From NCBI GenBank assembly GCA_963767925.1, contig CAVYGB010000010.1:64001-128000 (forward strand): a DNA stretch of 64,000 nucleotides, read 5' to 3'. Below the pieces are notes generated by a model. That model did no database searches and was not told the origin of the DNA. It saw only the letters and a list, made by a program, of their open reading frames with translations. Of the stretch, positions 1 through 64,000 are shown piece after piece. Positions within the stretch are counted from its first letter, which is position 1. Each line of letters opens with the position of its first letter. The position numbers were made by a program, and so were the translations under genes. The DNA is from an uncultured delta proteobacterium (GTDB lineage Bacteria; Myxococcota_A; Polyangia; Fen-1088).

Positions 1-1
1 G

Positions 2-442
2 GCCTGCGCCGGCTGCCACGCCCGCTTCGATTCGTTCGGGCTGGCCTTCGAGGGGTACGGCCCGGTCGGCGAGCGGCGCACGGTCGACCTCGGCGGGCGG
101 CCGGTCGACACGCGGGCGTCGTTCCCGCCCGGCAAGGGCGCGGGCCCGGCGGCGGGCGTTGAGGGCCTGGGCCTGGCGGGCCTGCGCGATCACCTGCGCG
201 CCAACCGCCAGGACGACTACCTCGACAACCTGTGCCGCAAGCTGCTCAGCTACGCCCTGGGACGTGGCCTCCTGCTCTCGGACGAGGCCACCATCCGGAA
301 GATGCGGACCGGCCTGGCCGCCGGGGGCAACCGCTTCGGCGTGCTGGTGGAGACCATCGTGGGCAGCCCCCAGTTCCAGACCCGGCGGGTCGGAGACGTC
401 AGCGCGGCCCTGGTGTCCCCGGGCGGCGGGGAGGTGCAGTAG
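2..442 (+). CDS. C-terminal part of DUF1592/DUF1588/DUF1585 (PSD/PSCyt) protein, truncated by window start
   Basis: Frame 2 translates as ACAGCHARFDSFGLAFEGYGPVGE...NLCRKLLSYALGRGL...SPQFQTRR, ending at TAG 440-442. CxxCH motif; collinear with the paralog at 53.6-54.0 kb; followed by DUF1552. Confidence 0.85.
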   Translation, partial: ACAGCHARFDSFGLAFEGYGPVGERRTVDLGGRPVDTRASFPPGKGAGPAAGVEGLGLAGLRDHLRANRQDDYLDNLCRKLLSYALGRGLLLSDEATIRKMRTGLAAGGNRFGVLVETIVGSPQFQTRRVGDVSAALVSPGGGEVQ

Positions 443-443
443 A

Positions 444-1742
444 ATGGCCGGCATGAACGGGCGGCGCTCGATTTCCCGCCGCGTCCTGCTCCGGGGCGCC
501 GGGGTGGCGATGGCGGTCCCCTGGCTGGAGTCGCTGCCGGTGTGGGGCGCGACAACCCCGCCGAAGCGGTTCGCGGTGCTGTTCATGGGCAACGGCATCA
601 ACGCCAACCACTGGTGGGCCAAGGGCGCCGGCCGGGACCTGCAGCTCGGCAAGAGCCTGCAGCCGCTCGAGCCGCTCAAGGCCAAGATGAACTTCATCAG
701 CGGCCTGTACAACAAGCCCTCGGTCGGCGTCGGCATCCACCCGGGCATGACCGGCGGCATCCTGTCGGGCGCCCCCTTGCAGAAGGGCTCGGTGCTCAAG
801 GCCGGCGTCAGCATGGACCAGGTGCTGGCCGAGCGCCTCGGGTCCGAGACGGTGCAGCCGAGCCTGGTCCTGGGCTGCGAGCAGCCCAACACCGGGTTTC
901 ACGAGACCAACTACTCGATGGCCTACAGCTCGCACATCTCCTGGCAGAGCCCGAGCTCGCCGGTGCCGCTGGAGGTCTACCCCTCGCTGGCCTTCGACAG
1001 CCTGTTCGAGAACCGGGGCGGCAAGCGCCTGCGCAGCATCCTCGACGCGGTCAAGGACGACGCCTCTGGCCTGAGCCGGAAGATCGGGGCCAGCGATCGG
1101 ACCAAGCTCGACGAGTACCTCACCAGCGTGCGCGAGGTGGAAAAGCGGGTCGAGCCGCTGCGCCCGACCGCGGCCGCCCAGCGCCAGCCGGAGCCGGCGA
1201 CCGCCCTGGCCCGGCCCCCCAAGGGCCTGCCCGAGGATCTGCGCGAGCATATGAAGCTGATGTGCGACGTCGCCGCCCTGGCTTTCCAGACCGACCGCAC
1301 CCGGGTGATCTCGCTGATCTTGTGCCGGGATCTCTCGGGCCTGTTTTACCCCTTCCTGGGGGTGCGCGACGCCCACCACCCCGCCTCGCACCGCGACCTG
1401 TCCGACGACTACGAGGCGATCACCCGCTACTACTGCGGGCAGCTCGCCTACCTCGCCACCCGGCTCGACCGCATGCCCGAGGGAGAAGGCACCGTGCTCG
1501 ACAACGCCTGCCTGCTGTTCCTGTCGAACATGTGGGCCGGCTGGAGACACGACAACAGCCGCCTGCCGGTCCTGACCCTGGGGGGCCTCGGCGGGACCCT
1601 CCGCACCGGCCGCATCCTCGAGTATTACGACAAGCCCGACGAGGAGCGGAAGCTGTGCAGCCTCTACCTGTCCCTCCTGGACCGGATGGGGGTGAAGCTC
1701 GACCGGTTCGGCGACGCCGACCGGCGTCTGGCCGCCATCTGA
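444..1742 (+). CDS. DUF1552 domain protein (Tat-like SRRVLLRG leader)
   Basis: ISRRVLLRGAGVAMAVPWLESL, SMDQVLA, YSSHISW, KLDEYLTSVREVEKR, EGEGTVLDN. ATG 444 directly follows the upstream stop (alternative ATG 453). Confidence 0.9.
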   Translation: MAGMNGRRSISRRVLLRGAGVAMAVPWLESLPVWGATTPPKRFAVLFMGNGINANHWWAKGAGRDLQLGKSLQPLEPLKAKMNFISGLYNKPSVGVGIHPGMTGGILSGAPLQKGSVLKAGVSMDQVLAERLGSETVQPSLVLGCEQPNTGFHETNYSMAYSSHISWQSPSSPVPLEVYPSLAFDSLFENRGGKRLRSILDAVKDDASGLSRKIGASDRTKLDEYLTSVREVEKRVEPLRPTAAAQRQPEPATALARPPKGLPEDLREHMKLMCDVAALAFQTDRTRVISLILCRDLSGLFYPFLGVRDAHHPASHRDLSDDYEAITRYYCGQLAYLATRLDRMPEGEGTVLDNACLLFLSNMWAGWRHDNSRLPVLTLGGLGGTLRTGRILEYYDKPDEERKLCSLYLSLLDRMGVKLDRFGDADRRLAAI

Positions 1743-1752
1743 GCCGGCGCCG

Positions 1753-2811
1753 TCAGGGGAAGGCCAGCACGTCGGGCTCGCCGTAGAAGCCGGCCAGGGC
1801 CTCGATGTGGCGCTGGGCGAACTCGCGCCGGGCGACAACCGCCCGGATCTCGCTGGCGGTGAGCACGTCTTCGGGGTCGCTCTCCTCGGACATCAGGCGC
1901 TCGAGGTTGGGCACCGTGACCCGGGCCAGCGAGCGATACAGCCGGCGGGAGAAGCGCTGGGTGCGCCCCAGGAGCTGGCGGTTGCGCTGGTGCCCCTCGG
2001 GGTTGAGGAAGAAGGCCATGGTGTTGTCCATGAAGAAGAGCTGCGATCCGTCGGGCGACATCTTGATGTTTCCGCCCGAGTAGCGGTCCGGGTTGGCGGT
2101 GAGGAAGTCGAACAGGATGAGGTCCGAGAGCTGGGCGGCCAGGGGGCGCTTCTCGGGCGGGATGAAGCTCCCCTGGATCAGCCAGGCGCCGCCCTCGCGT
2201 AGCCCCTCGCCCGTGTCGAGCCCGGAGTCCTTGATCTCCGGGATCCAGTAGGAGAACACCCCCGCTGTCCGTCCGAGCGGATTGAAGATGGTCTCGGCCC
2301 GGATGCGGGGGACTGCCGGCGTGCTCTCCGGGTGCAGCCGGGCCAGCAGGTCCTCGCGGCTGACCGCGCGGGTGGTGGCGGGCGGGACGGCGGCGAGGCC
2401 GAGCAGGCGGTTGAGCCGGTAGGCGGCCACCTCCTTGCGGGGGACCGTCTGTAGATTTGTCTGGGCCGGCTTGAAGGCGGCCCGAGATCCGTCGGCGAAC
2501 TCGACCCGGAAGGAGAGCGAGGAGCCGCCCTTGTTGAGCTTGAGGCGCACGATGGGCTGGTTGCGCACGCGGGCCAGCAGCAGATCGTCCGCCATGCCGA
2601 GGAACATCCCGGCCGGCTCGGCGATCACGGCCGGGTCGGGCGGATAGGAGATGTCCCGCCGGACCGGGTAACGCAGGGCCAGCTCGGCCCGGGCGCGCGC
2701 CTCCATGTGCCGGGAGATGGTGGCGGCCGCCACCCCCATGCTGCCGCCGATGGCGAACAGGGCGGTCACCGCCAGCACCAGCTCGACGAGCACGTAGCGC
2801 AGCAGCGACAT
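1753..2811 (-). CDS. Membrane-anchored atypical kinase, Four-jointed/Fam20-like
   Basis: N-terminal hydrophobic helix; AAFKP, KEVAAYRLNRLLG..VPP, DLILFDFLTANPDR and FMDN motifs. Confidence 0.7.
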   Translation of the reverse strand: MSLLRYVLVELVLAVTALFAIGGSMGVAAATISRHMEARARAELALRYPVRRDISYPPDPAVIAEPAGMFLGMADDLLLARVRNQPIVRLKLNKGGSSLSFRVEFADGSRAAFKPAQTNLQTVPRKEVAAYRLNRLLGLAAVPPATTRAVSREDLLARLHPESTPAVPRIRAETIFNPLGRTAGVFSYWIPEIKDSGLDTGEGLREGGAWLIQGSFIPPEKRPLAAQLSDLILFDFLTANPDRYSGGNIKMSPDGSQLFFMDNTMAFFLNPEGHQRNRQLLGRTQRFSRRLYRSLARVTVPNLERLMSEESDPEDVLTASEIRAVVARREFAQRHIEALAGFYGEPDVLAFP

Positions 2812-2854
2812 CGCCTACCGCTCCCGCCCGGAGGGGACGCCCGCCGCGGCTACG

Positions 2855-2883
2855 TTGATATACAGAGTAACATAAAATACAAT
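2855..2883 (+). promoter_or_regulatory. sigma70-type promoter TTGATA-N17-TACAAT
   Basis: TTGATA at 2855-2860 and TACAAT at 2878-2883 with a 17-nt spacer, in an AT-rich island between divergent genes. Confidence 0.6.
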
Positions 2884-2887
2884 CTTC

Positions 2888-4189
2888 ATGAGAGGCAACG
2901 TGGAGGCCGGCGGGTCGGACGGGAACGCCGGCCGGGCGCGCCGCCGGGTCGTCGCGAGAACAAGGATGGCGGCTTTGCGAGCATCGGTGATCCGGGACCT
3001 GGGGGGACTGGAGGCGATATCGGCAGAGTGGGAGGGTCTGCTGGAGCGGTCCGCGGCTCCGGAGATCTTTCGTACCCCCGACTGGATGTCGGTCTGGTGG
3101 CAGGTGTTCGGCGACGGCGGCCGGCAGCCCCTGGTGCTGGCTGTGCGGCAGGGTCGCACCCTGGTGGGCCTGGCCCCTTTCGTGCTGCGCGAGGTGGGAT
3201 GGGGCGGGCGCGCCCGCCTGCGGCGCCTCGAGCTGATGGGCACCGGCGAGGATCGGGCCGACGAGGTCTGCAGCTACTTCGGGGACATCCTGGCCGCTCC
3301 CGGGTTCGAGGAGACCGTGTGCGAGGGGGTGTGGCGGTTCCTGCAGGACAACCGGTCGGTGTGGGACGAGGCGGTGTTCCCCGGATTGCTGAAGAGCGCG
3401 CTGCTGGCCCGCCTGCTCCGCTCGGCGGCTCACGACAGCGGCCGGGCCACGGCGGTCAGCGGCGCCGGACGCCGCTATTTCATGGACCTCTCGCGGGGCG
3501 ACTTCGACGGCTTTCTCGCGGGGCTCTCCAAGAAGAAGATGAAGCGCTTCCAGTCGTACCGGCGGCGGCTGGAGAAGGAACAGACCTTCGAGGAGCGCAT
3601 CACCTCGCCCGAGGACGTGCCCCTGTTTCTGCGAGAGATGTCCCGGCTCAACCGCCTCCGGCACGGGAGCAAGGGGCGCTCCTCGGCCTTCGGCAGCGCG
3701 AAGTTCCGCCGCTTCCACGAGCTCCTGACGCCCCGGCTCTGGCAAAAGGGGCAGCTCGACCTGCGCATGTGGAGGCGGGAGGGACGCTGCGTGGCCGCCC
3801 TCTACCACTTCCTCTACGCGGGCACGGTCTACGGCTACCAGATCGGCTTCGACGCCGCCGCCTTCGGCAGCGTGTCGCCCGGCCTGGTCACCATCGGCCA
3901 GTCGATCGAGTGGGCCTTCGCCAGCGGCTGCCGGCGCTTCGACTTTCTCGTCTCCGGAGACGGCTCTTACAAGGAGGACTATCCCTGCCAGACCGAGGAG
4001 GTGCTCGACCTGACGATCTACAACGACACCGCCGCGGGCCGGCTCATGAACCTGGCCCGCCAGGCCCGGGGAGCCCTCCGCGACGTCCGCGCCCACCTCG
4101 AGGCGGCCCAGGCCCGGCAGGCGCCGGCCCTCCCCGCCCCCGCCCCCGCCCCCGAGGCTCCCGCGGAGCAAGCCCAGCCGGCCGCCTAG
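2888..4189 (+). CDS. GNAT family acetyltransferase, CelD/BcsL-like (Acetyltransf_6)
   Basis: WMSVWWQVF, LVGLAPF, YQIGFD..SPGLV, RRFDFL..GDGSYK pattern. True start may be ATG 2966. Confidence 0.8.
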   Translation: MRGNVEAGGSDGNAGRARRRVVARTRMAALRASVIRDLGGLEAISAEWEGLLERSAAPEIFRTPDWMSVWWQVFGDGGRQPLVLAVRQGRTLVGLAPFVLREVGWGGRARLRRLELMGTGEDRADEVCSYFGDILAAPGFEETVCEGVWRFLQDNRSVWDEAVFPGLLKSALLARLLRSAAHDSGRATAVSGAGRRYFMDLSRGDFDGFLAGLSKKKMKRFQSYRRRLEKEQTFEERITSPEDVPLFLREMSRLNRLRHGSKGRSSAFGSAKFRRFHELLTPRLWQKGQLDLRMWRREGRCVAALYHFLYAGTVYGYQIGFDAAAFGSVSPGLVTIGQSIEWAFASGCRRFDFLVSGDGSYKEDYPCQTEEVLDLTIYNDTAAGRLMNLARQARGALRDVRAHLEAAQARQAPALPAPAPAPEAPAEQAQPAA

Positions 4190-4243
4190 CGCACCAGTGC
4201 GCCCGGTCCCGGGACCCGGATCCGGTTCGATCGAGCGCCCGCT

Positions 4244-5419
4244 TCAGCGGGTGGTGATGGCGGTGAGGGCCTGGGAGATCTCGGACTCGCTGGTGACGCC
4301 CCAGAAGGTCTTCACGATGTTGCCCCCGCGATCGATGAGGACGATGTGCGGGAGGGCCACGACCTTGTACCGGCTGCCCACCTCGCCGTCCTGATCGATG
4401 ACCATCGGGTAGGGGGCGGGGTGCTCGCGCAGCACCGCCTCGACCTGTTCGGGCGTCACGGTGGATCCGTCGAAGTTGATGCCGAGGAACTCGACCCCTT
4501 CGCCCCGCCAGCGCTGATACAGCCGGTGCAGGGTCGGCATCATGTGCAAGCAGGGGGCGCACCAGGTGGCCCAGAAGTCGAGCAGGACCACCTGCCCGCG
4601 CAGCTCGGTCAAGCTGACCCCGCCTGGCTTGCCGTCGACGCGAGGGAGGGAGAACTCGGGCGCCTCGGTGCCACGGCCGAGCGGGCGGATGGCGTCGGCG
4701 TGCCGGAACACCCAGCCGGCGTTGACGAACAGGGCCGCCCCCAGCAGCCCGGCGAAGACGGTCACGGCGATGCGCGAGCGGGTCCGGGGCACCGTCGGCG
4801 GCGGGGAGCCGAAGGGGGCCGACGAGGTGGAGGCGTCGCCGGGGCCGATGCCGGCGGCGGTGATCTGACGCCCCCGGGCCTGGGCGATCCCCAGCCCCAG
4901 CACGACCGCCGCCCAGGCCAGGGCCGCCAGGCTGAAGAGCTGGTTGGCCGAGTAGGGCAGCGGGCCCAGGAAGGCCTCGTGATCGAGCGTGCGGTAGACC
5001 GCCCGCAGCGCAAAGAAGGGGACGTAGCTGACGGCGGCCAGCTCCAGATCTCGACCGGGATCGCGCCGGCCCCGGCCCGCGGCCAGGGTCAACAGGATGG
5101 CCGCCGGCAGGATCACGATGATCGCCTCGCGGACCTCGAAGCTGACAACCGCCAGGGTCTGGCGCAGCACGGTCCCGAAGGAGAGATGGGTGATGCCCAG
5201 CATCGCCCGCATCAGGTCCTCCAGGCGAAAGCAGAGGATGCCAGCGAGCACCAGCCAGCCGGCGTCGCGCACGCCGGTGGCCCGGGCCTCGACCAGGGCG
5301 AGAGCCCGGCGGGGCTCGGCCAGGATCATGCCGAGGCGGGCCGGCAAGGTGGCGTTCCATCTGGCCGGGGGCGCGTCGGGCGGCGCGGAGTCGGTGTCGG
5401 CCAGGGTCGCTTCCGGCAT
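4244..5419 (-). CDS. Multi-TM (Yip1-like) membrane domain fused to TlpA/ResA thioredoxin-like disulfide reductase
   Basis: About 5-6 hydrophobic segments, then APEFSL, VVLLDFWATWCAPC, LPHIVLIDRGG. Confidence 0.8.
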   Translation of the reverse strand: MPEATLADTDSAPPDAPPARWNATLPARLGMILAEPRRALALVEARATGVRDAGWLVLAGILCFRLEDLMRAMLGITHLSFGTVLRQTLAVVSFEVREAIIVILPAAILLTLAAGRGRRDPGRDLELAAVSYVPFFALRAVYRTLDHEAFLGPLPYSANQLFSLAALAWAAVVLGLGIAQARGRQITAAGIGPGDASTSSAPFGSPPPTVPRTRSRIAVTVFAGLLGAALFVNAGWVFRHADAIRPLGRGTEAPEFSLPRVDGKPGGVSLTELRGQVVLLDFWATWCAPCLHMMPTLHRLYQRWRGEGVEFLGINFDGSTVTPEQVEAVLREHPAPYPMVIDQDGEVGSRYKVVALPHIVLIDRGGNIVKTFWGVTSESEISQALTAITTR

Positions 5420-5426
5420 CGGGCGA

Positions 5427-6632
5427 TCAGTCCTTCTTGCTGCGGTTCTGGACGAGCCGCCGGGCACCCGCGCTGAGCGCCCCCGGCACGTTCTTGGACT
5501 TGGAGACCAGCTTGAGGTCGTCGGCCTGCAAGAAAGGCAGGAACCTCAGCGAGAGGGCCAGCGGGCACTTGGGGTTCTGCACCAGGTTGAGCTTGACCTG
5601 GTAGGTCTGGGTCAGGTCCCGCTGGGCAGCAATGTAGCGGATCACGTCTTCACAGACGCTGCGGTTGCCGGCGGCGTTCACGATCTCCGAGTCGGTGATC
5701 CGGGGGGATCGAATCGCGGCGAGCGCTACCATGCGGTTGGGATCCCGGAGGAGGTTCTTGCGACAGTACGCGTTGCCCAGGGTGGCCAGCCGGATCTTCT
5801 CGTAGAGCTTGAGGCGGGTAAAATCGATGATGGGGCTCTTGCGTTTCTTGTCGTCGCCGTCGCCCCCCTCTGTCTTGGCCTTCGCCGCGCCCGGGGGGCT
5901 GTCCTTCTCCTCCTTTTCCAGGAGGTCGTCCAGCTCCAAGGGGGGCGCGGACTCGGCGGTTGCCAGCAGCGCGGCAAACCCGGTGTCGACGGCGGGATCG
6001 GTGGCGGCGACGTCCTGCGCGATCGACTTGGCGACCTCGTCGAAGCAGGGGATGCCCTCGATCCGCACCCCGTTGCGGGCGCAGAGCTCGATGGCGCGGT
6101 TGAGCGAGGACATGCGGGACTGGGTGTTGAAGTAAAGAGCTTCCAGGATGGCCGGACAGCGCAGGATGCGCGCTTCATTGGCAAACATGACCTCCAGCTC
6201 GCGCTCGCGCAATCGGCTGGCCAGCAAGATGAAGGTCTGGTCGGCGGTCCCCTGGTTGTAGAGAACCGGCTCGAGGACCTCGGTCCGGTCGGGGCCCAGG
6301 CGCTCGGCGAAGTAGTGCAGCACCTGCGCGGGCAGCCGTTCGGCCAGGGCGGGGGCCAGGATCTTGTCGGGGATGCTGGTGGGGGCGCTCGCGCTGGCGG
6401 TGCGCACCGCCCCCTCGGCGTCGAACGAGAGCTGGTAGACGGCGGTCAGCAGCTCGGCCGGCCGCAAGGGAGCGATGCCCCGGGCGGCCAGGGTCTTCAT
6501 GGCGGGGGGCGCCGCCAGCAGCTTCTGCACGGCCGGGGGGAGGGTCTCGGCCGGCAGGGGGGCCAGCACGAACGCCGACAGGGCGCTGGCCGCCGGTCCG
6601 GTTGGTGAAAGCTCAGCGCCGGTTTCGTTCAT
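5427..6632 (-). CDS. Conserved hypothetical alpha-helical protein
   Basis: 401 aa with typical codon usage; KIRLATLGN..R..LLRDPNRMVA..AIRSPRIT..EI helical C-terminus; overlaps the coaX stop (operon). Confidence 0.75.
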   Translation of the reverse strand: MNETGAELSPTGPAASALSAFVLAPLPAETLPPAVQKLLAAPPAMKTLAARGIAPLRPAELLTAVYQLSFDAEGAVRTASASAPTSIPDKILAPALAERLPAQVLHYFAERLGPDRTEVLEPVLYNQGTADQTFILLASRLRERELEVMFANEARILRCPAILEALYFNTQSRMSSLNRAIELCARNGVRIEGIPCFDEVAKSIAQDVAATDPAVDTGFAALLATAESAPPLELDDLLEKEEKDSPPGAAKAKTEGGDGDDKKRKSPIIDFTRLKLYEKIRLATLGNAYCRKNLLRDPNRMVALAAIRSPRITDSEIVNAAGNRSVCEDVIRYIAAQRDLTQTYQVKLNLVQNPKCPLALSLRFLPFLQADDLKLVSKSKNVPGALSAGARRLVQNRSKKD

Positions 6633-7380
6633 GAATGATTCGCAACCCCCCCAAGGTAAGCAGCTCGTCGCACTCGTCGATCGAGGTGGTCTCGGCCGCG
6701 ATGAGCGACGCCAGGCCCCCGGTGGCGATCACCCTCGGGGAGAAGCGCACCTCGGCCCGGATGCGGGCGATCAGCCCGTCGACCAGGGCGGCGTAGCCCA
6801 GCACCAGCCCGGCCTGCAGGCTGTTCACCGTGTTGCGGCCGATGACGCTCGGGGGGCGCCGCAGCTCCACCCGGGGCAGCTTGGCGGTGGATCCGAACAG
6901 GGCGTTGGCCCCGCTCATCAGCCCGGGGGCGATGATGCCCCCGGCGTATTGTCCCCGGTCGGTCACGACGTCGAGCTTCGTGGCGGTGCCGAAGTCGACG
7001 ACCACCGCTCCCTGGGGAAACCGGGCCTGGGCGGCCACCGCGTTGACCAGCCTGTCGCTGCCCAGCTCGCGCGGGTTGTCGTAGAGGATCGGCATGCCGA
7101 CCTCGATCCCCGGGCCGACCAGCAGCGGCGTGAGGTCGAAAAAGCGGCGAAAGAAACGTTCGGTGGGGGCGGTCGCCGCCGGGACCACCGACGATATAAT
7201 CCCCGCCGTGACCTCCGAGAAACGTAGCCCCGCGAGCTCGAACAGTCCGCGCAACATCGCCCCCAGCTCGTCCCCCGTCCGCTCCGGCCGCGTCTCGCAA
7301 CGCCAGTGGATCCGCAGGTTTTCCCCCTCGTGCAGCCCGAAGACGGTATTTGTGTTGCCGATGTCGACGGCGAGCAGCAT
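6613..7380 (-). CDS. coaX: Type III pantothenate kinase
   Basis: MLLAVDIGNTN, LGSDRL, VVDFGTAT, GGIIAPG, VIATGG, LTLGGL. Confidence 0.95.
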   Translation of the reverse strand: MLLAVDIGNTNTVFGLHEGENLRIHWRCETRPERTGDELGAMLRGLFELAGLRFSEVTAGIISSVVPAATAPTERFFRRFFDLTPLLVGPGIEVGMPILYDNPRELGSDRLVNAVAAQARFPQGAVVVDFGTATKLDVVTDRGQYAGGIIAPGLMSGANALFGSTAKLPRVELRRPPSVIGRNTVNSLQAGLVLGYAALVDGLIARIRAEVRFSPRVIATGGLASLIAAETTSIDECDELLTLGGLRIIHERNRR

Positions 7381-8608
7381 GCCCGCTCTATTGTATCCGG
7401 TCCTGGCGACGCTGCTGGCGACCGGCCTGGCGAGCGCGGGCTGCAACCGCAACAAGAAGCCGCCCGTCGATCCCGAGGAGGCGGGCAAGCTTCGCCGCAT
7501 CGCCCAGAACCTGGAGCAGGCTTATGCCCGGGCGCCCCTCCCACCGATGACCGAGCCGGCGGCGCTCGTCGATCGGCTCGACAAGTGGGACGACTTCCGT
7601 GCGTGCACGGTGCGGACCTACGTCGCCCGGAAGCGGGACGCCGACAAGCGCGCGCGTGAGGGCGGGTCGCGCCCCAGCCGGCACGCCAGCATCGGCGACG
7701 AGACCGTCGAGGAGTGCGCGGTCCAGATGGCGGTGGCCAAGAAGGATGCCAGCGTCTGCGAGCGGCTGGCCCTCGACTACGAGGAGCCGAGCGGGGGGAT
7801 GCCGCTGTCGGCCGTGCGCTGCCTGGACACGCGCGCCCGGGTGTTCGGCACGCCCGAGGAGTGTCCGGTGGTCTGGATGCCCGCCGACGCGCCCGCCCGC
7901 AACCCCGAGTGTCTGGCGATGGCCCTCCGCGATCGCAGCCTGTGCCCCTTCACCGACAGCCCCGGGCGCTGCCGGGCCCTGCTCACCGGCGACTCGGCGA
8001 GCTGCAACGCCCCCGACGGCGCCCCCGACTGCGCCCTGGCCCTGGAGTACTGGAAGGGCGCCATCCCCGCCCAGATGGGCCCGCCCCTGATCGACGAGGC
8101 GGCCCACAAGGACAAGCCGCTCAGCGCCAGCTTCGACCTGCGCTGGACCGGCAACGCCCACCCCCACGTGCGCATCCAGGGCCCCAAGGCGGCCACCGGC
8201 ATCTCCTGGCCGGCGGGGCGGGCCCGGCCGGCCTTCACCGAGGAGACCACGAAGTTCTGGGGCGCCGAGCTCCCCCCCGAGGCGGCCCAGGTGAGCTGGC
8301 GGATGGGGGATCCGGCCATCAAGCTGGCCTTCGCCCCCGGCGGCGCCAGCTCGGGTGTGCGGCCGCTGCTCCCCCCCTCGCCCGGGGCCCCCGCCACCTT
8401 CATCGCGGTGTGGGCGGACGATCCCGGGGCCTTCCGGCGCTGTCAGCCGGGCCCCCTCACCAAGGGGGAGGTGCGGTTCGAGGCCAGCGAGGTGCGCCCC
8501 GGCGGCATCGTCACCGGCGAGGCCCGCGCCACCAAGCTGGCCTGCTCGGACGGCACCGAGCTCGAGCTGCGGGCCACCTTCCGCCTCGTGATCCTCGATC
8601 TGCGCTGA
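7379..8608 (+). CDS. Cys-rich hypothetical lipoprotein
   Basis: Signal peptide with lipobox-like SAGC; 12 further Cys; alternative start TTG 7391. Confidence 0.7.
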   Translation: MPALLYPVLATLLATGLASAGCNRNKKPPVDPEEAGKLRRIAQNLEQAYARAPLPPMTEPAALVDRLDKWDDFRACTVRTYVARKRDADKRAREGGSRPSRHASIGDETVEECAVQMAVAKKDASVCERLALDYEEPSGGMPLSAVRCLDTRARVFGTPEECPVVWMPADAPARNPECLAMALRDRSLCPFTDSPGRCRALLTGDSASCNAPDGAPDCALALEYWKGAIPAQMGPPLIDEAAHKDKPLSASFDLRWTGNAHPHVRIQGPKAATGISWPAGRARPAFTEETTKFWGAELPPEAAQVSWRMGDPAIKLAFAPGGASSGVRPLLPPSPGAPATFIAVWADDPGAFRRCQPGPLTKGEVRFEASEVRPGGIVTGEARATKLACSDGTELELRATFRLVILDLR

Positions 8609-8815
8609 GCGCACATCCCGGGCCAGCCCGGCGCGGCCCGCACCTTTCCGGGCATGTCGGGTTGGCCAGCACAGCGGCGGTCCCCCGGACCAACCCGGGT
8701 TTTTCCCGAGCCAGGAGCGGTGGCGGTTGCCGCCCCGGCCAGGCTAAAATGGTCCCGGGGGATCTCGTTCCCCTGGCAGCGGTACAATCACGCCCAGAAG
8801 CTCCCGCGCACGGAA

Positions 8816-10453
<1,638 letters not shown>

Positions 10454-10562
10454 GCCGACCGCCGCGCGCACGGTCGCCAGGGGCACGACGCGCCCTGCCC
10501 GCCCACATGTGATCCCGGGCGTTGCCCGGCGTTCTGGCGCGGGCGCCCGTCGACCAGCTCCC

Positions 10563-10604
10563 GACTCCAGGGGCCGGGCTCCAGGGGCCTGACTCCGGGG
10601 TCTC
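10563..10604. repeat. Three imperfect 14-bp direct repeats (GACTCCAGGGGCCG-like)
   Basis: gactccaggggccg / ggctccaggggcct / gactccggggtctc, just upstream of TGCTAGCCT and the SBP gene. Confidence 0.55.
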
Positions 10605-10661
10605 TGCTAGCCTACGTGTGTTCCATTACCGTCTCTATTTGTACAAGTCTGAGGGGGACAC

Positions 10662-11951
10662 ATGCGCAGATCGGCCTGGCTCGCGCTCGGGGTGCTGGCG
10701 GCTTCGGGGCTCGGCTGTGTGGAGCCGGTGACGGGGCAACCGCCCTACCGGGGCACCTTGCAGGTGCGGTCGCTGATGGCCCGCACCGGTCCCACCTCCG
10801 ACAACGGCGCCGAATATTACCAGGGCATCCACGACGCCATCCGCGAGACCAACGACGTCGGCGGCATCCGGGGCTACACGATCGAGGAGGTCTTCCACGA
10901 CCACGGCTACAACATCCAGAACGCCCGGGACAAATACGCCGAGTGGAAGGCCGACCCCTCCTGGCGGGACGTCCTGATGTTCTTCAGCTGGGGGACGCCC
11001 GACAGCGAGGCTTTCGCCGCTGACTCCGCCCTGGAGGGCAAACCCTTCATCTCGGGCTCGTACGCCACGACCCTGGCCACCCCCACGCCCCAGTCGCGCC
11101 AGGTGACCCTGCCCGACGGCACCCAGCAGACCTTCAGCACCACGGGCGCCCCCTTCAACTTCTTCGCCGGCACCGACTACTCCACCCAGATCCGGATCGC
11201 GATGCGCTTCATCAAGGACCGGGGGGGACGCAAGATCGCCTTCGCCTACTGCAAGATGTCCTCGTTCTGCACCCAGCCCATCCCGGCCGGCAAGACCTAC
11301 GCCGACGAGATCGGCCTGACGGTGGCGCCCGACTTCATCCCCGAGCTCAACGAGGACGAGGCCACCATCGAGGCCAACCTGCAGCGCTACGCCGCCGCCA
11401 ACCCGGACGTCGACTGGTTCTGGGTGGGTAACTCGCCCCTGACCACCATCGCCACCATCAAGGCCGCCCGCAAGCACCTGCCCAACGCCAAGCTGATCGC
11501 CAACCTCTACGGCTTCGACGAGCGCTGCGGGACCGACTGCGCCGGCAACGCCTACGTCGTGATGTCCTTCGCCGCCTTCGGCGAGAACACCCGCCCGGGC
11601 GCGGCCGAGGTGGTGCGGGTGCACGACAAGTGGCGGCGGTCCGACGGACACGAGCTCACCCGCTACGCCAACGTCCGTTACGTGCAGGGCTTCGTGAGCT
11701 TCCTGATGTTCCAGAAGGGGGTGGAGAACCTCATCAACCAGGGGATGGAGATCAACGGCCGCAACCTCAAGGAGGCGCTGGAGGGCTTCGACCGGGTCGA
11801 CGTCGGCGGCCTCACCGCGCCGATCAGCTTCAGCCCGGACGACCACCGCCCCACCGACCGAACCCGGATCTATTCCGTCAACGAGTTCGGCCGGTTCCGC
11901 TTCGAGACCGAGGTGAAGGTCACCCTCCAGAACGACTGGCTGGGCTGGTAG
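10662..11951 (+). CDS. LivJ/Peripla_BP_6-type ABC substrate-binding lipoprotein (orphan)
   Basis: Lipobox GLGC; TGPTSD..G, GGIRG, SWGT, GGLTAPISFSPDDH. Confidence 0.85.
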   Translation: MRRSAWLALGVLAASGLGCVEPVTGQPPYRGTLQVRSLMARTGPTSDNGAEYYQGIHDAIRETNDVGGIRGYTIEEVFHDHGYNIQNARDKYAEWKADPSWRDVLMFFSWGTPDSEAFAADSALEGKPFISGSYATTLATPTPQSRQVTLPDGTQQTFSTTGAPFNFFAGTDYSTQIRIAMRFIKDRGGRKIAFAYCKMSSFCTQPIPAGKTYADEIGLTVAPDFIPELNEDEATIEANLQRYAAANPDVDWFWVGNSPLTTIATIKAARKHLPNAKLIANLYGFDERCGTDCAGNAYVVMSFAAFGENTRPGAAEVVRVHDKWRRSDGHELTRYANVRYVQGFVSFLMFQKGVENLINQGMEINGRNLKEALEGFDRVDVGGLTAPISFSPDDHRPTDRTRIYSVNEFGRFRFETEVKVTLQNDWLGW

Positions 11952-11960
11952 CGCCCAGCG

Positions 11961-14900
11961 CTACATGCCGCTGCCCGAGAGGCTGGCGCTGACCCCGTTG
12001 GTGGGGGAGGCCGTCACCGAGAGGGCGGCCGCCTTGGCCCCCGCCGTCCGGGGCTCGAACACCACGTCGATGGCGCAGCTCCCGCCTGCCGGGAGGGTGG
12101 TGCCGGCGCACTCGTTGCGGGTGATCCGGAAGCTGGTGGCGTCGGCGCCGTCCAGGCTCACCGCCACCTGACCGGTGCCGGGGATCCCGGCGTCGTTCGA
12201 GTTCGTCACCGTGAAGGTGGTGGCCCCCGAGGTGGCGTTGAGGGCCACCCCGCCGAAAGGCCGCCCGTCGGGCGTGATGGCGAGCGCCGAGACGGCGTGG
12301 CCCCGCAGGTTCAGGGTCGAGCCGGTGGCGGCGCCCCCCACGATGAGGGTGGAGGCCAGGTTGGGCGCGGCGGCCCCCGCGGCCGGCAGGGCCTGGGGAC
12401 GGAAGAAGATCCGCACCGTGCAGGCCTCTCCCGGCGGTCCCCCCTGCAGGCCATCCTGGGTCAGGTCGAAGCAGTCGCTCGCCGTCCCCGGGTTGGTGTC
12501 GAAGCGAAAGTTGACCGAGTCGCCGAGGGTGAAGGTGGGGGCGGGGACGCGCTGACCGTTGTCGACGTTGCGCACGACCACGTCGATCGCCGTCTCCGAC
12601 CCGACCGCCTTGTTGCCGAACTCCACCGTGGTGCCCGCCCCGGCCGCGCCGCCGATGCTCACAACCTGGATCACGCTCGGCAAGACGGCGTTGGCGCTGA
12701 GGGCCACCGAGGCGCTGGCCGCCCCCGCGGTGGCGGTCAGCGTCGCGGCCCGGGCCGCGATGGCCATCGGGGTGAGCACGACGGTGACGGTGCAGGTGCC
12801 GTTGGGCGGGAGGGCCGCCGTGCAGGTGTTGTTCTCGGCCCCCGCCGGGACGGCGAACTCCGCCCCCTGGGGCCCCGCCAGGGCGATCCGGGGCCCCGCC
12901 GCGGTGGCGGCGCCCCCGGTGTTGCGGACGGTGAAGACGCGGGCAGTGGCGGCGATCCCCACCAGGGCCTCACCCCAGCTCGCCCCCTCGGGCGGGGCCT
13001 CGATGCGCAGGCCGGGCACCACCACCCGCCCCTGCACGGAGGCGGAGGCGGTCTGGGCCGCGCCGCCAGCGGGGGTGCCGACGAGCTGCACCGAGCCGGT
13101 CACGGTCCCGGCGGTCGCCGCCATGTCCGGCTGGAAGCGGGCGGTGACGGTGCACATGCCGCCAGCGGGGATGCTCGGCGCGCAGGTCTGGGCGGCGACA
13201 CTGAAGCCGGCGCCGGTGCTGGTCGCCGCGCCCGCCGCCACCGCCACCGGCACGCCGGTCTCGTTGGTGACGGTGAGGACGCGCTCGATGGGCGCCGCCA
13301 CGCCCGGGGTGGCCGCGCCGAAGTCCGAGGGGGTGGGCGCGAGGTAGATGCCGCCGACCGGCAGCCCCACCCCGGTCAGGAGCTTGTCCTGGTTGCCGGA
13401 GACCGCGCCGAAGCCGGTGGCCGACACCCGCAGGGTCCCCATCAGGTTGCCGAGCGCGGTGTTGGGCCGGAAGCGCAGCACCAGGTCACAGATCGCGCTC
13501 GCCGCCAGGGGATCGCCGGCCACGCACACCGGGTTGCCGGTGTCGGGGTTCGTGCCGGAGGCCAGGACCCGCTCGAAGTTGGTCGGGATCTCGATCTGCA
13601 GGGCCCCTGCCCCCACCCCGCCGCTGTTCTGCACCTGCACCAGGTGGGCGACGCTCACCTGGTTGACCTTCACCCCTCCGAAGTCGCGAGGGGCGTTGCC
13701 GTCCAGGTAGACCAGGGCGGCGTCGGCGCGCAGGGTGCCGCTCACTTCGGCGACCGCCGCCGTCGTGGCGGCGGCGCCGCTGGCCAGCAGGCGGGCGTAT
13801 TTCTTCCCGGCGGTGGCGCCGGCCGGCGTGATCATGGCGACCTCGACCCGGCAGCTCGCGCCCCCCGCCAGGCTCGGCGGGCAGACCGCCGCGGCGGTCG
13901 AGCTCGGCAGGAGCTGGAAGTAGGAGGGACCGTCGGCGGTCGCGCCCACCAGGCTGCTCGGCTGGAGCTGGGTCGTGAGGGCCACCGCCTCGGTGCCGCG
14001 GTTGGTGACGATGAACTCGCGCCGCGGAGGGGTGGGCTGGCTCGCGCTGGGCTGGCCGAGGACGTTGAGGCCCCCGCTGTCGAAGTCGAAGGCCCCGGGC
14101 GTGACAACCAGGGTCGACAGGCCCGTGCCGCCCAGCCGCAGCGCCAGCGAGCCGCCCGGGTTGGCGAAGGCCCGGATCACGCCGGCCCGGGCCCCGGTGG
14201 CCCCCGGCGAGAAGCGCACGTCGAAGGTGCAGCTCTCACCCGCGGCCAGCGGCCGGGGGGAGGTGTTGTCGGCCAGCAGGCAGCCGTTGCGGCTGACGGC
14301 GAAGTCGCCGCCTGCCTGGGTCGTGTCGAGCTGGATGCCGCCGGTGGTCGGCCGGTCGGCAGCGTTGGAGACCCGGAACATCTGGGTGGCCCCCGCCGAG
14401 CCCACGGGCACCGTGCCGAAGTCGTGGGTGGCCGGATCGACCCCGATCTGGGCCGCCGGGGTGGCGGTGCCCGAGATGGCCACCGCGGAGGTCTCGGTCT
14501 GGTTGGCTCCGGCCACCATGAAGGTCCCGGTGGCGGTGAGGGTGGTGGCCTTGGCCCCGGGGGTGGTCGGGATGAACCGGACCGTGACCGCGCAGGTCGC
14601 GCCCGCCGCGGGTGGGCTGGTCGCGCAGGTGTCCGAGGCGACGACGTAGTCGGTGCTGCCGGCCAGGCTGACCGCGACGGCGGTCATCGGGAGGGGGCCC
14701 CGGTTGGCCAGCTCGAACACCTGGTCGGTGGTGCTGCCCGCCGGCCGGTCTCCGAAGTTGTGAGGCCGCGGCGAGAACTGCAGGGGTCCGGTACCGGTCC
14801 CGGTCAACGCCACCCGGGTGCTGACCCCATCCGAGGTTGTGACCACCAGGCTGCCGGCCTTGGGGCCCGCCGACTGCGGCTGGAAGCGCACCCGGATGGT

Positions 14901-17486
14901 GCAGCTCCCACCGGACATGAGCTGGGGCGTGACCTCGCAGTCACCGCCCGAGCGGGCGAAGCTGGGGGGCGAGCCGCCGCCGTCGAAGGTGACCGTGTAG
15001 GTGCCCGTGTCGACGAGCGCGGCCAGGGTGAAGGTCTCTTCGGTCCCCACCAGGCCGGAGGTGAGCTCGCCGAAGCTGAAGGCGTTGATGGCCGTCCCGG
15101 GCGGGTTCTGGAGCTGCAGCAGCCCGCGGCCCGCGCCCTGCAGCAGCAGGCTGGCCACGCCGCCGGAGCCCGCCATCACGTTGACCGTCGCGTCCCGGTC
15201 CCCGGCCAGGGTCGGCCGGAAGAACACGGTCATCGAGCACTGCCCGCCGGCCGCCAGGGGCGGGCCGCAGGTGTTGCTGCCGGGGACGATGCCGAAGTCG
15301 CCGGGGTGGTTGCCCTGGATCACCGTCGCCAGCATGCCGGTCGAGGCCTGGCCGGTGTTGCGCAGGAAGACCTGGGTCCCGGGCATCGATTCGGTCCCCA
15401 CCGGCAGCGCGCTGAACCCGAGCAGGGTGAGGTTGGACCCGGTGGCCTGCTGGAAGGCGATCGAGGCGGGCATTGCCCCGGTCGCGCTCAGGGCCGCGGT
15501 GACCGCCCCGCCCGGGTTGGCGCTGACCCGCAGGTCGGTGCTGAAGTCGCCGACGTTGGCGGCCACGAAGCGCACCGCCGCCGAGCAGGACTCCCCCGAG
15601 GTGAGGATCTGGTTCTGGCAGCCGTTCGAGCCGATCACGAACTGGCCCGAGCCGGTGCTGAGCTGGACCAGGCCGGTGTCGGAGTCGCCCCGGTTGATCA
15701 CGGTGAAGATGACCTCGCTCGACATCTGACCGAGCCCCACCGTGCCGAAGCTGGCCGCGGTCTGCAGCAGCGCCAGCCGGGCGCCGGTGACCCCCAGCCC
15801 GCTCAACATGGCGCCGGTGGTGCCGGCCCGCTCGGCAACCGCCGTGAGGGGCGAGCTGCGCTGGCCCGCGCCGCCCGGCGCAAAGGCCACCGACAGCGAG
15901 CAGGTGGCGCCCGGCTCGAGGGAGCGGTCCTGACAGGAGTCGGTCCCCGGCACGATCTTGAAGTCTCCGCTGGTGGTGGTCACCCGGATCGCGCCGGTTG
16001 CCGCCCCGCCCGTGTTGGTGATGGTGAAGCTGCCGCCGGCGCTGCTCTGGCCGACCGTCACGCCGCCGAAGTTGCGCTCGGCCGGCGAGATGCTGATCGA
16101 CGGGCGGCTGACCCCGGTGCCCGCGACGGTGGTCTCGGCGGCGGCGATGTCCATGCCGCGCACCTTGCCCCTGACCCGCACGATGCTGGTGGCGGCCCCC
16201 TCGGCCGCCGGGGTGAACACGACGGTGAGGTCGCAGGAGGCGCCGGCCGCCAGGCGGGTGCCGCAGGTGTGGCGCAGGGCGAACCGGGCGTCGGTGCTCT
16301 CGGGCCGCAGCTCCTCGATCTCCTCCTGCCCCTCGTTGCGCACGGTGAGGACCAGCTCCGGGCTGGCGCTGCCCACCGCCACCGGCACGAAGCTCGGTCG
16401 CTCGGGCCCCAGCACGAGGGCGGCCGGCGGCACCCCGTTGCCGCTGAGGGGCACGCCCACCGCGTCGCCGCCGCTCACCGAGAGGGCCAGCACGCCGCGC
16501 TTGGCGCCCACCGACTTGGGGGTGAAGGCGACCTGCAAGGTACAGGTCCCGCTGGCCGCGATCAGGGCCGGGCAGCCGCTGGTGACGAGGAAGTCCATGC
16601 TGCTGGCGGTGGCCCGGAACTCGGTGACCGGCGCGGTGCCGGGGTTCTTGATGGTCACCATGGTGGGGCGGCCGGTGCGGCCGACGCCCACCGCCTCGAA
16701 GTCGACCGCGCTCGGCAGCGACTCGACCGCCGGGCGGGCGACGCCGTTGCCCGCCAGCTCGACCGTCACGGTCGGAGAGCCGGTCACGGCGGCGATGAGG
16801 GTGCCGGTCTTGGGGCCCACCGAGGTCGGCTTGAACACGACCGGCTGCATGCAGGAGGTGCCCGCCGCCAGGGTGGCGGTACAGGTGCCACCCATCCGCT
16901 CGAAGCCTTCCCCGGTGATCCGCAGGTCGAGGCCCGCCGCCTGCAGCGTGCCCTCGTTCCGGATCATGACCGCCTTGGCCTCGCTGGTGCCGCCCACCGA
17001 GATCGACCCGAAGCTGAGGTCCATCTGGGTGATGGTGAGGACCGCCGGGCGATTGGCCTTGCCGGTGAGGCTGGCCGTCTTGCGCCCGCCGCCCGCGCTG
17101 ATCTCGAGGGTGGCGGCCAGATCCCCGGCCCGCGTGGGTTTGAAGACCACCATGACCACACAGCTCTGGTTGCGGTTGAGGGTGCCGCTGCAGCCGGTGG
17201 CCATGAACTGGTCAGCGGCCGGGCCGGTGGTGATGACCCCGACCGTGTTGAGCGCGCTCGAGTGGACGTTGCGGACGGTGAACATGAGGGCCGCGCTGGT
17301 CTGCCCGACCAGCGTCTCGGGAAAGGCCCGGGTGGCCGGGTCGATCACGACGGGCGCCGGAATTCCGCCGGGTCCGACCGCCGGGCTCTCGCTCCCTCCA
17401 CAGCCTGCCGCGACACCGACACCCAGCACGGCCAGCAGAATCGGAAACGTGCGCCCACGCGGGCCGAAGCTACCTGCGAAAGTCAT
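11961..17486 (-). CDS. 1841-aa surface lipoprotein with 16 choice-of-anchor D/ASH-type Ig-like repeats
   Basis: Lipobox VAAGC; repeated FG.V.VG....F.V.N.G...C...L..G.SC...V.F.P...G...A.L...L.G.G units (16 counted). Start taken at ATG 17486. Confidence 0.88.
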   Translation of the reverse strand: MTFAGSFGPRGRTFPILLAVLGVGVAAGCGGSESPAVGPGGIPAPVVIDPATRAFPETLVGQTSAALMFTVRNVHSSALNTVGVITTGPAADQFMATGCSGTLNRNQSCVVMVVFKPTRAGDLAATLEISAGGGRKTASLTGKANRPAVLTITQMDLSFGSISVGGTSEAKAVMIRNEGTLQAAGLDLRITGEGFERMGGTCTATLAAGTSCMQPVVFKPTSVGPKTGTLIAAVTGSPTVTVELAGNGVARPAVESLPSAVDFEAVGVGRTGRPTMVTIKNPGTAPVTEFRATASSMDFLVTSGCPALIAASGTCTLQVAFTPKSVGAKRGVLALSVSGGDAVGVPLSGNGVPPAALVLGPERPSFVPVAVGSASPELVLTVRNEGQEEIEELRPESTDARFALRHTCGTRLAAGASCDLTVVFTPAAEGAATSIVRVRGKVRGMDIAAAETTVAGTGVSRPSISISPAERNFGGVTVGQSSAGGSFTITNTGGAATGAIRVTTTSGDFKIVPGTDSCQDRSLEPGATCSLSVAFAPGGAGQRSSPLTAVAERAGTTGAMLSGLGVTGARLALLQTAASFGTVGLGQMSSEVIFTVINRGDSDTGLVQLSTGSGQFVIGSNGCQNQILTSGESCSAAVRFVAANVGDFSTDLRVSANPGGAVTAALSATGAMPASIAFQQATGSNLTLLGFSALPVGTESMPGTQVFLRNTGQASTGMLATVIQGNHPGDFGIVPGSNTCGPPLAAGGQCSMTVFFRPTLAGDRDATVNVMAGSGGVASLLLQGAGRGLLQLQNPPGTAINAFSFGELTSGLVGTEETFTLAALVDTGTYTVTFDGGGSPPSFARSGGDCEVTPQLMSGGSCTIRVRFQPQSAGPKAGSLVVTTSDGVSTRVALTGTGTGPLQFSPRPHNFGDRPAGSTTDQVFELANRGPLPMTAVAVSLAGSTDYVVASDTCATSPPAAGATCAVTVRFIPTTPGAKATTLTATGTFMVAGANQTETSAVAISGTATPAAQIGVDPATHDFGTVPVGSAGATQMFRVSNAADRPTTGGIQLDTTQAGGDFAVSRNGCLLADNTSPRPLAAGESCTFDVRFSPGATGARAGVIRAFANPGGSLALRLGGTGLSTLVVTPGAFDFDSGGLNVLGQPSASQPTPPRREFIVTNRGTEAVALTTQLQPSSLVGATADGPSYFQLLPSSTAAAVCPPSLAGGASCRVEVAMITPAGATAGKKYARLLASGAAATTAAVAEVSGTLRADAALVYLDGNAPRDFGGVKVNQVSVAHLVQVQNSGGVGAGALQIEIPTNFERVLASGTNPDTGNPVCVAGDPLAASAICDLVLRFRPNTALGNLMGTLRVSATGFGAVSGNQDKLLTGVGLPVGGIYLAPTPSDFGAATPGVAAPIERVLTVTNETGVPVAVAAGAATSTGAGFSVAAQTCAPSIPAGGMCTVTARFQPDMAATAGTVTGSVQLVGTPAGGAAQTASASVQGRVVVPGLRIEAPPEGASWGEALVGIAATARVFTVRNTGGAATAAGPRIALAGPQGAEFAVPAGAENNTCTAALPPNGTCTVTVVLTPMAIAARAATLTATAGAASASVALSANAVLPSVIQVVSIGGAAGAGTTVEFGNKAVGSETAIDVVVRNVDNGQRVPAPTFTLGDSVNFRFDTNPGTASDCFDLTQDGLQGGPPGEACTVRIFFRPQALPAAGAAAPNLASTLIVGGAATGSTLNLRGHAVSALAITPDGRPFGGVALNATSGATTFTVTNSNDAGIPGTGQVAVSLDGADATSFRITRNECAGTTLPAGGSCAIDVVFEPRTAGAKAAALSVTASPTNGVSASLSGSGM

Positions 17487-17791
17487 GAATCTAGCCTCCG
17501 TCTCGGTCGATCGAGCACCGCCGACTCCGCCGGGCGACGACCGTAAAATATCGAGGAAAGGCGCCCAGTTTTGTGGATCAATCGGGAAAAGCGCAAGCAA
17601 AAATCGGCTCGAATTGGCAGGGATTGAGCCTGACGGCGGGGGTGCCCGGCGTGCTCCGATCCACAGGCGATACGTCGATCCGGCAGGTCCGCGCCCAGCT
17701 GGCGGCGGACACGCCCGCCGCCCTCTCCCGGTGTCACCTTCCCGGCGTCTTCCGGGACCGTTCCTTCGAAGGTGGCGACAGCGTCGACGTC

Positions 17792-17821
17792 GAAGAAACC
17801 TGAAGAAACCTGAAGAAACCT
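17792..17821. repeat. Perfect 10-bp tandem repeat (GAAGAAACCT)x3
   Basis: Read directly; followed by degenerate GGAGAAGAC/CCGAAGAC; about 90 bp upstream of gyrA. Confidence 0.9.
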
Positions 17822-17910
17822 GGAGAAGACACCCGAAGACATCTTCTGTGATGACGGTCGCAAGCTACTCCGTTCCAGCCGCCCTGCCGTGGTAGGGTGA
17901 ATCGGGACCC

Positions 17911-20565
17911 ATGGACAGCGTCGACGGCAACCCGCCTACTCCCCCGTCTTCTCCCCCGTCTTCCCCATTTGGCCAGCGCATCCCGGTGGCCATCGAGGAG
18001 GAGATGAAGTCCTCCTTCATGGACTACGCGATGAGCGTCATCGTGTCACGCGCCCTGCCGGACGTGCGCGACGGCCTCAAGCCGGTCCATCGGCGGATCC
18101 TCTACACCCAGCATCTGACCAGCAACGTCTGGAACCGCGCTTACGTCAAGTGCGCCCGCGTGGTCGGGGAGGTGCTGGGCCGCTTCCACCCCCACGGCGA
18201 CTCGGCGGCCTACGATGCGCTGGTCCGTCTCGCCCAGGACTTCGCCATGCGCTATCCGCTCATCGACGGGCAGGGCAACTTCGGATCGGTCGACGGCGAC
18301 CCCCCGGCAGCCTACCGCTACACCGAGTGCCGCATGGAGAAGATCGGCGGCGAGCTGCTGGCCGACATCGACAAGGAGACGGTCGAGTTCCAGCCGAACT
18401 ACGACGACAAGGAGATGGAGCCGACGGTCCTGCCGACCAGGCTCCCCAACCTGCTGGTCAACGGGGCTTCGGGCATCGCCGTCGGCATGGCGACCAACAT
18501 CCCGCCCCACAACTTGCGCGAGATCGTCACCGCCACCATCGCCCTCATCAAGAATCCCCAGGTGACGATCGACGAGCTGCTGGAGCTGGTGCCGGGCCCC
18601 GACTTCCCCACTGGCGGCACCATCTGCGGCCGCGAGGGGATCCGGCAGGCCTACCGCACGGGGCGGGGATCCATCCTCGTGCGCGCCCGCACCACCATCG
18701 AGGAGCACCCCAAGTCGGGGCGCAAGTCGATCATCGCCACCGAGATCCCCTACCAGGTCAACAAGTCCAAGCTGATCGAGAAGATCGCCGAGCTGACCCG
18801 GGACAAGAAGATCGACGGCATCTCCGACATCCGGGACGAGTCGGACCGGGACGGCATGCGCATCGTCGTCGACCTGAAGAAGGACGCCGTGCCGGAGGTG
18901 GTGCTCAACAACCTCTGGAAGATGACCCCCCTGCAGGACTCCTTCGGGGTCAACATGCTGGCCATCGTCGACGGCCGCCCGCGGGTGCTCTCCCTCAAGG
19001 AGGCGCTCGTCCACTTCGTGCAACACCGGCGCGAGGTTGTGACCCGCCGCACCCAGTTCGACCTGCGTCAGGCCCAGGAGCGGATGCACATCCTCGAGGG
19101 CCTCAAGATCGCCGTCGACAACATCGACGCGGTCATCGACCTGATCCGCTCGTCGAAGGACACCGACGGCGCCAAGCAGGGGCTGATCGAGACCTTCGAG
19201 CTGTCGGCCCGCCAGGCCCAGGCCATCCTCGACATGCGGCTGGCCAAGCTGACCGGCCTCGAGCGGGAGGCCCTCGTGCAGGAGATCGCCGAGGTGAGCG
19301 CCCTCATCGCCCGCCTGGAGGGGATCCTCGCCGACGAGGGCGTCATGACCGGGGTCATCGTGTCGGAGCTCGAGGAGATCCGCACCCTGTACGGGGATGA
19401 CCGGCGCACCGTCATCTCGGAGATCGACGTCGACATCGACCTCGAGGACATGATCGCGCCCGAGGAGATGGTCGTCACCGTCACCCACGGGGGGTACGTC
19501 AAGCGCAGCGCCAAGAACCTGTACCGGGCCCAGCGCCGGGGCGGACGGGGCATCACCGGGGCGGCCACCCACGAAGAGGACTTCGTGTCGCAGATGTTCG
19601 TGGCCTCCACCCACGACAACCTGCTGATGTTCACCAGCAAGGGGCGGGTCTACGCCCGCAAGGTCTGGGAGGTCCCGGCCGCCGGGCGGGCCGCCCGGGG
19701 CAAGGCCTTCGTCAACCTCCTGCCCCTGCAGGAGGGCGAGCGGGTGATGGCCCTGCTGCCGGTGCGCGAGTTCGCCGAGGGGGCCTTCGTCGTGATGGCC
19801 ACCCAGCGGGGGACCATCAAGAAGACCTCCCTGGGAGCCTTCACCAGCATCCGCCAGAGCGGCATAATCGCCCTGACCATCGAGGACGACGACGCCCTGG
19901 TGGGCGTGCGCATCACCGAGGGGAACGCCGACCTCCTGCTCGGCACCCGCGACGGCTGGGCCATCCGCTTCCGCGAGGAGAACGTGCGCCCCATGGGCCG
20001 CTCGGCGCGGGGGGTGCGGGGGATCAAGCTGCGCGAGGACGACGACCGGGTGGTGGGCATGGCGGTGGTGCCACGCGAGCAGCCGGTCACCCTGCTGACG
20101 GTGTGCGAGCGGGGCTACGGCAAGCGCACCCCCACCTCCGACTACCCGACCAAGAACCGGGGCGGCAAGGGGGTCATCACCATCAAGACCACCGACCGCA
20201 ACGGCAAGGTGGTCGGCCTGCGCATCGTGACCGACGAGGACGACCTGATGTTGATCACCGACGGGGGCAAGCTGATCCGCATGCCGGTCGACGGCATCCC
20301 CACCATCGGACGCAACACCCAGGGGGTCCGCCTCATCCGCCTCGAGGAGGGGGAGCAGGTGGTGGCCATGGAGCGTCTGGCGGAGAAGGAAGAGGGCGAA
20401 GAGGTCCCACCGGAGGTGGCCGCCGCCCGCGCCGAGGCGCTCACCCTGGCCGAGGAGGACCTCGGCGAGGAGGCGGCCGAGGAGGAGGAGAGCGAGGGCG
20501 AGGGCGAGGAGGACGAGGAAGGTGGCGGCGGCGACGACGGCAACGGCACCCCGGGCTCCAACTAG
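17911..20565 (+). CDS. gyrA: DNA gyrase subunit A
   Basis: [25 protein letters not shown] catalytic Tyr, GyrA-box QRRGGRG, acidic C-terminal tail. Confidence 0.98.
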
Positions 20566-20577
20566 GCCAGGACGACC

Positions 20578-21873
<1,296 letters not shown>

Positions 21874-22036
21874 CCGCTTCCCCACCCCGGGTTCACCTTG
21901 GGAGAGGAAGAGCTTGCCTTCCGCCCAGGGTCTGCCGATGAAAACTTCTAACGGGCTCCGGCAGTAGTCACTGGCGGCCGGCTCGGATTCGGGTTAAATA
22001 GCCCCTCCCCCCGTTCAGGTCGGAGATTCAAAGACC

Positions 22037-22423
22037 ATGCCTAGAAAAAGCCCGCTCGCCCAGGTGAACGAAACCTTTGGCGGTAAAGACAAGCTGGTGG
22101 AGAAGCTGCTCTCTCTGCTCGAGAGCGACGAGCCCAAAGAAGACGTGCGGAAACGCCTGCTGGCGGCGGCGAACAGCAAGCTCCTGCATCTGCACGAGGT
22201 CGCGAGCATGGTGAAGGAAAACTACGGGTCGCGAGACAAGCTCGTGACCGCTGCCGCCGCAGCGCTCGGCCGCAGCAAGGACAAGCACTACCTGGCCAAG
22301 CTGGAGACCTTCTCCACGGCCAAGCTGCTCGACTTCACCATCTCGGCAGAGCGCCGCGCCAAGCGGGCCGCCGAGAAGGGCCGCCGGCCGGGCAAGCCCG
22401 CCGCCGCCCAGGCTACCAAGTAG
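22037..22423 (+). CDS. Small basic hypothetical protein with internal duplication
   Basis: GGAG RBS upstream; Lys/Arg-rich; FGGKDKLV and YGSRDKLV repeats. Confidence 0.75.
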   Translation: MPRKSPLAQVNETFGGKDKLVEKLLSLLESDEPKEDVRKRLLAAANSKLLHLHEVASMVKENYGSRDKLVTAAAAALGRSKDKHYLAKLETFSTAKLLDFTISAERRAKRAAEKGRRPGKPAAAQATK

Positions 22424-22465
22424 CCAGCCAGCGCCACGACCAGGCGGGCCTCTCGGCGGTTTCGC

Positions 22466-23119
22466 TCAGAGCCAGAAACCCAGATCCATCGTCAGTCCGA
22501 AGGACCGGGTCTTCGTGGGGGGGCCCACCTCCGCCGACGACGTGAAGTCGACGATGATCACGGGCCCGAAGCCCACGAAGACGTGGGGGAACGGGTGGAA
22601 GAGCACCGGCGCCTTGATCAACATGCCGAACTGAGCGCCGGAGTTGGTCATGCGCCCGCCGCCCGAGGCCACGCTGGTCTTCTCCCAGGTGTAGGTCAGA
22701 CCGAAGGTGGGAAAGATCGAGGCCCGGTCGCTGATCGGGAAGTTGTACGAAGCGATCGGCCCGAAGATGAACGAGCTGTACGTGTCGTCTTCTCGCCCCT
22801 CGTGGTGAAAGCCCAGCAGGCCGCCCACCGCGAGCTGGTTCGCGATGAAGAACATGATCGAGGGGGAGATGGTGATGTCCGGCCCCGACTCGCTCAGGCC
22901 GCTCAGGGACTCGCTGACGTAGCGAAGGTCGATGTCGAACTCGCTCGTGATGGCGATCTGACCGGGGCTGCCGAAGACCACCGCCGGGCTGGCCAGGCTC
23001 TCGTCGGTCTTGCTGAAGCTCGGGTCGCTGGTCGGCCACTGCTGCGCCCGCGCCGGCCCGACGAAGACGGGGAGGACCGCGGAAGAGAGGACGAGGGCGA
23101 CGGCGGCAGCGAGCTTCAT
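22466..23119 (-). CDS. Outer-membrane beta-barrel protein
   Basis: GGAGG RBS, signal peptide (ARA-QQ), amphipathic beta-strands, C-terminus LGFWL. Confidence 0.8.
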   Translation of the reverse strand: MKLAAAVALVLSSAVLPVFVGPARAQQWPTSDPSFSKTDESLASPAVVFGSPGQIAITSEFDIDLRYVSESLSGLSESGPDITISPSIMFFIANQLAVGGLLGFHHEGREDDTYSSFIFGPIASYNFPISDRASIFPTFGLTYTWEKTSVASGGGRMTNSGAQFGMLIKAPVLFHPFPHVFVGFGPVIIVDFTSSAEVGPPTKTRSFGLTMDLGFWL

Positions 23120-23287
23120 GGTGACCTCCGCCTCTACCGTATCCTGCCCGAGCCCGCCCCGGCCAGCTTTCTCGGCGGTGCCGCTGGTCCGGAGCTCTTC
23201 GTTTTGCCAGGGCTTCGCCTGGTGCCACGGCTCCGGCGACAGGCGCACACACGCCGGCCTGGCGCGCGCGACGCCTCCGGCCTGCCG

Positions 23288-23956
23288 TCAGGGCTTGCGG
23301 GTGCGTTCGCGCAGGACGCGGAAGGCTTCGAAGGTCTGGCAGCGCAGGTAGGGGTTCTCGAGGCTCTCGCGGCTGAGGGTGGAGGTGGCGAAGGGGCCAT
23401 AGTCGTGGCCGGGATAGACGCGGGTCTCCTCGGGCAGCGCCAGCAGGCGCTGCAGGCTCTCCCACAGGGCGCGGGTGTCGCCTCCCGGGAAGTCGGTGCG
23501 GCCGCAGCCGCCCACGAACAGGACGTCGCCGGTGATCACGTACCCGTCGGCGAGGAACGAGACGCCGCCCGAGGTGTGGCCGAAGGTCTCGAGGGCCCGC
23601 ACCCCCCGCCCGCCGATGGCGATGTCCTGCCTGTCGCTCAGCAGGGCGAGGGTCTGCGCGAGCGGGCGCAGGCGGTCGGCCTCGTGGGGGTGGACGTAGG
23701 TGACGGCGCCGGTCCGGGCCACCAGCTCGGCCACCCCCTCGATGTGGTCGTTGTGGCTGTGGGTGACGAGGATGGCACCGATCTGCACCCCCAGGCGGTC
23801 GGCCTCGCGGAGCAGGCGGTCGACCTCCCAGGCCGGGTCGACCACCGCCGCCTCACGCGTCTCCGGGCAATAGAGGATCTCGCAGAAGTTCTGGACCAGG
23901 CCGACCTCGATCTGGACGACCTCCGGCGCGGGGGGGAGCCCGGCCGTGTCGGTCAT
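23288..23956 (-). CDS. MBL-fold metallo-hydrolase (glyoxalase II-like)
   Basis: THSHNDH, GHT, TGDVLF..GCGR.D, YPGHDYG. Confidence 0.92.
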   Translation of the reverse strand: MTDTAGLPPAPEVVQIEVGLVQNFCEILYCPETREAAVVDPAWEVDRLLREADRLGVQIGAILVTHSHNDHIEGVAELVARTGAVTYVHPHEADRLRPLAQTLALLSDRQDIAIGGRGVRALETFGHTSGGVSFLADGYVITGDVLFVGGCGRTDFPGGDTRALWESLQRLLALPEETRVYPGHDYGPFATSTLSRESLENPYLRCQTFEAFRVLRERTRKP

Positions 23957-26094
23957 CGCGTGTCGACCTGGACGCGCGCGGCGCCCAGGTTGTCGGCCCC
24001 GTCCCAGACCCGGACGTTGACCACGTGGGGGCCGCGGGACAGGCCCTCGGGCAGGCGGATGGCGAACCCCTCGCTGCGCTGATCGAAGAGGCCGTCGCTG
24101 GGGCTGGCCGGCCGCCAGTCCTCGCCGTCGACGGAGAACTCGATGTGGCTGACCAGCGAGGCGGCGTCGCGGGCCCGCCCGGTCACGGCGGGCGGCCGGG
24201 CTTGCAGGTTCTGCACCTCGGGGCGGGTGTTGTCGACGAGGAAGGGGGCCGACACGAAGACCGAGTCGAGGGCCCGGTCGCTGGCGTTGGAGCGCTCGTC
24301 GGTCACCCAGACCCGCACCAGGTACTTGCCGTCGGGCACCGAGTCGGTGTTCCAGTCGAGCTCCGCCTTCGTCAGGGGATCTTCGCCGCCCATGGGCCGC
24401 CAGACCGACTCGCGCTCCTGCCGGTAATACACCCGGTAAAGGAGCGCGTCGTTGTCGGCGTTCTCCACCTTCCAGCGCAGCTTGAGGACAGAGGAGTGAA
24501 CCCGGGTTGGGCTGGCGGCGGCGGCCGCGGTGGTGGTGGTGGTGGTCGTAGTGGTGGGCGCGGCGTCGGCCAGGTACACGTCGGTCACCCGCGGGCGCTG
24601 GTTCTGGGGCAGGTAGAAGACCGAGACCTCACCCAGGGCGGTGGCCTTGGCCGGGAAGCCGACCTTGAATTGCAGGTAGCGGCTGGCCGGGCTGGCCACC
24701 TTCCCCTCGCCCTCGCCGCCATCGAACCCCGCGCCTTCGATCTTCTTCCAGCCGGTCCAGCTCTTGTCGGGCTTGGCGGTGTTGCCCGAGCGGGTCTCGA
24801 ACGCGAGGTTGGGCGCCCCGGTCCAGCGCAGCCGCCCCCAGCTCGCGAAGAACTCGCCGTCGAACACCTTCGACAGGTAGGTGGCCTCGCCGGGCCCCGC
24901 CGGCCGCACCTCGTAGACGCCGCCCACGTCGCCGGTGCCGACGAGGAAGCCGTCGCCCGAGCGGACCAGGGTGAGGGCCTGCCGCTCGGAGAGATCGGCG
25001 GCGAGGGCGAAGGTGCGATCGGGCAGCAGCCGGTAGACCTTGCCCTGGGTGCCGGCCGCCGCGTAGATGTCGCCGCTCGGATCAGCCAGCAAGGCGGTGA
25101 GGTAGCCGTCGGACAGGGCGAACACCTGCTCGATGGCGCCGGCGTCGGTGAGGCGGTACACGGCGCCGCGCGCCCGGCTCGAGCTGCCCCCGCCCCCGCC
25201 CCCGCCCCCGACGGCGGCCGGCGCCGCCCCCCCGGTGACCGAGATGCGGGTCCCCTTGGCGGGCGCTGCCGTGCTGCCCCCGGTGCTGGCGGTCGCGCTG
25301 CCGCTGTCGGCCTGGCCGGCGAAGTCGTTCACCGCCACGTAGGTTACGTTGCCCACCCGCAGGATGGCCCGCACCTCCTCGGCCTCGAAGTCGTGCACCG
25401 CTTCGGCCCGGCCGTCGGGGAACACGCGGTACAGGATCCCGCTGTCGGAGGTGCCGGCCAGCAAGGCGCCCCCGCCCACCGGCAGCAGCGACACGACCTG
25501 CTTGTCCCCCGAGTCCCAGATCTGCCGCACGCTCCCCTTGGCGTCGATCGCGAACACCTTGCCCACCCCGCCCGTGCCGGCGTAGGTGGTGCCGGAGGCG
25601 GCGTCGTGGACCATGGTCCAGATGTGCTCGGCCCCCAGCTTGGCGAAGGTGCGCACCTCGCCCTTTCCGGGGTCGACGGCGAACACCCGCCCGCCGGGGG
25701 TCGATCCGGCCAGCAGGGAGCCGTCCGGCCGCACCACGAGGGCGGTCACCCAGGGGACGTCGAGGTCGGCCAGCTTGCGCGGGGCGGGCCCGGTGTTGCC
25801 CTGGCGGAGGGTGACGGCGAAGATCCGCCCCTGGTCGCCGGTGCCGAAATAGGCGGTCTTGCCGTCGGCGCTCAGCGCGGAGGACCAGACGAAGGCGGCC
25901 TCGAGGCCGACCCGGCTGGCCTTGAGGCCGGGGCCCACCTCGCCGCTGGGGAGGATCACGCTGGTGGTGGCCTCCCCTTCCTCGAAGTCCTTGGCGGTTG
26001 TCTGACGAAAGGACTCGGTGCCTCCGGCCTGCGCGGCGGCGGACAGCACCAATGACGACACGACCGCCAGGGCGGCAAGAACAGGCGACCTCAT
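23953..26094 (-). CDS. Secreted beta-propeller protein with C-terminal Ig/FN3-like domains
   Basis: Signal peptide; repeated Y.GT...G.VY blades; ETRSGNT..PD..W..W; YLQFK; DNTRP. Confidence 0.8.
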   Translation of the reverse strand: MRSPVLAALAVVSSLVLSAAAQAGGTESFRQTTAKDFEEGEATTSVILPSGEVGPGLKASRVGLEAAFVWSSALSADGKTAYFGTGDQGRIFAVTLRQGNTGPAPRKLADLDVPWVTALVVRPDGSLLAGSTPGGRVFAVDPGKGEVRTFAKLGAEHIWTMVHDAASGTTYAGTGGVGKVFAIDAKGSVRQIWDSGDKQVVSLLPVGGGALLAGTSDSGILYRVFPDGRAEAVHDFEAEEVRAILRVGNVTYVAVNDFAGQADSGSATASTGGSTAAPAKGTRISVTGGAAPAAVGGGGGGGGSSSRARGAVYRLTDAGAIEQVFALSDGYLTALLADPSGDIYAAAGTQGKVYRLLPDRTFALAADLSERQALTLVRSGDGFLVGTGDVGGVYEVRPAGPGEATYLSKVFDGEFFASWGRLRWTGAPNLAFETRSGNTAKPDKSWTGWKKIEGAGFDGGEGEGKVASPASRYLQFKVGFPAKATALGEVSVFYLPQNQRPRVTDVYLADAAPTTTTTTTTTAAAAASPTRVHSSVLKLRWKVENADNDALLYRVYYRQERESVWRPMGGEDPLTKAELDWNTDSVPDGKYLVRVWVTDERSNASDRALDSVFVSAPFLVDNTRPEVQNLQARPPAVTGRARDAASLVSHIEFSVDGEDWRPASPSDGLFDQRSEGFAIRLPEGLSRGPHVVNVRVWDGADNLGAARVQVDTR

Positions 26095-26134
26095 GGGCCG
26101 CAGATCTTAGCGCACACCACCGCGGTGGTGCACG

Positions 26135-27455
26135 TCAGCCGCCCTTGCGGGCGGGCGGCGGCACCAGCGGGGACCGGGGTGGACTGGCCAGGCGGCCCTC
26201 GACGGCCCCCAGGAGGTCGACGCCCACCGCCGCCTTGAGCTGCTCGTTGGCGGAGATGAGGCGGCCGGCCAGGCCCCCCAGGTCGCCGCCGGGTGGGGCC
26301 GCTCCGTTGCTGGACGCACTCCCGCCCACACCGCCCAGCACGGTGAGCCGGTCGACCTTGAGGTTGCCCACGGTCCCCATGACGATGCGGATGAGCTCGT
26401 CCATCTTCTGCATCAGGAAAACTTCGCGCGCGCCCGCGCCCACCCGGTTCCAGGTGGCGGCGATCCGCTCCATCGCCTCGCCCGTGGCCCGTCCCTGCTC
26501 GACGATCTTGGCCGCCGCGCCCCGGGCGTTGGCCTCGGCCGCCGCCTTCTGGGCCCGGGCCGGCTCGAGCACGTCGGCCTGGAGCTGGCTGCGCACCTGC
26601 TCGATCCGGGCACGCTGGACCTCCAGCTCCGCCTCGGCCCGGGCCAGCCTGGCCGAGACCTTGCCCCGGGCCTCCGCGATCATGGCCGCGGCCTGGGTCT
26701 GGGCGTCGGCCACCCGGCGGGCGTTCTCCGCCCGCAAGGTGCCGAGCTGGGCGTCGAGGCGGGAGATCTCGGTCTCCTGGTGATTAAAGGCCGCCTGGAT
26801 GGCCGACTCCGCCCGCGAGTTCGCCTCGGCGATGAGGGCCCGCTTCTGCACCTCGGCCGACTGGCGGCGCCCGATGCTGTCGAGGTAGTCGACCTCGTCG
26901 GAGACGTCCTGGATCTTCAGGGTGTCGAGCTCGAGGCCCAGCCGCCGCAGGTCGTCCTCGGCCTCGTCGAGCAGGGACTGAGCGAACTTGATCTTGTCCT
27001 CGTTGACCTCTTCGGGCGTGAGGGTGGCGAGCACGCCGCGCAGGTTCCCCTCGAGCGTCTCCTTCGCCACCGACATGATGCGGTCCCGGGGCGATCCCGA
27101 GGAAACGTTCGATGGCGTTGTCGAGCACGGGCTGCTCGCCCGCCACCTTGACGTTGGCGATGCCGTGCACGTTGAGCGGGATGCCCCCCCGCGAGTAGGC
27201 CCCCTTGACCTGCACCTCGATGGGCATGTTCGTCAGATCCATGCGGTCGACCCTCTCGAACAGGGGGATACGGATGGCCCGCCCACCCTTGATGATGCGG
27301 TAGCCGATCCGACGCCCGGAGGCGGAGGCCCGCTGGCCTCCCGAGAAGATGAGCACCTCGTTGGGCGGGCAGATGTAGAGCAGACGCTTGATCACCCCCA
27401 GGAGCACGATGGCGAAGATCGCGATGACCGCCAGGAGCGAGAGGAACGAGATCAT
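26135..27455 (-). CDS. Flotillin/SPFH protein 2 (one +1 frameshift near 27090, probably sequencing error)
   Basis: ICPPNEVLIFSG..., NAIERFLG | RDRIMSVAKETLEGNLRGVLATLTPEEVN, AEA-rich coiled coil; ATGA overlap with flotillin 1. Confidence 0.85.
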
Positions 27456-28745
27456 GGCTGGGTGCCCTCCTTCTCGCCGCGGGCCCGACCCAGCAGCGCG
27501 GGGATGTCGACCCCGGTGGTCTCGCGCAGCGAGCGGAACACCGCCGCCACCGCCGCCGGGTAGGCCGCCGCCAGCCGGGGCAGGGCCTGCCCGTCGCCGT
27601 CGATGAGGTGAATGTTGCTGACCTCGACCCGCTGCACGCCTTCGACCACCATGCGGGTGATCCCCTCGATCTTGTCGATGAGGAACATGTCCATGGCCGA
27701 GGTGCCCGCCTTCATCCAGGCGTCGGAGACCAGCGAGAGCGACTCGGCCGTGGCCCGCCCGTTCTCGACGATGCTGGCCGCCGAACCGGCGGCGGTCAGC
27801 GCGGCCGCCTCGCTGGTTGATCTCGGCGGGGATGACCACGTCGCTCTGCAGCCGGACCGCCTCGAGCTCGCGCCGGACCGCCTCCAGGGCCTGCATGGCG
27901 GTGGCCTGGGCGGCCAGGGCGCCGGCCTCGGCCCGCTCCTCGATGGACTTGGCCTCCGCCTCCAGCTCGGCGGCCACCCGGCGCAGCTCGTTGCGCCGCT
28001 GGGCGATGGCCCGCTCGGCGTCGGCCTGGGCCACCTTGGCCCGCATGTCGGCCCCCGCGGCCTCCTTGGCCGCCTCGTTGCGGGCGTTGGACTCGGCGAT
28101 CTCCGCTTCCTTGATGATCTGGGCGATCTTCCCGCGGCCGATCGAGTCGAGGTAGTTGGCGTCGTCGGTGACGTGCTGGATCTTCAGCACGTCGAGGTGC
28201 AGCCCCAGCTTGGCCAGGTCCTGCTCGACCTCCTGGGAGAGCGACTCGGCGAACTTGAGCCGGTCGGTGTTCACCTCCTCGGGGGTGAGGGTGGCGAGCA
28301 CGCCGCGCAGGTTGCCCTCGAGCGTCTCCTTGGCCACCTGCTGGATGTCGGCCTGTCCCCGGCCCAGGAAGCGCTCGACGGCGTTCATCACCACCTGGGG
28401 GTTGGCCGAGATCTTCACGATGGCGATGGCCCGCACCTTGAGGGGAATGCCCACCCGGGTGTAGGCGCCCTGCACCTGCACGTCGATGGGGAAGCTGCGC
28501 ATGTCCATCCGGTCGACGGTCTCGATGATCGGCACCCGCCAGGCCCGGCCGCCGAACACGACCCGGAAGCCGACCTCCGAGCCGTCCTCGCGGCGGTGCT
28601 TGCGCCCGGCGAAGATCACCATCTCCTGCGGCCGGCAGATGATCAGGAACTGCTTCACGAAGCCGAGCAGGATCAGGATGCCGACCGCCGTGCCGAGGGC
28701 GGTCACCGGCAGCCCGAGCAGATCGCCGAGGGGAGAGTCGCTCAT
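27452..28745 (-). CDS. Flotillin/SPFH protein 1 (one +1 frameshift near 27812, probably sequencing error)
   Basis: AVERFLG, AKETLEGNLRGVLATLTPEEVN, YLDSIGR; continues EAAALTAAG...WMKAG after the frame change. Confidence 0.85.
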
Positions 28746-29386
28746 GAATCCTCCGTTTTCGAGCCCAGCGGGAGCCGGCCGGCCGGGGGCAACGAAGCCG
28801 GGCTCCGCTCCACCAGGGCCACCGTCCCGCGCATGCCGACGACCAGGGCGGTCTCGCCGGCACCGAGCGCGCCTTCGCTCTCGGTCTCGGCGATGAGGTC
28901 GGTGCTGATGCCCCCGATGGACAGGCGCACCTTGCCCCGCACCCCCTTGCCGACCGGCAACAGGACGCGGCCTTCCCGCCCGATGTGAGAGTCGCTGCCG
29001 CCCAGCAGCCCCACCGGGCCGCGGGCCAGCCCCTGCAGCACGCGCGCCGACAGGTAGCCGCAGCCCAGCCCCATGCCCCCGGCCACCAGCGGCGTGGCCA
29101 GGCCGAGCCCGGTGAGGGTGAGGGCCGCCCCGCTCAGCCCGAAGAAGGCCAGGGCGAACGCCCAGAAGCGCAGGCTGAGGAAAGGCAGCAGGCTGTGCGG
29201 GGCGTGGCTGCCGTGGTGGCCCTCGTGCCCCTGGCCGTGGTCGCCGCCATGCCCGTCGTCGTGGCCACCGCCGTCGCCGCCGCCATGATCATGGCCGGCA
29301 TCGCCGTCGCCGCCGTGCCCCCCGAAGATCGACGCTCCCAGGAGCACGCCACCAAAGAGCAAGCTTCCCAAGTAGATCGACAGCAT
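28742..29386 (-). CDS. NfeD-like membrane protein with His/Gly-rich loop
   Basis: TM helices, FLSLRFW, C-terminal OB fold (GREGRV..PV...GKVRL); ATGA overlap with the flotillin gene. Confidence 0.85.
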   Translation of the reverse strand: MLSIYLGSLLFGGVLLGASIFGGHGGDGDAGHDHGGGDGGGHDDGHGGDHGQGHEGHHGSHAPHSLLPFLSLRFWAFALAFFGLSGAALTLTGLGLATPLVAGGMGLGCGYLSARVLQGLARGPVGLLGGSDSHIGREGRVLLPVGKGVRGKVRLSIGGISTDLIAETESEGALGAGETALVVGMRGTVALVERSPASLPPAGRLPLGSKTEDS

Positions 29387-29580
29387 CGAGGCCCTCACGT
29401 GATGTTGCGAATGACACCATGGGATAGCACCCCGGTCCATGACAATCGAGGACGTCTCGCCATGTGACACCTCGATCGAACGCGCGCCGGGCGCTGACAT
29501 TCTGGGCAAGCGGCCTGGCGCGGTGCCCGCGTAGGCGGAACGCGTAGGCGCCAGCGAAGGAGCAGCGGCGGCCCGCTGCT

Positions 29581-30999
29581 TCAGCTCGGCTCGGTGGAGA
29601 CCCGGGCCGGGCGGGCGGGGCGCGGGCGCGGGCGGCGGGTGCGGGCGGGGCCCAGCACCATCTCCAGGCGGGCCCGCTCGCGCAGCAGCTCCTCGCCGAA
29701 CAGGCGGCGGATGGCGTCGGCCAGCTCGGGCGTGGCCCCCACGCAGAAGGGGGCGATCGCTTCGCGCACCTCGCGCGCGCTGCCGAACCGCTCGGCCGGG
29801 TCGGTCGCCAGCAGCCCCGGCAACAGGGCGGGCAGCGGCGGGGGCAGCCCGGCGATGAAGTCGCGCTCGCGCTCCTGGGGACCGGTCGCCGCGGCCAGCA
29901 GCCGGTCGTAGAGCGTCTTGCCCCGGTAGAGGGGGGCCCGGGCCGCGCAGTAGTAGATGACGAGACCGACCGAGAAGAGGTCGGCCCGCTGGTCGACGGT
30001 GAAGCCCTGGGCCTGCTCGGGGGACATGAAGTCGACGTTCCCCTTCACGGTCTCGTTGCCCGAGGTGCCCAGCCCCGACGAGCCGCGCACCTGGGCGATG
30101 CCGAAGTCGAGCAGCTTCACCTCGGCCCGCTCCGACAGCAGGATGTTCTCGGGGGTGACGTCGCGATGGACCAGGTCGAGGGGCTCGCCGTGCTCGTCCA
30201 CCTTGCCGTGGGCGTATTCGAGCGCGCCGAGGACCTCTTGGGCCAGGTAGAGGATCGCACCGGCGCTGAGGGGGCGTTGCTTGAGCTCCACCATGCGGCG
30301 GGTGAGGCGGCCCAGATCCCGTCCGGCGATGTACTCCTCGACCAGGAAGCGCTGCCCCTGGGCCTCGGCGTAGTCGACGACGGCGGCGATGTTGGGATGG
30401 ATCAGCGAGGCGCCCAGCTCCTTCTCGGCCAGGAAGTGCATCATCGCCACCGCGTCTTCGGACTGCTCGCGCCGCAGCTTCTTGATGACGAAGGGGCGAA
30501 TGGTGCCATCGGGCGCCGTGCCGGCGGCGGTGAACACCTCGGCCAGGCCGCCCTCGCCGATGCGATCGATGAGGAGGTAGGCGCCCAGCCGCTCGGGCAC
30601 GCTGCCCGGCGGAGGCGGATCGCCGCTGGCCGGGCCCAGCAGATCGGCGTCGGTGTGCGGCTCGCCCTCGGTCTCGGCCTCGGTCGACCAGCGGCCGCTG
30701 TGCCGCCGCCGCAGGATCACCATGAGCCCGAGCAGGGAGACCGCCGCCGCGCCCACCAGCCAGGCGATCGAGGCCCAGCCGATCCCCTCGCGGGATCCGC
30801 GGGCCACCTCCTCCTCGGCCCGGGCCTGCGCGCAGCTCGTCGGGAAGATCAGCAGCAACAGCGCAGCCAGCGCGCCCACCCGGACCACCGCCCGCCACCG
30901 CCTGCTCGACGCTCGGCCCGCTGACGGGGGAACGCGCTCACGGCCATCCGGACTACCAGCGCTCGCCACCACGAGGGCAGGATACAGAAAATTGCCCAT
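29581..30999 (-). CDS. Hanks-type Ser/Thr protein kinase with N-terminal TM segments (start uncertain)
   Basis: GEGGLAEVF, VIKK, HRDVTPENIL, DFG, FMSPEQ, DLFSVG. Confidence 0.9.
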   Translation of the reverse strand: MGNFLYPALVVASAGSPDGRERVPPSAGRASSRRWRAVVRVGALAALLLLIFPTSCAQARAEEEVARGSREGIGWASIAWLVGAAAVSLLGLMVILRRRHSGRWSTEAETEGEPHTDADLLGPASGDPPPPGSVPERLGAYLLIDRIGEGGLAEVFTAAGTAPDGTIRPFVIKKLRREQSEDAVAMMHFLAEKELGASLIHPNIAAVVDYAEAQGQRFLVEEYIAGRDLGRLTRRMVELKQRPLSAGAILYLAQEVLGALEYAHGKVDEHGEPLDLVHRDVTPENILLSERAEVKLLDFGIAQVRGSSGLGTSGNETVKGNVDFMSPEQAQGFTVDQRADLFSVGLVIYYCAARAPLYRGKTLYDRLLAAATGPQERERDFIAGLPPPLPALLPGLLATDPAERFGSAREVREAIAPFCVGATPELADAIRRLFGEELLRERARLEMVLGPARTRRPRPRPARPARVSTEPS

Positions 31000-31153
31000 C
31001 GCGATCAGCAGTTTTGCGCGCACCGGCGCTGCGTTCGCCCGATCGGGAGCACATCGCTGCCAGCGAGGTAAAATCGATCCGTCGATGTAGTCCAGGTAGG
31101 GCGCATATCGGTGCTAGAACGGGGCTGGGGCAGCGGCTCCGCAGAACACCCAC

Positions 31154-31816
31154 ATGCTCGGCTTCCTTCACACCTTGTCGGCGAACGCCAAGACCTTCGG
31201 CGACCTCCTCGAAAAGCTCAGCCCCGAGACTCCCAGCCTGCACCGCCTGGACGAGGCGGTCCTCGTCGAGGCGCGGGCCGCCGGCGCCGGCAGCGAAGCG
31301 GTCCGCCGCCAGGTGCAGGTCGACGTCGGCAGCCTGGTGGCGGAAGGGGCCCGGATCATCGTCTGCACCTGCTCCACCATCGGCGCGGTGGCGGAGGCGG
31401 CGACGGTCCCCGCCGGCATCACGGTGATGCGCATCGATCGCCCCATGGCCGAGCAGGCGGTGGCCTGCGGCCCGGCGCTGCTGGTGGTGGCCGCCCTCAA
31501 GTCCACCTTCGAACCCACGCTGGCCCTGCTGAACGAGGAGGCGGCCAGCGCGGGCAAGACTCTCGAGATCAGCAAGGTCCTCTGCCAGGACGCCTGGCCC
31601 TACTTCGAGCGGGGCGACCTCGAACGTTACGCTCAGGAGATCGCCCGCACCATCGGCGCCTTCCGGGGCCGGGTCGACGCCATCGTCCTGGCTCAGGCCT
31701 CGATGGCCCCCGCCGCCGATCTGCTGCCGAACCTGTACACCCCCGTCCTGTCCAGCCCCCGCCTGGGCCTGCTCGCCGCCCTCGAGAAGCACCGCCTCGC
31801 CACCCCGACCCGCTGA
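31154..31816 (+). CDS. Asp/Glu/hydantoin racemase-superfamily protein
   Basis: GFLHT, CTCSTIG, RIDRPMAE, IVLAQASM, PVLSSP. Confidence 0.75.
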   Translation: MLGFLHTLSANAKTFGDLLEKLSPETPSLHRLDEAVLVEARAAGAGSEAVRRQVQVDVGSLVAEGARIIVCTCSTIGAVAEAATVPAGITVMRIDRPMAEQAVACGPALLVVAALKSTFEPTLALLNEEAASAGKTLEISKVLCQDAWPYFERGDLERYAQEIARTIGAFRGRVDAIVLAQASMAPAADLLPNLYTPVLSSPRLGLLAALEKHRLATPTR

Positions 31817-31850
31817 GCCGCGCCGGCTGCGGTTTCTCTGCGACGGGCTG

Positions 31851-32765
31851 CTAGGGGATCTCCTGGCCGCGGGCGGCCTCCCAGAGGAGGTACCAGTCTT
31901 CGCGGTCGAGGGTGAGGCTGGCGGCGGCGGCGAGGCCCTCGATCCGCTCGGGGCGGTTGGTGCCGAAAACGGCGATCGGCCGGCTGGGGTGGGCCAGCAC
32001 CCAGGCCAGGGCCAGCCGCTCCGGCTTGGCCTCCTCGTATTTGCCGGCGATGGTGGCCATGGCCGCCCGGATCCGCTGGGCGGCGGTGTCCTGGTGATCG
32101 AACAGCCGGCCCCCGCCGAGCGGGGACCAGGCCATCGGCAAGATGCCCAGGCGCTGGCACTGGTCGAGGGTCCCGTCCTCGATCGCGTTCATCGTGAACA
32201 GGCTGAGCTCGACCTGGTTCGTGCACACGGGCCGGGTCAGGCGGGAGTTGAGCAGCTCGACCTGGTGGACGTTGTAGTTCGAGACCCCCACCTCGCGCAC
32301 CTTGCCCTGCCGCTGCAGCGTCTCCAGCCCCTCGGCGGTGTCGTCGGCGGCGCTGAGCCAGTCGGGCCGGTGCACCAGGAAGACGTCGAGGTGGTCGGTC
32401 CCCAGCAGGCGCAGCGACTTCTCGGCCGAGGCGATGATCCGCTGGGCGCTGGCGTTGTAGAAGGCAACCCGCCGCTCGGGGTGGCGCGCGCAGGGGACGT
32501 AGATGCCACACTTGGTGACGATCTCCAGCCGCTGGCGCAGGCCGGGAGAGAGCGCCAGGGCTCGCCCCACCAGCTCCTCCACCTCATAGGTCCCGTAGAT
32601 CTCGGCGGTGTCGAGGGTGGTGATGCCCTGCTCGAGGCAGATCTCCAGGCGGCGCAGGAGGTGCTGCGGGGAGGCGCTCTCGGGATCGTCGAGCAGCCGC
32701 CAGGTGCCATAGGCCAGACGCGACAGCTCGGGACCTCGGGAGGAAGGCTTCGCGCGGGGCACCAT
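31851..32765 (-). CDS. Aldo/keto reductase (YdhF/YcsN-like)
   Basis: YGTWRL, DTAEIYG, TKCGI, LVHRPD, GKVREVGVSN, NQVELS, WSPLGGG. Confidence 0.92.
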   Translation of the reverse strand: MVPRAKPSSRGPELSRLAYGTWRLLDDPESASPQHLLRRLEICLEQGITTLDTAEIYGTYEVEELVGRALALSPGLRQRLEIVTKCGIYVPCARHPERRVAFYNASAQRIIASAEKSLRLLGTDHLDVFLVHRPDWLSAADDTAEGLETLQRQGKVREVGVSNYNVHQVELLNSRLTRPVCTNQVELSLFTMNAIEDGTLDQCQRLGILPMAWSPLGGGRLFDHQDTAAQRIRAAMATIAGKYEEAKPERLALAWVLAHPSRPIAVFGTNRPERIEGLAAAASLTLDREDWYLLWEAARGQEIP

Positions 32766-32854
32766 GGCCGGCACTTTGTCCCCAAAAGCCTCTCGCGCGC
32801 AACCCGGTGCTGCTGGGGAGTTACCCGGCGCCGGGGCTGTCGTAAGCTGAGCCC

Positions 32855-33997
32855 GTGCCCCAGGAAACCGCCATCGACGAAGCGCTCTCACCCCTGCTGG
32901 CCCGCTACGGTTTCGACCGGGCCCTCTTCGATCGCCTGCGCCAGCGCCTGCGCGAGGGGCGGGGCGGCGCAGCGGACAACATCCTGCGCGGCCAGGTCCT
33001 GCCGCCCGCGCCCGACGACCTCCCCACCCTGCCCGACCGCGGCAGCCCCGCCTTCGCCGCCCTCAGCGCGGCGGGCGAGCGGGCCCTCGCCGCCGGACAG
33101 GTGGGCGTCGTCGTGCTGGCCGGCGGGATGGCCACCCGCTTCGGCGGGGGCGTCAAGGCGCAGGTGGAGGTGCTGCCCGGTCAATCGTTCTTCGACCTCA
33201 AGCTGGCCGACGTCAAGCGGCTCAGCGACCGGCTGTCGGCCCACATCCCCGTCTACCTGCTGGTCAGCTTCGCCACCCACGAGGTTGTCGAGCAACTCGG
33301 GCGGGGGGCCAGCGCGGCGCTGGTCCCGGTCGAGGCGGTGCCCCAGTTCCTGCTGCTGCGCCTGTCCCCGGAGGGCGAGCTGCTCGCGGGCGCCGACGGC
33401 AAACCTTCCCCCTACGCCTGCGGGCACGGCGACCTCACCTTCGCCCTGCGGGCCTCGGGAGCGCTGGGCCGCTTCCGGGCCGCGGGCGGTCGGGCCCTCT
33501 TCGTCTCGAACGTCGACAACCTGGCCGCCACCCTCGAGCCGGCGGTCATCGGCGCCCACCTCGAGAGCGGCCGGGCCATCACCGTCGAGGTGGTGGCCGC
33601 CGAGAAGGGCGACGTGGGCGGCGCCCCCGCCCGGGTCGACGGCCGGCTGCAGGTGGTCGAGGCCTTCCGCTTTCCGCCCGCTTTCCCGCAGGACCAGCTC
33701 CCCGCCTTCAATACAAACACCTTCGTGCTCGACGCCGCCGCCGTCGATCGAGACTTCGACCTGACCTGGTTCCAGGTGAAAAAGCGGGTCGACGGCAAGG
33801 AGGCGATCCAGTTCGAGCGGCTGCTCGGCGAGGTGACGGCCCATCTGTCCACCGGGCTGCTGGTGGTCCCCCGCCACCCCCCCGAGGGGCGCTTCGAGCC
33901 GATCAAGGAACCGGACGATCTGGAGCGACGACGCGACGCCATCCGGGCCACCCTGGCCAGCCGCGGGGTCCTGCCCAGCGGCGGCCAATCCGTGTAA
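32855..33997 (+). CDS. UDPGP (PF01704)-family nucleotide-sugar pyrophosphorylase
   Basis: LAGGMATRFGGGVK, GHGD, SNVDNL, GG..A, FNTN, QFE, RFEPIK. Confidence 0.85.
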   Translation: MPQETAIDEALSPLLARYGFDRALFDRLRQRLREGRGGAADNILRGQVLPPAPDDLPTLPDRGSPAFAALSAAGERALAAGQVGVVVLAGGMATRFGGGVKAQVEVLPGQSFFDLKLADVKRLSDRLSAHIPVYLLVSFATHEVVEQLGRGASAALVPVEAVPQFLLLRLSPEGELLAGADGKPSPYACGHGDLTFALRASGALGRFRAAGGRALFVSNVDNLAATLEPAVIGAHLESGRAITVEVVAAEKGDVGGAPARVDGRLQVVEAFRFPPAFPQDQLPAFNTNTFVLDAAAVDRDFDLTWFQVKKRVDGKEAIQFERLLGEVTAHLSTGLLVVPRHPPEGRFEPIKEPDDLERRRDAIRATLASRGVLPSGGQSV

Positions 33998-34029
33998 TCT
34001 GCCGGGCGCGCCAGCGAGGCCAAAACAAC

Positions 34030-34509
34030 ATGACCATCGGACCCAAGACCGTCGTTTCCATCGAATACGTCCTCAAGGACGACGCCGGAGAGGAGCTCGA
34101 CAGCTCGAGCGGGCGCGACCCTCTCACCTACCTGCACGGAGTCGGCAACCTGGTGCCAGGCCTGGAGCGGGCCCTCGAGGGCAAGGGGAAAGGCGACGGC
34201 GTCGACGTCACCTTGCCGCCCGCCGACGCCTACGGCGACCGGGACGAGAAGCTCGTTCGCAACCTCCCCCTGCGCAAGATCGCCGACAAGAAACCCCAGG
34301 TGGGCCAGCGCTACCGGGCCCAGCTCGAGGACGGCCAGGCCATCGTCCTCGTGACGGGGCTACGCGGCGACTACGCCACCATCGACGCCAACCACCCGCT
34401 GGCCGGCATGACCCTGCACTTCCAGGTCAAGGTGGTCGAGATCCGGGAGGCGACGGCCGACGAGATCACCCACGGCCACGTGCACGGCGGCGACGACCAC
34501 CACCACTGA
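34030..34509 (+). CDS. slyD: FKBP-type peptidyl-prolyl isomerase
   Basis: PLTYLHG, GLERAL, AYGDRD, DANHPLAG, His-rich tail. Confidence 0.93.
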   Translation: MTIGPKTVVSIEYVLKDDAGEELDSSSGRDPLTYLHGVGNLVPGLERALEGKGKGDGVDVTLPPADAYGDRDEKLVRNLPLRKIADKKPQVGQRYRAQLEDGQAIVLVTGLRGDYATIDANHPLAGMTLHFQVKVVEIREATADEITHGHVHGGDDHHH

Positions 34510-34521
34510 GGACCGCGCCGC

Positions 34522-36486
34522 TCAGGGACCGGCCGAGGTCCAGATGCGGCCGTAGTTCGAGGGGACCGTGAGGCTGGTGGGCTGCCAGGCCTGGACGCCC
34601 GTCAGATCGAGCGCCCCCCCGTGCAGCTCCTCCCGGAAACGTCCCCCGAAGGGAAACCAGAAGGGGACGGTCTGCTCGCTGTCGCCGGTGTTCAGCGCCA
34701 CCAGCGTGTAGCTGGTGTCGGTGTAGCGGGCGAAGAGCAGCAGGCCCCGGCTCTGGTAGCGGTCCCAGTCGTCGAAGAAGAAGTGGGCCCCGGCCCGGAG
34801 CTGGGGCAGGTCCCGCCGCAAGCGCAGCAGGTCCCGCACCAGCTTGACGAGCCGCTTGCCCACCTCGTCGTAAAAGTAGTCCCAGCGCATGGGCCGCAGG
34901 AGCATCACCCGCCCCAGGCCGTCGTTGGGCAGGAAGTAGTTCTCCCCCAGCTCCTGCCCCTGCCAGAGCAGGGGGATGCCCTTGCTGGCCAGCACGCCCA
35001 TCAAGTAGGGCTGCACCTTGTACCAGAGGCCGCGGTCGCCCTCCCGGAACAGCGGGTTGCCGTCGCGCTCGGCGGTCCGGAAGTGGCAAACGAACCGCTC
35101 GTGGTCGTGGTTCTCGATGTATTGCAGGGGCGCCCGGGGCAAGGTGACGCCGTTGGTGGTCTGCTCGGTCGGGAAGCCGGCCGCGCCCAGCCGGTGGCCC
35201 AGGTCGGTCAGGCGCGCGCGATCGCCCCGGGCCACCGCCACCGCGGCGTCGTAGGTGCGGTTCTGCCAGGTCGAGGTGGTGTAGGTCTCGGAAAGCACCT
35301 GCTCGGGCGCCTCGAGCTGCTCGGCGCACTGGACGATGGCCGGCCGGTCGGCCTCCCCGAAGCGCCGCCAGGCGCTGGTGGGGCCGGCGGCGCCGAGCTC
35401 CCGACGGGCCAGCTCGAAGGTCTCGTAGACCAGGCGGGCGTAGCCCTTCCCCATGGGCCCATCCCAGTAGTTGGGCACGCAGTCGTAGCGGAACCCGTCG
35501 ACGTGATAGACCTCGAGCCAGTGGCGGTTGACCGCCAGGAAGTAGTCCCGGGTGAGGGCCCGACCGAAATCGGTGCTGGCGCCGAAGTAGTCGGCCGCGC
35601 CGAAGGAGCCCATGAAGGGGTTCTCCCGGCCCAGCCGCCCGTACAGGTACTGGTACCCGAAGTCGTCGGCGGTGTGGCCAAAGACGGCGTCGACAACCAC
35701 GGCGATGCCGCGCTGGTGGGACTCGGCCACGAAGCGCTGGAAGTCGCGCCGCTTGCCGAATCGCTCGTCGATCCCGAAGTAGCCCAGGGGCAGGTACCCC
35801 CAGTCGACATCGAGGGCCACGTTGGACACCGGCATCACCTCGACCGCGTTGACCCCCAGGTCCTGCAGGTAGGCGAGTCGATCGATGGCGCCGGCGACGT
35901 CGCCCCCGAACTCGGCCAGGTTCAGCTCGTACAGCACCAGGTCGGCCAGCGGCGGGACCCGGTAGGCCGCCTCGACGGCGGCGTCCCAGGTGAAGTCCTG
36001 GTAGCCCAGGGTGAAGGCGGACAGCTTGCCCACCCCGAACTCCCGGGCGAATGGGTCGACAACCCAGTCGATCTCGCTGCCGTCGGGGCGCTGGAGGCAA
36101 TAACGATAGACGTAGCGCTGCTCGGCGCCCGACCGGCCCCAGGCCGACTCCGGCCGCAGCGGCGGCGTGGCGGCGATGTCGACGGCGGTCGACCAGTAGT
36201 CGCCGTAGGGGCTCTCCTGGGCGTGGGCGAGGGGGAAGACCTGGGCGGGGATGTGCTGCAGGAACTGGTCGGCCTCGTGGATGACCTTGACCCGCACGGC
36301 GTCCCCGCTCTGCGGCGAGATCCCGGGCAACCAGATCCCGAAGCGCACCTGCTGGCCGTCCTGGTGGGCGCCGACCTTCTTCATGTCGAGCTGGGCCGGC
36401 AGGGCCCGCCCCACCGCCGCCGCCCGCGCGTTGCGCGGAGCCGGCCCCCGCGTTCGCCCGATCTCGATCCTCTCGGCTTCGTTCAT
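34522..36486 (-). CDS. GH13 alpha-amylase-family enzyme (branching enzyme/TreZ-like)
   Basis: LYEL, LGVNAVEVMPV, WGY.P, DAVFGH, DGFRYD (nucleophile), AEQ, ENHD. Confidence 0.88.
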   Translation of the reverse strand: MNEAERIEIGRTRGPAPRNARAAAVGRALPAQLDMKKVGAHQDGQQVRFGIWLPGISPQSGDAVRVKVIHEADQFLQHIPAQVFPLAHAQESPYGDYWSTAVDIAATPPLRPESAWGRSGAEQRYVYRYCLQRPDGSEIDWVVDPFAREFGVGKLSAFTLGYQDFTWDAAVEAAYRVPPLADLVLYELNLAEFGGDVAGAIDRLAYLQDLGVNAVEVMPVSNVALDVDWGYLPLGYFGIDERFGKRRDFQRFVAESHQRGIAVVVDAVFGHTADDFGYQYLYGRLGRENPFMGSFGAADYFGASTDFGRALTRDYFLAVNRHWLEVYHVDGFRYDCVPNYWDGPMGKGYARLVYETFELARRELGAAGPTSAWRRFGEADRPAIVQCAEQLEAPEQVLSETYTTSTWQNRTYDAAVAVARGDRARLTDLGHRLGAAGFPTEQTTNGVTLPRAPLQYIENHDHERFVCHFRTAERDGNPLFREGDRGLWYKVQPYLMGVLASKGIPLLWQGQELGENYFLPNDGLGRVMLLRPMRWDYFYDEVGKRLVKLVRDLLRLRRDLPQLRAGAHFFFDDWDRYQSRGLLLFARYTDTSYTLVALNTGDSEQTVPFWFPFGGRFREELHGGALDLTGVQAWQPTSLTVPSNYGRIWTSAGP

Positions 36487-36705
36487 CGCCCTGCCTCCCC
36501 GTTCCGATAACGGCCGACCGCCCGCTTGTTCCCGCTCGGGGCCGAACGATCAGAATCCGCCGGCTAGAATACGCCGCCCCTCGGTGCCCGCGTAGTCGGG
36601 ATAGCCCCGAAGCGCGGGCGGCGGGCCGGAGGTCGGTGGCGAGGGGGTCATCCCCCTACCCGCCGGCAGTTGACCAGCGGGCCAGACCGCACCCACAGTG
36701 CTGGG

Positions 36706-38094
36706 ATGGGTGGCGAGCCGACAGCGCTGGACTGCGACGCGATAATCCTGGGGTCCGGGCAGGCCGGGGTGCCGCTCGCGACAAAGCTGGCCGCCAAGGG
36801 GCGGCGCGTGGTGGTCATCGAGGCGGCCGCCCCGGGGGGGACCTGTGTCAACACCGGCTGCACGCCCACCAAGACCCTCATCGCGAGCGCCCGGGCGGCG
36901 CACGTGGCCCGCACCGCCGCGCGGCTGGGGGTGCACACCGCCGAGGTGACGGTCGACTTCGCGGCGGTGATGGCCCGCAAGAACGCCATCGTGGCCCGCT
37001 GGCGGGAGGGCGTGGAGCGGCGGCTCGGGGGGGACGGCATCACCCTGCTGCGCGGCCGCGGGCGCTTCGTGGGCCCCCGCACCGTCGAGATCGACGGCCG
37101 CCGGGTGCGCGCCCCGCTGGTCGTCATCAACGTGGGGGGACGGCCGGCCGCGCCCCACCTGCCCGGGCTCGAGCGGGTCCCCTGGCTGGATCACGCCGGG
37201 CTGCTCGACGTGCGGACCCTGCCGTCGCACCTCATCATCGTGGGGGCCGGGTACATCGGCTGCGAGATGGCGCAGCTCTTCCGCCGGCTCGGATCGGCCG
37301 TCACGGTGGTCGGGCGCCAGCCGCACCTCCTGCCCCGGGAGGACGAGGACGTCTCGAGCGTGCTCGAGGAGGTGTTCCGGGGCGAAGGGATCGATCTGCG
37401 GCTGGGGAGCCAGATCGAGGCGCTCGAGCCCGGGAGCAACCAGGGCGCCGCCGTGCGGGCCCACCTCGGCGGCGGGACCGAGCTGCGGGGATCGCACCTG
37501 CTGCTGGCCCTGGGCCGGCGGCCCAACACCGACGGCCTCGGCTGCGAGGCGGCTGGCATCGCCCTCACCGGCGACGGGCACGTGCAGGTCGACGATCGCT
37601 ACCGGACCAGCGCGGAGGGCGTCCACGCCGTGGGCGACGTCATCCCGGGCCCCCAGTTTACCCACGTGAGCTGGGACGACCACCGGCGCCTGCTGGCCAT
37701 CCTCGAGGGCCGTTCGCAGGTGGGTCGCTCGGAGGCGGTCGTCCCGAGCTGCGTGTTCACCGATCCCCAGGTGGCGGCGGTCGGGCCGAACGAGCGGCAA
37801 GCCCGCGCGCAGGGGCTGCGCTACGAGGTGGCCACCTTGCCCTGGAAGAACATCGCCCGCGCCACCGAGACCGACGAGACCGCGGGCCTGATAAAGGTGC
37901 TCATCGCGCCCGACACCGAGCAGATCCTCGGAGCCCGGCTGGTCGGAGCGGAGGCGGGCGAGCTCCTTCACGTCTTCTCCGCCCTGATGGTGGCCAGAGC
38001 CTCGGCCCGCACCCTGGTGGACGGCCAGATCGCCCACCCCACCCTCGCCGAGGGCTTGCAGTCCGTCCTGACGAAGCTGCCCCGCTTCGCTTGA
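36706..38094 (+). CDS. Class I pyridine nucleotide-disulfide oxidoreductase (RclA/MerA-like, lacks the MerA C-terminal Cys pair)
   Basis: GSGQAG, GGTCVNTGCTPTK, GAGYIGCE, FTDP, HPTLAE. Confidence 0.9.
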   Translation: MGGEPTALDCDAIILGSGQAGVPLATKLAAKGRRVVVIEAAAPGGTCVNTGCTPTKTLIASARAAHVARTAARLGVHTAEVTVDFAAVMARKNAIVARWREGVERRLGGDGITLLRGRGRFVGPRTVEIDGRRVRAPLVVINVGGRPAAPHLPGLERVPWLDHAGLLDVRTLPSHLIIVGAGYIGCEMAQLFRRLGSAVTVVGRQPHLLPREDEDVSSVLEEVFRGEGIDLRLGSQIEALEPGSNQGAAVRAHLGGGTELRGSHLLLALGRRPNTDGLGCEAAGIALTGDGHVQVDDRYRTSAEGVHAVGDVIPGPQFTHVSWDDHRRLLAILEGRSQVGRSEAVVPSCVFTDPQVAAVGPNERQARAQGLRYEVATLPWKNIARATETDETAGLIKVLIAPDTEQILGARLVGAEAGELLHVFSALMVARASARTLVDGQIAHPTLAEGLQSVLTKLPRFA

Positions 38095-38194
38095 GCTCCC
38101 GTCTCCCGGTGGGACGGCGGCGGTGGCGGCACGAATCGTGCCTTACACACCCCGGATGGAGGAGACAGGCGGCGGGGTCGGAGGGGGGCGATTT

Positions 38195-38209
38195 GATCCA
38201 TAATGGATC
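38195..38209. promoter_or_regulatory. Palindrome GATCCAT-A-ATGGATC overlapping a -10-like CATAAT
   Basis: Perfect 7-bp arms, 25 bp upstream of the M23 gene. Confidence 0.45.
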
Positions 38210-38233
38210 CGAACGTTCGCCCCCTCGCTCCCG

Positions 38234-39091
38234 ATGAACGCCCTGCTCCTCACCACCCTCCTGCTGGCGGGTCCCGACGCTGCGGTCGATGCGCCTGTCG
38301 CTCCGGCGGAGCCGGTCCTCTCCATGGCCGACGCCACCATCACCTCCTCGCTGAGCGGGGCGCTCGCCCGGGAGCCCGACGGCGCGGTGCTGTCGGCGCT
38401 GGCGGGGCGAATTTTCATGTGGCACGTCGACCTCAACAAGGAGATCGAGCGGGGGGATCGGGTGCGCCTGCTCTACTACCGGGACGGGGCCGGGGACCTC
38501 ATCGTCGCGGCCGCGCGCTACCGGTCGGCCCGCAAGGGGACCACCTTCGACGCCTTTCGCTTCCAGGCCACCGGCGACATCGCGCCGAGCTACTGGGACG
38601 CCGACGGCAAAGAGGTCCCGGAGCGGCTCCGCGACGGGCCCCTGCGCAGCTACGATCAGATCACCGCCCTCCTCAAGGATCGACCGACCCACCGGGGGAT
38701 GGACTTCAAGGCGCCCATCGGGACACCGGTCCACGCCCACCGGACCGGCACCGTGAGCCGGGTGAACTGGCGGCGGGGGGGCAACGGCATGTGCCTCGAG
38801 ATCCGGTTCGGCGACGGCACCCTGGCCAAGTACCTGCACCTGTCGGCCATCTCGGCCCGCCGCGGGCAGCGGGTGAAACCGGGAGACCGGGTGGCGCTCA
38901 CCGGAAACACCGGGCGGTCGACGGCGCCCCATCTGCACTACCAGCTCGAGCGGGGCAGCCGCACCGTCGACCCGCTCGACTACCACGGCACCTACCGCCG
39001 CGCGCTCACGCCCCCGGACCGCGCCTCGTTTTCGCTCGAGCGGCGCCGCTTGCTGGCCCGCCTGCAGCAGCCCGGCGCGCCCGATCGCTGA
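38234..39091 (+). CDS. M23 family metallopeptidase
   Basis: HRGMD, GTPV, YLHLS, GNTGRSTAPHLHY. Confidence 0.92.
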   Translation: MNALLLTTLLLAGPDAAVDAPVAPAEPVLSMADATITSSLSGALAREPDGAVLSALAGRIFMWHVDLNKEIERGDRVRLLYYRDGAGDLIVAAARYRSARKGTTFDAFRFQATGDIAPSYWDADGKEVPERLRDGPLRSYDQITALLKDRPTHRGMDFKAPIGTPVHAHRTGTVSRVNWRRGGNGMCLEIRFGDGTLAKYLHLSAISARRGQRVKPGDRVALTGNTGRSTAPHLHYQLERGSRTVDPLDYHGTYRRALTPPDRASFSLERRRLLARLQQPGAPDR

Positions 39092-39584
39092 CACCGTCAG
39101 CCGATCCCGCGGGCCGCGGGCGGCCGCGCCGCCAGAGGATCTCCAGGTGGCCGGGGGCCACCAGGTCGGGGAGGCGACCGACCCGCTCGAAGCCGAGCGC
39201 CCGGTAGAAGCGAGCGGCGGCCCGGTTCTCCCGGGCGGACGAGGTGTAGAGCCAGCGCGCCCCCGCGAACACCCGGACGGCGGCGTCCTCCACCAGGGCG
39301 CGCCCGATCCCCTGCCCGGCCTCGGCGGCGGGTACCGCCAGCAGGGCGATGAACCCGCCCAGCAGCACCTGCGGCTGCACCACGATGATCCCCACGACGC
39401 GCGCGCCGGCCCCCCGCCCCTGGACCGCCACCCGCACCCAGCCCTCGGCCGATCGGCGGGCCAGCCAGCGCCCCAGCCCGTCGGCCCGGTACCCCAGCGA
39501 CCGCCAGGGCTCCGCGGCCACGATCCAGCGCGCCTGGCGGCGGGCCTCGCCGGGGCGGGCCCGGCGGATGCGGGTGGCCTTCAC
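39006..39584 (-). CDS. GNAT N-acetyltransferase
   Basis: EPW..LG, LAV...GQGIGRAL, N.AAARFYRALGF; 3' end overlaps the convergent M23 gene. Confidence 0.8.
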   Translation of the reverse strand: MKATRIRRARPGEARRQARWIVAAEPWRSLGYRADGLGRWLARRSAEGWVRVAVQGRGAGARVVGIIVVQPQVLLGGFIALLAVPAAEAGQGIGRALVEDAAVRVFAGARWLYTSSARENRAAARFYRALGFERVGRLPDLVAPGHLEILWRRGRPRPAGSADGVSDRARRAAAGGPASGAARAKTRRGPGA

Positions 39585-39633
39585 GACCGGCGAGCTTGCC
39601 CCCCGGCGGCGGGGCCGGTCGAGGACAAACCGC

Positions 39634-40422
39634 TCACGGGTGGTCGGCCGCGGTCAGGGCGGGCGGCGGCGGCACCCGCTTGCGGTAGCGGCGGGGCTGG
39701 GCCTGGACGATGGTGGCGTCGGGCAGGCGCAGCAGCTCCGAGACCCGCACGAAGCCGAAGCCCCGCTCGCGCAGCCGGCGGATGATCTCGGGCAGCGCCT
39801 TCTTCGTCTCCGGGCCCCGCCCGTTGATGTGGAAGATCACGATCGACCCGGGCTGCACGGCGGCGGTCACCCCCTCCACCATCCGCCGGGCGCTGACGTA
39901 GCCGCCCGCGTCCTGCGAGACGACGTCCCACAGGACGATGGGGCGGCCCCCGGTCTGGAAGGGGAGCCAGGCCGCCCAGTCCCCGAAGGGCGGCCGGAAG
40001 CCAACCGACTGCCGGTCGAGCGAGGCGATGATCCGATCGGTCCGCTCGATGTCGGCGCGGGCCTGCTCCATGGTGAGCCTCGAGAAGGCCGGGTGATCGT
40101 AGGAGTGGTTGCCGAGCTCGATGAGCGGCTCGCTGGCCAGGGCCAGCGCCTCTTGCCGGTGGGTCTCGACCCAGCGGCCCGAGACGAACACGGTGGCCGG
40201 GACCTCCTCGTCCTGCAGGATCTCGAACACGTCGCTGTCGAAGCCGCGCGGGCCGCGCTGGGTGGGACAGGCGTCGAAGGTCAAGGCCACCACCGGCTGG
40301 CGGGTGGTCACGGCGGCGATGGCGCTGGCGGCGCTCCCCGGTCCTGTCACCCGCTCGCCGGCGGCGACCGGCGCGGCGCCGGCCAGCAGCAGCACCAGCA
40401 GCCCGAGCCTTCGCCACCCCAT
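39634..40422 (-). CDS. CE4 polysaccharide deacetylase (secreted)
   Basis: Signal peptide; VALTFDAC, ATVFVSG, GNHSYDH, FRPPFG, GSIVIFH. Confidence 0.88.
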   Translation of the reverse strand: MGWRRLGLLVLLLAGAAPVAAGERVTGPGSAASAIAAVTTRQPVVALTFDACPTQRGPRGFDSDVFEILQDEEVPATVFVSGRWVETHRQEALALASEPLIELGNHSYDHPAFSRLTMEQARADIERTDRIIASLDRQSVGFRPPFGDWAAWLPFQTGGRPIVLWDVVSQDAGGYVSARRMVEGVTAAVQPGSIVIFHINGRGPETKKALPEIIRRLRERGFGFVRVSELLRLPDATIVQAQPRRYRKRVPPPPALTAADHP

Positions 40423-40471
40423 GGGTGACGTTTCGACCGGAAATGGCGCGCCGTTTATGTAGTATGCGTAC

Positions 40472-41317
40472 TTACAATTTTTCTGACTTATTCATGTCGG
40501 CCTCCAGCACCGCCAGGTTGCGCGCAAGCCCCGGCAGGGTCGGCTGCAAGGCGTGGGCGGTGCGGTAGGCCCGGTGGGCCTCGGCGAGGCGGCCCAGCAT
40601 GTGCTCGACAAGGCCGATGCTGGCATGGGCCTCGGCGAAGGTGGGAAAGTCGGCCGCCGCGCGCCGGTAGCGGGCCAGCGCCTCCTGGGTGCGGCCGCGC
40701 TCGCGCAGCTCGTTGGCCAGGTTGAAGCGCAGGACGGCCGCCACCTCGGGCGGGGTGAGCGGGCGCAGGTAGGCCGCGCCGGCCGCGGGCACCGCGTATT
40801 TGCTGCGATACCAGCTATCGGGCATCGGCTCGCCCTGGCGCAGCAGCTCGACGTTGGCCAGGCCGGGCCCGGCCCCGTCGCGCACGCGCACGAAGAAGTG
40901 GCCCGGCACCAGCACGCCGACCGCCGGCACCCCGGCCGCTTCGGCCAGCGCCAGGTACAGGCTGCCGAGGCCCACGCAGGTCCCCCGCCGCTCGCGCACG
41001 ACCCCGGGCAGCAGCATGAAGCGGGCCTGCTGGCTGGTGATCTCGCGCTCGAACCGGCCCTCTTCGAACAGCAGCCGCCGGAACACCTCGGCCGGGCGGT
41101 CCCCCCGGCGCAGGGCCGGCTTCGCGCGCTCCACCATCCGGCCCAGCTCGGCCCGGGTCAGGTCCGCCGTCGCCGCGCTCAGGTCCCCCGTCTCGAGCGC
41201 CACCTCCAGCAGGGCCGACAGGGCGGGTCCGGGCGGCGGCTGCCGGCGGCAACCGGCCAGCAGGCCCAGCAGCAGCGCCAGCAGGGCCGCCTGGGGGACG
41301 CGGGGGACGCGCATCAC
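40472..41317 (-). CDS. SirB1/transglutaminase-like lipoprotein with TPRs
   Basis: Lipobox LAGC; RRGTCVGL..LY, PGHFFVR, NVE (putative Cys-His-acid triad); C-terminal TPRs. Confidence 0.8.
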   Translation of the reverse strand: MMRVPRVPQAALLALLLGLLAGCRRQPPPGPALSALLEVALETGDLSAATADLTRAELGRMVERAKPALRRGDRPAEVFRRLLFEEGRFEREITSQQARFMLLPGVVRERRGTCVGLGSLYLALAEAAGVPAVGVLVPGHFFVRVRDGAGPGLANVELLRQGEPMPDSWYRSKYAVPAAGAAYLRPLTPPEVAAVLRFNLANELRERGRTQEALARYRRAAADFPTFAEAHASIGLVEHMLGRLAEAHRAYRTAHALQPTLPGLARNLAVLEADMNKSEKL

Positions 41318-43356
41318 TTCGCCGCGGCGAGCGGCTCCCAGTCCTCCCAGTAGTTGTACAGATCGCGCGCCGTCATCATCCAGACCACGAGGCGCTTGTT
41401 CTTGAGCTCCTCGGTCCCCCGGCGCATCAGCTTGTGCCGGACGTTGGGCCCGCCGCCGTAGCTCATCACGAGATCGACCGGGTAGCCGAGGGCGCGGGCC
41501 AGGTGGGCCGACACGCCGGCGTGCTCGCAGTCGGTGAGCTGGTAGACGCCGGTGAAGCTGTCACCGAGGAGGACGATGGGGCTGCCGGCGTCGTCGTCGT
41601 AGGGCGCCCCGTCGGCGTTGAGGACCCGCAGCCCGGTCAGCGCCTCGGGCTTGAAGCGCTTCTTGTCCGCTTCGCGCAGGCGGGAGTGCAGATCCCCGTA
41701 GCGCGTGAAGGGGACCTCCAGGGTGGAGTAGCTGCGCGCGCGGGTGGCCAGCTCGGCGTACCAGGGGTAGCGCTTGATCCGGTCGGCCACCGCGGCGGCG
41801 GCCAGCTCCAGGCCGGCGCTGGTCCAGTGGGTGTCCTGGTGCTGGAAGATGGCCGGGCCGTCGCCCCGCCGGCGGGCCAGGAAAGGTGGCCACAGGTCCA
41901 CCACCTCCACCCCCGCCTCGGCCAGGGCGAGCAGCAGCTTGCGCGAGAAGGGGTTGACCAGCTTCCCGGCCAGGGCGGCGTTGGCCGGGTCGAGCTTGTC
42001 CGGATAGACCTCGACCTTGTCCGGGACGGGCACGAACAGGAAGTCGACCCCCTGCTTGGCGAGGAAGTTCTTCCACTCGACGATGACCGAGAGGGGGCTC
42101 TTCTTGCGCGGCTGCCGCTCGAGGTCGCCGCCCACCGCGTATTCGAGCGAGGCCCGGTAAAACAGGTAGCCGTCCTGGCCGGGCAGTCCCTTGATGGCGG
42201 GGGGCGCCGAGCGCAGGTGCTTGCGCACGACGGTGGCGAAGGGCAGCACCCGCTTGCGCCAGCTCTCCCAGGAGCCGCCGCCCACCTCCTTGACCTCGCG
42301 CCGGATCGCCTCCGCCACCCGCCCGGGGTCGGCGCTGGTGCGCCCGGGGCTGAGGCGAAGGGCGGCCGTCGACGAGGAAGCGGCGGTCGCCTTGGGGCCG
42401 ATCCCCTTGACCAGGAAGACGTTGTAGACCGCCCGGCCCTCGGGCTTGCCTCGCATCACCACGGTCGGCGCCTCGACGCTGTAGTCGCCGAGCGAGCCCC
42501 GTACCTCCGCCTCGGTCTGATCGTCGGGCCAGCGCGGGCCCGACCCGGCGAGGTCGGTGTTGTACGAGGGGTACCAGTAAGAGGCGAGCTTGTGGGCCCA
42601 GGCGTGCACCTCGGCCGGGGCCAGCGGCTTGCCCGCGTAGTCGTCGAGGAGCAGGGCGGCCGCGGCGGCCGGGAAGAGATCCGGGCGGGCCCGGCCGTAG
42701 ATCTCGGCGTAGCCATCGCCGTCCTCGTCGGGCAGCTCGGAGAGCCCTTGCCACCAGGGGGCAAACTCGACCTTGACCCAGAGCTGGCGGGGCTGGCCGC
42801 CCCCCGGATCGTGCAGGTAGACCTCGCTGGCCTGCTGGCGGGGCAGCGGCGGCCCGGCGCCCAGCCCCCAGCTCTCCTCGCGGACGGCCGAGGAGATCTC
42901 CTCGACCCCCTCGGCCAGCTTGGCGTTCTTCTCGGCCAGCCACTGGGCCAGGGGCGCCAGGGCCATCGGGCGGGCGCGCTCGCCGTCCGAGAGGGGCGTC
43001 TTGCGGATCGACCCGGTCAAGGTGGCCGGATCGAGCACGCCCCGGAACAGCTCGCTCGGGCTGATGCGCGGCCGGCCCGGGGCGGCCTCCCCCTCGGGGG
43101 CCGGCTCGGCGATGAGGAAGTTGGCGTGGTAGGCGGCGAAGTCGAGGTTGGCCCGGGTGGGCCGATCGATCTCGCGCACCAGCACCTGGGCGTCGACCCG
43201 CCGGTAGCGGGGGCTCACGGTGCGCACCTCCGCGTGCCGCGCCGGCACCACCTCGCCCCCGCTGGACCAGGGCGACCGGGCGGCCCCCGAGGCGCAGGCC
43301 AGGCCCGCGATGCCGATGCTGAACCCGAGGAAGATGCGGCTGTTCATGCTGTCCAT
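41314..43356 (-). CDS. Lipoprotein with AlgX/AlgJ SGNH-like O-acetyltransferase domain
   Basis: Lipobox GLAC; GQDGYLF, VPVPDK..YP, DTHWT..G, LLGDSF. Confidence 0.82.
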   Translation of the reverse strand: MDSMNSRIFLGFSIGIAGLACASGAARSPWSSGGEVVPARHAEVRTVSPRYRRVDAQVLVREIDRPTRANLDFAAYHANFLIAEPAPEGEAAPGRPRISPSELFRGVLDPATLTGSIRKTPLSDGERARPMALAPLAQWLAEKNAKLAEGVEEISSAVREESWGLGAGPPLPRQQASEVYLHDPGGGQPRQLWVKVEFAPWWQGLSELPDEDGDGYAEIYGRARPDLFPAAAAALLLDDYAGKPLAPAEVHAWAHKLASYWYPSYNTDLAGSGPRWPDDQTEAEVRGSLGDYSVEAPTVVMRGKPEGRAVYNVFLVKGIGPKATAASSSTAALRLSPGRTSADPGRVAEAIRREVKEVGGGSWESWRKRVLPFATVVRKHLRSAPPAIKGLPGQDGYLFYRASLEYAVGGDLERQPRKKSPLSVIVEWKNFLAKQGVDFLFVPVPDKVEVYPDKLDPANAALAGKLVNPFSRKLLLALAEAGVEVVDLWPPFLARRRGDGPAIFQHQDTHWTSAGLELAAAAVADRIKRYPWYAELATRARSYSTLEVPFTRYGDLHSRLREADKKRFKPEALTGLRVLNADGAPYDDDAGSPIVLLGDSFTGVYQLTDCEHAGVSAHLARALGYPVDLVMSYGGGPNVRHKLMRRGTEELKNKRLVVWMMTARDLYNYWEDWEPLAAAK

Positions 43357-43383
43357 GGAGACCTCGTTCGATGGGCCCGCGCC

Positions 43384-44136
43384 TCAGGCGCGGGCGGGAA
43401 GATCCTCGGGAGCGACCGGCCCCCGGTAGTCGCCGCGCCGATAGCGCCAGAGGACGCGCAGGACGCGCAGCCCGTAGCGCAGCGGGCGCAGGTGGGAGAC
43501 CTCGTCGCCGTAGTGGGTGGGGATCGGCGCCTCGCCGACCCGCAGGCCGGCGGCGCGGGCCGAGGCGATGACCTCCAGGTCGAAGTCGAAGCTGTCCGAC
43601 AGCTCGGGAAAGCGAATCCGCGCCAGCGCACGGGGGCCGTATACCAGATAACCGCTGTGGTAGTCGCTGAGGTGCAGCCCGAAGGTGAGGTTCTCGAGCC
43701 GGTTGAGCCCGGCGTTGGCCAGGTACTTGTAGAGCGGCATGCCCCCGGACAGGGCGGTGCCCGAAGCGATGCGCGATCCCTGCAGCAGGTCGAGCCCCCT
43801 GCCCTGCAGCTCGCGCAGCAGCCGGCCGAGCACCTCGGGGCTGTACTGGCCGTCGGCGTGCACGCCGGCCACCGTGCTGGCGCCGGCGGCCAGGGCGGCG
43901 GCCAGCCCGTCTTTCATGGCGGCGCCGTAGCCCCCGTTGCGAGGGCGGCGGATCAGGCGGAGGCGCGGCTCGACGGCGGCGAGCCGGGCGGCCACCGCGG
44001 CGGTGTCGTCGCCGCTGCCGTCATCGACGACGATGATCCCGCCCAGCTCCGGGGGGGCCGTTCGTACCAGGCGGTCGATCACGCCGGGCAGGTGGCGGGA
44101 GGCCTGATAGGCCGGGACCACCACCTGCAGGCTCAC
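43384..44136 (-). CDS. GT2 glycosyltransferase (DPM/ArnC-like)
   Basis: VVPAY, VDDGSGD, NGGYGAA, HADGQY, GSR, SDYHSGY, FDFDLE, PIPTHYG; GTGA overlap with the upstream gene. Confidence 0.9.
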   Translation of the reverse strand: MSLQVVVPAYQASRHLPGVIDRLVRTAPPELGGIIVVDDGSGDDTAAVAARLAAVEPRLRLIRRPRNGGYGAAMKDGLAAALAAGASTVAGVHADGQYSPEVLGRLLRELQGRGLDLLQGSRIASGTALSGGMPLYKYLANAGLNRLENLTFGLHLSDYHSGYLVYGPRALARIRFPELSDSFDFDLEVIASARAAGLRVGEAPIPTHYGDEVSHLRPLRYGLRVLRVLWRYRRGDYRGPVAPEDLPARA

Positions 44137-45257
44137 GCCCCGCTCCCGCCACCGCCCCCCAGCGCCGCCCGGGCGGCGGCGGCGGCGATCTCGGGACCGT
44201 AGCGGGCCCGGTAGTCGGCCACGATGGGCGGCAACATCTTCGCCAGCGGGGTGTGGGGGGTCCAGCCGAGCAGCCGTTGCGCCTTGTCGATGTCGGGGAT
44301 CCGCTCGTCGCAGTCGTCGTAGCCGGCCCCGTAGAACTCCTCCGCCGTCACCTCCCGGGTGTGCACGCGCGCCTCCGGGACCTGCTGCTGATAGGCCCGC
44401 CCGATCTGGTCGGCCAGCTCGGCGATGCTGAGGTCGTTGGCCGGATTGCCGAGGTTGAAGATCTCGCCCCGGCAGGCGGCCGGCCGCTCGAGGATGCCGA
44501 CCACCGCCTCGACGAAGTCCTCGATGGCCACGAAGGAACGGCGCTGCCGTCCCCCCTCCACGAGGGCCAGGTCTTCCCCCCGCAGCAGGGCCGACATGAA
44601 CGCCGCCAGCACCCGGGGGATCCCCTCGCCGTCGATGTCGGGGACGAAGTCCATGCGCGGCCCGATCACGTTGAAGGGGCGGACGATGGTGAAGGGGAGG
44701 CCGTGGTGACGCCCGCTGGCGAAGATCACCCGCTCGAGGAGCTGCTTGGCGCAGGCGTAGGTCCAGCGCTCCCGGTGCACGGGGCCCAGCCAGAGGGCGC
44801 TGTCCTCCTCGTTCATGCGGGCCATCGGCCGCCCCTCGCCGTCGAGGGCCGCCCGCCCGTAGACCTCGCAGGTGGAGAAGTGGACGAGCCAGCGCTCCCG
44901 TTCGGTGCACAGGCGCACGAGCGGCACGAGGTCGGTGTAGCTGGCGTCGATCACCTCGAGCGGGCGCGTGTTGTAGAGCGAGGGGTTGCACAGGGCGGTC
45001 AGCGACACGACGGCGTCACAGCCCTCGACGACCTCCTCGATCAAGCCCGGCTTGTCGAGGCGGGCCTGGATGCGCCGGACCCGCCCGTCGGTGGGGGCCA
45101 GCTTGGTGAAGGAGACGTCGACCGCCCAGACCTCGCGGTCGGGCCGGGCCAGCAGCGCCGGCACCAGGTGAGACCCGATGAACCCACCCGCCCCCAGCAC
45201 CGCGACCCGGGTGGGGCGAGCGGGCGGCCGCCCCGAAAACGTTCGCGGAGTGCTCAT
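44133..45257 (-). CDS. UDP-D-apiose/UDP-D-xylose synthase (plant AXS/UAS-like SDR)
   Basis: GAGGFIGSHL, ALCNPSLYNTRPL, HFSTCEVYG, RWTYACAKQLLER, FTIVRPFN.IGPRMDF.P, PRVLA, FNLGNP.N, EFYG.GYDD.D.RIPD. Confidence 0.85.
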   Translation of the reverse strand: MSTPRTFSGRPPARPTRVAVLGAGGFIGSHLVPALLARPDREVWAVDVSFTKLAPTDGRVRRIQARLDKPGLIEEVVEGCDAVVSLTALCNPSLYNTRPLEVIDASYTDLVPLVRLCTERERWLVHFSTCEVYGRAALDGEGRPMARMNEEDSALWLGPVHRERWTYACAKQLLERVIFASGRHHGLPFTIVRPFNVIGPRMDFVPDIDGEGIPRVLAAFMSALLRGEDLALVEGGRQRRSFVAIEDFVEAVVGILERPAACRGEIFNLGNPANDLSIAELADQIGRAYQQQVPEARVHTREVTAEEFYGAGYDDCDERIPDIDKAQRLLGWTPHTPLAKMLPPIVADYRARYGPEIAAAAARAALGGGGGSGA

Positions 45258-45291
45258 CGGGCTGCCACCGGGGTGCTGCTTTCGGCGACGA

Positions 45292-46344
45292 TCAGGGCGC
45301 GCTGGCCGCGGCCCGCGCGCCACCGCCCGGCACGAAGATGTCGGGCCAGCGGTCGTTGCCAGAGTGAAAGGTCAGGCGGGCGGCCTGATCGGCCGGGCTG
45401 CCCACCTGCCACAGGTAGATCTCGTAGTCGGCGATGTCGTGATCGTGCCCGCGCTGGGTGGCAGCCCAGACCAGGAATCCGCCGTCGTCCGACAGCTCCG
45501 GGAAATATTCGTGCGATCGGCGCCCGGGCAGGTCGATGAAGGTCTTCTGGTCGTCGGGCACCTCGCCGGCGAGCCGGGAACCCTTGGTCTCGGCGCGGAA
45601 GACGCGGCTGCCGCCGTTGCCGGTGGGGTGGACCCAGTAGACCGAGCGGCCGTCGGGGGTCCAGTTGATCTGGCAGCCGTCGCCGGTGCGGGTCCAGGTG
45701 CCGCCGGCCACGTCCCAGATGCCGGTCTCGCGCTTGGAGCCGCGCAGGGTGATGGCGATGAACTTGCCGTCGCGGGACATCTGCGGCTGCTGCAGCAAGG
45801 CCCCCTCGAGATCGGACACCTTCTCGCTGTCGACGAGGACGGTCTCCTCGCTGCCGCCCAGCTTCTTGCGGTAGACGCGGGTGCTGCGCACGAAGAGGAT
45901 CTCTTCGCCCGAGACCCAGGTCCCCCAGCTCGCGTTCTCCACCGCCGGCTGCGCCTCGCCACCTTCGGCCGGCATGAGGTACAGGTCCCACTTGCCGTCG
46001 GCGTTGGCGTCGCGCTCGCTGACCCAGCCCTTCTTGCTGCGCACGAAGAGGATCTGCTTTCCGTCGGGTGAATAGCGAGGGAACCAGTCGACCGGATCGC
46101 CCTTCGTGAGCTGCTCGAGGTTGCCCCCGTCGGTGTCCATGGCGAACAGGTCGTGGTTGCCCAGCCGCGAGCTGGACCAGACGATGCGGCCCTTCACCTT
46201 GGCGCCCACCGCCTTGATCTTGGCCGCCTCGGCCGCGTCGATCTGGGCGCCGCTGCCGGTGGGGGCGGCCCCTCCGACCGCGGCACAGCCGGCCAGCAGC
46301 GCCAGCAAGGTCCAGGGGAGAAAGAAATTCATCTTGGCTTTCAT
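45292..46344 (-). CDS. TolB-like (PD40) beta-propeller lipoprotein
   Basis: Lipobox LAGC; WSSSR.GN.DLF, PRYSPDGK, RLTFHSGNDRWPD. Confidence 0.85.
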   Translation of the reverse strand: MKAKMNFFLPWTLLALLAGCAAVGGAAPTGSGAQIDAAEAAKIKAVGAKVKGRIVWSSSRLGNHDLFAMDTDGGNLEQLTKGDPVDWFPRYSPDGKQILFVRSKKGWVSERDANADGKWDLYLMPAEGGEAQPAVENASWGTWVSGEEILFVRSTRVYRKKLGGSEETVLVDSEKVSDLEGALLQQPQMSRDGKFIAITLRGSKRETGIWDVAGGTWTRTGDGCQINWTPDGRSVYWVHPTGNGGSRVFRAETKGSRLAGEVPDDQKTFIDLPGRRSHEYFPELSDDGGFLVWAATQRGHDHDIADYEIYLWQVGSPADQAARLTFHSGNDRWPDIFVPGGGARAAASAP

Positions 46345-47294
46345 GACACCAGCTCCTGCCGCTCCGGGCGGCTCGCGAGGGTTGTTGCGGGGAGAGGGAA
46401 GCAGCGAGCCAGACCCTCCCGGACGCCCAGGGGAAGATAGCCGAGATCGCGGCTGGCCTCATCCGGGGGTAGATCGGCGTCGTGGACCATGCCGGCGATC
46501 GCCTGCAGGGTCAGCGGGGGATCGCGCATCAGCAGGCCGAGGCCCAGCGCGGCCGCCTGGCACAGGCGCACCGGCAGGTGCACGAAGGCCTTGCGCTGGC
46601 CGCGGCGGGCGAGCAGCAGCTCGGCCAGCTCGCGGATGGTCACCGCCTCGCCGCCGCTGAAGTTGTAGGTCTTGCCCCGGCTGCGGGGGTTGCCGGCGAT
46701 GCGGGCCAGTCCGTCCACGATGTCCTGAGCCCAGACCGGGCGCTTGCGGGCAAGGCCGTCGCCGATGAACGGCACCACCGGAAAGCGCTCGAGATAGCGC
46801 CAGAACAGCAGCAGCTCCTGGCCCCCGCCCTCGTCGTAGACCAGGGTCGGCCGCACGATGGTGTGGGCCATCCCGCCCTGGCCCTTGACCAGCGCCTCGC
46901 CCGCCAGCTTCGACTGCCCGTAGCGGGTCAGGCTGGGGTAGGTCACCGAGGCCGAGGAGACGTAGACGAAGTGGTCCACCCCGGCGCGCGCCGCCTCCGC
47001 CACCATGCGCGCGGTCCCCAGCCGGTTGATGCGGTCGAAGGCGCCGGGATCGGGCGAGAGGATGATGGCGGCGAGGTGGAACACGGTGGACACGCCGTCG
47101 AGCAGCCCGACCAGCGACGCGGGATCGGCCAGGTCCCCCTCGCGAATGTCGCAGGGCAGCCCCTGGAGGCGCGCCCGAAAGGGATCGCCCGGCTGCACGA
47201 GCGCCCGCACCGTCCAGCCCGTCTCCACCAGCGTTCGTACCAGCCGCGACCCCAGGACACCGCTGGCGCCCGACACGAAGACGACGCGTTTCAC
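46341..47294 (-). CDS. Atypical/extended SDR NAD(P)-dependent epimerase/dehydratase
   Basis: VSGASGVLG, HLAA, YVSS, YGQSK, IVRPT.VY; ATGA overlap with the TolB-like gene. Confidence 0.88.
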   Translation of the reverse strand: MKRVVFVSGASGVLGSRLVRTLVETGWTVRALVQPGDPFRARLQGLPCDIREGDLADPASLVGLLDGVSTVFHLAAIILSPDPGAFDRINRLGTARMVAEAARAGVDHFVYVSSASVTYPSLTRYGQSKLAGEALVKGQGGMAHTIVRPTLVYDEGGGQELLLFWRYLERFPVVPFIGDGLARKRPVWAQDIVDGLARIAGNPRSRGKTYNFSGGEAVTIRELAELLLARRGQRKAFVHLPVRLCQAAALGLGLLMRDPPLTLQAIAGMVHDADLPPDEASRDLGYLPLGVREGLARCFPLPATTLASRPERQELVS

Positions 47295-47484
47295 TGAGGC
47301 GGGGACGCTAGCAAAAGCGATCCGGGCCAGCAAGCTGCGACGCGGAGCGGGCCCCGCCAGCGCGGCGCCCTCCGCCGCGCGTCAGTCCTTTACCTATCTT
47401 TTTCAGTGCGCCGCTTGGCCTGGAACGATTGCGTAGGTAGCCTGGGGCCTCTCGCGCCAGGCCCCGGCGGCGAGCCGTAACATC

Positions 47485-48582
47485 ATGCGTACGCGCTTCG
47501 CGTTTCCCAAAGTCGGTGGCCATCTGGCCGGGCTCGGCCTGCTGGCCGCGCTCGGCGTGGCCGCCGGAGGAGTCCTGGCGCTCGATCGCGGTGCCGAGGC
47601 GCACCGCCTGGGTGCAAGGGTCGATCGTCTCGCCCGCCTGACGGCCGCAGGCCTCCCCGCCGCTACCTGCCTTCCTGGCTCGCTGGCGGGGGCGATGCCG
47701 GCCAGCCCGGGCGCGCCGCTGCTGGCCGCCTGGCAGAGCGTCGCCGGCTGCGGGGCCAGCTCGGCGACGGGCGGCGGCGGTGGCGTCAAGTGGATCGGCC
47801 GCAGCGTGACCGGCGGGCTGTTCGGCGTGCAGTGCCAGGCGAGCTACAGCCCGCTGCTCGCGGTGCGCGACAAGATCGAGCACCACTTCGTGGTCAACAC
47901 CCTCATCACGACCGAGATCACCGACCGGGTGAGCCTGGGGATCAACATCCCCCTCGTCTACAAGTACCTGCGCGACCCGTATCAGCTCGACATCGATCTC
48001 TCGAACAGCGGCCTCGGCGACACCTCTATCCAGGTGACCCGCCAGCTCGGCCCCATCGGCGCCACCGCCCTCACTGCCACCGTCGGCGTCCCGACGGGCA
48101 AGTGGGACACCACCTACCGCAACTCGCCCATGCCGCAGCATCAGCAACTCGGCTTCGGCAAGGCGACCGGGTCGCTCACCCTGGATCACACGATGGATCA
48201 AACCTGGGGGCTGGTCGTGCTGGGCGGCCTCGGCTCCTGGCGGGGCGGGCAGAACCACTGGGAGAGCTACCGGGCCCCCAGCGCCACCGCCTACACCTAC
48301 GCCGGGCTGTACCTGGGGTCCTTCGTGCCCTCGGTGGGGTTCACCACCACGGGCTTTCTCGGGCACGACCGCGACCGTTCCCAGCCCGAAAACAGCGGCA
48401 TCCTGGTGATGTCGGCCAACGCCTCGCTGGAGTGGTCGACCGACTGGATCGCGGTGCTGGCCGGGGTGTCGCTGCCCTATCAGTACGACGCGATCCTGCG
48501 CGACAGCGAGGGGTTCCCCAGGAACCCCTGGCGCTGGGGGCAGTGGGTGCTCGGCCTCGGCGTGACGGTTTCTCCGTTCTGA
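47485..48582 (+). CDS. Putative outer-membrane beta-barrel/transporter
   Basis: N-terminal hydrophobic segment, GLGD motif, PTG, beta-strand pattern, C-terminal Phe. Confidence 0.7.
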   Translation: MRTRFAFPKVGGHLAGLGLLAALGVAAGGVLALDRGAEAHRLGARVDRLARLTAAGLPAATCLPGSLAGAMPASPGAPLLAAWQSVAGCGASSATGGGGGVKWIGRSVTGGLFGVQCQASYSPLLAVRDKIEHHFVVNTLITTEITDRVSLGINIPLVYKYLRDPYQLDIDLSNSGLGDTSIQVTRQLGPIGATALTATVGVPTGKWDTTYRNSPMPQHQQLGFGKATGSLTLDHTMDQTWGLVVLGGLGSWRGGQNHWESYRAPSATAYTYAGLYLGSFVPSVGFTTTGFLGHDRDRSQPENSGILVMSANASLEWSTDWIAVLAGVSLPYQYDAILRDSEGFPRNPWRWGQWVLGLGVTVSPF

Positions 48583-48644
48583 GACCATTGCGTCTGACGA
48601 ATGTGGCCCCCCCGGCGCTCCAACAGCAAGCAGTGGAGAACACA

Positions 48645-49733
48645 ATGACTCGGGCTCGACGAACCTTCTGGCTTCCGGTCGCCTTCAGCTTGCTGGCTGG
48701 CGCCCTCTCCTGCGGCTTGCAGGAGCACCCCCAGGACACGCCCGACCCGGACCCTGGTGATCCCGGGTTCGGCCCCCTCGATCCGGGGCCACCGGCGCCC
48801 ACGCCAGCACCCGCTGCGCCGCCGACGTCGTCGATCGACCCCCCACCCGCGCCGCCGGCAGCACCGCCCTCCGCCCCCCCGGCACCCGGCGCCGGCCCCG
48901 CACCGTCCCCGGCGCCCGTCCCACCGGTGGTGAGCCCCCAGCCGACCGGGCCCGGCGTCACCATCAACGGGACCTTCGTGCCCAAGGACAAGGCCCTCGT
49001 CGTCATCCACTGGGGCCACTCGAACATGTACGGGCAGGCCGACTCGCCCTCGTCGCTGCGCCCCTTCTTCTACGACACCCAGCCGGGGCTCTGGTCGTAC
49101 CAGGGCAACAACCGCTTCCGGCTGGCCCGGGAGAAGACGGCGCCCGCGCCGGCCGGGGACAACAACGACAGCGCCGGTCCGGGCATGGCCATCTTGCGCA
49201 CCCTGGCCGCCGCCGCGCCGGCCAACGGCGGGTACCACGTCATCTCCATCGGTCGCGGGCGGGGCAGCGCCACAACCGAAGATTTCCTCAAGGGGGGGCT
49301 GTATTACTCGACCTTCATGAACCTGGCGGTGCAGCTCAAGGGGCGGGTGACCTTCGCCGGCATGTTCATCATGATGGGCATCACCGATCGCCACATGCCC
49401 ACCCGCGACCAGGGCGGCTTCGCCGACCGGATGACCCAGATCGTCGCCGACATCCGGACCGACCTCGGCGAGCCCAACCTCCCCGTCCTGCACACCGACT
49501 ACGAGGTAACGTCGACCGGGGAGCTCAGCGTCAACACCGAGTTCGCCCGGCGCATCCGGCCGCTCATGTTGTCCCTGCCCCAGCGGGTCGCCAACCTGGC
49601 GATCATCCCCTGCGACGACATCCCCCTCGAGGACGACCACCACTTCACCCTCGCCGGGCACAAGCTGTGGGCCGAGCGGGGGGTAGAGATCCTGCGCACC
49701 CGCGGCTGGCTGCCCTGGTCGGCCAACCGCTGA
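48645..49733 (+). CDS. Lipoprotein: Pro-rich linker plus SASA/CE6-type O-acetylesterase
   Basis: Lipobox ALSC; Pro-rich stalk; GHSNMYG, AGPG, DDHHF. Confidence 0.78.
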   Translation: MTRARRTFWLPVAFSLLAGALSCGLQEHPQDTPDPDPGDPGFGPLDPGPPAPTPAPAAPPTSSIDPPPAPPAAPPSAPPAPGAGPAPSPAPVPPVVSPQPTGPGVTINGTFVPKDKALVVIHWGHSNMYGQADSPSSLRPFFYDTQPGLWSYQGNNRFRLAREKTAPAPAGDNNDSAGPGMAILRTLAAAAPANGGYHVISIGRGRGSATTEDFLKGGLYYSTFMNLAVQLKGRVTFAGMFIMMGITDRHMPTRDQGGFADRMTQIVADIRTDLGEPNLPVLHTDYEVTSTGELSVNTEFARRIRPLMLSLPQRVANLAIIPCDDIPLEDDHHFTLAGHKLWAERGVEILRTRGWLPWSANR

Positions 49734-49754
49734 TCGCCGCTCGTCAGCGCGGCG

Positions 49755-51143
49755 TCACAGCCGCTGCTCGACGTTGAGGTTGAACAGCGTGATCCACTGG
49801 GTGTAGCGCCCACCGCCGTCGGCGCGGCGGGTGGGAGGGGCGGCGTCGCTGAGCTGGCTCTTGCCCCGGTTGTCCCGGGGGAGAAAGTGGAGGTAGCTCA
49901 GCGAGGTCGAGAGCAGCAGGCGGTCGGTCACGGCGAAGCGAACGCCGAGCGCGCCGCTGGCGCTGGGGGCATCGGCCAGCGAGGGGTCGAGGGTCTCGTC
50001 GGGGGTGGCGGCCGTCTCGGCGCCGCCGCCCAGGAACAGCTCGATCCGGGGGCGGGCCCACCAGCTCGCGCCCGCCCGGGCCCCGTAGGTGTCGTTCCAG
50101 CGCCGCCGCAGGTTTTGCAGCACGCCGCTGCCGGCGCTGGCGTCGGCGCCGCTGGCGTCGACCAGGCAGGCCTGGCCGGTCAGGCCCGCGCACTGGGTCT
50201 GCATCACGCTCCAGCGGGTCAGGTCGCCCGACAGCCGCAGCTCCAGCCGGGGGTGAGGGCGGGCGCGCAGGCCCAGCCGGACCACGTCGGGGAGGGCCTG
50301 CACCAGCGTGACCGGGAAGGGGGTCTCCCCGCCCTGGTATTCGGTGGTCAAGGTGCCAGTGAGCCGCATGGGGCCGAGCCCGGGCTGCGCCTGGTAAGAC
50401 CCGGCCAGCCAGAGCCGATCCTGCACCGCCTCGAACATGGCGCCGGCCCCGAAGCTACCGTGCAGGCCCGCCACCTCGAGGGTGGCCCGCCCCTCGCGGG
50501 TGGTGTCGGGCGTCCCGTCACCGGTGAGCGTCTTGGCCTGGCGGGTGCGCATCGACGAGCGGATGAGGTTGCCGCTCGCCCCCAGCGACAGCCGCCCCAG
50601 CCGGTAGGCCAGCGCGACGGTGCCGTAGACGAAGGTGAGGCTGCCCTCGATGCCGTGCCAGCGCTGGACGCCGTCGGCGGCGAGGGGAAAGCTGGGGTGA
50701 TCGCGAAAGCGGTCGTTGCCGCTCCAGCGCGCCCGTCCCCCGAAGGGCACGCTGAGGGAGGCCCCGAGCGCCAGATCGCCCAGCGAGGTGGCCACCCCCA
50801 GCATCGGTCCGCCGAACAGGTTGAGCAGGCTGGCCCGCCCGTAGTTGGCCCCCTCCGTCCCGGCCGGCTCGGCCTCTCCGCCGGCCCCCGGCTCGTGGGT
50901 CCAGGTCGCCCGCCGCAGGGCGAGGGTCCCGTCGCCGTACAGCCGCGTGCCGCTCGCGAAGGCGATGCCGGCGGGGTTGTAGTAGAGGGCGGTGGGGTTC
51001 GTCGCGGTCACGTTGCCGTGTTCGCCGCCGAAGCGGGCCGCCGCGAACCCCGCTGCCTGGACCTGGCCCCCGCCCCCGGCCATCTCCGCCGCCAGAAAGA
51101 TCAGCGAGAGGGGCCGGAAAATGGACCGGAAGACCGTCGGCAA
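49755..51143 (-). CDS. OmpP1/FadL-family outer-membrane transporter (start uncertain, ORF open to 51257)
   Basis: AGF mature start, ALYYNPAG, SVPFG, LPD..RLG, WS, W.DT. Confidence 0.82.
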   Translation of the reverse strand: MPTVFRSIFRPLSLIFLAAEMAGGGGQVQAAGFAAARFGGEHGNVTATNPTALYYNPAGIAFASGTRLYGDGTLALRRATWTHEPGAGGEAEPAGTEGANYGRASLLNLFGGPMLGVATSLGDLALGASLSVPFGGRARWSGNDRFRDHPSFPLAADGVQRWHGIEGSLTFVYGTVALAYRLGRLSLGASGNLIRSSMRTRQAKTLTGDGTPDTTREGRATLEVAGLHGSFGAGAMFEAVQDRLWLAGSYQAQPGLGPMRLTGTLTTEYQGGETPFPVTLVQALPDVVRLGLRARPHPRLELRLSGDLTRWSVMQTQCAGLTGQACLVDASGADASAGSGVLQNLRRRWNDTYGARAGASWWARPRIELFLGGGAETAATPDETLDPSLADAPSASGALGVRFAVTDRLLLSTSLSYLHFLPRDNRGKSQLSDAAPPTRRADGGGRYTQWITLFNLNVEQRL

Positions 51144-51155
51144 GACAGCCCGGAA

Positions 51156-51213
51156 GTTGGTCCAGACGTTGGTCCAGACGTTGGTCCAGACGTTGGTCCA
51201 GACGTTGGTCCAG
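51156..51213. repeat. 12-bp tandem repeat (GTTGGTCCAGAC)x4 plus a 10-bp partial copy
   Basis: Read directly; reads (WTNV)n in frame with the FadL ORF. Confidence 0.95.
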
Positions 51214-51241
51214 CCGACGGTTCGGGTCAGGCCGGGCTCTA

Positions 51242-51273
51242 ATTGACTTCTGGTCAATAGCGACGACTATACT
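51242..51273 (+). promoter_or_regulatory. Inverted repeat ATTGAC-N5-GTCAAT overlapping TTGACT...TATACT promoter-like elements
   Basis: IR at 51242-51258; TTGACT 51243-51248; TATACT 51268-51273 (19-nt spacing). Confidence 0.5.
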
Positions 51274-51414
51274 CTCTTCCGCGCGCCTGCCAAGCCACCG
51301 GCGCGGGTCCGGGGGGGCCTGCCAGGACGCAGCGCGGAGGCCACCGCCCCCCCGACAGCGCGGAAATCCGCCCGCGAAGCGGGTAATCTCAGGAGCAGGC
51401 AAAGGAGGGTCGCC

Positions 51415-51723
51415 ATGGCGTTGATGAGCACGCGGGGCTGGGACGACTGGATCGCCGAATACGGCAAGAGCCACCTGCACCCGGCCAACCGGCTCTGCCA
51501 CACCGTCGGGATCCCGCTGATCGCGCTGTCGCTGATCGTGCTGCTGGCCGCCCTGCTCTTCCCGCCGCTGTGGATGGTGGCGCTGGCGCTGTTCGTGGTG
51601 GGCTGGCTCTTCCAGTTCGTCGGCCACGCCTACGAGGGCAAGCCACCCGAGTTCCTCAAGGACTGGCGCTTCCTCTTTGTCGGCCTGCGATGGTGGTGGA
51701 AGAAGATCAGAGGGCTGGCCTGA
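51415..51723 (+). CDS. Mpo1-like/DUF962 membrane protein
   Basis: GGAGG RBS; Y..SH.HP.N..CH..GIP, GW.FQFVGH.YEG.PP.F. Confidence 0.88.
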   Translation: MALMSTRGWDDWIAEYGKSHLHPANRLCHTVGIPLIALSLIVLLAALLFPPLWMVALALFVVGWLFQFVGHAYEGKPPEFLKDWRFLFVGLRWWWKKIRGLA

Positions 51724-51747
51724 TCCGCCGCTCCTTGTCGATCCCGA

Positions 51748-52256
51748 CGGGCCTGCATCACCGACCTCGCCGCGGTCGCCACCCGGGCGGTGACCACCGT
51801 CGAGGGGCTGGCCCGGGGCAAGACCTTGCACCCGCTGCTGACCGCCTTCATCGAGAGCGGGGTCATGCAATGTGGCTACTGCACCCCCGGCATGCTCGTG
51901 TCGGCGCTGGGGCTGCTGCAGCGCGACCCCGATCCCGGCGAGCCCGAGACCCGCGGCGCCCTGCAGGGAAACATCTGCCGCTGCGGCACCTACCCGCGCA
52001 ACGTCCAGGCCGTGAAGAGCGCGGTCACGGCCCTGCGCAAGTCCACGGGCAAGCCGATCGGGAAGTACCGCGTCCCCCGCATGAACGACGCGCCGAAGCT
52101 GGAGACGGTCTGGTCGACGGCCGCGACCTCCCCTCGGCGGGCGCGGGCGAGACCCCCATCGTGGCCATCGCCCCCGCCATCGCCAACGCCCTCCTCGCCG
52201 CCACCGGCCGCCGCTCCCGGTCCCTCCCGCTTCGCGGAACCCCCACCCAGGGGTGA
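51748..52256 (+). pseudogene. Fused remnants of a (2Fe-2S) subunit and molybdopterin-subunit C-terminus of an IorAB/CoxSL-type oxidoreductase
   Basis: RACIT..TTVEGL..QCGYCTPG..GNICRCGTY joined to YRVPRM.DAP, then frameshift to PSAGAGETP...APAIANA..ATG.R..SLP; no N-terminus. Confidence 0.8.
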
Positions 52257-52278
52257 GGGCCCGGCCCGGCAGGGACTG

Positions 52279-53596
52279 CTACAGGCCGGCCAGGCGGCGG
52301 TCGGCGTCGCCGAAGCGGTCGAGCTTGACGCCCATGCGGTCCATGAGCGACAGGTACAGGCTGCACAGCTTGCGGTTGTCGTCGCCGGCGGGCAGGTAGT
52401 CGAGCACGCGGCCGGTCTCGAGCGTGCCGCCCAGGCCGCCGGCGGTGACCACCGGCAGCTTCATGTTGTCGTGCTTCCAGCCGGACCACATGTTCGACAG
52501 GAACATCAGGCAGGAGTTGTCGAGCACGGTGCCCTCCCCTTCCGGCATCGCCTCCAGCCGGGCGGCCAGGTAGGCGAACTGGCCGAGGTGGAAGCGCGAG
52601 ATGCGCTCGTAGCCGTCGGACAGGTCGTCGTGCGAGGCGCCGTGGTGGCCCTCGCGCACGTCGAGGAACGGGTAGTAGAGCGCCGAGAGGTCGCGGCACA
52701 GCAGCAGGGTGGCGATGCGGGTCTTGTCGGTCTGGAAGGCGAGCGCGATGATGTCGCACATCAGCCGCGCGTGCTCGCGCAGATCTTCGGGCAGGCCGTT
52801 GTCGCGGGCGCTTCATGGTGAGCAGCGGGCGGTCCTCGCTGGCGCTGTCCTCGGCCTTGCCCTTGCTCGGTGCGCATGCCGCTCGACGCGCTTCTCGACC
52901 TCGCGCACGCTGGTCAGGTACTCGTCGAGCTTGCCCTTGTCGCTGGCGCTGACCTGGCGGCTGAGGCTGCTGGCCCGGTCCATCACCCGGTCGAGGACGC
53001 TCTGGTTGCGCAGGCTGCCGCGGTTCTCGAACAGGCTGTCGAAGGCCAGCGACGGGTAGACCTCGATCGGCACCGGCGAGTCGGCGCTCTGCCAGGAGAT
53101 GTGCGAGCTGTAGGCCATCGAGAAGTTCGTCTCGTGGTAGCCGGTCATCGGCTGCTCGCAGGCCAGCACCATGCTCGGCTGGGCGGTCTCCTGGCCGACC
53201 TGCTTGGCCAGCACCTGGTCGACGCTGATGCCGGCCTTGATCACCGCGCCCCGCTGCAGCGACGCGCCCGACAGCATGTTGCCGGTCTGGCCGGGGTGGA
53301 TGCCCTCGCCCACCGCCGGCTTGTTGAACAGGCCGTTGATGACGTTGATCTTCTTCTTCACCGGCTCGAGCGGCTGCAGGGTCTTGCCGAGCTTCATCTG
53401 CGGCGCCCTGCCCCTTGGCCCACCAGTGGTTGCCGTTGATGCCGTTGCCCATGAACAGCACCGCGAACCGCTTGGGGAAGGCGCCCGCGGCCCCCGGCAC
53501 CGCCGCCGGACCGGCCAGCGCGGGCATCGACTCCAGCCAGGGCAGCGCCATGGTGACACCGGCGCCACGCAACACCGCTCGTCGGGAGATCTTCAT
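52279..53596 (-). CDS. DUF1552 protein, paralog 2 (about 3 frameshifts)
   Basis: MKISRRAVLRGAG, YSSHISW, EGEGTVLDN spread over three ORF-track frames. Confidence 0.8.
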
Positions 53597-56500
53597 CGGA
53601 GGGGCTCCTTTGCCATCGCTGCTCGCCTCACGGCCTCGTTTGTTCAGGAACTGCGGGCTGGTCACGACGCTCTCCACGAGGCTGCCGAAGCGGTGGCCGT
53701 CGCGGCCAGCCGGGCCCGCATCTGCCCGATGGTGGCGTCGTCGGACAGCATCACGCTCCGCCCCAGCCCGTAGGCCAGCAGCTTGCGCGCAGAGGTTGTC
53801 GAGGAAGTCGTCCTGCCGGCGGGCGCGCAGGTAGGTCCGCAGCCCGGCCAGCCCCTCACCCTCGCCGCCGCCGGGAAGGCTGGCCTTCGCGTCGACCGGC
53901 CGGCCGGCGAGGTCCTGGCGTCCGCTTCTCGCCGACGGGGCCGTAGCCCTCGAAGACCAGGCCGAGCGAATCGAAGCGGGCGTGGCAGGCGGCGCAGGCC
54001 GGGTCCTCGCGGTGCTGGGCCAGCACCTCGCGCAGCGGCAGATCGGCCTTGGCCTCGTCGCGCGGCAGCTCGGGCACCACCGCGGGCGGCGGCGGGATGT
54101 CGCTCGCCGAGGACGTTCTTGACCACCCAGTAGCCGCGCTTGACCGGGCTGGTGCGCAGCCCGGGCGCGTTCTTGGTCAGGAACACCGCCATCGGCAGCA
54201 GGCCGCCGCGGCCGTAGGTGCTCGGCGTCGTCGACCCGCACCCAGCGATCCGACCCGCCGGCCGGCTCGGGCATGCCGTAGTGCCTGGCCAGCGCCGGGT
54301 TGACGAAGGTGTGGCGGCCGTAGAGCAGGTCGAGCACCGAGCGGTCGCCCTGGACGACGTCGACGAGGAAGCGGACCGGCTCCTCGAACATCGCCTGGCG
54401 CAGGTCGTTGTCGAAGGTCGGGGAAGCGCTCGCGATCGACGGCGTTGTGCTCCTCGAAGCGGCGGAAGTCGAGCCAGTTGCCGCCGAACTCGGTGGCCAG
54501 CGCCGCGCACCCGGTCGTCCTTCAGCATGCGCCGGGCCTGGCGCACCAGCACCTCCGGCCGGTGCAGGTCGGCCCGCCCGGGCCTCGGCCAGCAGCTCGG
54601 CGTCGGGCATGCTCGACCAGAGGAAGTAGCTCAGCCGGCTGGCCAGCGCGTGGTCCGACAGCGGCTGCACGCCCGGCCCCCGCTCGACCAGGTCGATGCG
54701 GTAGCAGAAGTCCGGCGACATCAGCACGCTGACGACCGCGTCGCGCATGGCCTCCTCGTGATCGAGGCCGGCGGTTTCCCGCTGCGACCGGTAGTAGGCC
54801 AGCAGGTCCTTCTTCTCCGCGTCCGTCCAGGGGGCGGCGGTAGGCCTGGGCGGCGAACCGGGTCAGGGCCTCCAGGTGCTTGGGCTCGGCCTCGTGGCGG
54901 GCCTTCTCCACCCAGCGGACGGTGGCGTTGACGCTGTCGAAGTGCTCGCGCACCGCCTTCATCGCGACCTCGTTGCCGCTCGGCCGGACCCGGGCCAGGT
55001 AGATCTCCTTGACCTTCTTGATCATCGGCTCGGTGGTGACGTCCTTCGCCTCGTCGTCGCTCGGCGGGGTGACGGCCTTGCCCCCCGACGCCGCGCCCGC
55101 GCCGGCCGGCTCGCTGCCCGCGCCGGGGGCCGAGGCGGCGCCGCGCTTGCGGGCCTCGCCGCTCTCGCTGAAGTAGAACTGCACGTAGGTGCGGCTGGTG
55201 CCGAGCGCGACGTAGTCGAGGTCGTGCCAGAGGGCGTCGAGCTCCTTCTTCCCCTTCTCGTCGAGGATCATCTCGTAGAGGGGCTTGTCGTCGCGGAAGT
55301 AGCCCATCAGGTTGTGGAACCCGGCGCTGAGGTAGCGGCCCTTGTCCCGCGAGGTGTCGAGGTAGTTGCGGCCGCGCTCGGCCACGTAGAAGGCGTCGGG
55401 GAAGACCGCGGCGAAGCGGGCGAAGGCGGCCTCGTAGCGGGCCCGATCGGCCGCCGGCACCTTCAGGTCGGGATCGACGCCCCCCTGGCGGGGGCGCTTG
55501 TCGCCGGCGTCCTCGTCATCGTCGTCGTCCGCATTGGCCGGGCGGGCCCGGACCGCCGGGGCGGCGACCGGATCGGCCTTGCCGTCGATCTGCAGGACGT
55601 TGCGGTCGTAGCTGGTGCGCGCGGCCGCGTATTGCCGGTTCTTCCACATCAGGAAGGGCTGGGCGGTGCCGCGCATGCCCGCCACGCTGAGGGGCTCGAA
55701 GCGGGGCTCGATCTTCTCGCGCAGCCCCGTCACGAAGGCGCGCATGCGCTCGCTGCCGGCGCGGGCCAGGACCCCCCGCGCCTCGCCGGTGACCCCGGCC
55801 GCCGGAGGGGGCAGCTCGCGCCACATGGTCTGCAGCTTGGCGATGGGCCCCACCTGCTCGCGGGTCTCGAGGGTGCGCCAGATCAGCGCCAGGTACTTCG
55901 GGCTCACCTTGGTCTCGGCCGCCACCTGGGCCAGGCTGGCTTTCGGCTTGCCGAGGGCGGCCCGGTGCTTGAACCGCCAGGCGGCGTGAAAGTAATCGGC
56001 GAAGTCGGTGGCGTGGCGCTTGTAGAAGTCGACGATCTGGGTGACGCAGTACTTGTCCCGGTCGGTCTCGACGAGCATCGGGTGGGCGGCGAAGGCCAGC
56101 GTGTCGGGCCGGAACACCAGGTGGTTGGCCACCTCGCGCGCGGCCTGCAGGTACTTGCCCAGCAGCGCCGGCGACATCGCCAGCGACTCGCCCGAGTTGT
56201 CGAAGCCGGCCGGGTTGGCCGGGTCCACCGGGAACTCCCGGGTCGGGCGGATGTCGACCCCGGTCAGATCGCGGATCGTGTAGTTGTATTCGGCGTTGCT
56301 CAGCCGGCGGGCCAGGACCAGCCCCGGATCGCCGGCGTTCTTGCGGGCCTCATGGGTCCGCAGCGCCTCGATCCAGTGGATCACCTGCTGCCGCTCGGCC
56401 TCGGGTGGCTGCTCCGACGTCTCGGGCGGCATCTGCTTGGCCACCAGCCGCTCGAGCAACGTCTCCCACTGGTGGCTGTCGCGCACCACGGTCTCGAGGC

Positions 56501-56699
56501 GGGTGTAGCCGCGCAGATCGAGGTCCGCCTTCGGCTTCTCGCCGCCGTGGCAGCTGTTGCAGTGCCGCTCGAGGAAAGGCTGGACGGTGGCGCCGAGGCC
56601 CCGCTCCAGGTCCCGGACGGACGGGGTGGACGCGCCGGCCGCCCAGGCCGGAGGCGCGAGAAGCAGAAGAGGGACAGCGATGATTGCGCGTAGTGTCAT
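53593..56699 (-). CDS. PSCyt1/DUF1587/DUF1592/DUF1588/DUF1585 protein (many frameshifts in the 3' third)
   Basis: Signal peptide; CNSCH; RRLSNAEYNYTIRDL; GFDN; LASRLSYFLWSSMPD; TSPVKRG; CAACH. End approximate. Confidence 0.8.
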
Positions 56700-56775
56700 G
56701 ACGTTCGGCAACCCGACCTTTACAAAGTGCGCCCAGACCCCACCCAGCTCGCAAGATATTGCCAAGCCGACGCCC

Positions 56776-57660
56776 TCAGCTCCCGCTGGCCGCCTTCAGG
56801 AATCCCTGATCGGCCATCCACTCCTGAAAGCGGCTGGGCCAGCCCGTGATGGCGAGCGGCCGCTCGCGCATCCCGAAGCCATGACCACCCTTGGCGAAGA
56901 TGTGAAGCTCCGCGTTGACTCCGGCTTCGCGCAGCTTCTGGAACACCTCGACCGAGGTGGCGGTGGGCCCCTTGTCGTCGGCCGCCACGCAGATGAAGGC
57001 CGGGGGCGCGTCCTTGGGGATGGGCAACCCCTCGCGCTTGGCGCCGCCGTAGAGCAGGGCCTGGAAGGCGGGCCGGGCGCTCTCCCGGTCAACCGGGTCC
57101 TTGGCCTTTGGATCGCCCGCGTCGTACTGGCCGGCGGCGTGGCTGACGATCTGGGCCCCGGCCGAGAACCCGATCAGGCCGATGCGCTGCGGGTCGAGCC
57201 CCCAGCCCTTCGCGCGCGAGCGCACGAGCCGCAGCGCCCGCTGAGCGTCCTTGACCGCGTGCTCCTCGACCTTGTAGGTCGAGCCCTCCTCGCGGGCCAG
57301 CCGGTACTTCAGGACGAACCCGGCCACCCCCTTGCTGGCCAGCCAGCGAGCCACCGCGTGCCCCTCGTTGTCGATCGACAGGTAGCGGTGGCCGCCGCCC
57401 GGCAAGATGATCACGCTGGCCCCGGTCGCCGTCGCCTTGCTCGGCAGGTAGACCGTCACCGAGGGCTTGTGGATGCTGGCCAGCCGCCGGACGCCGTCGC
57501 TGTTCTCGCGCACGACCTCCTTCTCGGGAGCGGTCTTGCCCTCCGAGCCGGGGGCGCCGTTGCGCCACAGGACCACCTCCTCCGGCGCGGCGTCGGCGGC
57601 CCGCGCCGGCAGCGCGAGCAGGAGCGAACCCGAGATCAGAAGCAGGCTGGTCATCTTCAT
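56776..57660 (-). CDS. Secreted alpha/beta hydrolase (BD-FAE/esterase-like)
   Basis: PGGG, LKYRL, GFSAG, DD, GGHGFG. Confidence 0.88.
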   Translation of the reverse strand: MKMTSLLLISGSLLLALPARAADAAPEEVVLWRNGAPGSEGKTAPEKEVVRENSDGVRRLASIHKPSVTVYLPSKATATGASVIILPGGGHRYLSIDNEGHAVARWLASKGVAGFVLKYRLAREEGSTYKVEEHAVKDAQRALRLVRSRAKGWGLDPQRIGLIGFSAGAQIVSHAAGQYDAGDPKAKDPVDRESARPAFQALLYGGAKREGLPIPKDAPPAFICVAADDKGPTATSVEVFQKLREAGVNAELHIFAKGGHGFGMRERPLAITGWPSRFQEWMADQGFLKAASGS

Positions 57661-57725
57661 TGTGCGAGCTCCGGGGGTGACGAAGGGTCGGAAGCGGGCG
57701 GGTTTCAGCGGCGACAGGGCGTCGA

Positions 57726-58847
57726 TCAGCCGCCCTCGGACGGCGGCAAGAACTTCGCGCAGACGGGCAGCGAGGCCTCGGCGAAGACGCCCGAGGGTTT
57801 GAGGCGGCCGTTGCCGGCGTCGATCCGGCAGGCCAGCAGGCTGTCCGAGCCCTGGTTGGCGATCACCAGGTGCTTGGCCGACGGCTCGATGCCGAAGTGG
57901 CGGGGCGCCTTGCCGCCCGTGCCCTGCTCCTCGACGTAGGTGAGCGTCCCCTTGTCGGGGTCGACGTTGAACAGCACGATGCTGTTGTGGCCGCGGTTGG
58001 AGGCGTAGAGGAACTTGCCCGAGGGGTGGATGTCCACCTCGGCGCAGCTATTGGGACCGTCGTAGTGCTCGGGCAGGGTGCGCAGGGTCTGCAGCTCCTT
58101 GAGCACGCCGGCCTTGGCGTCGTAGGCGAACGCCACAACGGTCGAGTCCATCTCGTTGAGCACGTAGGCGAAGCGGCCGTCGGGGCGAAACACCATGTGC
58201 CTGGGGCCGGCGCCGGGCTTGACCGAGACCGAGGCGGGGTTGTGGGCGGTGAGCTTGCCCCTGGCCCCGTCGAAGCGGTAGGCCATCACCTTGTCGAGGC
58301 CCAGGTCGCACACGAAGGCGAAGCGGTTCTCCGGATCGAGGGTCACGCAGTGGGCGTGGGGGCCCTTCTGCCGGTCGGGGTGCACGCTCTTGCCGCTGTG
58401 CTGGACGACGGCGCTGGGCTCGCCCAGGCGCCCGTCGGCGGCCACCGGCAACACGGCCACGCTGCCGCTGCCGTAGTTGGCGACCAGCACGTTCTTGCCG
58501 GCCTTGTCGAGGACGAGGTGGCAGGGCCCGGTGCCCATCGAGGGGCGCTGGTTGAGCAGGTTCAGCTTGCCGGTGGCGGGGTCGATGGCGAACGCGCTCA
58601 CGGCGCCGGTGGGCTTGCCCTGGAAGGACTCGATCTCGTTGACGGCGAAGACCAGGCGGCGTTTCGCGTCGAGCTCGAGGAAAGAGGGGTTGGGCGACTC
58701 GGCGGCGAGGCCCATCGGCACCAGCGTGATGTTCTGGGAGACCTCCAGGCCGGAGGTCTGCAGCCGGAACAGGTAGATGCCCTTGCTCCTGGCCTTCGTG
58801 TACGTCCCGACGTAAACCAGGGTTTCTTTCATCGCGGCGTTCGGCAT
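57726..58847 (-). CDS. Lactonase family protein (6-phosphogluconolactonase-like)
   Basis: YVGTYT, NPSFL, ANYGSG, PHAH, DLGLD, GPRH, SNRGHNSI, PRHF. Confidence 0.92.
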   Translation of the reverse strand: MPNAAMKETLVYVGTYTKARSKGIYLFRLQTSGLEVSQNITLVPMGLAAESPNPSFLELDAKRRLVFAVNEIESFQGKPTGAVSAFAIDPATGKLNLLNQRPSMGTGPCHLVLDKAGKNVLVANYGSGSVAVLPVAADGRLGEPSAVVQHSGKSVHPDRQKGPHAHCVTLDPENRFAFVCDLGLDKVMAYRFDGARGKLTAHNPASVSVKPGAGPRHMVFRPDGRFAYVLNEMDSTVVAFAYDAKAGVLKELQTLRTLPEHYDGPNSCAEVDIHPSGKFLYASNRGHNSIVLFNVDPDKGTLTYVEEQGTGGKAPRHFGIEPSAKHLVIANQGSDSLLACRIDAGNGRLKPSGVFAEASLPVCAKFLPPSEGG

Positions 58848-58946
58848 GACCGGATACTCTAGCGCCGCTACGAACGTTGAGGGAATACCCGCGCAGCAGC
58901 CGGCGGCGGGGCGTCTTTTTACCTGCCACGCCGCGGGCCGCCGGGG

Positions 58947-60968
58947 TCACGGGGGCGCCGGCACCTGGGCCTCGAGCTCGTCCAGGATCGCCCGGGCCTC
59001 CGCATCGTAAGGATCCTCGGTCAAGGATCGGCGCAGCCACCCGATGCCCCCCGGCAGGTCGCCCCGGGCGAGCGAGACCAGCGCCAGCAGGTTGGTCGCC
59101 ACCACCGGGACGCGCCCGTCGTCGAGCAGGCGCCGCCCGATCGCCTCGGCGGCCGCGAGATCGCCGAGCGCCAGGTGGCAGCGGGCGGCCAGCGCCTGGG
59201 CGGCGGTGTCCCCCGCGGTGAGCGGCGACAGGACGTGGAGGGCTTCGGCCGGCTGACCCACCGCGAGCAACAGCCGGGCGAGCTGCCGGCGGGCGGCGTC
59301 GGCGACCTCGCGCTGGCTGCCGTAACGACGCGCCTGCTCGGCCAGCACCCCATCGGTGGTCCTCCGTGCGGCCAGGTCGAGCCCCGGCGGGCCCGCCGGA
59401 TCGTGCCGGAACAACGACTCGGTGCCGTCGGTGTAGACCAGCCGCCAGTCGGGCGACCGATGGAGGTGGGCGAACAGCGGGAGGTAGCGGTCGGGATAGT
59501 CGGTGGGGAGGGCGGCGAAGTCGAACCGGTGGCGAGCGGCAAAGGCCGGCCAGCGCGCGGGGTCCTCCAGCAGGGCGAGGAACTCGGCGTATTCGTCGGC
59601 GGTGCGCAGCACCAGGCGGGTGTCGAGGTACGGCGCCGCCCGGGGGTGGAGCGCCCAGATCAGGTACCCGCCGTAGTGGTCGGCCGAGAAGACACGACCG
59701 CCCCCGGGCGCTCGATCGATCACCCGCGCCGATTCGACCGGGACCCGGAACGGCACCGGCTCGGCGAGCGGCGTCTCTCGAGACAGCGCCACCCCCAGCA
59801 ATCCCGCCACCGCCGCGCATCCGCTGGCCCAGGTGGCCAGCGGCAGGATCCGGGCCGGCCACCCCGGCCGGCGCTGGCGCCAGCGGGCGAGGCCGCTGGC
59901 CAGCGCGGGGGCGACGTTGGCGACGGCGACGGGGATCGCGATCCAGAACAGCAGCAACACGTTGCGGTTGGCGCTGAGGGCGAGCCCGGCGAAGGCCAGG
60001 ACCAGCAGAGCCCGCCCCCACCTTCGCCCGGGCGGGGCCACCCGGAAGCTGGCCGCGACGAGCGCGAGCAGGATCAGCAGCGGCAAGATCTGCCCCGGGT
60101 CCCCGCGCGCCAGCACCAGGGGCGGGACGTTCTCCGCCACCTGGCTGGAGAACACGTTGGCGTCGGCGGGCACCAGCCGCAGCAGCAGCTTCACCGGCAG
60201 CGCCGCCCCCCGCCACCCGTAGGGCGTCACGAACCCCGCCAGCACCGAGGCCGCCAGCACCAGCAGCAGCCGGCGGGCTCCCCCCTCCGGCAACTCCCGC
60301 GCCCCGCGCCAGCGCGCCACCCCCGCGCCGCCCAGCGCGCTCCCGATCATCACCGGCCCCAGCGGCCACAGCCCCTGGCAGTTGGCCCAGACCGCGGTCA
60401 ATCCCGGCAGGATCCAGATCGCCCGCCGGGCCCGCCCGGCGGCGAACCGCTCGAGCAAGGCCCCGAAGGCCGCACAGAAGACGAGCGTCAGGATCACCGG
60501 CCGCGCCAGCAGCAAGTGCCGCACGAACAGCAACCCCAGCGGCAACCCCAGCGCCAGCAACGCCCCCGCGACAATGCGTACCCGCGCTGCCGACCCGTCG
60601 CCTTCGACGGGGTCGGCCGCCCTGCCCGCCGATTGCTCGGCGCATGAGGCCCCATCGCCTGCTCGCCCCGGGTCGTCTGCCGGGGGAAGTCCCGTCTCCA
60701 CCGCGCGCAGCCACAGGAACGCCCCGCCGCCGACCAGGATCGCCTTCGCCAGCACCAGCGCGAGCAGACCGCCGAGCTGGTACACCCCGTAGGCCCCGAG
60801 CTGGAACAGCCAGTGCAGATCGATCCAGGGCCGCCCCCGCGCCCCCAGCGAAAACGGATCCGCCCACAGCAGCGCCCGGCGGGCGACCATCTCCCGGCCG
60901 GCGGCCAGGTGCCACCAGATGTCCGAATCGGCGACCGGCGTCAGCGCCGCCGCCCCCGCGAGCAACAC
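58947..60968 (-). CDS. Polytopic GT-C-like membrane protein with C-terminal TPRs
   Basis: DSDIWWHLAAGR, W.DLHWLFQ, RP, WANCQG, TPYG, GGYLIW, DTR; about 10 or more TM segments; TPR tail. Frame stays open upstream to at least CTG 61067. Confidence 0.72.
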   Translation of the reverse strand: MLLAGAAALTPVADSDIWWHLAAGREMVARRALLWADPFSLGARGRPWIDLHWLFQLGAYGVYQLGGLLALVLAKAILVGGGAFLWLRAVETGLPPADDPGRAGDGASCAEQSAGRAADPVEGDGSAARVRIVAGALLALGLPLGLLFVRHLLLARPVILTLVFCAAFGALLERFAAGRARRAIWILPGLTAVWANCQGLWPLGPVMIGSALGGAGVARWRGARELPEGGARRLLLVLAASVLAGFVTPYGWRGAALPVKLLLRLVPADANVFSSQVAENVPPLVLARGDPGQILPLLILLALVAASFRVAPPGRRWGRALLVLAFAGLALSANRNVLLLFWIAIPVAVANVAPALASGLARWRQRRPGWPARILPLATWASGCAAVAGLLGVALSRETPLAEPVPFRVPVESARVIDRAPGGGRVFSADHYGGYLIWALHPRAAPYLDTRLVLRTADEYAEFLALLEDPARWPAFAARHRFDFAALPTDYPDRYLPLFAHLHRSPDWRLVYTDGTESLFRHDPAGPPGLDLAARRTTDGVLAEQARRYGSQREVADAARRQLARLLLAVGQPAEALHVLSPLTAGDTAAQALAARCHLALGDLAAAEAIGRRLLDDGRVPVVATNLLALVSLARGDLPGGIGWLRRSLTEDPYDAEARAILDELEAQVPAPP

Positions 60969-60986
60969 GAGGACGACGATGGCCCC

Positions 60987-61034
60987 GGGGACGGGGACGG
61001 GGACGGGGACGCGTACCGGGACGGGGACGCGTAC
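60987..61034. repeat. Hexamer tandem array (GGGGAC)4-GCGTAC-CGGGAC-GGGGAC-GCGTAC
   Basis: Read directly; encodes (VP)n in frame with the GT-C gene. Confidence 0.85.
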
Positions 61035-61063
61035 GGGGGGGCCCGTCTCGATCGGAGATTTCC

Positions 61064-61528
61064 TCAGGCCGGGTCGGCTTCCAGCGCGAAGTAGCGGACG
61101 CTCTTCCGATCCGTCGCCGCGAACTCGTCGACCAGCGCGCCGGTCCAGATCTTCTTGAGGTTCGGATCGAGCTTCAGCTTGTGCACGTCGCCCTGGGAGA
61201 AGCTGCGGAGCTTGCCCTTCACGTGCTCCTTCATCTTGTCCTTGATCTTGCTGCGCGCCTGGCGCGGCTTGTAGTGGGCGACGAAGATCGACTGCTTGTC
61301 GAGTGGACCGCCCTGCACCTCGTAGCGCATCACGTACGCGTAATCGTAGAGGTCATCGGGCGGGAACTTGCTCGGGATCTCCGCCAGCTTGGCGGTCACG
61401 GTGACGGCCTCGGCCGGCGGGTCGGCCGCCAGCGCGGTGGCGCCGAACGGGATCAGTGAGGCGAAAAAACCGCCGGCGAGCGCGCCCAGCAGGGCGCGGC
61501 GACCGGTGAACGAGAGGGTGTGCTTCAT
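61064..61528 (-). CDS. Hypothetical secreted protein with Tat-like signal
   Basis: TGRRALL twin-arginine leader, ALA cleavage site; compact 154-aa protein. Confidence 0.75.
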   Translation of the reverse strand: MKHTLSFTGRRALLGALAGGFFASLIPFGATALAADPPAEAVTVTAKLAEIPSKFPPDDLYDYAYVMRYEVQGGPLDKQSIFVAHYKPRQARSKIKDKMKEHVKGKLRSFSQGDVHKLKLDPNLKKIWTGALVDEFAATDRKSVRYFALEADPA

Positions 61529-61645
61529 GGCTAATACGACTCCGCTACAAGCGGCGGCCATACTAGCAAAAGCGGCCCCGGTTTGCCCCTGGCGCCGGGC
61601 GTGGGCGTCGGCGGTGCTCGCCCGGGCGCGCTACCCGGTGCCCGC

Positions 61646-63004
61646 TCAGCGCGGGCCTTCGGGGCGGCCGTAGACCGGCTCGAGGTTGCGCAGGTCGGGC
61701 GGCTGGCTCGGCCCGCGGGCGGGCGGGGGCTCGGCCGCGGGGCGAGCCTTGGCGGCCGCCGCCGGGGAGCCCGGCTTCTTGCGGATGACCACCAGCTCGA
61801 CCCGCCGGTTGCGCGAGTGGACCTCGTTGTTCCGCCCGGGCGCCCGCGGCTTGCTCGACCCGAAGCCCTTGGCGGTGAGCTTGGACTCTGGCACTCCGAA
61901 GCCGACCAGGGTGGCGCGCACGCGCTGGGCGCGCTCCTCGCTGAGCCACATGTTGAAACGCTCGGGCCCCCGCAGATCGGAGTGCCCCTCGATCTCCAGC
62001 CGCTCCCACTCGGGGTGCTGCTTCCAGAGCATTACCACCACCGACAGCGCCCGCTGGCCGCTGGTCCGCACGCGGGCCCGCTCCGAGTCGAACAGGACCG
62101 CCTCGTCGAGGACGATCCGGTCGTCGATCACCTCGATGGCCGGCTCGGGGCCGGCGGCGGCGCTGGAGGCGTCGTCCGGGCACCCGTCGGTGTCGTCGAT
62201 CCCGTTGACCACCTCGGCCTGCAGCGGGCACTGATCCCGAGCGTCGGCGATGCCGTCCTTGTCGTTGTCCAGGTCGGGACAGCCGTCCTGATCCTCGAAC
62301 TGGTCGAGGTCCTCGGGCGTCTTGGCGCAGCGGTCCTGGGTGTCCATCACCCCGTCGCCGTCGGTGTCGCGCGGGGGCAGGTCACCGGGGATGGGCTGCA
62401 GGGCCATGCGCGGGGGCTGCATCCGCTCGATCTTGCCCTTGTCGAAGATCGCCACCTCGAGGCCCAGGAAGGCCATCTTGGCGTCGGCTCCCGCCGGCCC
62501 GCTGCCCCGCTGCAGGCCATGCAGGTAGCGCAGGGAGGGGCCCAGCACCATCGAGCCCACCCGGAAGCCGAGGCCGGCCCCCGCCTCCATCACCGGCAGG
62601 GTCGTGCTGCGCATCAGCCCCGCCCCGGCGCCGACCTCCATCCACAGCCCGAGCCCGGGCCCCTTCAGCGGTCGGGCGAAGGGGGTCAGGCGGGCGGCCA
62701 GGGTCAGCGCGCCCAGCGTGCCCATGCCCGGATCCGGCTGCGCCGGATCCACATCGCCCGCGCCGAACGCCCCCGCCCGCAACCGCAGGCCGGTCAGGGC
62801 GTGGCTGCCCAGCGATTGGTAGGCCGCCACGGCACCGGACCCGCCGGGCCCATTGAGCGACGGCTCTGGCTCGCTCTGCGCGACGCCGGCGCCCGCCTCG
62901 CCGACAAGAAACCAGGTCTCCTCGGCGACCGCCGGCCGGGCGGAGGAGAGCAGCCCCAGGAGGCCCGCACCGACGACCACCGTGATCTTTCCACGTCTGA
63001 GCAT
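61646..63004 (-). CDS. OmpA-family protein: beta-barrel, TSP3 Ca-binding repeats, peptidoglycan-binding domain
   Basis: DTDGDG..D..D.C, DGCPD repeats; IEGHSD, N..LSEERA, NRRVE. Confidence 0.92.
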   Translation of the reverse strand: MLRRGKITVVVGAGLLGLLSSARPAVAEETWFLVGEAGAGVAQSEPEPSLNGPGGSGAVAAYQSLGSHALTGLRLRAGAFGAGDVDPAQPDPGMGTLGALTLAARLTPFARPLKGPGLGLWMEVGAGAGLMRSTTLPVMEAGAGLGFRVGSMVLGPSLRYLHGLQRGSGPAGADAKMAFLGLEVAIFDKGKIERMQPPRMALQPIPGDLPPRDTDGDGVMDTQDRCAKTPEDLDQFEDQDGCPDLDNDKDGIADARDQCPLQAEVVNGIDDTDGCPDDASSAAAGPEPAIEVIDDRIVLDEAVLFDSERARVRTSGQRALSVVVMLWKQHPEWERLEIEGHSDLRGPERFNMWLSEERAQRVRATLVGFGVPESKLTAKGFGSSKPRAPGRNNEVHSRNRRVELVVIRKKPGSPAAAAKARPAAEPPPARGPSQPPDLRNLEPVYGRPEGPR

Positions 63005-63105
63005 CTGTCAGGAAGCTCGCCGGAAAAGACCAGGACCTTTAGGGGAACCCGGATGCAACGCGACGCTCGCGGCCGAAAGACGCCAGATTCGCCCGGTGTC
63101 TTACA

Positions 63106-63999
63106 TCAAGCGGCCAGCTCGACCCCCAGGGGCCAGCTCTCCTCGCGCAGGGTCGGCTCGACCCGGGCCAGCTCGGCCCGCAGGCCGGCCATGCCGACCC
63201 GCTTGCGGGGATCGGCCCGCAGCCCGGCCTCGAGCACGTCGACGAGCGAGGCGAAGCGCCGGTCGGCCCGGAGGGCGCTGAGCCCGTCGGGGGCGCCGTC
63301 GTGGGCGAAGTGGGCGGCGACGACCGCCGGCAGGGTGTCGCCCTGGAACAGGCGCCGCCCCACGAACAGCTCGTAGGCCAGGCAGCAGAACGAATAGACG
63401 TCGGCCGGCGCCGGCTCGGCCGGGGGGCCCGCCCCCTCGGTCACCCAGACCTCGGGCGCCCCGTAAAACGGGCTGGCGCAGCCCGGGCGCACCTTGCGGC
63501 CGGCGAGGCCGAAGTCGACGAGCACGGCCGGCAGGGTCACCGCCGACAGGTGCAACGCCGCCGAGTCGGGCGGCACCTCGATGGCCCGCATGATGACGTT
63601 GGCCGGCTTCACGTCGAGGTGCCCGATTCCGAGCGCGTGCATCGATTGCAGGCCGGACGCTATCCCCTCCAGGATCGAGAAGGCCAGGGGGAAAGTGAGA
63701 TCGCGCCGGGCCAGCACCCGTTCGATGGTTGGCCCCTCGACCAGCTCCATCACGAGGATCGGCTTGGGCCGGGCCCGCGCATCGAAGGTCACGAAGCTCG
63801 CCAGGTTCGGGTGCACCGGCAGGGTCAACAGGGCTCCCGCCTCCTCCCGGAACAGCCGCAGGAACTCCTCCTCCGACAACATCCGCGCCACCGAGCCGTC
63901 GTACGACGGGATCTTGAGGGCGAAGCGCTCGGCGCCGGGGTCGTGGCGATCTTCGGCCCGGCAAACCACGAACACCGAGCCGGCGGTGCCCCGGCCGAT
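63106..63999 (-). CDS. Ser/Thr kinase domain at the C-terminus of a protein running off the window
   Basis: IGRGTAGSVF, ALK, HPNL, HLDVKPAN, DFG, YGAPE, DVYS. Confidence 0.85.
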   Translation of the reverse strand: MGRGTAGSVFVVCRAEDRHDPGAERFALKIPSYDGSVARMLSEEEFLRLFREEAGALLTLPVHPNLASFVTFDARARPKPILVMELVEGPTIERVLARRDLTFPLAFSILEGIASGLQSMHALGIGHLDVKPANVIMRAIEVPPDSAALHLSAVTLPAVLVDFGLAGRKVRPGCASPFYGAPEVWVTEGAGPPAEPAPADVYSFCCLAYELFVGRRLFQGDTLPAVVAAHFAHDGAPDGLSALRADRRFASLVDVLEAGLRADPRKRVGMAGLRAELARVEPTLREESWPLGVELAA

Positions 64000-64000
64000 C

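Follow-up and report, generated by a model that had tools for sequence, protein, structure and literature searches.

We found that the open reading frame at positions 1753 to 2811 (minus strand) of the analysed window, which is the whole stretch of 64,000 nucleotides, encodes a genuine Fam20-type kinase, as evident from both its sequence profile and its fold. Animal Fam20 kinases phosphorylate secreted proteins and sugars. We hold with moderate confidence that the 352-residue product, which starts at an ATG in the list of open reading frames, is a single-pass, membrane-tethered and catalytically competent kinase and a true, stripped-down bacterial homologue of these secretory-pathway enzymes. 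The features on which this reading is based are collected in Table 1.

A 2022 kinome survey described the FAM20 cluster as specific to eukaryotes or to Metazoa (PMC9758233). A 2026 preprint names five endomembrane functions that Myxococcota may have contributed, FAM20B being one of them, with a signal that was not always unequivocal (10.64898/2026.05.08.723234). Beyond that one preprint passage, the non-subscription literature yielded neither an account of bacterial Fam20 proteins as a family nor a study of any bacterial member.

Table 1. Position, strand and basis of the features of the kinase gene and its immediate neighbours in the window.
Feature	Position	Strand	Basis
Kinase coding sequence, 352 aa plus stop	1753..2811	-	Open reading frame list and homologues
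Minimal Fam20-fold kinase domain, about residues 68-352	1756..2610	-	AlphaFold, VIA-align, Foldseek
Asp262 (MDN), metal-binding Asp, equivalent to Fam20C D478	2026..2028	-	Alignment; roles from PMC4421793
Catalytic loop D242-R-Y-S-G-G-N248; D242 equivalent to Fam20C catalytic D458	2068..2088	-	Alignment; roles from PMC4421793
Glu127 (KEVAAY), ion-pair glutamate, equivalent to Fam20C E311	2431..2433	-	Alignment; roles from PMC4421793
Lys114 (AFKP), ion-pair lysine, equivalent to human Fam20C K285	2470..2472	-	Alignment; roles from PMC4421793
Gly-rich nucleotide loop K94-G-G-S97, aligned with Fam20C SGGT	2521..2532	-	118-sequence profile alignment
N-terminal hydrophobic helix, about residues 6-30, read as a signal-anchor	2722..2796	-	Hydrophobicity, model helix
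Divergent kinase/GNAT intergenic region, AT-rich	2812..2887	.	Sequence reading
Putative ribosome-binding (Shine-Dalgarno-like) site GGGAG, 9 nt 5' of the kinase ATG	2821..2825	-	Sequence reading
GNAT (Acetyltransf_6) gene between the thioredoxin gene and the kinase gene	2888..4189	+	Pfam 4.8e-25
Upstream neighbour, multi-pass membrane domain fused to a CxxC thioredoxin (TlpA/ResA-like)	4244..5467	-	Pfam AhpC-TSA 1.2e-23, Redoxin 8.8e-23

Sequence and fold similarity to Fam20 kinases

The single kinase sequence retrieved only Fam20 chains from the PDB, which accounted for all five sequences at E<=10 (best 0.0047). Fam20C was matched at 1.5e-7 by a 23-sequence profile, and the 118-sequence family profile matched Fam20C at 1.6e-24, Fam20A at 1e-19, C. 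elegans Fam20 at 1.4e-16 and Fam20B at 3e-13. With this larger profile only Fam20 chains were significant, and the match extended over two stretches that covered both lobes and the C-terminal helices. Outside Fam20, the first match was PI4KIIa (E 0.21, and 1.9 with the 23-sequence profile), and neither CotH nor HipA chains were matched in the PDB at E<=10 by the single sequence or by either profile. The likeness of the kinase to Fam20 is far beyond chance.

The kinase itself lies below the Pfam Fam20C threshold and matched no Pfam family at E<=1, including Fam20C and CotH (PF08757), and the PF06702 model found nothing at E<=0.01 in the whole genome to which the gene belongs. Some relatives of the kinase are already caught by Pfam Fam20C; it was touched at E<=1 by 14 of the 23 orthologues (best 8.3e-6), and in the nearest ESM Atlas clusters 10-36% of members carry it. 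HipA_2 was touched weakly by four of the 23 orthologues (best E 0.11). NCBIfam TIGR03843 gave 17.6 bits against a cut-off of 172.4.

The AlphaFold model of the kinase showed a pLDDT of 96.7 and a pTM of 0.94; an initial, poor model (pLDDT 65.1) that had been built from 23 close sequences was left out of the fold search. Foldseek revealed Fam20 structures at all ranks from 1 to 28, with an E-value of 3e-13 and TM-scores of 0.69-0.75, and PI4KIIa at E 1.8e-6. Upon superposition with VIA-align, zebrafish Fam20C showed a Z-score of 24.5 with 276 of 292 residues aligned and an rmsd of 3.1, followed by a Hydra Fam20B-like protein (Z 24.4) and C. elegans Fam20 (Z 23.9). Outside Fam20, the Z-scores were 16.2 for PI4KIIa, 13.5 for CtkA, 11.3 each for HipA and CotH, and 9.7 for MavQ. 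We therefore rejected a kinase of the PI3/PI4K or HipA type, for which all of these values lie well below Fam20, and a CotH kinase, which lacked a Pfam match at E<=1 and a chain at E<=10 in addition to its low fold score. An earlier note on this DNA had proposed a Four-jointed/Fam20-like kinase and a comparison of an AlphaFold model by Foldseek with Fam20C, CotH and PI4K, and had named a HipA or PI3/4-kinase as the best structural match that would speak against its proposal. In this comparison Fam20 came out on top, at a Z-score of about 24 against 16.2 and 11.3, and together with the family profile this result bears out the Fam20 half of the proposed identity.

The search for relatives yielded 886 homologues at E<=0.001 among 8000 candidates scored, and the family comprised 775 clusters. 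Where a source was named it was Myxococcota every time, and members were found in 89 of 301 Myxococcota genomes. No longer fused forms were found by way of the family alignment, which is weak evidence on this point, and fused frames were seen in the genome searches; the fused paralogues carry the protein-interaction modules TPR, FG-GAP and zinc ribbon. In one distant paralogue frame, L086, a CotH domain adjoins a Fam20-like domain.

Active site and comparison with known kinases

Each of the motifs listed in the earlier note was present in the 352-residue translation, namely AFKP at residues 112-115, EVAAYRLNRLLGLAAVPP at residues 127-144, DLILFDFLTANPDR at residues 230-243 and MDN at residues 261-263. 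The Fam20C motifs that it had cited (LFKP, EIAAFHLDRIL..VPP, FDFLMGNMDRH and LDN) were likewise visible in the aligned PDB chains. In human Fam20C, K285 and E311 form an ion pair, D458 is catalytic and D478 binds metal (PMC4421793). The corresponding columns of the 118 family rows revealed Lys at position 114 in 105 rows and Arg in 11, Glu at position 127 in 115 rows and Asp in three, and Asp at position 262 in 117 rows. In the catalytic loop, D242 was conserved in 116 rows, R243 in all 118 and N248 in 114, and the column of G95 in the nucleotide loop held Gly in 105 rows. K114, E127, D242, N248 and D262 were thus retained in 105-117 of 118 diverse relatives, and the catalytic set of the family is nearly invariant.

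The kinase shares with the metazoan Fam20 proteins (PF06702; the Golgi casein kinase Fam20C, the xylosylkinase Fam20B and the pseudokinase Fam20A) an overall fold that aligned over 275-276 of 292 residues with Z-scores of about 24. Also shared are the GG[ST] loop, the FKP lysine, the E(I/V)AA(F/Y) helix followed by VPP, the FDFL..N.DR catalytic loop, the (L/M)DN metal-binding Asp and the C-terminal helical lobe. As in metazoan Fam20, members of the bacterial family come as putative signal-anchor or cleaved-signal forms; unlike metazoan Fam20, the family has a bacterial host and includes lipoproteins.

The bacterial kinase is smaller than metazoan Fam20 by about 100 residues. Its Fam20-specific insertion loop has lost 13 residues relative to Fam20C, and the essential Glu (human E306) is missing from it. 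The family has no acidic counterpart at this position, where the 118 rows hold Thr 35 times, Ser 32 times and Arg 20 times; the equivalent Mn-coordinating residue is Asp in Fam20B. The bacterial kinase keeps a canonical catalytic-loop Asn (D+6), which is absent in Fam20C. The four conserved disulfide bonds of Fam20 (PMC5865150) are all absent. The kinase contains no Cys at all and the family median is two; only one column held Cys in at least 30 rows (43 of 118), so the family has no conserved Cys pair.

Among the other kinases compared, PI4KIIa/b gave the second-best fold and, like the kinase, has a catalytic loop of the D-R-x-x-x-N type and is membrane-associated; unlike the kinase, PI4KII is a eukaryotic lipid kinase of the cytosolic face, and it showed no significant sequence match. 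The CotH spore-coat and HipA toxin kinases, bacterial atypical kinases that were earlier linked to Fam20C, have the same broad atypical-kinase fold. However, CotH is active within the mother cell and HipA is a cytoplasmic kinase, unlike the periplasmic kinase proposed here, and the HipB-like partner gene of HipA systems is absent beside the kinase gene.

Membrane topology and gene neighbourhood

The N-terminal membrane anchor described in the earlier note corresponds to a hydrophobic segment whose best 19-mer, starting at residue 3, showed a mean Kyte-Doolittle value of 2.23, and residues 2-47 formed one helix in the first AlphaFold model (pLDDT 65.1). Glu10, which lies inside this helix, was invariant among the 23 orthologues, and the motif R-h-x-x-[Y/C]-h-h-h-E was found in 31 of 118 family rows, all from one clade. 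Type IV prepilin-like processing was rejected because the conserved Glu is located at +6 rather than +5 from the only candidate Gly, which is itself not conserved.

The kinase has one Lys or Arg before the helix and about four in the 19 residues after it, a plain count that is ambiguous; the same count in relatives with a hydrophobic segment gave 73 N-in, 33 N-out and 52 ties. The N-termini of 105 representatives of at least 300 residues comprised 27 with a strict lipobox, 39 with another hydrophobic segment, 17 with an anchor of the kinase type and 22 with none. For the sister families, 14 genomes of other families were each sampled for their best homologue, and gene calling recovered 11 of these homologues, of which five showed lipoprotein starts, two Sec-type signals and two an anchor, while two were unclear. 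The tree revealed that the anchor type is one supported clade within a family consisting mostly of lipoprotein and signal-peptide forms. As judged from these lipoprotein and Sec signals of relatives, among them the closest sister-family members, the kinase domain is probably periplasmic. The extracytoplasmic catalytic domain assumed in the earlier note is thus favoured by the relatives, although the charge count of the kinase itself is ambiguous. The bacterial periplasm is generally held to be without ATP, so an outward-facing kinase would need an unexplained ATP supply.

The gene belongs to a soil-type myxobacterium. Eighty related loci were found with the closer alignment, a sample that covers the near subfamily only. 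The conserved order at these loci was coaX, a gene of 401 aa, the thioredoxin gene and the kinase gene, with the first three present in 65, 42 and 71 of the 80 loci, respectively; the thioredoxin gene lay upstream and on the same strand in those 71. The membrane domain of this thioredoxin neighbour was found in only 5 of 301 Myxococcota genomes. It was therefore rejected as a family-wide partner, and the link between thioredoxin and kinase is specific to one clade. A complex prediction for the two proteins scored 0.00, which says nothing for or against an association. Across the family, neighbours differ between lineages.

The GNAT gene was found in one of the 80 related loci and is a lineage-specific insertion outside the conserved arrangement; its link to the kinase was rejected, as was that of DUF1552 (0 of 80 loci). 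The intergenic region between the kinase and GNAT genes contained one sigma-70-like match, a consensus match only, on the plus strand at 2855-2883. As speculative substrates in the window, the earlier note had named an Ig-repeat lipoprotein or a pentose-containing glycan. The Ig-repeat gene (11961-17600) lies 9 kb away and a link was rejected; none of the window genes downstream of the kinase gene is conserved beside it in the 80 related loci, and the suggested substrates are not supported. The kinase gene is present as a single copy in its own genome, has a conserved gene order and is followed downstream by housekeeping genes. On these grounds the gene is part of the vertically inherited core of its Polyangia lineage and not of a mobile element.

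Proposed function and implications

The kinase would consist of a short positively charged N-terminus, a hydrophobic helix in which a conserved Glu is buried, a linker some 35 residues long and a Fam20-fold domain of 285 residues that would face the periplasm in a type-II-like layout, as in Golgi Fam20B. From the conserved residues we infer a mechanism in which ATP with Mg or Mn would bind beneath the GGS loop, the Lys114-Glu127 ion pair would hold the nucleotide, Asp262 and Asn248 would hold the metals, and Asp242 would serve as the base that activates the substrate hydroxyl. The kinase would in this way phosphorylate an envelope component in the periplasm. We favour periplasmic or membrane proteins as the target and give this substrate class about an even chance, with a smaller one for a glycan or lipid-linked sugar.

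A kinase in the same orientation that acts, like Fam20B on xylose, on an envelope polysaccharide or on a lipid-linked precursor on the outer surface of the inner membrane is a rather unlikely alternative that nevertheless has several observations in its favour. PMC5865150 gives a glycan kinase as the only Fam20 of the earliest-branching animals, and the Hydra Fam20B-like protein equalled Fam20C as a fold match (24.4 against 24.5). The lipid kinases PI4KIIa and MavQ are among the next-best folds, the short tether would keep the domain near the membrane, and a paralogue (L093) adjoins a polysaccharide deacetylase gene. However, the profile ranked Fam20C (1.6e-24) above Fam20B (3e-13), the remaining fold matches are mostly protein kinases (CtkA, actin-fragmin kinase, HipA and CotH), and the modules of the fused paralogues are of the protein-interaction kind; moreover, no glycan-synthesis genes were conserved beside the kinase gene in the loci examined.

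With the anchor reversed (N-out, C-in), the domain would work on the cytoplasmic side of the inner membrane, with access to ATP; textbooks place plentiful ATP only in the cytoplasm. The excess of Lys and Arg after the helix would agree with this arrangement, as would the occurrence of some paralogues in operons with cytoplasmic enzymes (acyl-CoA dehydrogenase and agmatine deiminase). We nevertheless consider it unlikely, because the orthologues usually start with MRLxRY, which places two Arg ahead of the helix in the manner of a signal peptide, and because lipobox or Sec-type signals put the domain outside in the closest homologues from other families and in a large part of the wider family. 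The same-strand neighbour, moreover, is a periplasm-type thioredoxin. A pseudokinase, or a kinase fold with other chemistry such as AMPylation or glutamylation, comes into view because the Fam20-specific Glu needed by Fam20C is absent. E306 is indispensable in Fam20C and is replaced by Gln in the pseudokinase Fam20A, which is inactive for exactly this reason (PMC4421793), and the position is never predominantly acidic in the bacterial family. This reading is very improbable, since the ion pair and both Asp residues, catalytic and metal-binding, are nearly invariant and the conserved catalytic-loop Asn can plausibly take over metal binding.

A periplasmic, catalytically active Fam20-type kinase, the reading that we prefer, would have consequences beyond this gene. 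Fam20 has been treated in the literature as animal-specific, with the distant CotH family as its bacterial link until now. The bacterial Fam20-type family, with its hundreds of sequence clusters and conserved active site, provides a direct and much closer link and bears on the origin of eukaryotic secretory-pathway kinases; bacteria may label molecules outside the cytoplasm as animal Fam20 kinases do. If the domain is outside the cytoplasm, it would be a rare instance of a Gram-negative bacterium that uses ATP for phosphorylation beyond its cytoplasm, with the origin of the ATP in question, and a simple model enzyme for the Fam20 fold that is free of cysteines and glycans. More tentatively, Myxococcota may keep a large and diversified exported Fam20-type family of lipoprotein, secreted and membrane-anchored forms, which would use ATP to phosphorylate targets in the periplasm or extracellularly. 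If true, this would imply an unrecognised ATP supply to the bacterial envelope and a prokaryotic lineage that was the source of the animal secretory-pathway kinases or beside which they arose, and the bacteria would have kept the ancestral catalytic-loop Asn that was later swapped for the loop Glu in animal Fam20.

The kinase gene and its relationship to Fam20

The reading frame and all motifs that the earlier note had quoted for a Four-jointed/Fam20-like kinase were recovered at exactly the position given there, on the minus strand (see table). The window had a G+C content of approximately 71%, and the remaining long ORFs overlapping this region are the usual high-GC shadow frames, the kinase frame being the one with homologues. 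A GGGAG site was found 9 nt 5' of the ATG, within an AT-rich intergenic stretch of 76 bp, and the N-terminus of the protein was hydrophobic. Among 8000 scored candidates there were 886 homologues at E ≤ 0.001; identity to the kinase was 58-100% among the 120 matches listed, and where the source gave a name, it was "hypothetical protein" of Polyangia.

Features of the window, the kinase and related loci. Residue conservation was counted over 118 diverse relatives; L-numbers are loci of other genomes.
Feature	Position	Strand	Remark
DUF1592-type + DUF1552 pair	2-1742	+	adjoins kinase
Kinase ORF	1753..2811	-	ATG start, 352 aa
Membrane helix	2722-2796; residues 6-30	-	invariant Glu E10 behind conserved Arg
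G95 (Gly-rich loop)	residue 95		kept 105/118
AFKP motif	residues 112-115		as quoted earlier
K114	residue 114		Lys 105/118, Arg 11/118
EVAAYRLNRLLGLAAVPP motif	residues 127-144		as quoted earlier
E127	residue 127		Glu 115/118, Asp 3/118
DLILFDFLTANPDR motif	residues 230-243		as quoted earlier
D235	residue 235		kept 118/118
D242	residue 242		kept 116/118
R243	residue 243		kept 118/118
MDN motif	residues 261-263		as quoted earlier
D262	residue 262		kept 117/118
R328	residue 328		kept 118/118
GNAT gene (Acetyltransf_6, FemAB-like)	2888-4189	+	between thioredoxin gene and kinase
401-aa protein	5427-6632	-	no Pfam family; between coaX and thioredoxin gene
Pantothenate kinase (CoaX) gene	6613-7500	-
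Long ORF	7094-8608	+	first part antisense to CoaX gene
Ig-repeat protein	11961-17600	-	1879 aa
CcsA-like gene, then homologue	L109:2183-5556; L120:4498-6602; L121:4498-7746	one strand	acyl-CoA dehydrogenase usually between
Paralogue directly 5' of agmatine deiminase + carbon-nitrogen hydrolase	L089:3137-6164; L091:4881-7819; L092:3091-6098	same strand
PhoD-like phosphatase, 29 bp, lipoprotein-type Fam20-like kinase	L095:4998-7818	-	same strand
DUF1552 or DUF1592/DUF1552 pair beside unrelated paralogues	L095:520-4381; L089:7894-9768
Frame with Fam20-like domain, CotH kinase domain, FG-GAP repeats	L086:3202-7314	+	CotH by Pfam, 1.3e-5

Pfam revealed no family in the kinase itself at E ≤ 1, and NCBIfam returned a sub-threshold TIGR03843 match alone (17.6 bits; cut-off, 172.4). 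When the single sequence was compared with all PDB sequences, five matched at E ≤ 10, every one of them Fam20B, C or A (the strongest at 0.0047). Profiling 23 orthologues lowered the Fam20C E-value to 1.5e-7, and 14 of these orthologues touched the Pfam Fam20C family at E ≤ 1 (best 8.3e-6). An exhaustive search returned 775 clusters at E ≤ 0.001 (506 of them at 1e-10 and 130 at 1e-30), and a profile of the 118 relatives drawn from it matched Fam20C at 1.6e-24, zebrafish Fam20C at 3.9e-21, Fam20A at 1e-19, C. elegans Fam20 at 1.4e-16 and Fam20B at 3e-13; PI4KIIa was the first non-Fam20 entry (E 0.21), and CotH and HipA chains were absent at E ≤ 10. In the ESM Atlas, the clusters nearest the kinase were bacterial, most commonly from Myxococcota, and PF06702 was found on 10-36% of their members.

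An AlphaFold model from a shallow alignment was poor (pLDDT 65.1); with a deep alignment, residues 61-352 reached a pLDDT of 96.7 and a pTM of 0.94. Foldseek revealed Fam20 chains throughout ranks 1-28 (E down to 3.1e-13, query TM 0.69-0.75), followed by PI4KIIa (E 1.8e-6, TM 0.55). An all-against-representatives structural search gave a Z-score of 24.5 for zebrafish Fam20C (rmsd 3.1, 276 aligned residues), 24.4 for Hydra Fam20 and 23.9 for C. elegans Fam20, with lower scores for PI4KIIa (16.2), CtkA (13.5), actin-fragmin kinase (13.2), and HipA and CotH (11.3). The alternative that the earlier note had set against its own interpretation, a best match to a HipA or PI3/4-type kinase, was checked, and Fam20 ranked best instead. 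The PDB profile matches and the best fold both support the Fam20 part of that interpretation, and we are very confident that the kinase is a true Fam20 homologue.

The gene was single-copy in its own genome (9.3 Mb, 13 contigs, 84% complete). Searching one genome per species by pattern revealed 104 relatives, of which 80 were retained; each of these 80 came from a metagenome-assembled genome under the label Myxococcota, Myxococcales, Polyangia or, in older usage, delta/Proteobacteria. Within Myxococcota, from which the genome sample was taken, at least 89 of 301 genomes had matches at E ≤ 1e-5, a lower bound because the first look was stricter. Many of these genomes had 2-7 matches, and in some families 17/18 or 26/26 genomes were positive. 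Among ten distant clusters looked up, the three members with a name likewise came from metagenome genomes of Myxococcales or Proteobacteria. An earlier publication presents CotH as the bacterial relative of Fam20C (PMC12189002), and a Legionella kinome survey grouped FAM20 with CotH and regarded the FAM20 cluster as specific to eukaryotes or Metazoa (PMC9758233). A paper on Fam20 evolution, in which animal genomes alone were searched, shows sponge and Hydra Fam20 to be glycan kinases (PMC5865150). A 2026 preprint puts forward at most five Myxococcota contributions to eukaryotic endomembrane functions as possible, FAM20B among them, and cautions that the signal is not always unequivocal (10.64898/2026.05.08.723234). 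In the literature outside subscription journals, we came across no work on a bacterial Fam20 homologue.

Active site compared with animal Fam20

In human Fam20C, the ion pair consists of K285 and E311, and D458 and D478 serve as the catalytic and the metal-binding Asp, respectively (PMC4421793); the alignment equivalents in the kinase were K114, E127, D242 and D262. In contrast to animal Fam20, the Fam20-specific loop was 13 residues shorter in the bacterial family. E306 on this loop is indispensable in human Fam20C and is replaced by Gln in the pseudokinase Fam20A (PMC4421793), whereas the aligned bacterial position was Thr (35/118), Ser (32/118) or Arg (20/118) and never mainly acidic. The four conserved disulfides of animal Fam20 (PMC5865150) were missing in the bacterial family, and the kinase lacked any cysteine. 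The bacterial family also differed at the sixth residue past the catalytic Asp, which was Asn (N248) in 114/118 relatives, where Fam20C reads DRHHYET. In ordinary and PI3/4-type kinases, this Asn binds the metal. We infer that metal binding in the bacterial enzymes follows the canonical mode and that the loop Glu took the place of this Asn in animal Fam20. Given the conserved active site and canonical Asn, the sequences predict, with high confidence, an active phosphotransferase rather than a pseudokinase.

Membrane tether and orientation

The Lys/Arg counts flanking the N-terminal helix were ambiguous. Among 105 representatives of at least 300 aa, 27 had a lipobox by the strict rule, 17 had the kinase-type anchor motif, and a further 39 began with a different hydrophobic segment, in several cases clearly a lipoprotein or Sec signal; 22 had none, some of these being truncated. 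The highest-scoring homologue was taken from each of 14 other-family genomes; the 11 recovered by a crude gene caller comprised five lipoprotein starts, two Sec-type starts, two anchors and two unclear N-termini. A quick maximum-likelihood tree of 118 rows, midpoint-rooted for drawing only, placed 31/31 anchor-type rows in a single clade (SH-aLRT 97%) that also contained signal-peptide and lipobox rows, and these two forms made up most of the remaining tree. Thus, many relatives export the catalytic domain, and tethers of different types replace one another. This indirect evidence makes a periplasmic orientation of the kinase domain likely. What speaks most against it is a point of biochemistry: ATP is not known to occur in the periplasm.

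We also observed the helix motif R-h-x-x-[Y/C]-h-h-h-E in 31/118 family rows, confined to one clade. Because the conserved acid is buried, the motif suggests that the helix touches another membrane protein and is more than a mere anchor.

Gene contexts and the substrate question

The common one-strand order in the 80 related loci was coaX (65/80), the 401-aa gene (42/80), a gene encoding a membrane domain plus thioredoxin (71/80) and the kinase, and in some loci the thioredoxin-to-kinase gap was only 30-70 bp. Only 5/301 Myxococcota genomes had a match to the thioredoxin protein's membrane domain, which adjoined the kinase in three of these, so the arrangement is limited to the clade. The GNAT gene was present in 1/80 loci, that is, in the window and its closest relative alone, and looks like a recent insertion giving the kinase its own promoter region. 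DUF1552, which lies downstream of the kinase in the window, was found in 0/80 related loci; the downstream genes of other loci were of the housekeeping kind (RimO/MiaB-type radical SAM, NadA). The end of the 401-aa gene overlapped the annotated thioredoxin ORF start by approximately 40 bp. The first part of the long forward ORF had tblastn matches in related loci antisense to coaX and is probably a non-coding shadow frame.

In other families of the class, the best homologue came after genes for a CcsA-like cytochrome c assembly protein and an acyl-CoA dehydrogenase. The thioredoxin and CcsA-like contexts each had a gene of cytochrome c maturation or periplasmic thiol type. Animal Fam20C phosphorylates Ero1-alpha and PDI, according to a review (PMC7948968), and we take the parallel with the thiol-chemistry neighbours as a lead at most. 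Paralogues adjoined agmatine deiminase and C-N hydrolase (three genomes), PhoD phosphatase, 5'-nucleotidase or DUF1592/DUF1552 pairs. The three-genome group, with lipoprotein or Sec-type starts and ornithine cyclodeaminase nearby in two genomes, lies in a polyamine pathway context, and the PhoD-like gene and its neighbour could be an exported phosphatase-kinase pair. The proximity of DUF1592/DUF1552 pairs may be due to chance because such pairs are very common in these genomes. In some stop-to-stop frames, the domain was fused with zinc-ribbon modules, with TPR modules, or with CotH and FG-GAP together; the long L086 frame may either join two atypical kinases with extracellular repeats or read through two genes.

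Comparison of neighbourhoods across clades, families and paralogues revealed no single common partner or substrate. The Ig-repeat protein, which the earlier note had proposed as a speculative substrate, with a pentose-containing glycan as the alternative, was confirmed as a gene product with ASH/HYDIN/Cep192-type Ig-like domains plus DUF1573; we found no tie of either candidate to the kinase, and the Ig gene lay 9 kb away, past housekeeping genes. Elsewhere, such Ig-like domains are characteristic of proteins of the eukaryotic cilium and centrosome. We give a protein substrate an even chance and consider a glycan or lipid somewhat less probable. Overall, the kinase is a minimal, disulfide-free bacterial Fam20-fold kinase, tethered to the membrane and probably periplasm-facing, in which a canonical Asn substitutes for the loop Glu of Fam20.

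Follow-up and report, generated by a model that had tools for sequence, protein, structure and literature searches.

A conserved gene set around a UDP-apiose/UDP-xylose synthase homolog of bacteria and its candidate role in envelope glycosylation

Results

The window, the whole 64,000-nt stretch of DNA analyzed here, comes from a soil myxobacterium-like genome. Eight open reading frames lie on its minus strand between positions 39006 and 47294; they are present as a preliminary description of the locus had claimed, and its domain calls were confirmed by Pfam and NCBIfam. By their coordinates, three junctions are 4-nt overlaps (SDR/PD40, UAS/GT2, and AlgX/TG-TPR) and the remaining four are gaps of 34, 27, 49, and 49 nt. 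A filter for stop-to-stop frames with GC3>0.85 was passed by five of the eight operon frames. The GT2, TG-TPR, and GNAT frames are absent from the filtered list; all three are supported by domain matches, and the GT2 and TG-TPR calls are further backed by orthologs at other loci.

The extended SDR (46341..47294) is NDUFA9/HpnA-like and carries a Pfam Epimerase match (1.3e-19). Its top NCBIfam match, HpnA, scores 92 bits against a cut-off of 367.65, and in the PDB it is closest to a bacterial NAD-dependent epimerase/dehydratase (9g83_P) and to NDUFA9 subunits of complex I; the motifs GASGVLG and YGQSK are seen in the translation. Two lipoproteins have a canonical LAGC lipobox: a PD40/TolB-like beta-propeller (45292..46344; PF07676, 1.7e-11) that matches the TolB model at 3.6e-13, under the cut-off, and a Transglut_core2 protein with TPRs (TG-TPR, 40472..41317; PF13369, 1.6e-14).

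The UDP-apiose/UDP-xylose synthase homolog (UAS, 44133..45257) has Arabidopsis UAXS1 as its top PDB match (6h0n, 307.3 bits), with PbgP3 at 206.6 bits and ArnA at no more than 191.9 bits; in the same search the score to UAXS is ~77 bits above that to UXS. Residues Cys90, Tyr95, Thr129, Cys130, Glu131, Arg164, Tyr167, Lys171, Asn196, and Arg319 correspond to Cys100, Tyr105, Thr139, Cys140, Glu141, Arg182, Tyr185, Lys189, Asn214, and Arg341 of UAXS, respectively, and all ten mapped positions are invariant in A1. Two positions are listed as Cys in UAXS and as Ala/Ser in ArnA and UXS (PMC12820599, Table 3), and the PbgP3 alignment places Ala and Ser where UAS has Cys90 and Cys130. Of the 65 UAS ORFs called, 64 have Cys at the Cys100-equivalent and one is truncated; at the Cys140-equivalent, 62 have Cys and 3 have Ala. 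With UAXS1 as top match and both signature cysteines in place, the enzyme is at the sequence level of plant-type UAS and not of ArnA/UXS type, as had been proposed.

A 4-nt GTGA overlap joins UAS to a small GT2 (43384..44136; PF00535, 8.3e-22) resembling DPMS, ArnC, GtrB, and PpgS. The top NCBIfam matches are PpgS (66.8 bits, under its cut-off) and AglJ, and a family profile matches DPMS (5mlz, 70.6 bits), ArnC (57.5), and GtrB (56.6). ArnC, DPMS, and GtrB (sll0501) are PDB molecule names among these matches, and PpgS is the name of an NCBIfam model. Both searches place the protein closest to polyprenyl-phosphate glycosyltransferases, in agreement with its initial assignment as DPM/ArnC-like. 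The similarity is modest, with a chondroitin synthase tying with ArnC at 57.5 bits, and no TM helix is predicted; both points count against the reading favored below.

The AlgX/AlgJ-type SGNH protein (41314..43356; PF16822 over residues 392-661, 1.9e-31) begins with a conserved N-terminal domain of ~390 aa that has no assigned fold, and its GLAC lipobox is looser than the canonical one. Its profile matches AlgX (7ula, 5.9e-9), AlgJ (4o8v, 8.3e-9), and PatB1 (4.6e-4), with the motifs D508-x-H510 and G598-D599-S600 invariant. The last two genes encode a secreted CE4 deacetylase (39634..40422; PF01522, 3.9e-26), whose signal peptide lacks a cysteine, and a GNAT acetyltransferase (39006..39584; PF13508 and PF00583).

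Divergent from the operon, on the plus strand, lies a gene for an outer-membrane beta-barrel with a long N-terminal helix (47485..48582). It has no Pfam or NCBIfam match and was assigned as FapF/COG4313-like from its AF2 model (pLDDT 76.6; helix 11-54, barrel 113-362) and Foldseek matches to FapF (5o65_B, E 2.7e-10, TM 0.51/0.62) and the COG4313 channel (4rl8_A, E 2.1e-6); the window protein and the three orthologs read end in a C-terminal Phe. A gene in the same direction encodes a putative SASA/SGNH-like esterase with a signal peptide (48645..49733, plus strand; PF03629, 7.7e-15).

Farther along, a minus-strand gene (58947..60968) encodes a membrane glycosyltransferase of GT-C fold with ~9 hydrophobic segments, a periplasmic domain, and C-terminal TPRs. 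Its AF2 model (pLDDT 83.4, pTM 0.82) matched STT3 (8agb_A, 4.5e-5) and ArnT (5f15, 1.8e-3) in Foldseek and, by VIA, STT3A (8pn9_A, Z 23.4, 4.0 Å, 466 aligned), PglB (Z 19.8), and ArnT (Z 18.0). Every top structural match is a GT-C enzyme, and D14 and D16, a D-x-D motif following TM1, are invariant. Upstream of this gene lies one for a small secreted protein with a conserved core of ~115 aa (61064..61561, minus strand), recognized through orthologs at other loci (75-80% identity over the core); it has no Pfam, NCBIfam, or PDB match.

Conservation of the gene neighborhood

We surveyed 70 UAS loci, mostly from Polyangia MAGs, plus Fibrobacterota and Planctomycetota; 65 had room for a downstream gene and 30 were well flanked (9 kb or more to either side). 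GT2 lies immediately downstream of UAS in 62 of the 65, and the SDR (53/70), PD40 (54), AlgX-like (55), and TG-TPR (45) genes recur around UAS, so that the neighborhood proposed for survey is indeed conserved. Chitinispirillaceae have minimal loci, UAS-GT2-TG/TPR, in which the TG-TPR gene is still retained. Two loci (L050, L051) have the SDR and UAS without GT2, which counts against the favored reading, and in two others (L002, L067) polytopic membrane proteins of another kind (~535 aa) come after UAS-GT2. The core gene order is repeated in three phyla. The gene arrangement exceeds chance: dozens of other genomes have these genes around their UAS, whereas control flanking genes (M23, disulfide reductase, FadL) were found at 0 of 70 UAS loci.

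The eight genes are not the unit that had been suggested. CE4 was found at two of the 70 loci, in cluster position solely at L001, the closest relative; the other match (L066) is 28% identical, on the opposite strand, and ~8 kb away. GNAT occurs at L001 only (1/70). Both are lineage-specific add-ons outside the conserved set and merely neighbors, and the deacetylation step once ascribed to the operon finds no comparative support.

Six partners seen in relatives had been missed: the barrel (33/70 loci), the SASA-like esterase (20), the GT-C/TPR protein (23), the small secreted protein (29), an MBOAT protein, and a second AlgJ-like protein. Four of the six lie inside the window, at 47485-49733 and 58947-61561. 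The set numbers ~12 genes and is present in dozens of species. The barrel gene sits between PD40 and UAS at L037, L041, L043-L045, L048, L053, L056, and L057, and in the same position at L052, where the PD40 ORF is uncalled. At other loci the barrel is followed by a protein family with which the window esterase shares 51-56% identity. Loci of Polyangia, Fibrobacterota, and Planctomycetota have MBOAT and one or two AlgX-domain genes next to UAS; two or more AlgX-domain genes occur at 21 of the 30 well-flanked loci, and at three Fibrobacterota loci (L058, L059, L061) the small secreted protein gene lies immediately ahead of MBOAT. The earlier statement that MBOAT is missing holds within the window and not for the genome, where an orthologous MBOAT and AlgJ-like pair (78% and 61% identical) lies 1.43 Mb off on the same contig (G000 C10:1542037-1544815). 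The set is thus split over three places in the host: the operon region; the GT-C region, separated from the operon by 11.6 kb; and the distant MBOAT/AlgJ site. These distances count against the favored reading.

A GT-C ortholog lies within 10 kb of UAS at only the 23 loci above, which counts against the favored reading, though many of the 70 are short; among the 30 well-flanked loci the number is 16. In Fibrobacterota locus L062 it adjoins UAS-GT2-SDR-TG/TPR. In a sample of 401 genomes of the phylum, GT-C occurs in two, just those that also have a UAS with 65% identity or more; in one of them (G225) the UAS and GT-C genes are ~6 kb apart, and the other 399 genomes are without GT-C.

Comparison with known systems

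No published description of this gene set was found in our literature search, in keeping with the earlier remark that no described system with these genes was known to its author. Three-component systems for lipid-linked sugars include ArnA/ArnC/ArnT (lipid A Ara4N), PpgS/Rv3779 (arabinogalactan GalN), and GtrA/GtrB/GtrC (O-antigen glucosylation). The window set shares with them an SDR that decarboxylates UDP-GlcA and belongs to the ArnA-C/UAS lineage, lying beside a DPMS/ArnC-like GT2, with a GT-C membrane transferase as partner. It differs in that its UAS has the UAXS cysteines and not the ArnA residues, aminotransferase, formyltransferase, and flippase are missing, the GT2 is without TM helices, the GT-C protein bears TPRs and is most like oligosaccharyltransferases, and the whole is linked with an MBOAT/AlgJ/AlgX module, with lipoproteins, and with an outer-membrane barrel.

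AlgI/AlgJ/AlgF/AlgX form the alginate O-acetylation machinery, with PatA/PatB and Bacillus PatB1 as relatives. Here, too, an MBOAT occurs with two SGNH proteins that have an AlgX domain and the motifs D-x-H and GDS, the small secreted protein sits at the place of AlgF, and the set includes a TPR lipoprotein and an outer-membrane barrel. Unlike the alginate system, the window set is without an Alg8/Alg44-type synthase, and the UAS loci examined share no conserved synthase or polymerase; the small secreted protein lacks detectable similarity to solved structures, and the AlgX-like protein has its unrelated ~390-aa N-terminal domain. As the barrel is FapF/COG4313-like and has no Pfam match, nothing marks it as AlgE-like.

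With Arabidopsis UAXS1 the window UAS aligns over its full length (307 bits), keeping the catalytic triad and all mapped signature residues (PMC12820599, as tabulated in Table 3), whereas it is bacterial, is set in an envelope operon, and has a predicted product. The Xanthomonas pisi apiose operon, as described in PMC6193724, comprises XpUAS, the GT90 apiosyltransferase XpApiT, and the GT2 XylT; these three genes are flanked by IS3 elements and reported there to be unique to X. pisi. Its bacterial UAS heads the operon, and a 4-nt overlap couples the next glycosyltransferase gene, as in the window (PMC6193724). In contrast, GT90 (PF05686) had no match in any of our Pfam scans, the window GT2 matches Glycos_transf_2 and Glyco_tranf_2_3 and not the PF13704 named for XylT, and a set of ~12 genes in dozens of species stands against three genes (PMC6193724).

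Proposed pathway and alternatives

The set probably makes apiose (or xylose), loads it onto a membrane lipid, and attaches the sugar outside the inner membrane. More specifically, and with moderate confidence, we favor the joint view that the window contains most of a conserved multi-gene system and that this system performs an Arn/Gtr/PpgS-type envelope glycosylation, with UAS supplying the donor, GT2 charging a lipid, GT-C serving a periplasmic acceptor, and an O-acetylation module attached. UDP-apiose would be formed from UDP-glucuronate by UAS in the cytoplasm, UDP-xylose being the usual co-product, and the translationally coupled GT2 may load the pentose onto a polyprenyl phosphate on the inner side of the membrane. 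A putative flippase would turn the lipid-linked pentose over; none is in the conserved set, and the sole GtrA-family match of the genome sits on another contig. The GT-C/TPR enzyme (58947-60968) could then pass the flipped pentose to a periplasmic acceptor. The AlgI/AlgJ/AlgX-like module, its AlgX-like member from the operon and its MBOAT and AlgJ-like members from 1.43 Mb off, may O-acetylate the same glycan, and the PD40 and TG-TPR lipoproteins, the SASA-like esterase, and the FapF-like barrel might act on the product or pass it farther out. Oligosaccharyltransferases use diphosphate-linked oligosaccharides, not phosphate-linked monosaccharides, and it is enzymes of this kind that the GT-C protein matches best in structure, which speaks against our reading. 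The missing flippase, the lack of a conserved synthase or polymerase, and the conserved SDR, for which the pathway has no step, speak against it as well. Overall, the preliminary interpretation holds for the UAS type, the GT2 type, and the conserved neighborhood, and is not supported for the eight-gene unit and deacetylation. Apiose is a rare "plant" sugar, and this candidate apiose-type gene set is common to dozens of uncultured bacteria.

The lipid-linked pentose and GT-C could be retained with xylose or an SDR-modified pentose as the sugar, apiose being a side product or absent, a reading we hold to be unlikely. Characterized bacterial UAS are reported to yield UDP-xylose as well as UDP-apiose, and a glycosyltransferase that uses UDP-xylose is encoded in the X. 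pisi operon (PMC5607165, PMC6193724); the SDR conserved alongside UAS and GT2 (53/70 loci) and the Ala at the Cys140-equivalent of three orthologs point the same way. A plain UXS would nonetheless be enough for xylose, each of the 64 ORFs spanning the Cys100-equivalent keeps this ring-contraction signature residue, and the family is nearer UAXS than UXS by ~77 bits. Distinctly less probable is an ArnA-C-domain or U4kpxs-type decarboxylase forming a UDP-4-keto-pentose that the adjoining, conserved SDR reduces to another UDP-pentose. The top NCBIfam match of UAS is U4kpxs (NF008872, 273 bits; ArnA model 225.6), but 273 bits is below the cut-off of 294, UAXS leads PbgP3/ArnA by 100 bits in the PDB search, and both signature positions are Cys and not Ala/Ser. 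There is moreover no formyltransferase domain, the conserved set has no aminotransferase, and the best SDR matches are not of the nucleotide-sugar 4-reductase type.

We regard as improbable, to a similar degree, a GT2 that transfers the pentose directly to an acceptor on the cytoplasmic face, for instance a membrane lipid, with the SDR modifying the lipid, the FapF/FadL-like barrel exporting the glycolipid, and GT-C doing an unrelated job. This would suit the GT2 scores and lack of a TM helix, an SDR resembling lipid-facing SDRs (NDUFA9, HpnA, OleD, and SdmB models), a barrel with further matches to FadL and the COG4313 channel, and the minimal Chitinispirillaceae loci, which have no GT-C within 10 kb. 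Yet GT-C co-occurs with the UAS clade in the phylum sample (2/2 carriers, 0/399 others) and lies next to UAS-GT2-SDR-TG/TPR in a distant phylum (L062), and L002 and L067 carry their polytopic proteins after UAS-GT2. The model of PpgS, the best NCBIfam match of GT2, has only 226 positions, which leaves little space for a membrane domain in the PpgS family either. That the genes are chance neighbors without a joint system is consistent with the unconserved CE4 and GNAT, for which we accept it, and with the threefold split in the host; for the core it is very improbable, given a gene order held in three phyla against flanks at 0 of 70 loci and junctions that are translationally coupled.

UDP-apiose/UDP-xylose synthase homologue

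The UDP-apiose/UDP-xylose synthase homologue of the operon (UAS; 44133–45257, minus strand; 374 aa) was compared with all PDB sequences, among which its closest relative is the Arabidopsis UDP-apiose/UDP-xylose synthase 6h0n (307.3 bits, E = 1.3e-90, residues 9–360). The same search gave 206.6 bits for Burkholderia PbgP3 (3slg), no more than 191.9 for ArnA and no more than 76.9 for human UXS. By PDB bit score, the window protein is thus nearer to the characterised UAXS than to ArnA, U4kpxs/PbgP3 or UXS, which bears out the UAS-type identity first proposed for it.

Table 3 of PMC12820599 lists the residues common to these decarboxylases together with two peculiar to UAXS, Cys100 and Cys140, the positions of which are occupied by Ala/Ser in ArnA and UXS. 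These two residues align to Cys90 and Cys130 of the window UAS in the 6h0n alignment, and the PbgP3 alignment places Ala and Ser at the same positions. T129, Y167 and K171 are the SDR catalytic Thr/Tyr/Lys, and Y95, E131, R164, N196 and R319 are the equivalents of Tyr105, Glu141, Arg182, Asn214 and Arg341. An alignment of 20 homologues shows no variation in the triad, the signature cysteines or the other mapped residues. Across the 65 UAS ORFs called in related loci, the Cys100 equivalent is Cys in 64 (the remaining one is truncated), and the Cys140 equivalent is Cys in 62 and Ala in three.

A bifunctional ArnA was considered and rejected: the 374-aa protein has SDR-family matches only, no N-terminal formyltransferase domain, and Cys rather than Ala393/Ser433. 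When 5.8 billion proteins were searched with UAS, the best 120 matches listed had 62–100% identity, and most of these 120 are named 'UDP-apiose/xylose synthase' by JGI.

Conservation of the operon

The eight-gene run claimed in the preliminary description was recovered as eight minus-strand ORFs at 39006–47294, with each domain confirmed by Pfam and NCBIfam. UAS is preceded by an SDR (46341–47294) and a PD40/TolB-like lipoprotein (45292–46344), and is followed by a GT2 (43384–44136), an AlgX-domain protein (41314–43356), a Transglut_core2 and TPR lipoprotein (TG-TPR; 40472–41317), a CE4 protein (39634–40422) and a GNAT protein (39006–39584). Three of the junctions are 4-nt overlaps and the remaining gaps span 27–49 nt. 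The G+C content of the window is ~72%, and a promoter/terminator scan of 38800–49900 gave nothing exceeding shuffled controls. For 41314–47294, no RNA dataset was listed, and one DNA run shared a small fraction of its sequence words. The 3′ end of the GNAT ORF overlaps the 3′ end of a convergent M23 peptidase gene (38234–39091) by 86 nt (39006–39091); the GNAT tail is of low complexity and may be over-called.

In the neighbourhood survey suggested in the preliminary description, a UAS-clade alignment was scanned against one genome per GTDB species, returning 76 loci. We kept 70 (L001–L070; E ≤ 3e-81, 41–78% identity) and left out L071–L076 as other SDRs (E ≥ 7e-51, 25–41% identity). By record title, 59 of the 70 are Myxococcota, Polyangia or generic (delta)proteobacterial, seven Fibrobacterota or Chitinivibrionales, three Planctomycetota and one Rokubacteria-labelled; all come from MAGs, with L054 and L064 sharing one. 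Presence was scored by tblastn of window proteins within the fetched flanks. The core set does recur around UAS: GT2 is found in 62/70 loci (29 of the 30 loci having 9 kb or more on either side), the AlgX-like protein in 55 (25/30), PD40 in 54 (25/30), SDR in 53 (27/30) and TG-TPR in 45 (23/30). CE4 is found in two loci (1/30) and GNAT in one (0/30); the flanking M23, disulfide reductase and FadL genes are found in 0/70 loci, including 0/30 of the well-flanked ones. Given the high counts for the former group and the low counts for CE4 and GNAT, six of the eight genes make up a conserved core. The proposed eight-gene unit therefore holds for these six, and CE4 and GNAT are add-ons that occupy a cluster position only in L001, the closest relative.

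GT2 lies immediately downstream of UAS, in the same orientation, in 62 of the 65 loci with room for it. The exceptions are L020, with a GT2 fragment only, and L050 and L051, with no GT2. In the Rokubacteria-labelled MAG (L002:9911–13547), UAS and GT2 are 73% and 72% identical to those of the window, above most Polyangia loci, and stand without the other partners; a 539-aa protein with seven hydrophobic segments and no family follows. Horizontal transfer or mis-binning could account for this arrangement.

Partner families beyond the eight genes

Clustering of 994 ORFs from the 70 loci and 25 kb of the window (33001–58000) adds six families travelling with UAS that the preliminary description had missed. 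These are an MBOAT protein (34/70 loci), a second, shorter AlgX-domain protein (AlgX2; at least two AlgX-domain genes in 21/30 well-flanked loci), a ~365-aa protein with no family (33/70), a SASA-like SGNH protein (20/70), a ~660-aa membrane protein with C-terminal TPRs (23/70) and a small secreted protein (29/70). Locus representatives served as MBOAT queries; for the membrane/TPR protein, the small protein and the SASA-like esterase, they were combined with the window proteins.

The commonest gene order in Polyangia is small protein, 365-aa protein, membrane/TPR protein, SASA-like protein, MBOAT, AlgX2, SDR, PD40, UAS, GT2, AlgX-like protein of the operon (AlgX1) and TG-TPR. A Fibrobacterota locus (L058) runs barrel (the 365-aa protein), an unassigned ORF (L058:9287–9961), UAS-GT2-SDR, small protein, MBOAT, AlgX, AlgX and PD40, and a Planctomycetota locus (L057) has PD40, barrel and UAS-GT2-SDR facing TG-TPR, an unknown gene, AlgX, MBOAT and AlgX on the opposite strand. 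In the window, the 365-aa protein (47485–48582, plus strand) is divergent from the operon and is followed by the SASA-like protein (48645–49733, plus strand); the membrane/TPR protein (58947–60968) and the small secreted protein (61064–61561) are encoded on the minus strand.

The pair of MBOAT and AlgX genes adjoins UAS in relatives. In the window's own genome it forms a two-gene MBOAT and AlgX2 unit at C10:1542037–1544815, on the same contig as the operon and 1.43 Mb from it, and the system is therefore dispersed in this genome. Identity to the L024 and L013 proteins is 78% for its MBOAT and 61% for its AlgX2. Lactonase-type beta-propeller genes directly follow both dispersed parts, a Lactonase gene (57726–58946, minus strand) after the membrane/TPR gene and an SGL gene (L082:6769–7944, minus strand, in the stretch around the MBOAT pair) after the AlgJ-like gene; neither gene belongs to a family conserved across the other loci. 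The barrel and SASA-like esterase also occur elsewhere in the genome as adjacent paralogue pairs, plus one lone barrel, the sites being C8:904109–906190, C2:280114–282666, C8:933193–935065 and C10:1454396–1455247. Identities are 42–67% (barrel against the window's own, esterase against the L031/L035 orthologues), and several systems may draw on the pair as a shared module.

The GT2 protein

GT2 is a 250-aa protein in which no transmembrane helix or hydrophobic segment is predicted. NCBIfam ranks PpgS (polyprenyl-phospho-GalNAc synthase) and AglJ highest for it, both far under cut-offs. When a profile of 23 orthologues was compared with the PDB, Pyrococcus DPMS reached 70.6 bits, ArnC 57.5 and GtrB 56.6, with chondroitin synthase equal to ArnC at 57.5 bits over a shorter stretch. 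The conserved blocks are DDGS, HADGQY, LQGSR, TDYHSG and FDFDLE, and the conserved basic or amphipathic C-terminus, LRVLRVLWRY, might form an interface helix. With scores under the curated cut-offs, these features fit a polyprenyl-phosphate glycosyltransferase but are not proof of one.

The membrane/TPR protein as a GT-C glycosyltransferase

The membrane/TPR protein has ~9 hydrophobic segments, and an invariant ADxD(I/V)(W/F/Y)WHL motif lies directly behind the first of them. All of 16 sequences retain D14 and D16 of this motif (ADSDIWWHL), which lie in the first extracytoplasmic loop and are the putative catalytic residues. An AlphaFold model built from 16 sequences has a mean pLDDT of 83.4 and a pTM of 0.82. 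The first 25 Foldseek ranks are GT-C enzymes except for one low-TM row (rank 21), in the order STT3 (E = 4.5e-5), AglB, ArnT, ALG12, AftB, PglB, DPY19 and AftA. In VIA, model residues 1–525 match STT3A (Z = 23.4, 4.0 Å, 466 residues), PglB (Z = 19.8) and ArnT (Z = 18.0), with PglB, AglB, ArnT, DPY19, ALG12, AftA and EmbA/B all at Z ≥ 14, and the C-terminus is matched by TPR proteins. Judged by its predicted structure, the membrane/TPR protein is a GT-C glycosyltransferase. At the sequence level, a PDB sequence-profile search with the family returned TPR proteins only, and ESM Atlas returned TPR-named clusters only. The family consensus carries a conserved ADHxGGYLI stretch near residue 430, and lacks WWDYG, which we take to be the periplasmic-domain motif of oligosaccharyltransferases (STT3/PglB/AglB).

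A CCCCGT-type repeat (PVPVPV in frame; ~60975–61040, minus strand) fills the gap from the stop codon of the small protein to the GT-C gene; the start codon of the latter is uncertain for this reason, and GTG at 60968 was used. In a Planctomycetia MAG (L067:9980–14318), the gene after UAS-GT2-SDR encodes a 532-aa membrane protein with ~10 hydrophobic segments that matches nothing in Pfam or NCBIfam. No similarity to the GT-C family was found for it by hhalign (probability 0.2), and it may represent a different GT-C.

A 401-genome phylum sample was scanned with cut-offs of E ≤ 1e-80 for UAS and E ≤ 1e-20 for the GT-C family. UAS is found in six genomes, with >43% identity only in the window's own genome and one other (G225). 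The GT-C family is found in exactly these two, lying ~6 kb from UAS in G225. Since related genomes are not independent, this co-occurrence is a pointer and not a statistic.

Putative acetylation module, outer-membrane barrel and SDR

In the AlgX-like protein, D508, H510 and G598-D599-S600 are invariant; we presume that these D-x-H and GDS motifs map to the AlgX catalytic triad. The protein's profile matches AlgX, AlgJ and Bacillus PatB1, and its conserved N-terminal domain (~390 aa) gave no match in the profile search and no usable ESM Atlas match. The set resembles AlgI/AlgJ/AlgX-type O-acetylation in having both MBOAT and AlgX-domain SGNH proteins with D-x-H and Ser. The small secreted protein occupies a position matching that of the AlgF adaptor; Pfam and NCBIfam showed no similarity for it, and the PDB sequence-profile search returned no matches at E up to 10.

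NCBIfam has no match for the barrel, the esterase or the small protein, and the PDB sequence-profile search with the barrel gave one chance-level match. In the model of the 365-aa protein (pLDDT 76.6), a linker of low confidence joins a long N-terminal helix to a barrel of ~12–14 strands, the whole being nearest to the amyloid-secretion channel FapF (E = 2.7e-10, TM 0.51/0.62) and also resembling a COG4313 channel and FadL. The protein and three orthologues all end in Phe.

The SDR retains GxxGxxG and YxxxK and resembles NDUFA9/HpnA-type proteins. A link to hopanoids, raised by HpnA as the top model for the SDR and a weak HpnB match for GT2, was rejected as these scores lie far under cut-offs. 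So was a link to peptidoglycan, raised by the convergent M23 gene, which recurs in none of the 70 loci, and by a transglycosylase gene that lies upstream in L063 and L066 and was seen only in these two related loci.

Proposed pathway

We consider an Arn/Gtr/PpgS-type pathway the most economical reading of these data, and give it slightly better than even chances. UAS would produce UDP-apiose and UDP-xylose, and the coupled GT2 would form a polyprenyl-phosphate-pentose, with apiose modestly favoured over xylose as the transferred sugar. A flippase would carry this intermediate across the inner membrane, and the GT-C/TPR enzyme would attach the pentose to a periplasmic acceptor. The MBOAT/AlgJ/AlgX module would O-acetylate the glycan, and the lipoproteins, esterase and outer-membrane channel would act downstream. 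The folds, motifs, synteny and co-occurrence are observed; the nature of the carrier, of the sugar and of the acceptor is inferred, as is the link between the glycosylation and acetylation modules. Measured against the gene set, the preliminary interpretation was right in its core and wrong about its boundaries.

Several observations count against an Arn/Gtr/PpgS-type pathway. GT2 lacks a transmembrane helix, oligosaccharyltransferases are the nearest structures to the GT-C model, the SDR finds no place in the scheme, GT2 is missing from L050 and L051, and the genes are dispersed in the window's genome. Gtr/Arn-type three-component systems have a dedicated flippase, whereas none is present among the families conserved across the 70 loci; the sole GtrA-family match in the genome is on contig C2. 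A bolder scheme, which we regard as improbable, is a first lipid-linked apiose pathway in which UAS and GT2 supply polyprenyl-phosphate-apiose as the donor. A new, oligosaccharyltransferase-like and TPR-bearing GT-C would then add apiose to a protein of the periplasm or a secreted one, not to a polysaccharide; the AlgI/J/X-like module would acetylate the product, and the FapF-like outer-membrane channel would release it. This would be an envelope-spanning machine common to Polyangia, Fibrobacterota and Planctomycetota.

For precursor supply, UDP-glucose dehydrogenase-family genes have three matches elsewhere in the genome. A UDPGP-family uridylyltransferase gene (32846–33997, plus strand), 5 kb off the operon, could supply UDP-glucose; no conservation of it was seen.

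Apiose has long been regarded as a plant sugar. [quoted passage not shown] As described in PMC6193724, the X. pisi operon comprises three genes, UAS, a GT90 apiosyltransferase and a GT2 xylosyltransferase, and is thought there to be unique to X. pisi. Unlike that operon with its GT90, the present set gave no PF05686 match in any Pfam scan. No described system with this gene set was found among the papers listed by searches of openly available full text, in agreement with the preliminary description; 'UDP-apiose' together with 'undecaprenyl' was absent from the full text searched. Read in this way, the system would be a lipid-linked sugar modification whose donor is made by UAS, joined to acetylation machinery of the alginate type, and it is undescribed in the literature searched.

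A UAS clade in a conserved ~12-gene set, in roughly 70 species of three phyla, suggests how UDP-apiose could reach the cell envelope, along a concrete path that can be tested. Should this path prove correct, it would yield the first lipid-linked donor of apiose together with a GT-C enzyme transferring apiose or xylose, both of use in glycoengineering. The plant RG-II apiose pathway would gain a large outgroup among bacteria for tracing its origin, and abundant uncultured bacteria of soil and fen would be seen to carry a new envelope decoration.

Elsewhere in the window, a DUF1552/HXXSHH gene (52279–53592, minus strand) is interrupted by an in-frame TGA at 52813–52815. Both halves match one Pfam model, in order, and the split could reflect a pseudogene, a sequencing error or recoding.

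Follow-up and report, generated by a model that had tools for sequence, protein, structure and literature searches.

A candidate bacterial synthase of UDP-apiose and UDP-xylose encoded beside a predicted polyprenyl-phosphate glycosyltransferase in a conserved gene cassette of uncultured Myxococcota

To our knowledge, the synthesis of apiose was long held to be confined to plants; the bacterial synthases that came to light in 2017 represent a handful of Proteobacteria, and we know of no glycan that carries bacterial apiose. The plant enzyme, Arabidopsis AXS1/UAXS (PDB 6h0n, 6h0p), is a single-domain protein, and the SDR described below, a short-chain dehydrogenase/reductase of the extended kind, is like it in this respect and of similar length, but is encoded in a bacterial operon. 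Smith and Bar-Peled (2017, PMC5607165) describe UDP-apiose synthases of bacteria (bUAS) from Geminicoccus roseus, Xanthomonas pisi and Ca. Entotheonella, which, like the present SDR, are stand-alone proteins. That paper reports eight bUAS without conservation of their flanking genes, whereas the type described here has a conserved cassette; for the G. roseus enzyme (GrUAS) it gives a ratio of UDP-Api to UDP-Xyl of about 1.7:1. The apiose operon of X. pisi, as presented in PMC6193724, comprises XpUAS, the GT90 apiosyltransferase XpApiT and the GT2 enzyme XpXylT, and the end of its UAS gene runs 4 nt into the glycosyltransferase gene that follows; our locus resembles it both in this overlap and in an operon arrangement that would couple synthesis to transfer. 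A further point of comparison is offered by the ArnA decarboxylase domain and ArnC, of the aminoarabinose pathway of lipid A, and by the Ralstonia-type U4kpxs, which share with the locus the SDR superfamily, the substrate UDP-glucuronate (UDP-GlcA) and the pairing of a decarboxylase with an ArnC-like GT2. Among the matches listed, the literature since 2019 on bUAS, apiosyltransferases or UDP-apiose synthase consists of plant work only, and a paper sampled from those on apiose and Myxococcota deals solely with catabolism of the sugar.

The window analysed here is a 64,000-nt stretch of contig CAVYGB010000010.1 from an uncultured delta proteobacterium (GTDB Myxococcota_A). The candidate synthase is encoded on its minus strand, which the sequence-only reading of this DNA had left unspecified (Table 1). 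The reading frame is intact, with a GC3 of 0.93 in a genome of 72% GC. The GxxGxxG NAD motif lies at residues 22-29 (GAGGFIGS), and all five motifs that the sequence-only reading had quoted are present in the translation, namely ALCNPSLYNTRPL (residues 88-100), FSTCEVYG (127-134), YACAK (167-171), GPRMDFVPDIDG (199-210) and EFYGAGYDDCDERIPD (307-322). The AXS1 counterparts that the same reading had given were borne out by the 6h0n alignment (AAICTPADYNTRPL, FSTCEVYG, RWSYACAK and EFYGEGYDDSDKRIPD). The same reading had denied the protein a formyltransferase domain, and rightly so: Pfam finds SDR/epimerase domains only, and such a domain is impossible because the stop-to-stop frame (44133..45371) permits at most 38 more N-terminal residues. 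A GTG at 45323 is an alternative start, the use of which would create an overlap with the upstream gene.

Table 1. Genes of the candidate synthase locus and its surroundings in the window.
Feature	Coordinates	Strand	Length	Basis
Polysaccharide deacetylase family protein	39634..40422	minus	262 aa	Pfam PF01522
AlgX-like protein	41314..43356	minus	680 aa	Pfam PF16822, 110 bits
GT2 glycosyltransferase	43384..44136	minus	250 aa	Pfam PF00535, PF13641
UAS-like extended SDR	44133..45257	minus	374 aa	translation, Pfam PF01370, site table, tree, Foldseek
PD40/TolB-like beta-propeller	45292..46344	minus	350 aa	Pfam PF07676
SDR2, HpnA/NDUFA9-like	46341..47333	minus	330 aa	Pfam PF01370 and others
Divergent protein, no family match	47485..48582	plus	365 aa	translation

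In a sequence search of solved structures, AtUAXS (PDB 6h0n) was the best relative of the SDR, with 307.3 bits and E = 1.3e-90 across query residues 9-360; PbgP3 scored 206.6 bits, the ArnA domain 186.7-191.9 bits and human UXS 74.7-76.9 bits. Foldseek, run with the AF2 model, placed AtUAXS chains at ranks 1 to 4 (TMq 0.78-0.81). As the pLDDT of this model falls below 50 precisely in the active-site loops (88-105, 131-145 and 147-166), active-site geometry is left out of our claims. NCBIfam, which contains no UAS model, gave 225.6 bits against ArnA (NF005998), for which the cutoff of 777 was not reached. By hand count, about 85 of the 119 non-self homologues among the matches listed bear the JGI label "UDP-apiose/xylose synthase". 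The UAS gene class itself is not new: it has been known since 2017, and close homologues are already so named by JGI.

The ten-residue UAXS signature list is that of Table 3 of PMC12820599. All ten positions of the SDR (C90, Y95, T129, C130, E131, R164, Y167, K171, N196 and R319) are identical to AtUAXS, both cysteines included. C90 is aligned with AXS1 C100 and C130 is present at AXS1 position 140; the catalytic triad T129/Y167/K171 is aligned with AXS1 T139/Y185/K189, and Y95/E131/R164/N196/R319 correspond to AXS1 Y105/E141/R182/N214/R341. According to that source, these last five residues are common to ArnA and UXS, and are therefore necessary but not discriminating, while AXS1 C100 serves in proton transfer and ring opening and is replaced by Ala in UXS and ArnA, and position 140 is Ser in both. 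ArnA and U4kpxs have Ala/Ser where the window SDR has Cys/Cys.

The sequence-only reading had regarded both cysteines as AXS-diagnostic, and the comparison upheld one of them. Position 90 is Cys in 44/44 rows of the AXS/UAS clade defined below, as against Ala in 7/7 rows of ArnA/U4kpxs. The presumed GrUAS sequence from G. roseus shares C90 and the other signature positions except C130, where it has Ser (STSEVYG), as do 116/120 of the GrUAS relatives listed. STSEVYG had been put forward as a mark of ArnA and UXS, but it is carried by this maker of UDP-apiose and does not serve as such; because GrUAS makes UDP-Api with Ser there, the second cysteine is not family-defining. Both cysteines are kept in 120/120 of the close homologues of the SDR listed, and within the cassette-bearing clade position 130 is variable (Cys/Ala/Ser), with Ala in loci L020, L034 and L036 and Ser in L027 and L044. 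Judged by the sequences compared, only C90 (AXS1 C100) of the two cysteines discriminates UAS from ArnA/UXS.

A careful IQ-TREE analysis of 55 rows took in the window protein, P0326 from G. roseus, a plant-type proxy (P0124) and ArnA/U4kpxs, its sampling being one without named plant, algal, X. pisi or Ca. Entotheonella sequences and without a UXS outgroup. P0124 was called plant-type from its 487.5 bits against 6h0n; a second candidate proxy, P0134, was ruled out by its 252 bits to the same structure. The window protein, P0326 and P0124 fell into one AXS/UAS clade (44 of the 55 rows; support 100/100), apart from a separate ArnA/U4kpxs clade (100/100), and a FastTree of 154 rows agreed, with a 99-row AXS/UAS clade at a support of 99. 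Since the clade at 100/100 also holds the G. roseus and plant-type lineages, the window lineage is bracketed by demonstrated makers of UDP-apiose. Sequence score, fold ranking, signature residues and tree all agree with the earlier assignment of the SDR to the AXS/UAS type and not to the ArnA/UXS type; the grouping with ArnA/UXS that the sequence-only reading had named as its refutation did not appear, and the protein is most likely a bacterial counterpart of the plant apiose-making enzyme.

Inside this clade, P0124 is sister to the Planctomycetota and Myxococcota clade holding the window protein (99/88), and the GrUAS-type sequences form a distinct subclade (96/85), from which the window SDR is thus separate. 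A tree in which P0124 is moved to the GrUAS clade survives the AU test (p-AU 0.205), so that "closest kin of plant AXS" describes a favoured topology and nothing firmer. P0124 itself splits 8 versus 7 between the window-type and GrUAS-type sets at their 19 fixed differences, an uninformative result. Among species-representative genomes 155 relatives came to light, mostly in uncultured Myxococcota and Fibrobacterota.

The SDR gene stands third among five co-directional genes, in the order SDR2, PD40 propeller, UAS, GT2 and AlgX-like. Homology, signature residues, clade membership, the conserved gene order and the fold class of the GT2 form the established part of the case. The GTG start of GT2 overlaps the UAS stop by 4 nt (GTGA), and GT2 lies immediately downstream of UAS in 65/75 related loci with room for it (at least 800 nt), among them 53/55 of the Myxococcota type, 11/15 of Fibrobacterota and 1/1 of Planctomycetota. 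For the other neighbours, frequencies refer to the 58 Myxococcota-type loci, all of them from MAGs. The AlgX-like gene starts 27 nt past the GT2 stop and has a homologue in 53/58 loci; its product has a hydrophobic N-terminus, an N-terminal half without family match and an SGNH acyltransferase/esterase-like domain at residues 392-661, and an NCBIfam search with it returned zero matches. The PD40 gene, which stops 34 nt upstream of the UAS start, has homologues in 49/58 loci, and its product scored 49 bits, under the cutoff, against the NCBIfam TolB propeller. By eye, the N-terminus of the PD40 protein shows a lipobox-like LAGC. The SDR2 and PD40 genes share 4 nt (ATGA), at the stop of the former and the start of the latter; SDR2 homologues occur in 43/58 loci and adjoin GT2 in the Fibrobacterota loci. 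SDR2 reached 91.8 bits against NCBIfam HpnA, short of the cutoff of 367, its best PDB matches are 9g83_P and NDUFA9 chains, and a possible role for it is the reduction or epimerisation of a sugar or lipid-linked sugar.

Two further genes lie outside the cassette. The divergently transcribed one encodes a protein whose N-terminus resembles a signal peptide and whose last residue is Phe, and for which neither Pfam nor NCBIfam gave a match; its homologues occur in 23/58 Myxococcota-type loci, it also matches a 397-aa ORF of Fibrobacterota locus L059, and as a guess from these sequence features it is possibly an outer-membrane beta-barrel. The polysaccharide deacetylase is PdaB-like by NCBIfam, under the cutoff, and gave a tblastn match in 1/80 loci; it is only weakly linked to the cassette, since L001, the nearest relative, is the one locus in which it recurs. 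An AlgJ-like partner is present in most relatives, and MBOAT matched by tblastn in 36 of 86 sequences (85 related loci and the window), with no match in the 64-kb window itself.

No UDP-glucose dehydrogenase, DegT aminotransferase or GT90 was found around the gene or in loci L059 and L004; no formyltransferase, ArnB-type aminotransferase or ArnT was found in the window, and neither there nor in the two fully annotated loci (L059 and L004) did a GT-C transferase or a flippase turn up. GT90 (PF05686) was also absent among the 14 neighbouring proteins scanned, and a GT90 gene adjoining UAS was found only in L079, an X. pisi-like pair of the GrUAS subclade. Whereas the X. pisi operon has a GT90 and a PF13704 GT2, the window has an ArnC/DPMS-like PF00535 GT2, and its cassette adds SDR2, PD40 and AlgX-like genes. 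The five-gene context of the UAS thus appears to be unlike any described apiose locus, and is apparently new.

The GT2 is far under every NCBIfam cutoff, with PpgS as its best match (66.8 bits; cutoff 370), followed by AglJ, a dolichyl-phosphate hexose transferase and ArnC. With its AF2 model (pLDDT 89.4), the best Foldseek matches down to rank 19 were all ArnC, DPMS or GtrB (TMq 0.63-0.72), and D39, D43 and D95 are invariant across 24 orthologues. The protein lacks the C-terminal membrane helices of ArnC/DPMS/GtrB, ending in a single basic helix (218-233), and is 250 aa long compared with 301-355 aa in the matched chains. From the modelled GT-A fold we predict that the GT2 belongs with ArnC, DPMS, GtrB and PpgS; as these best matches are polyprenyl-phosphate glycosyltransferases, a lipid-linked pentose donor is suggested. 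The low NCBIfam scores, the missing membrane helices and the failure to find a GT-C transferase or flippase in the loci searched tell against a lipid carrier.

Taken together, we consider it probable that the SDR is a UAXS-type synthase of UDP-apiose, with some UDP-xylose, working in a five-gene cassette with a lipid-carrier GT2. In the pathway that we infer, as regards product, lipid acceptor, channelling and the parts played by SDR2, PD40 and the AlgX-like protein, the SDR with its tightly bound NAD+ would, by analogy with Arabidopsis UAXS, oxidise UDP-glucuronate at C4; retro-aldol cleavage between C2 and C3 would then open the ring, with Cys90 handling proton transfer, and decarboxylation, aldol re-closure to the furanose and reduction would follow, yielding UDP-apiose and some UDP-xylose. 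The translationally coupled GT2 would most likely receive the UDP-pentose directly from the synthase. Such coupling would be useful because UDP-apiose is unstable, an instability documented in PMC5607165. The GT2 would load the pentose on polyprenyl phosphate, giving a donor for extracytoplasmic glycosylation, and the AlgX-like protein may O-acylate the target glycan, a step that MBOAT and the AlgJ-like partner would serve in relatives. The lack of an MBOAT match and of a UDP-glucose dehydrogenase in the window, and the variability of position 130 among cassette carriers, count against this reading.

The principal alternative, which we judge unlikely though deserving of weight, is that the SDR is a UDP-GlcA decarboxylase without useful ring contraction, releasing UDP-xylose or UDP-4-keto-pentose as ArnA, RsU4kpxs or UXS do, with the GT2 transferring xylose, or with SDR2 reducing or epimerising the keto-pentose in an Arn-like lipid-linked pathway. 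The best NCBIfam match of the SDR is indeed U4kpxs (NF008872), although its 273 bits do not reach the cutoff of 294, and the pairing of the SDR with an ArnC-like GT2 mirrors ArnA-ArnC. Characterised UAS enzymes are reported to yield UDP-Xyl as well, with UDP-4-keto-Xyl as an intermediate (PMC5607165), and the GT2 of the X. pisi apiose operon took UDP-xylose and not UDP-apiose (PMC6193724); that enzyme, XpXylT, is however given as PF13704, as against PF00535/PF13641 for the window GT2. Within the AXS/UAS clade, one protein (L083, from a Paraburkholderia plasmid, with Cys/Ser at the two positions) carries a fused DegT aminotransferase, and release of a keto-sugar by some clade members may therefore occur; the conserved SDR2 could reduce such an intermediate. 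Against this, C90 is Cys as in every clade row and not Ala as in ArnA/U4kpxs, the separation from ArnA/U4kpxs stands at 100/100, UXS is much more distant (77 bits), and UDP-xylose could be had more simply from a dedicated UXS.

It is improbable, in our view, that UAXS-type retro-aldol chemistry is applied here to another UDP-uronate, or produces a different branched or contracted sugar specific to the cassette. The SDR is just 44.6% identical to the plant-type proxy and 47.5% to GrUAS (about 41-42% to AtUAXS by Foldseek), fixed differences set the window-type sequences apart from the GrUAS-type ones at 19 positions, and the gene context is unlike that of described apiose loci; yet all ten residues of the substrate and catalysis signature are as in AtUAXS, GrUAS is reported to be specific for UDP-GlcA (PMC5607165), and positive evidence for an alternative substrate is absent. 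A chance resemblance or a decaying relic gene is hardly conceivable given the E value to AtUAXS, the intact frame with its high GC3, the retention of both cysteines in all close homologues listed and a gene order conserved across three phyla.

The bacterial UAS-like lineage thus emerges as much larger than before, and it keeps a plant-like Cys/Cys site. The rule of thumb by which such genes are recognised is corrected, in that the first cysteine alone separates UAS from ArnA/UXS. In its conserved cassette, the window lineage is accompanied by a glycosyltransferase of polyprenyl-phosphate type and by acyl-transfer proteins of the periplasm; provided that the product is confirmed, a concrete route to bacterial apiosides would be at hand, and possibly the first lipid-linked apiose donor. 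With the additional sequences, whether a transfer event is common to plant AXS and its bacterial counterparts can also be asked on a better sample. We put forward as a speculation, and hold to be rather doubtful in its entirety, that the cassette represents an undescribed and widespread apiosylation pathway, in which a Cys/Cys UAS supplies a GT2 that forms polyprenyl-phospho-apiose for an envelope glycan or lipid, O-acylated by AlgX/AlgJ/MBOAT, and in which no bacterial lineage would stand nearer to plant AXS than that of the Myxococcota and Planctomycetota. Should this reading prove true, it would bear on the origin of the apiose of plant cell walls.

The reading frame of the UAS-like SDR (resembling UDP-apiose/UDP-xylose synthase) translates into a 374-residue protein in which we recovered every motif quoted in the sequence-only reading, whose observation at this locus is thus real: ALCNPSLYNTRPL at residues 88-100, FSTCEVYG at 127-134, YACAK at 167-171, GPRMDFVPDIDG at 199-210 and EFYGAGYDDCDERIPD at 307-322. 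The strings it gave for plant AXS1 likewise agree with our alignment to the Arabidopsis UDP-apiose/UDP-xylose synthase (UAXS; PDB 6h0n). Between stops the frame spans 44133..45371, allowing an N-terminal extension of at most 38 residues, and Pfam detects SDR/epimerase domains only, which confirms the asserted absence of an ArnA formyltransferase domain. Third-position G+C of the frame is 0.93, as expected in a window of about 72% G+C.

In a search against all solved structures, the top match was 6h0n (307.3 bits, E 1.3e-90, query 9-360). Scores were lower for Burkholderia PbgP3 (206.6), for decarboxylase domains of ArnA (186.7-191.9) and for human UXS (74.7-76.9 bits). NCBIfam holds no UAS model, and its best scores remained below the curated cutoffs (U4kpxs, 273 against 294; ArnA, 225.6 against 777). 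According to Table 3 of PMC12820599, the UAXS signature comprises K189, Y185, T139, Y105, E141, R182, R341, N214, C100 and C140; on alignment with 6h0n all 10 are kept, as K171, Y167, T129, Y95, E131, R164, R319, N196, C90 and C130, respectively. An AF2 model (m438e29928991; 17-sequence alignment; mean pLDDT 76.2) had AtUAXS chains as its first four PDB matches (TMq 0.78-0.81), with ArnA behind. As pLDDT falls below 50 at residues 88-105, 131-145, 147-166 and 206-214, the substrate-side loops bearing C90, Y95 and R164, the model was used for no reading of geometry. Overall, these data support an AXS/UAS-type classification.

A word-indexed protein search retrieved 2783 proteins at E <= 0.001 among 8000 scored candidates; the 119 non-self matches listed were 62-82% identical, about 85 of them (hand count) carrying the JGI name "UDP-apiose/xylose synthase" and the three NCBI-named ones being called NAD-dependent epimerase/dehydratase. 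When the 50%-identity representatives were searched exhaustively, 12065 proteins scored at E <= 0.001 and 143 at E <= 1e-30. Two such representatives are also fusions, in which the AXS-like domain is joined to a C-terminal BD-FAE / alpha-beta hydrolase domain (P0128) or to an N-terminal Polysacc_synt_2 (4,6-dehydratase-like) domain (P0129). Scanning a single genome for each species gave 164 pattern matches, 155 of them encoding relatives, and the best 80 of these 155 form our locus set. In this set 58 loci group with Myxococcota/Polyangia MAGs; Fibrobacterota account for 17, Planctomycetota for 1, and Pseudomonadota or cyanobacteria for 4. As references we added an Alloyangia (Yangia) pacifica plasmid gene (L081; the species of YpUAS of Smith and Bar-Peled 2017), a U4kpxs-like gene of a Ralstonia megaplasmid (L082), a Sulfuricella gene annotated U4kpxs (L085), Pantoea arnA (L084), and P0326, a 358-aa protein (NCBI organism Geminicoccus roseus, UniRef name beginning UDP-apiose/UDP-) taken to be the G. 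roseus UAS (GrUAS). The plant-type proxy, P0124, is a 657-aa representative so classed by its 6h0n score (487.5 bits over residues 259-627).

In a FastTree analysis of 154 rows, from which L046 and L057 (fragments) and the 80 of 150 representatives lacking coverage of the domain had been dropped, the window protein fell within a clade of 99 rows (support 99), separate from ArnA/U4kpxs. Two IQ-TREE runs followed on 54 and then 55 hand-picked rows, including 14 of the 58 Myxococcota-type loci and omitting the long-branch rows P0172, P0137 and P0179 (in the second run also P0133). The phylogeny that had been suggested as a check groups the protein with AXS/UAS (44 rows in the 55-row run, 100/100) and apart from ArnA/U4kpxs (7 rows, 100/100); the 54-row run agreed. 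Within the former clade, the plant-type proxy was sister to Planctomycetota plus Myxococcota, the window protein included (99/88), while GrUAS, Alloyangia, L079 (a Rhodanobacteraceae MAG locus) and their kin formed a separate subclade (96/85). This sister relation is favoured but not established, since moving the proxy to the GrUAS subclade was not rejected by the AU test (lnL difference 5.87, p 0.205). UDP-apiose synthesis has been shown in plants and in G. roseus (PMC5607165), the two lineages that bracket that of the window protein. The cultured myxobacterium Polyangium mundeleinium carries a GrUAS-type (Ser) enzyme (P0348), not a window-type one, and the Myxococcota therefore hold both subclades. 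A MAG labelled Candidatus Rokubacteria (L003) has a UAS 73% identical and nested in the Myxococcota clade beside the window protein; its locus includes the GT2 gene, AlgX-like, PD40 and SDR2 homologues were not found within 17 kb, and either gene transfer or a binning error may explain this.

Of the two cysteines proposed as diagnostic, the first stands and the second does not. At the C90 position, Cys occurs in 44/44 AXS/UAS-clade rows and in one of four intermediate rows, versus Ala in 7/7 ArnA/U4kpxs rows; PMC12820599 gives Ala at 100 and Ser at 140 for UXS and ArnA, and assigns Cys100 of UAXS to proton transfer and ring opening. The C130 position is Cys in all 120 listed window-protein relatives (query counted in), but GrUAS has Ser, as do 116 of the 120 relatives listed for it. 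Ala (L020, L034, L036) and Ser (L027, L044 and several Fibrobacterota loci) also occur across the wider locus set. GrUAS yields UDP-Api and UDP-Xyl at about 1.7:1 (PMC5607165), so that ring contraction needs no second cysteine, and STSEVYG, put forward as the ArnA/UXS pattern, is no marker of those families. A third cysteine, in YACAK, varies among the 120 listed window-protein relatives (90 Cys, 29 Ala, 1 Ser).

In UAXS, as described in PMC7984243 and PMC12820599, C4 oxidation precedes ring opening by retro-aldol cleavage (C2-C3), decarboxylation comes after this opening and not earlier, and the ring closes as furanose (apiose) or pyranose (xylose). From the full signature set, we infer that the UAS-like protein would use this chemistry. 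Two points lend weight to a less probable rival reading, in which xylose or a 4-keto-pentose is the sugar handled by the cassette. An 820-aa ORF, unannotated in its record (Paraburkholderia sp. plasmid NZ_CP155075.1, L083:5902-8364), joins a DegT/DnrJ/EryC1 aminotransferase in one polypeptide to an AXS-like SDR domain that has Cys at the C100 position and Ser at the C140 position; this suggests that a keto-pentose is released and aminated, and implies that at least one member of the clade releases a keto-sugar. SDR2, in addition, could act as a reductase or epimerase on an intermediate set free by the enzyme or on a sugar already linked to lipid.

The UAXS-type candidate lies in a cassette of five genes arranged head to tail, its stop sharing 4 nt (GTGA) with the GTG start of the GT2 gene.

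Coordinates of the cassette and other genes in the window
Feature	Position	Strand	Remarks
SDR2	46341..47333	-	HpnA/NDUFA9-like; 4-nt overlap of its stop with PD40 start
PD40 propeller protein	45292..46344	-	34-nt gap to UAS-like gene
UAS-like SDR	44133..45257	-	open frame, 374 residues
GT2	43384..44136	-	250 aa; 27-nt gap to AlgX-like gene
AlgX-like SGNH protein	41314..43356	-	680 aa
DUF1552 (HXXSHH) gene, split	52282..53568	-	two ORFs, profile positions 21-218 and 241-307
DUF1552 gene, intact	159..1739
PSD3/PSCyt cytochrome-like gene	54525..56765
Very large protein	11964..17600	-	>1800 aa; Ig-like repeats matching Cep192, ASH, HYDIN and DUF1573 models

Conservation was counted by tblastn of the window proteins against the 80 loci (best 80 of 155). 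GT2 lies directly 3' of UAS in (i) 53 of 55 Myxococcota-type loci with at least 800 nt of room (exceptions L049 and L050), (ii) 11/15 Fibrobacterota, (iii) 1/1 Planctomycetota and (iv) 0/4 GrUAS-type loci. Among the 58 Myxococcota-type loci, many on short contigs, homologues were found for AlgX-like (53), PD40 (49) and SDR2 (43). The Fibrobacterota order (L059) is UAS, GT2, SDR2, a 237-aa ORF, MBOAT, AlgJ-like, AlgX-like, PD40; in L004 (Myxococcota), a barrel-like protein, a SASA esterase, MBOAT and AlgJ-like lie upstream of the cassette set. MBOAT homologues occur in 36 of 86 sequences (85 stored loci plus the window), tblastn finding none in the 64-kb window. The MBOAT and AlgJ-like pair, common beside the cassette in relatives (L002-L065), is missing across the window, where a divergent barrel-like ORF takes its place upstream of SDR2. 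In contrast to these findings, the 2017 account (PMC5607165) reported the existence of only 8 bUAS, with flanks that are not conserved. Elsewhere in the window, the two-ORF split of one DUF1552 gene indicates a frameshift or internal stop.

The best NCBIfam matches of GT2 were PpgS (polyprenyl-phospho-GalNAc synthase; 66.8 bits, under its cutoff of 370), AglJ, dolichyl-phosphate hexose transferase and ArnC; DPMS (5mlz) and ArnC were the nearest solved structures by sequence, and ranks 1-19 of the matches to its confident model (pLDDT 89.4, 24-sequence alignment) were all ArnC, DPMS or GtrB (TMq 0.63-0.72). On this profile, sequence and fold likeness, we propose that GT2 makes a polyprenyl-phosphate-linked pentose. 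Unlike ArnC, DPMS and GtrB, it is without C-terminal membrane helices, and searches around the UAS-like gene in the window and in L059 and L004 turned up neither a GT-C enzyme nor a flippase. GT2 also differs from X. pisi XpXylT, reported as a PF13704-type protein (PMC6193724); X. pisi has the GT90 XpApiT, whereas the window cassette includes no GT90. In L079 (7923-10253), a 380-aa GT90-family protein follows the UAS stop immediately and in the same frame, the pairing of the X. pisi UAS-ApiT operon.

The enzyme class is already known from plant AXS and the bUAS of 2017, and close homologues have been named by automatic annotation. Relative to the literature searched, the size and taxonomic spread of the Cys/Cys lineage, its place beside the plant-type proxy, and the conserved cassette, which combines an ArnC/DPMS-like GT2 with AlgX/MBOAT-type proteins, appear to be new.
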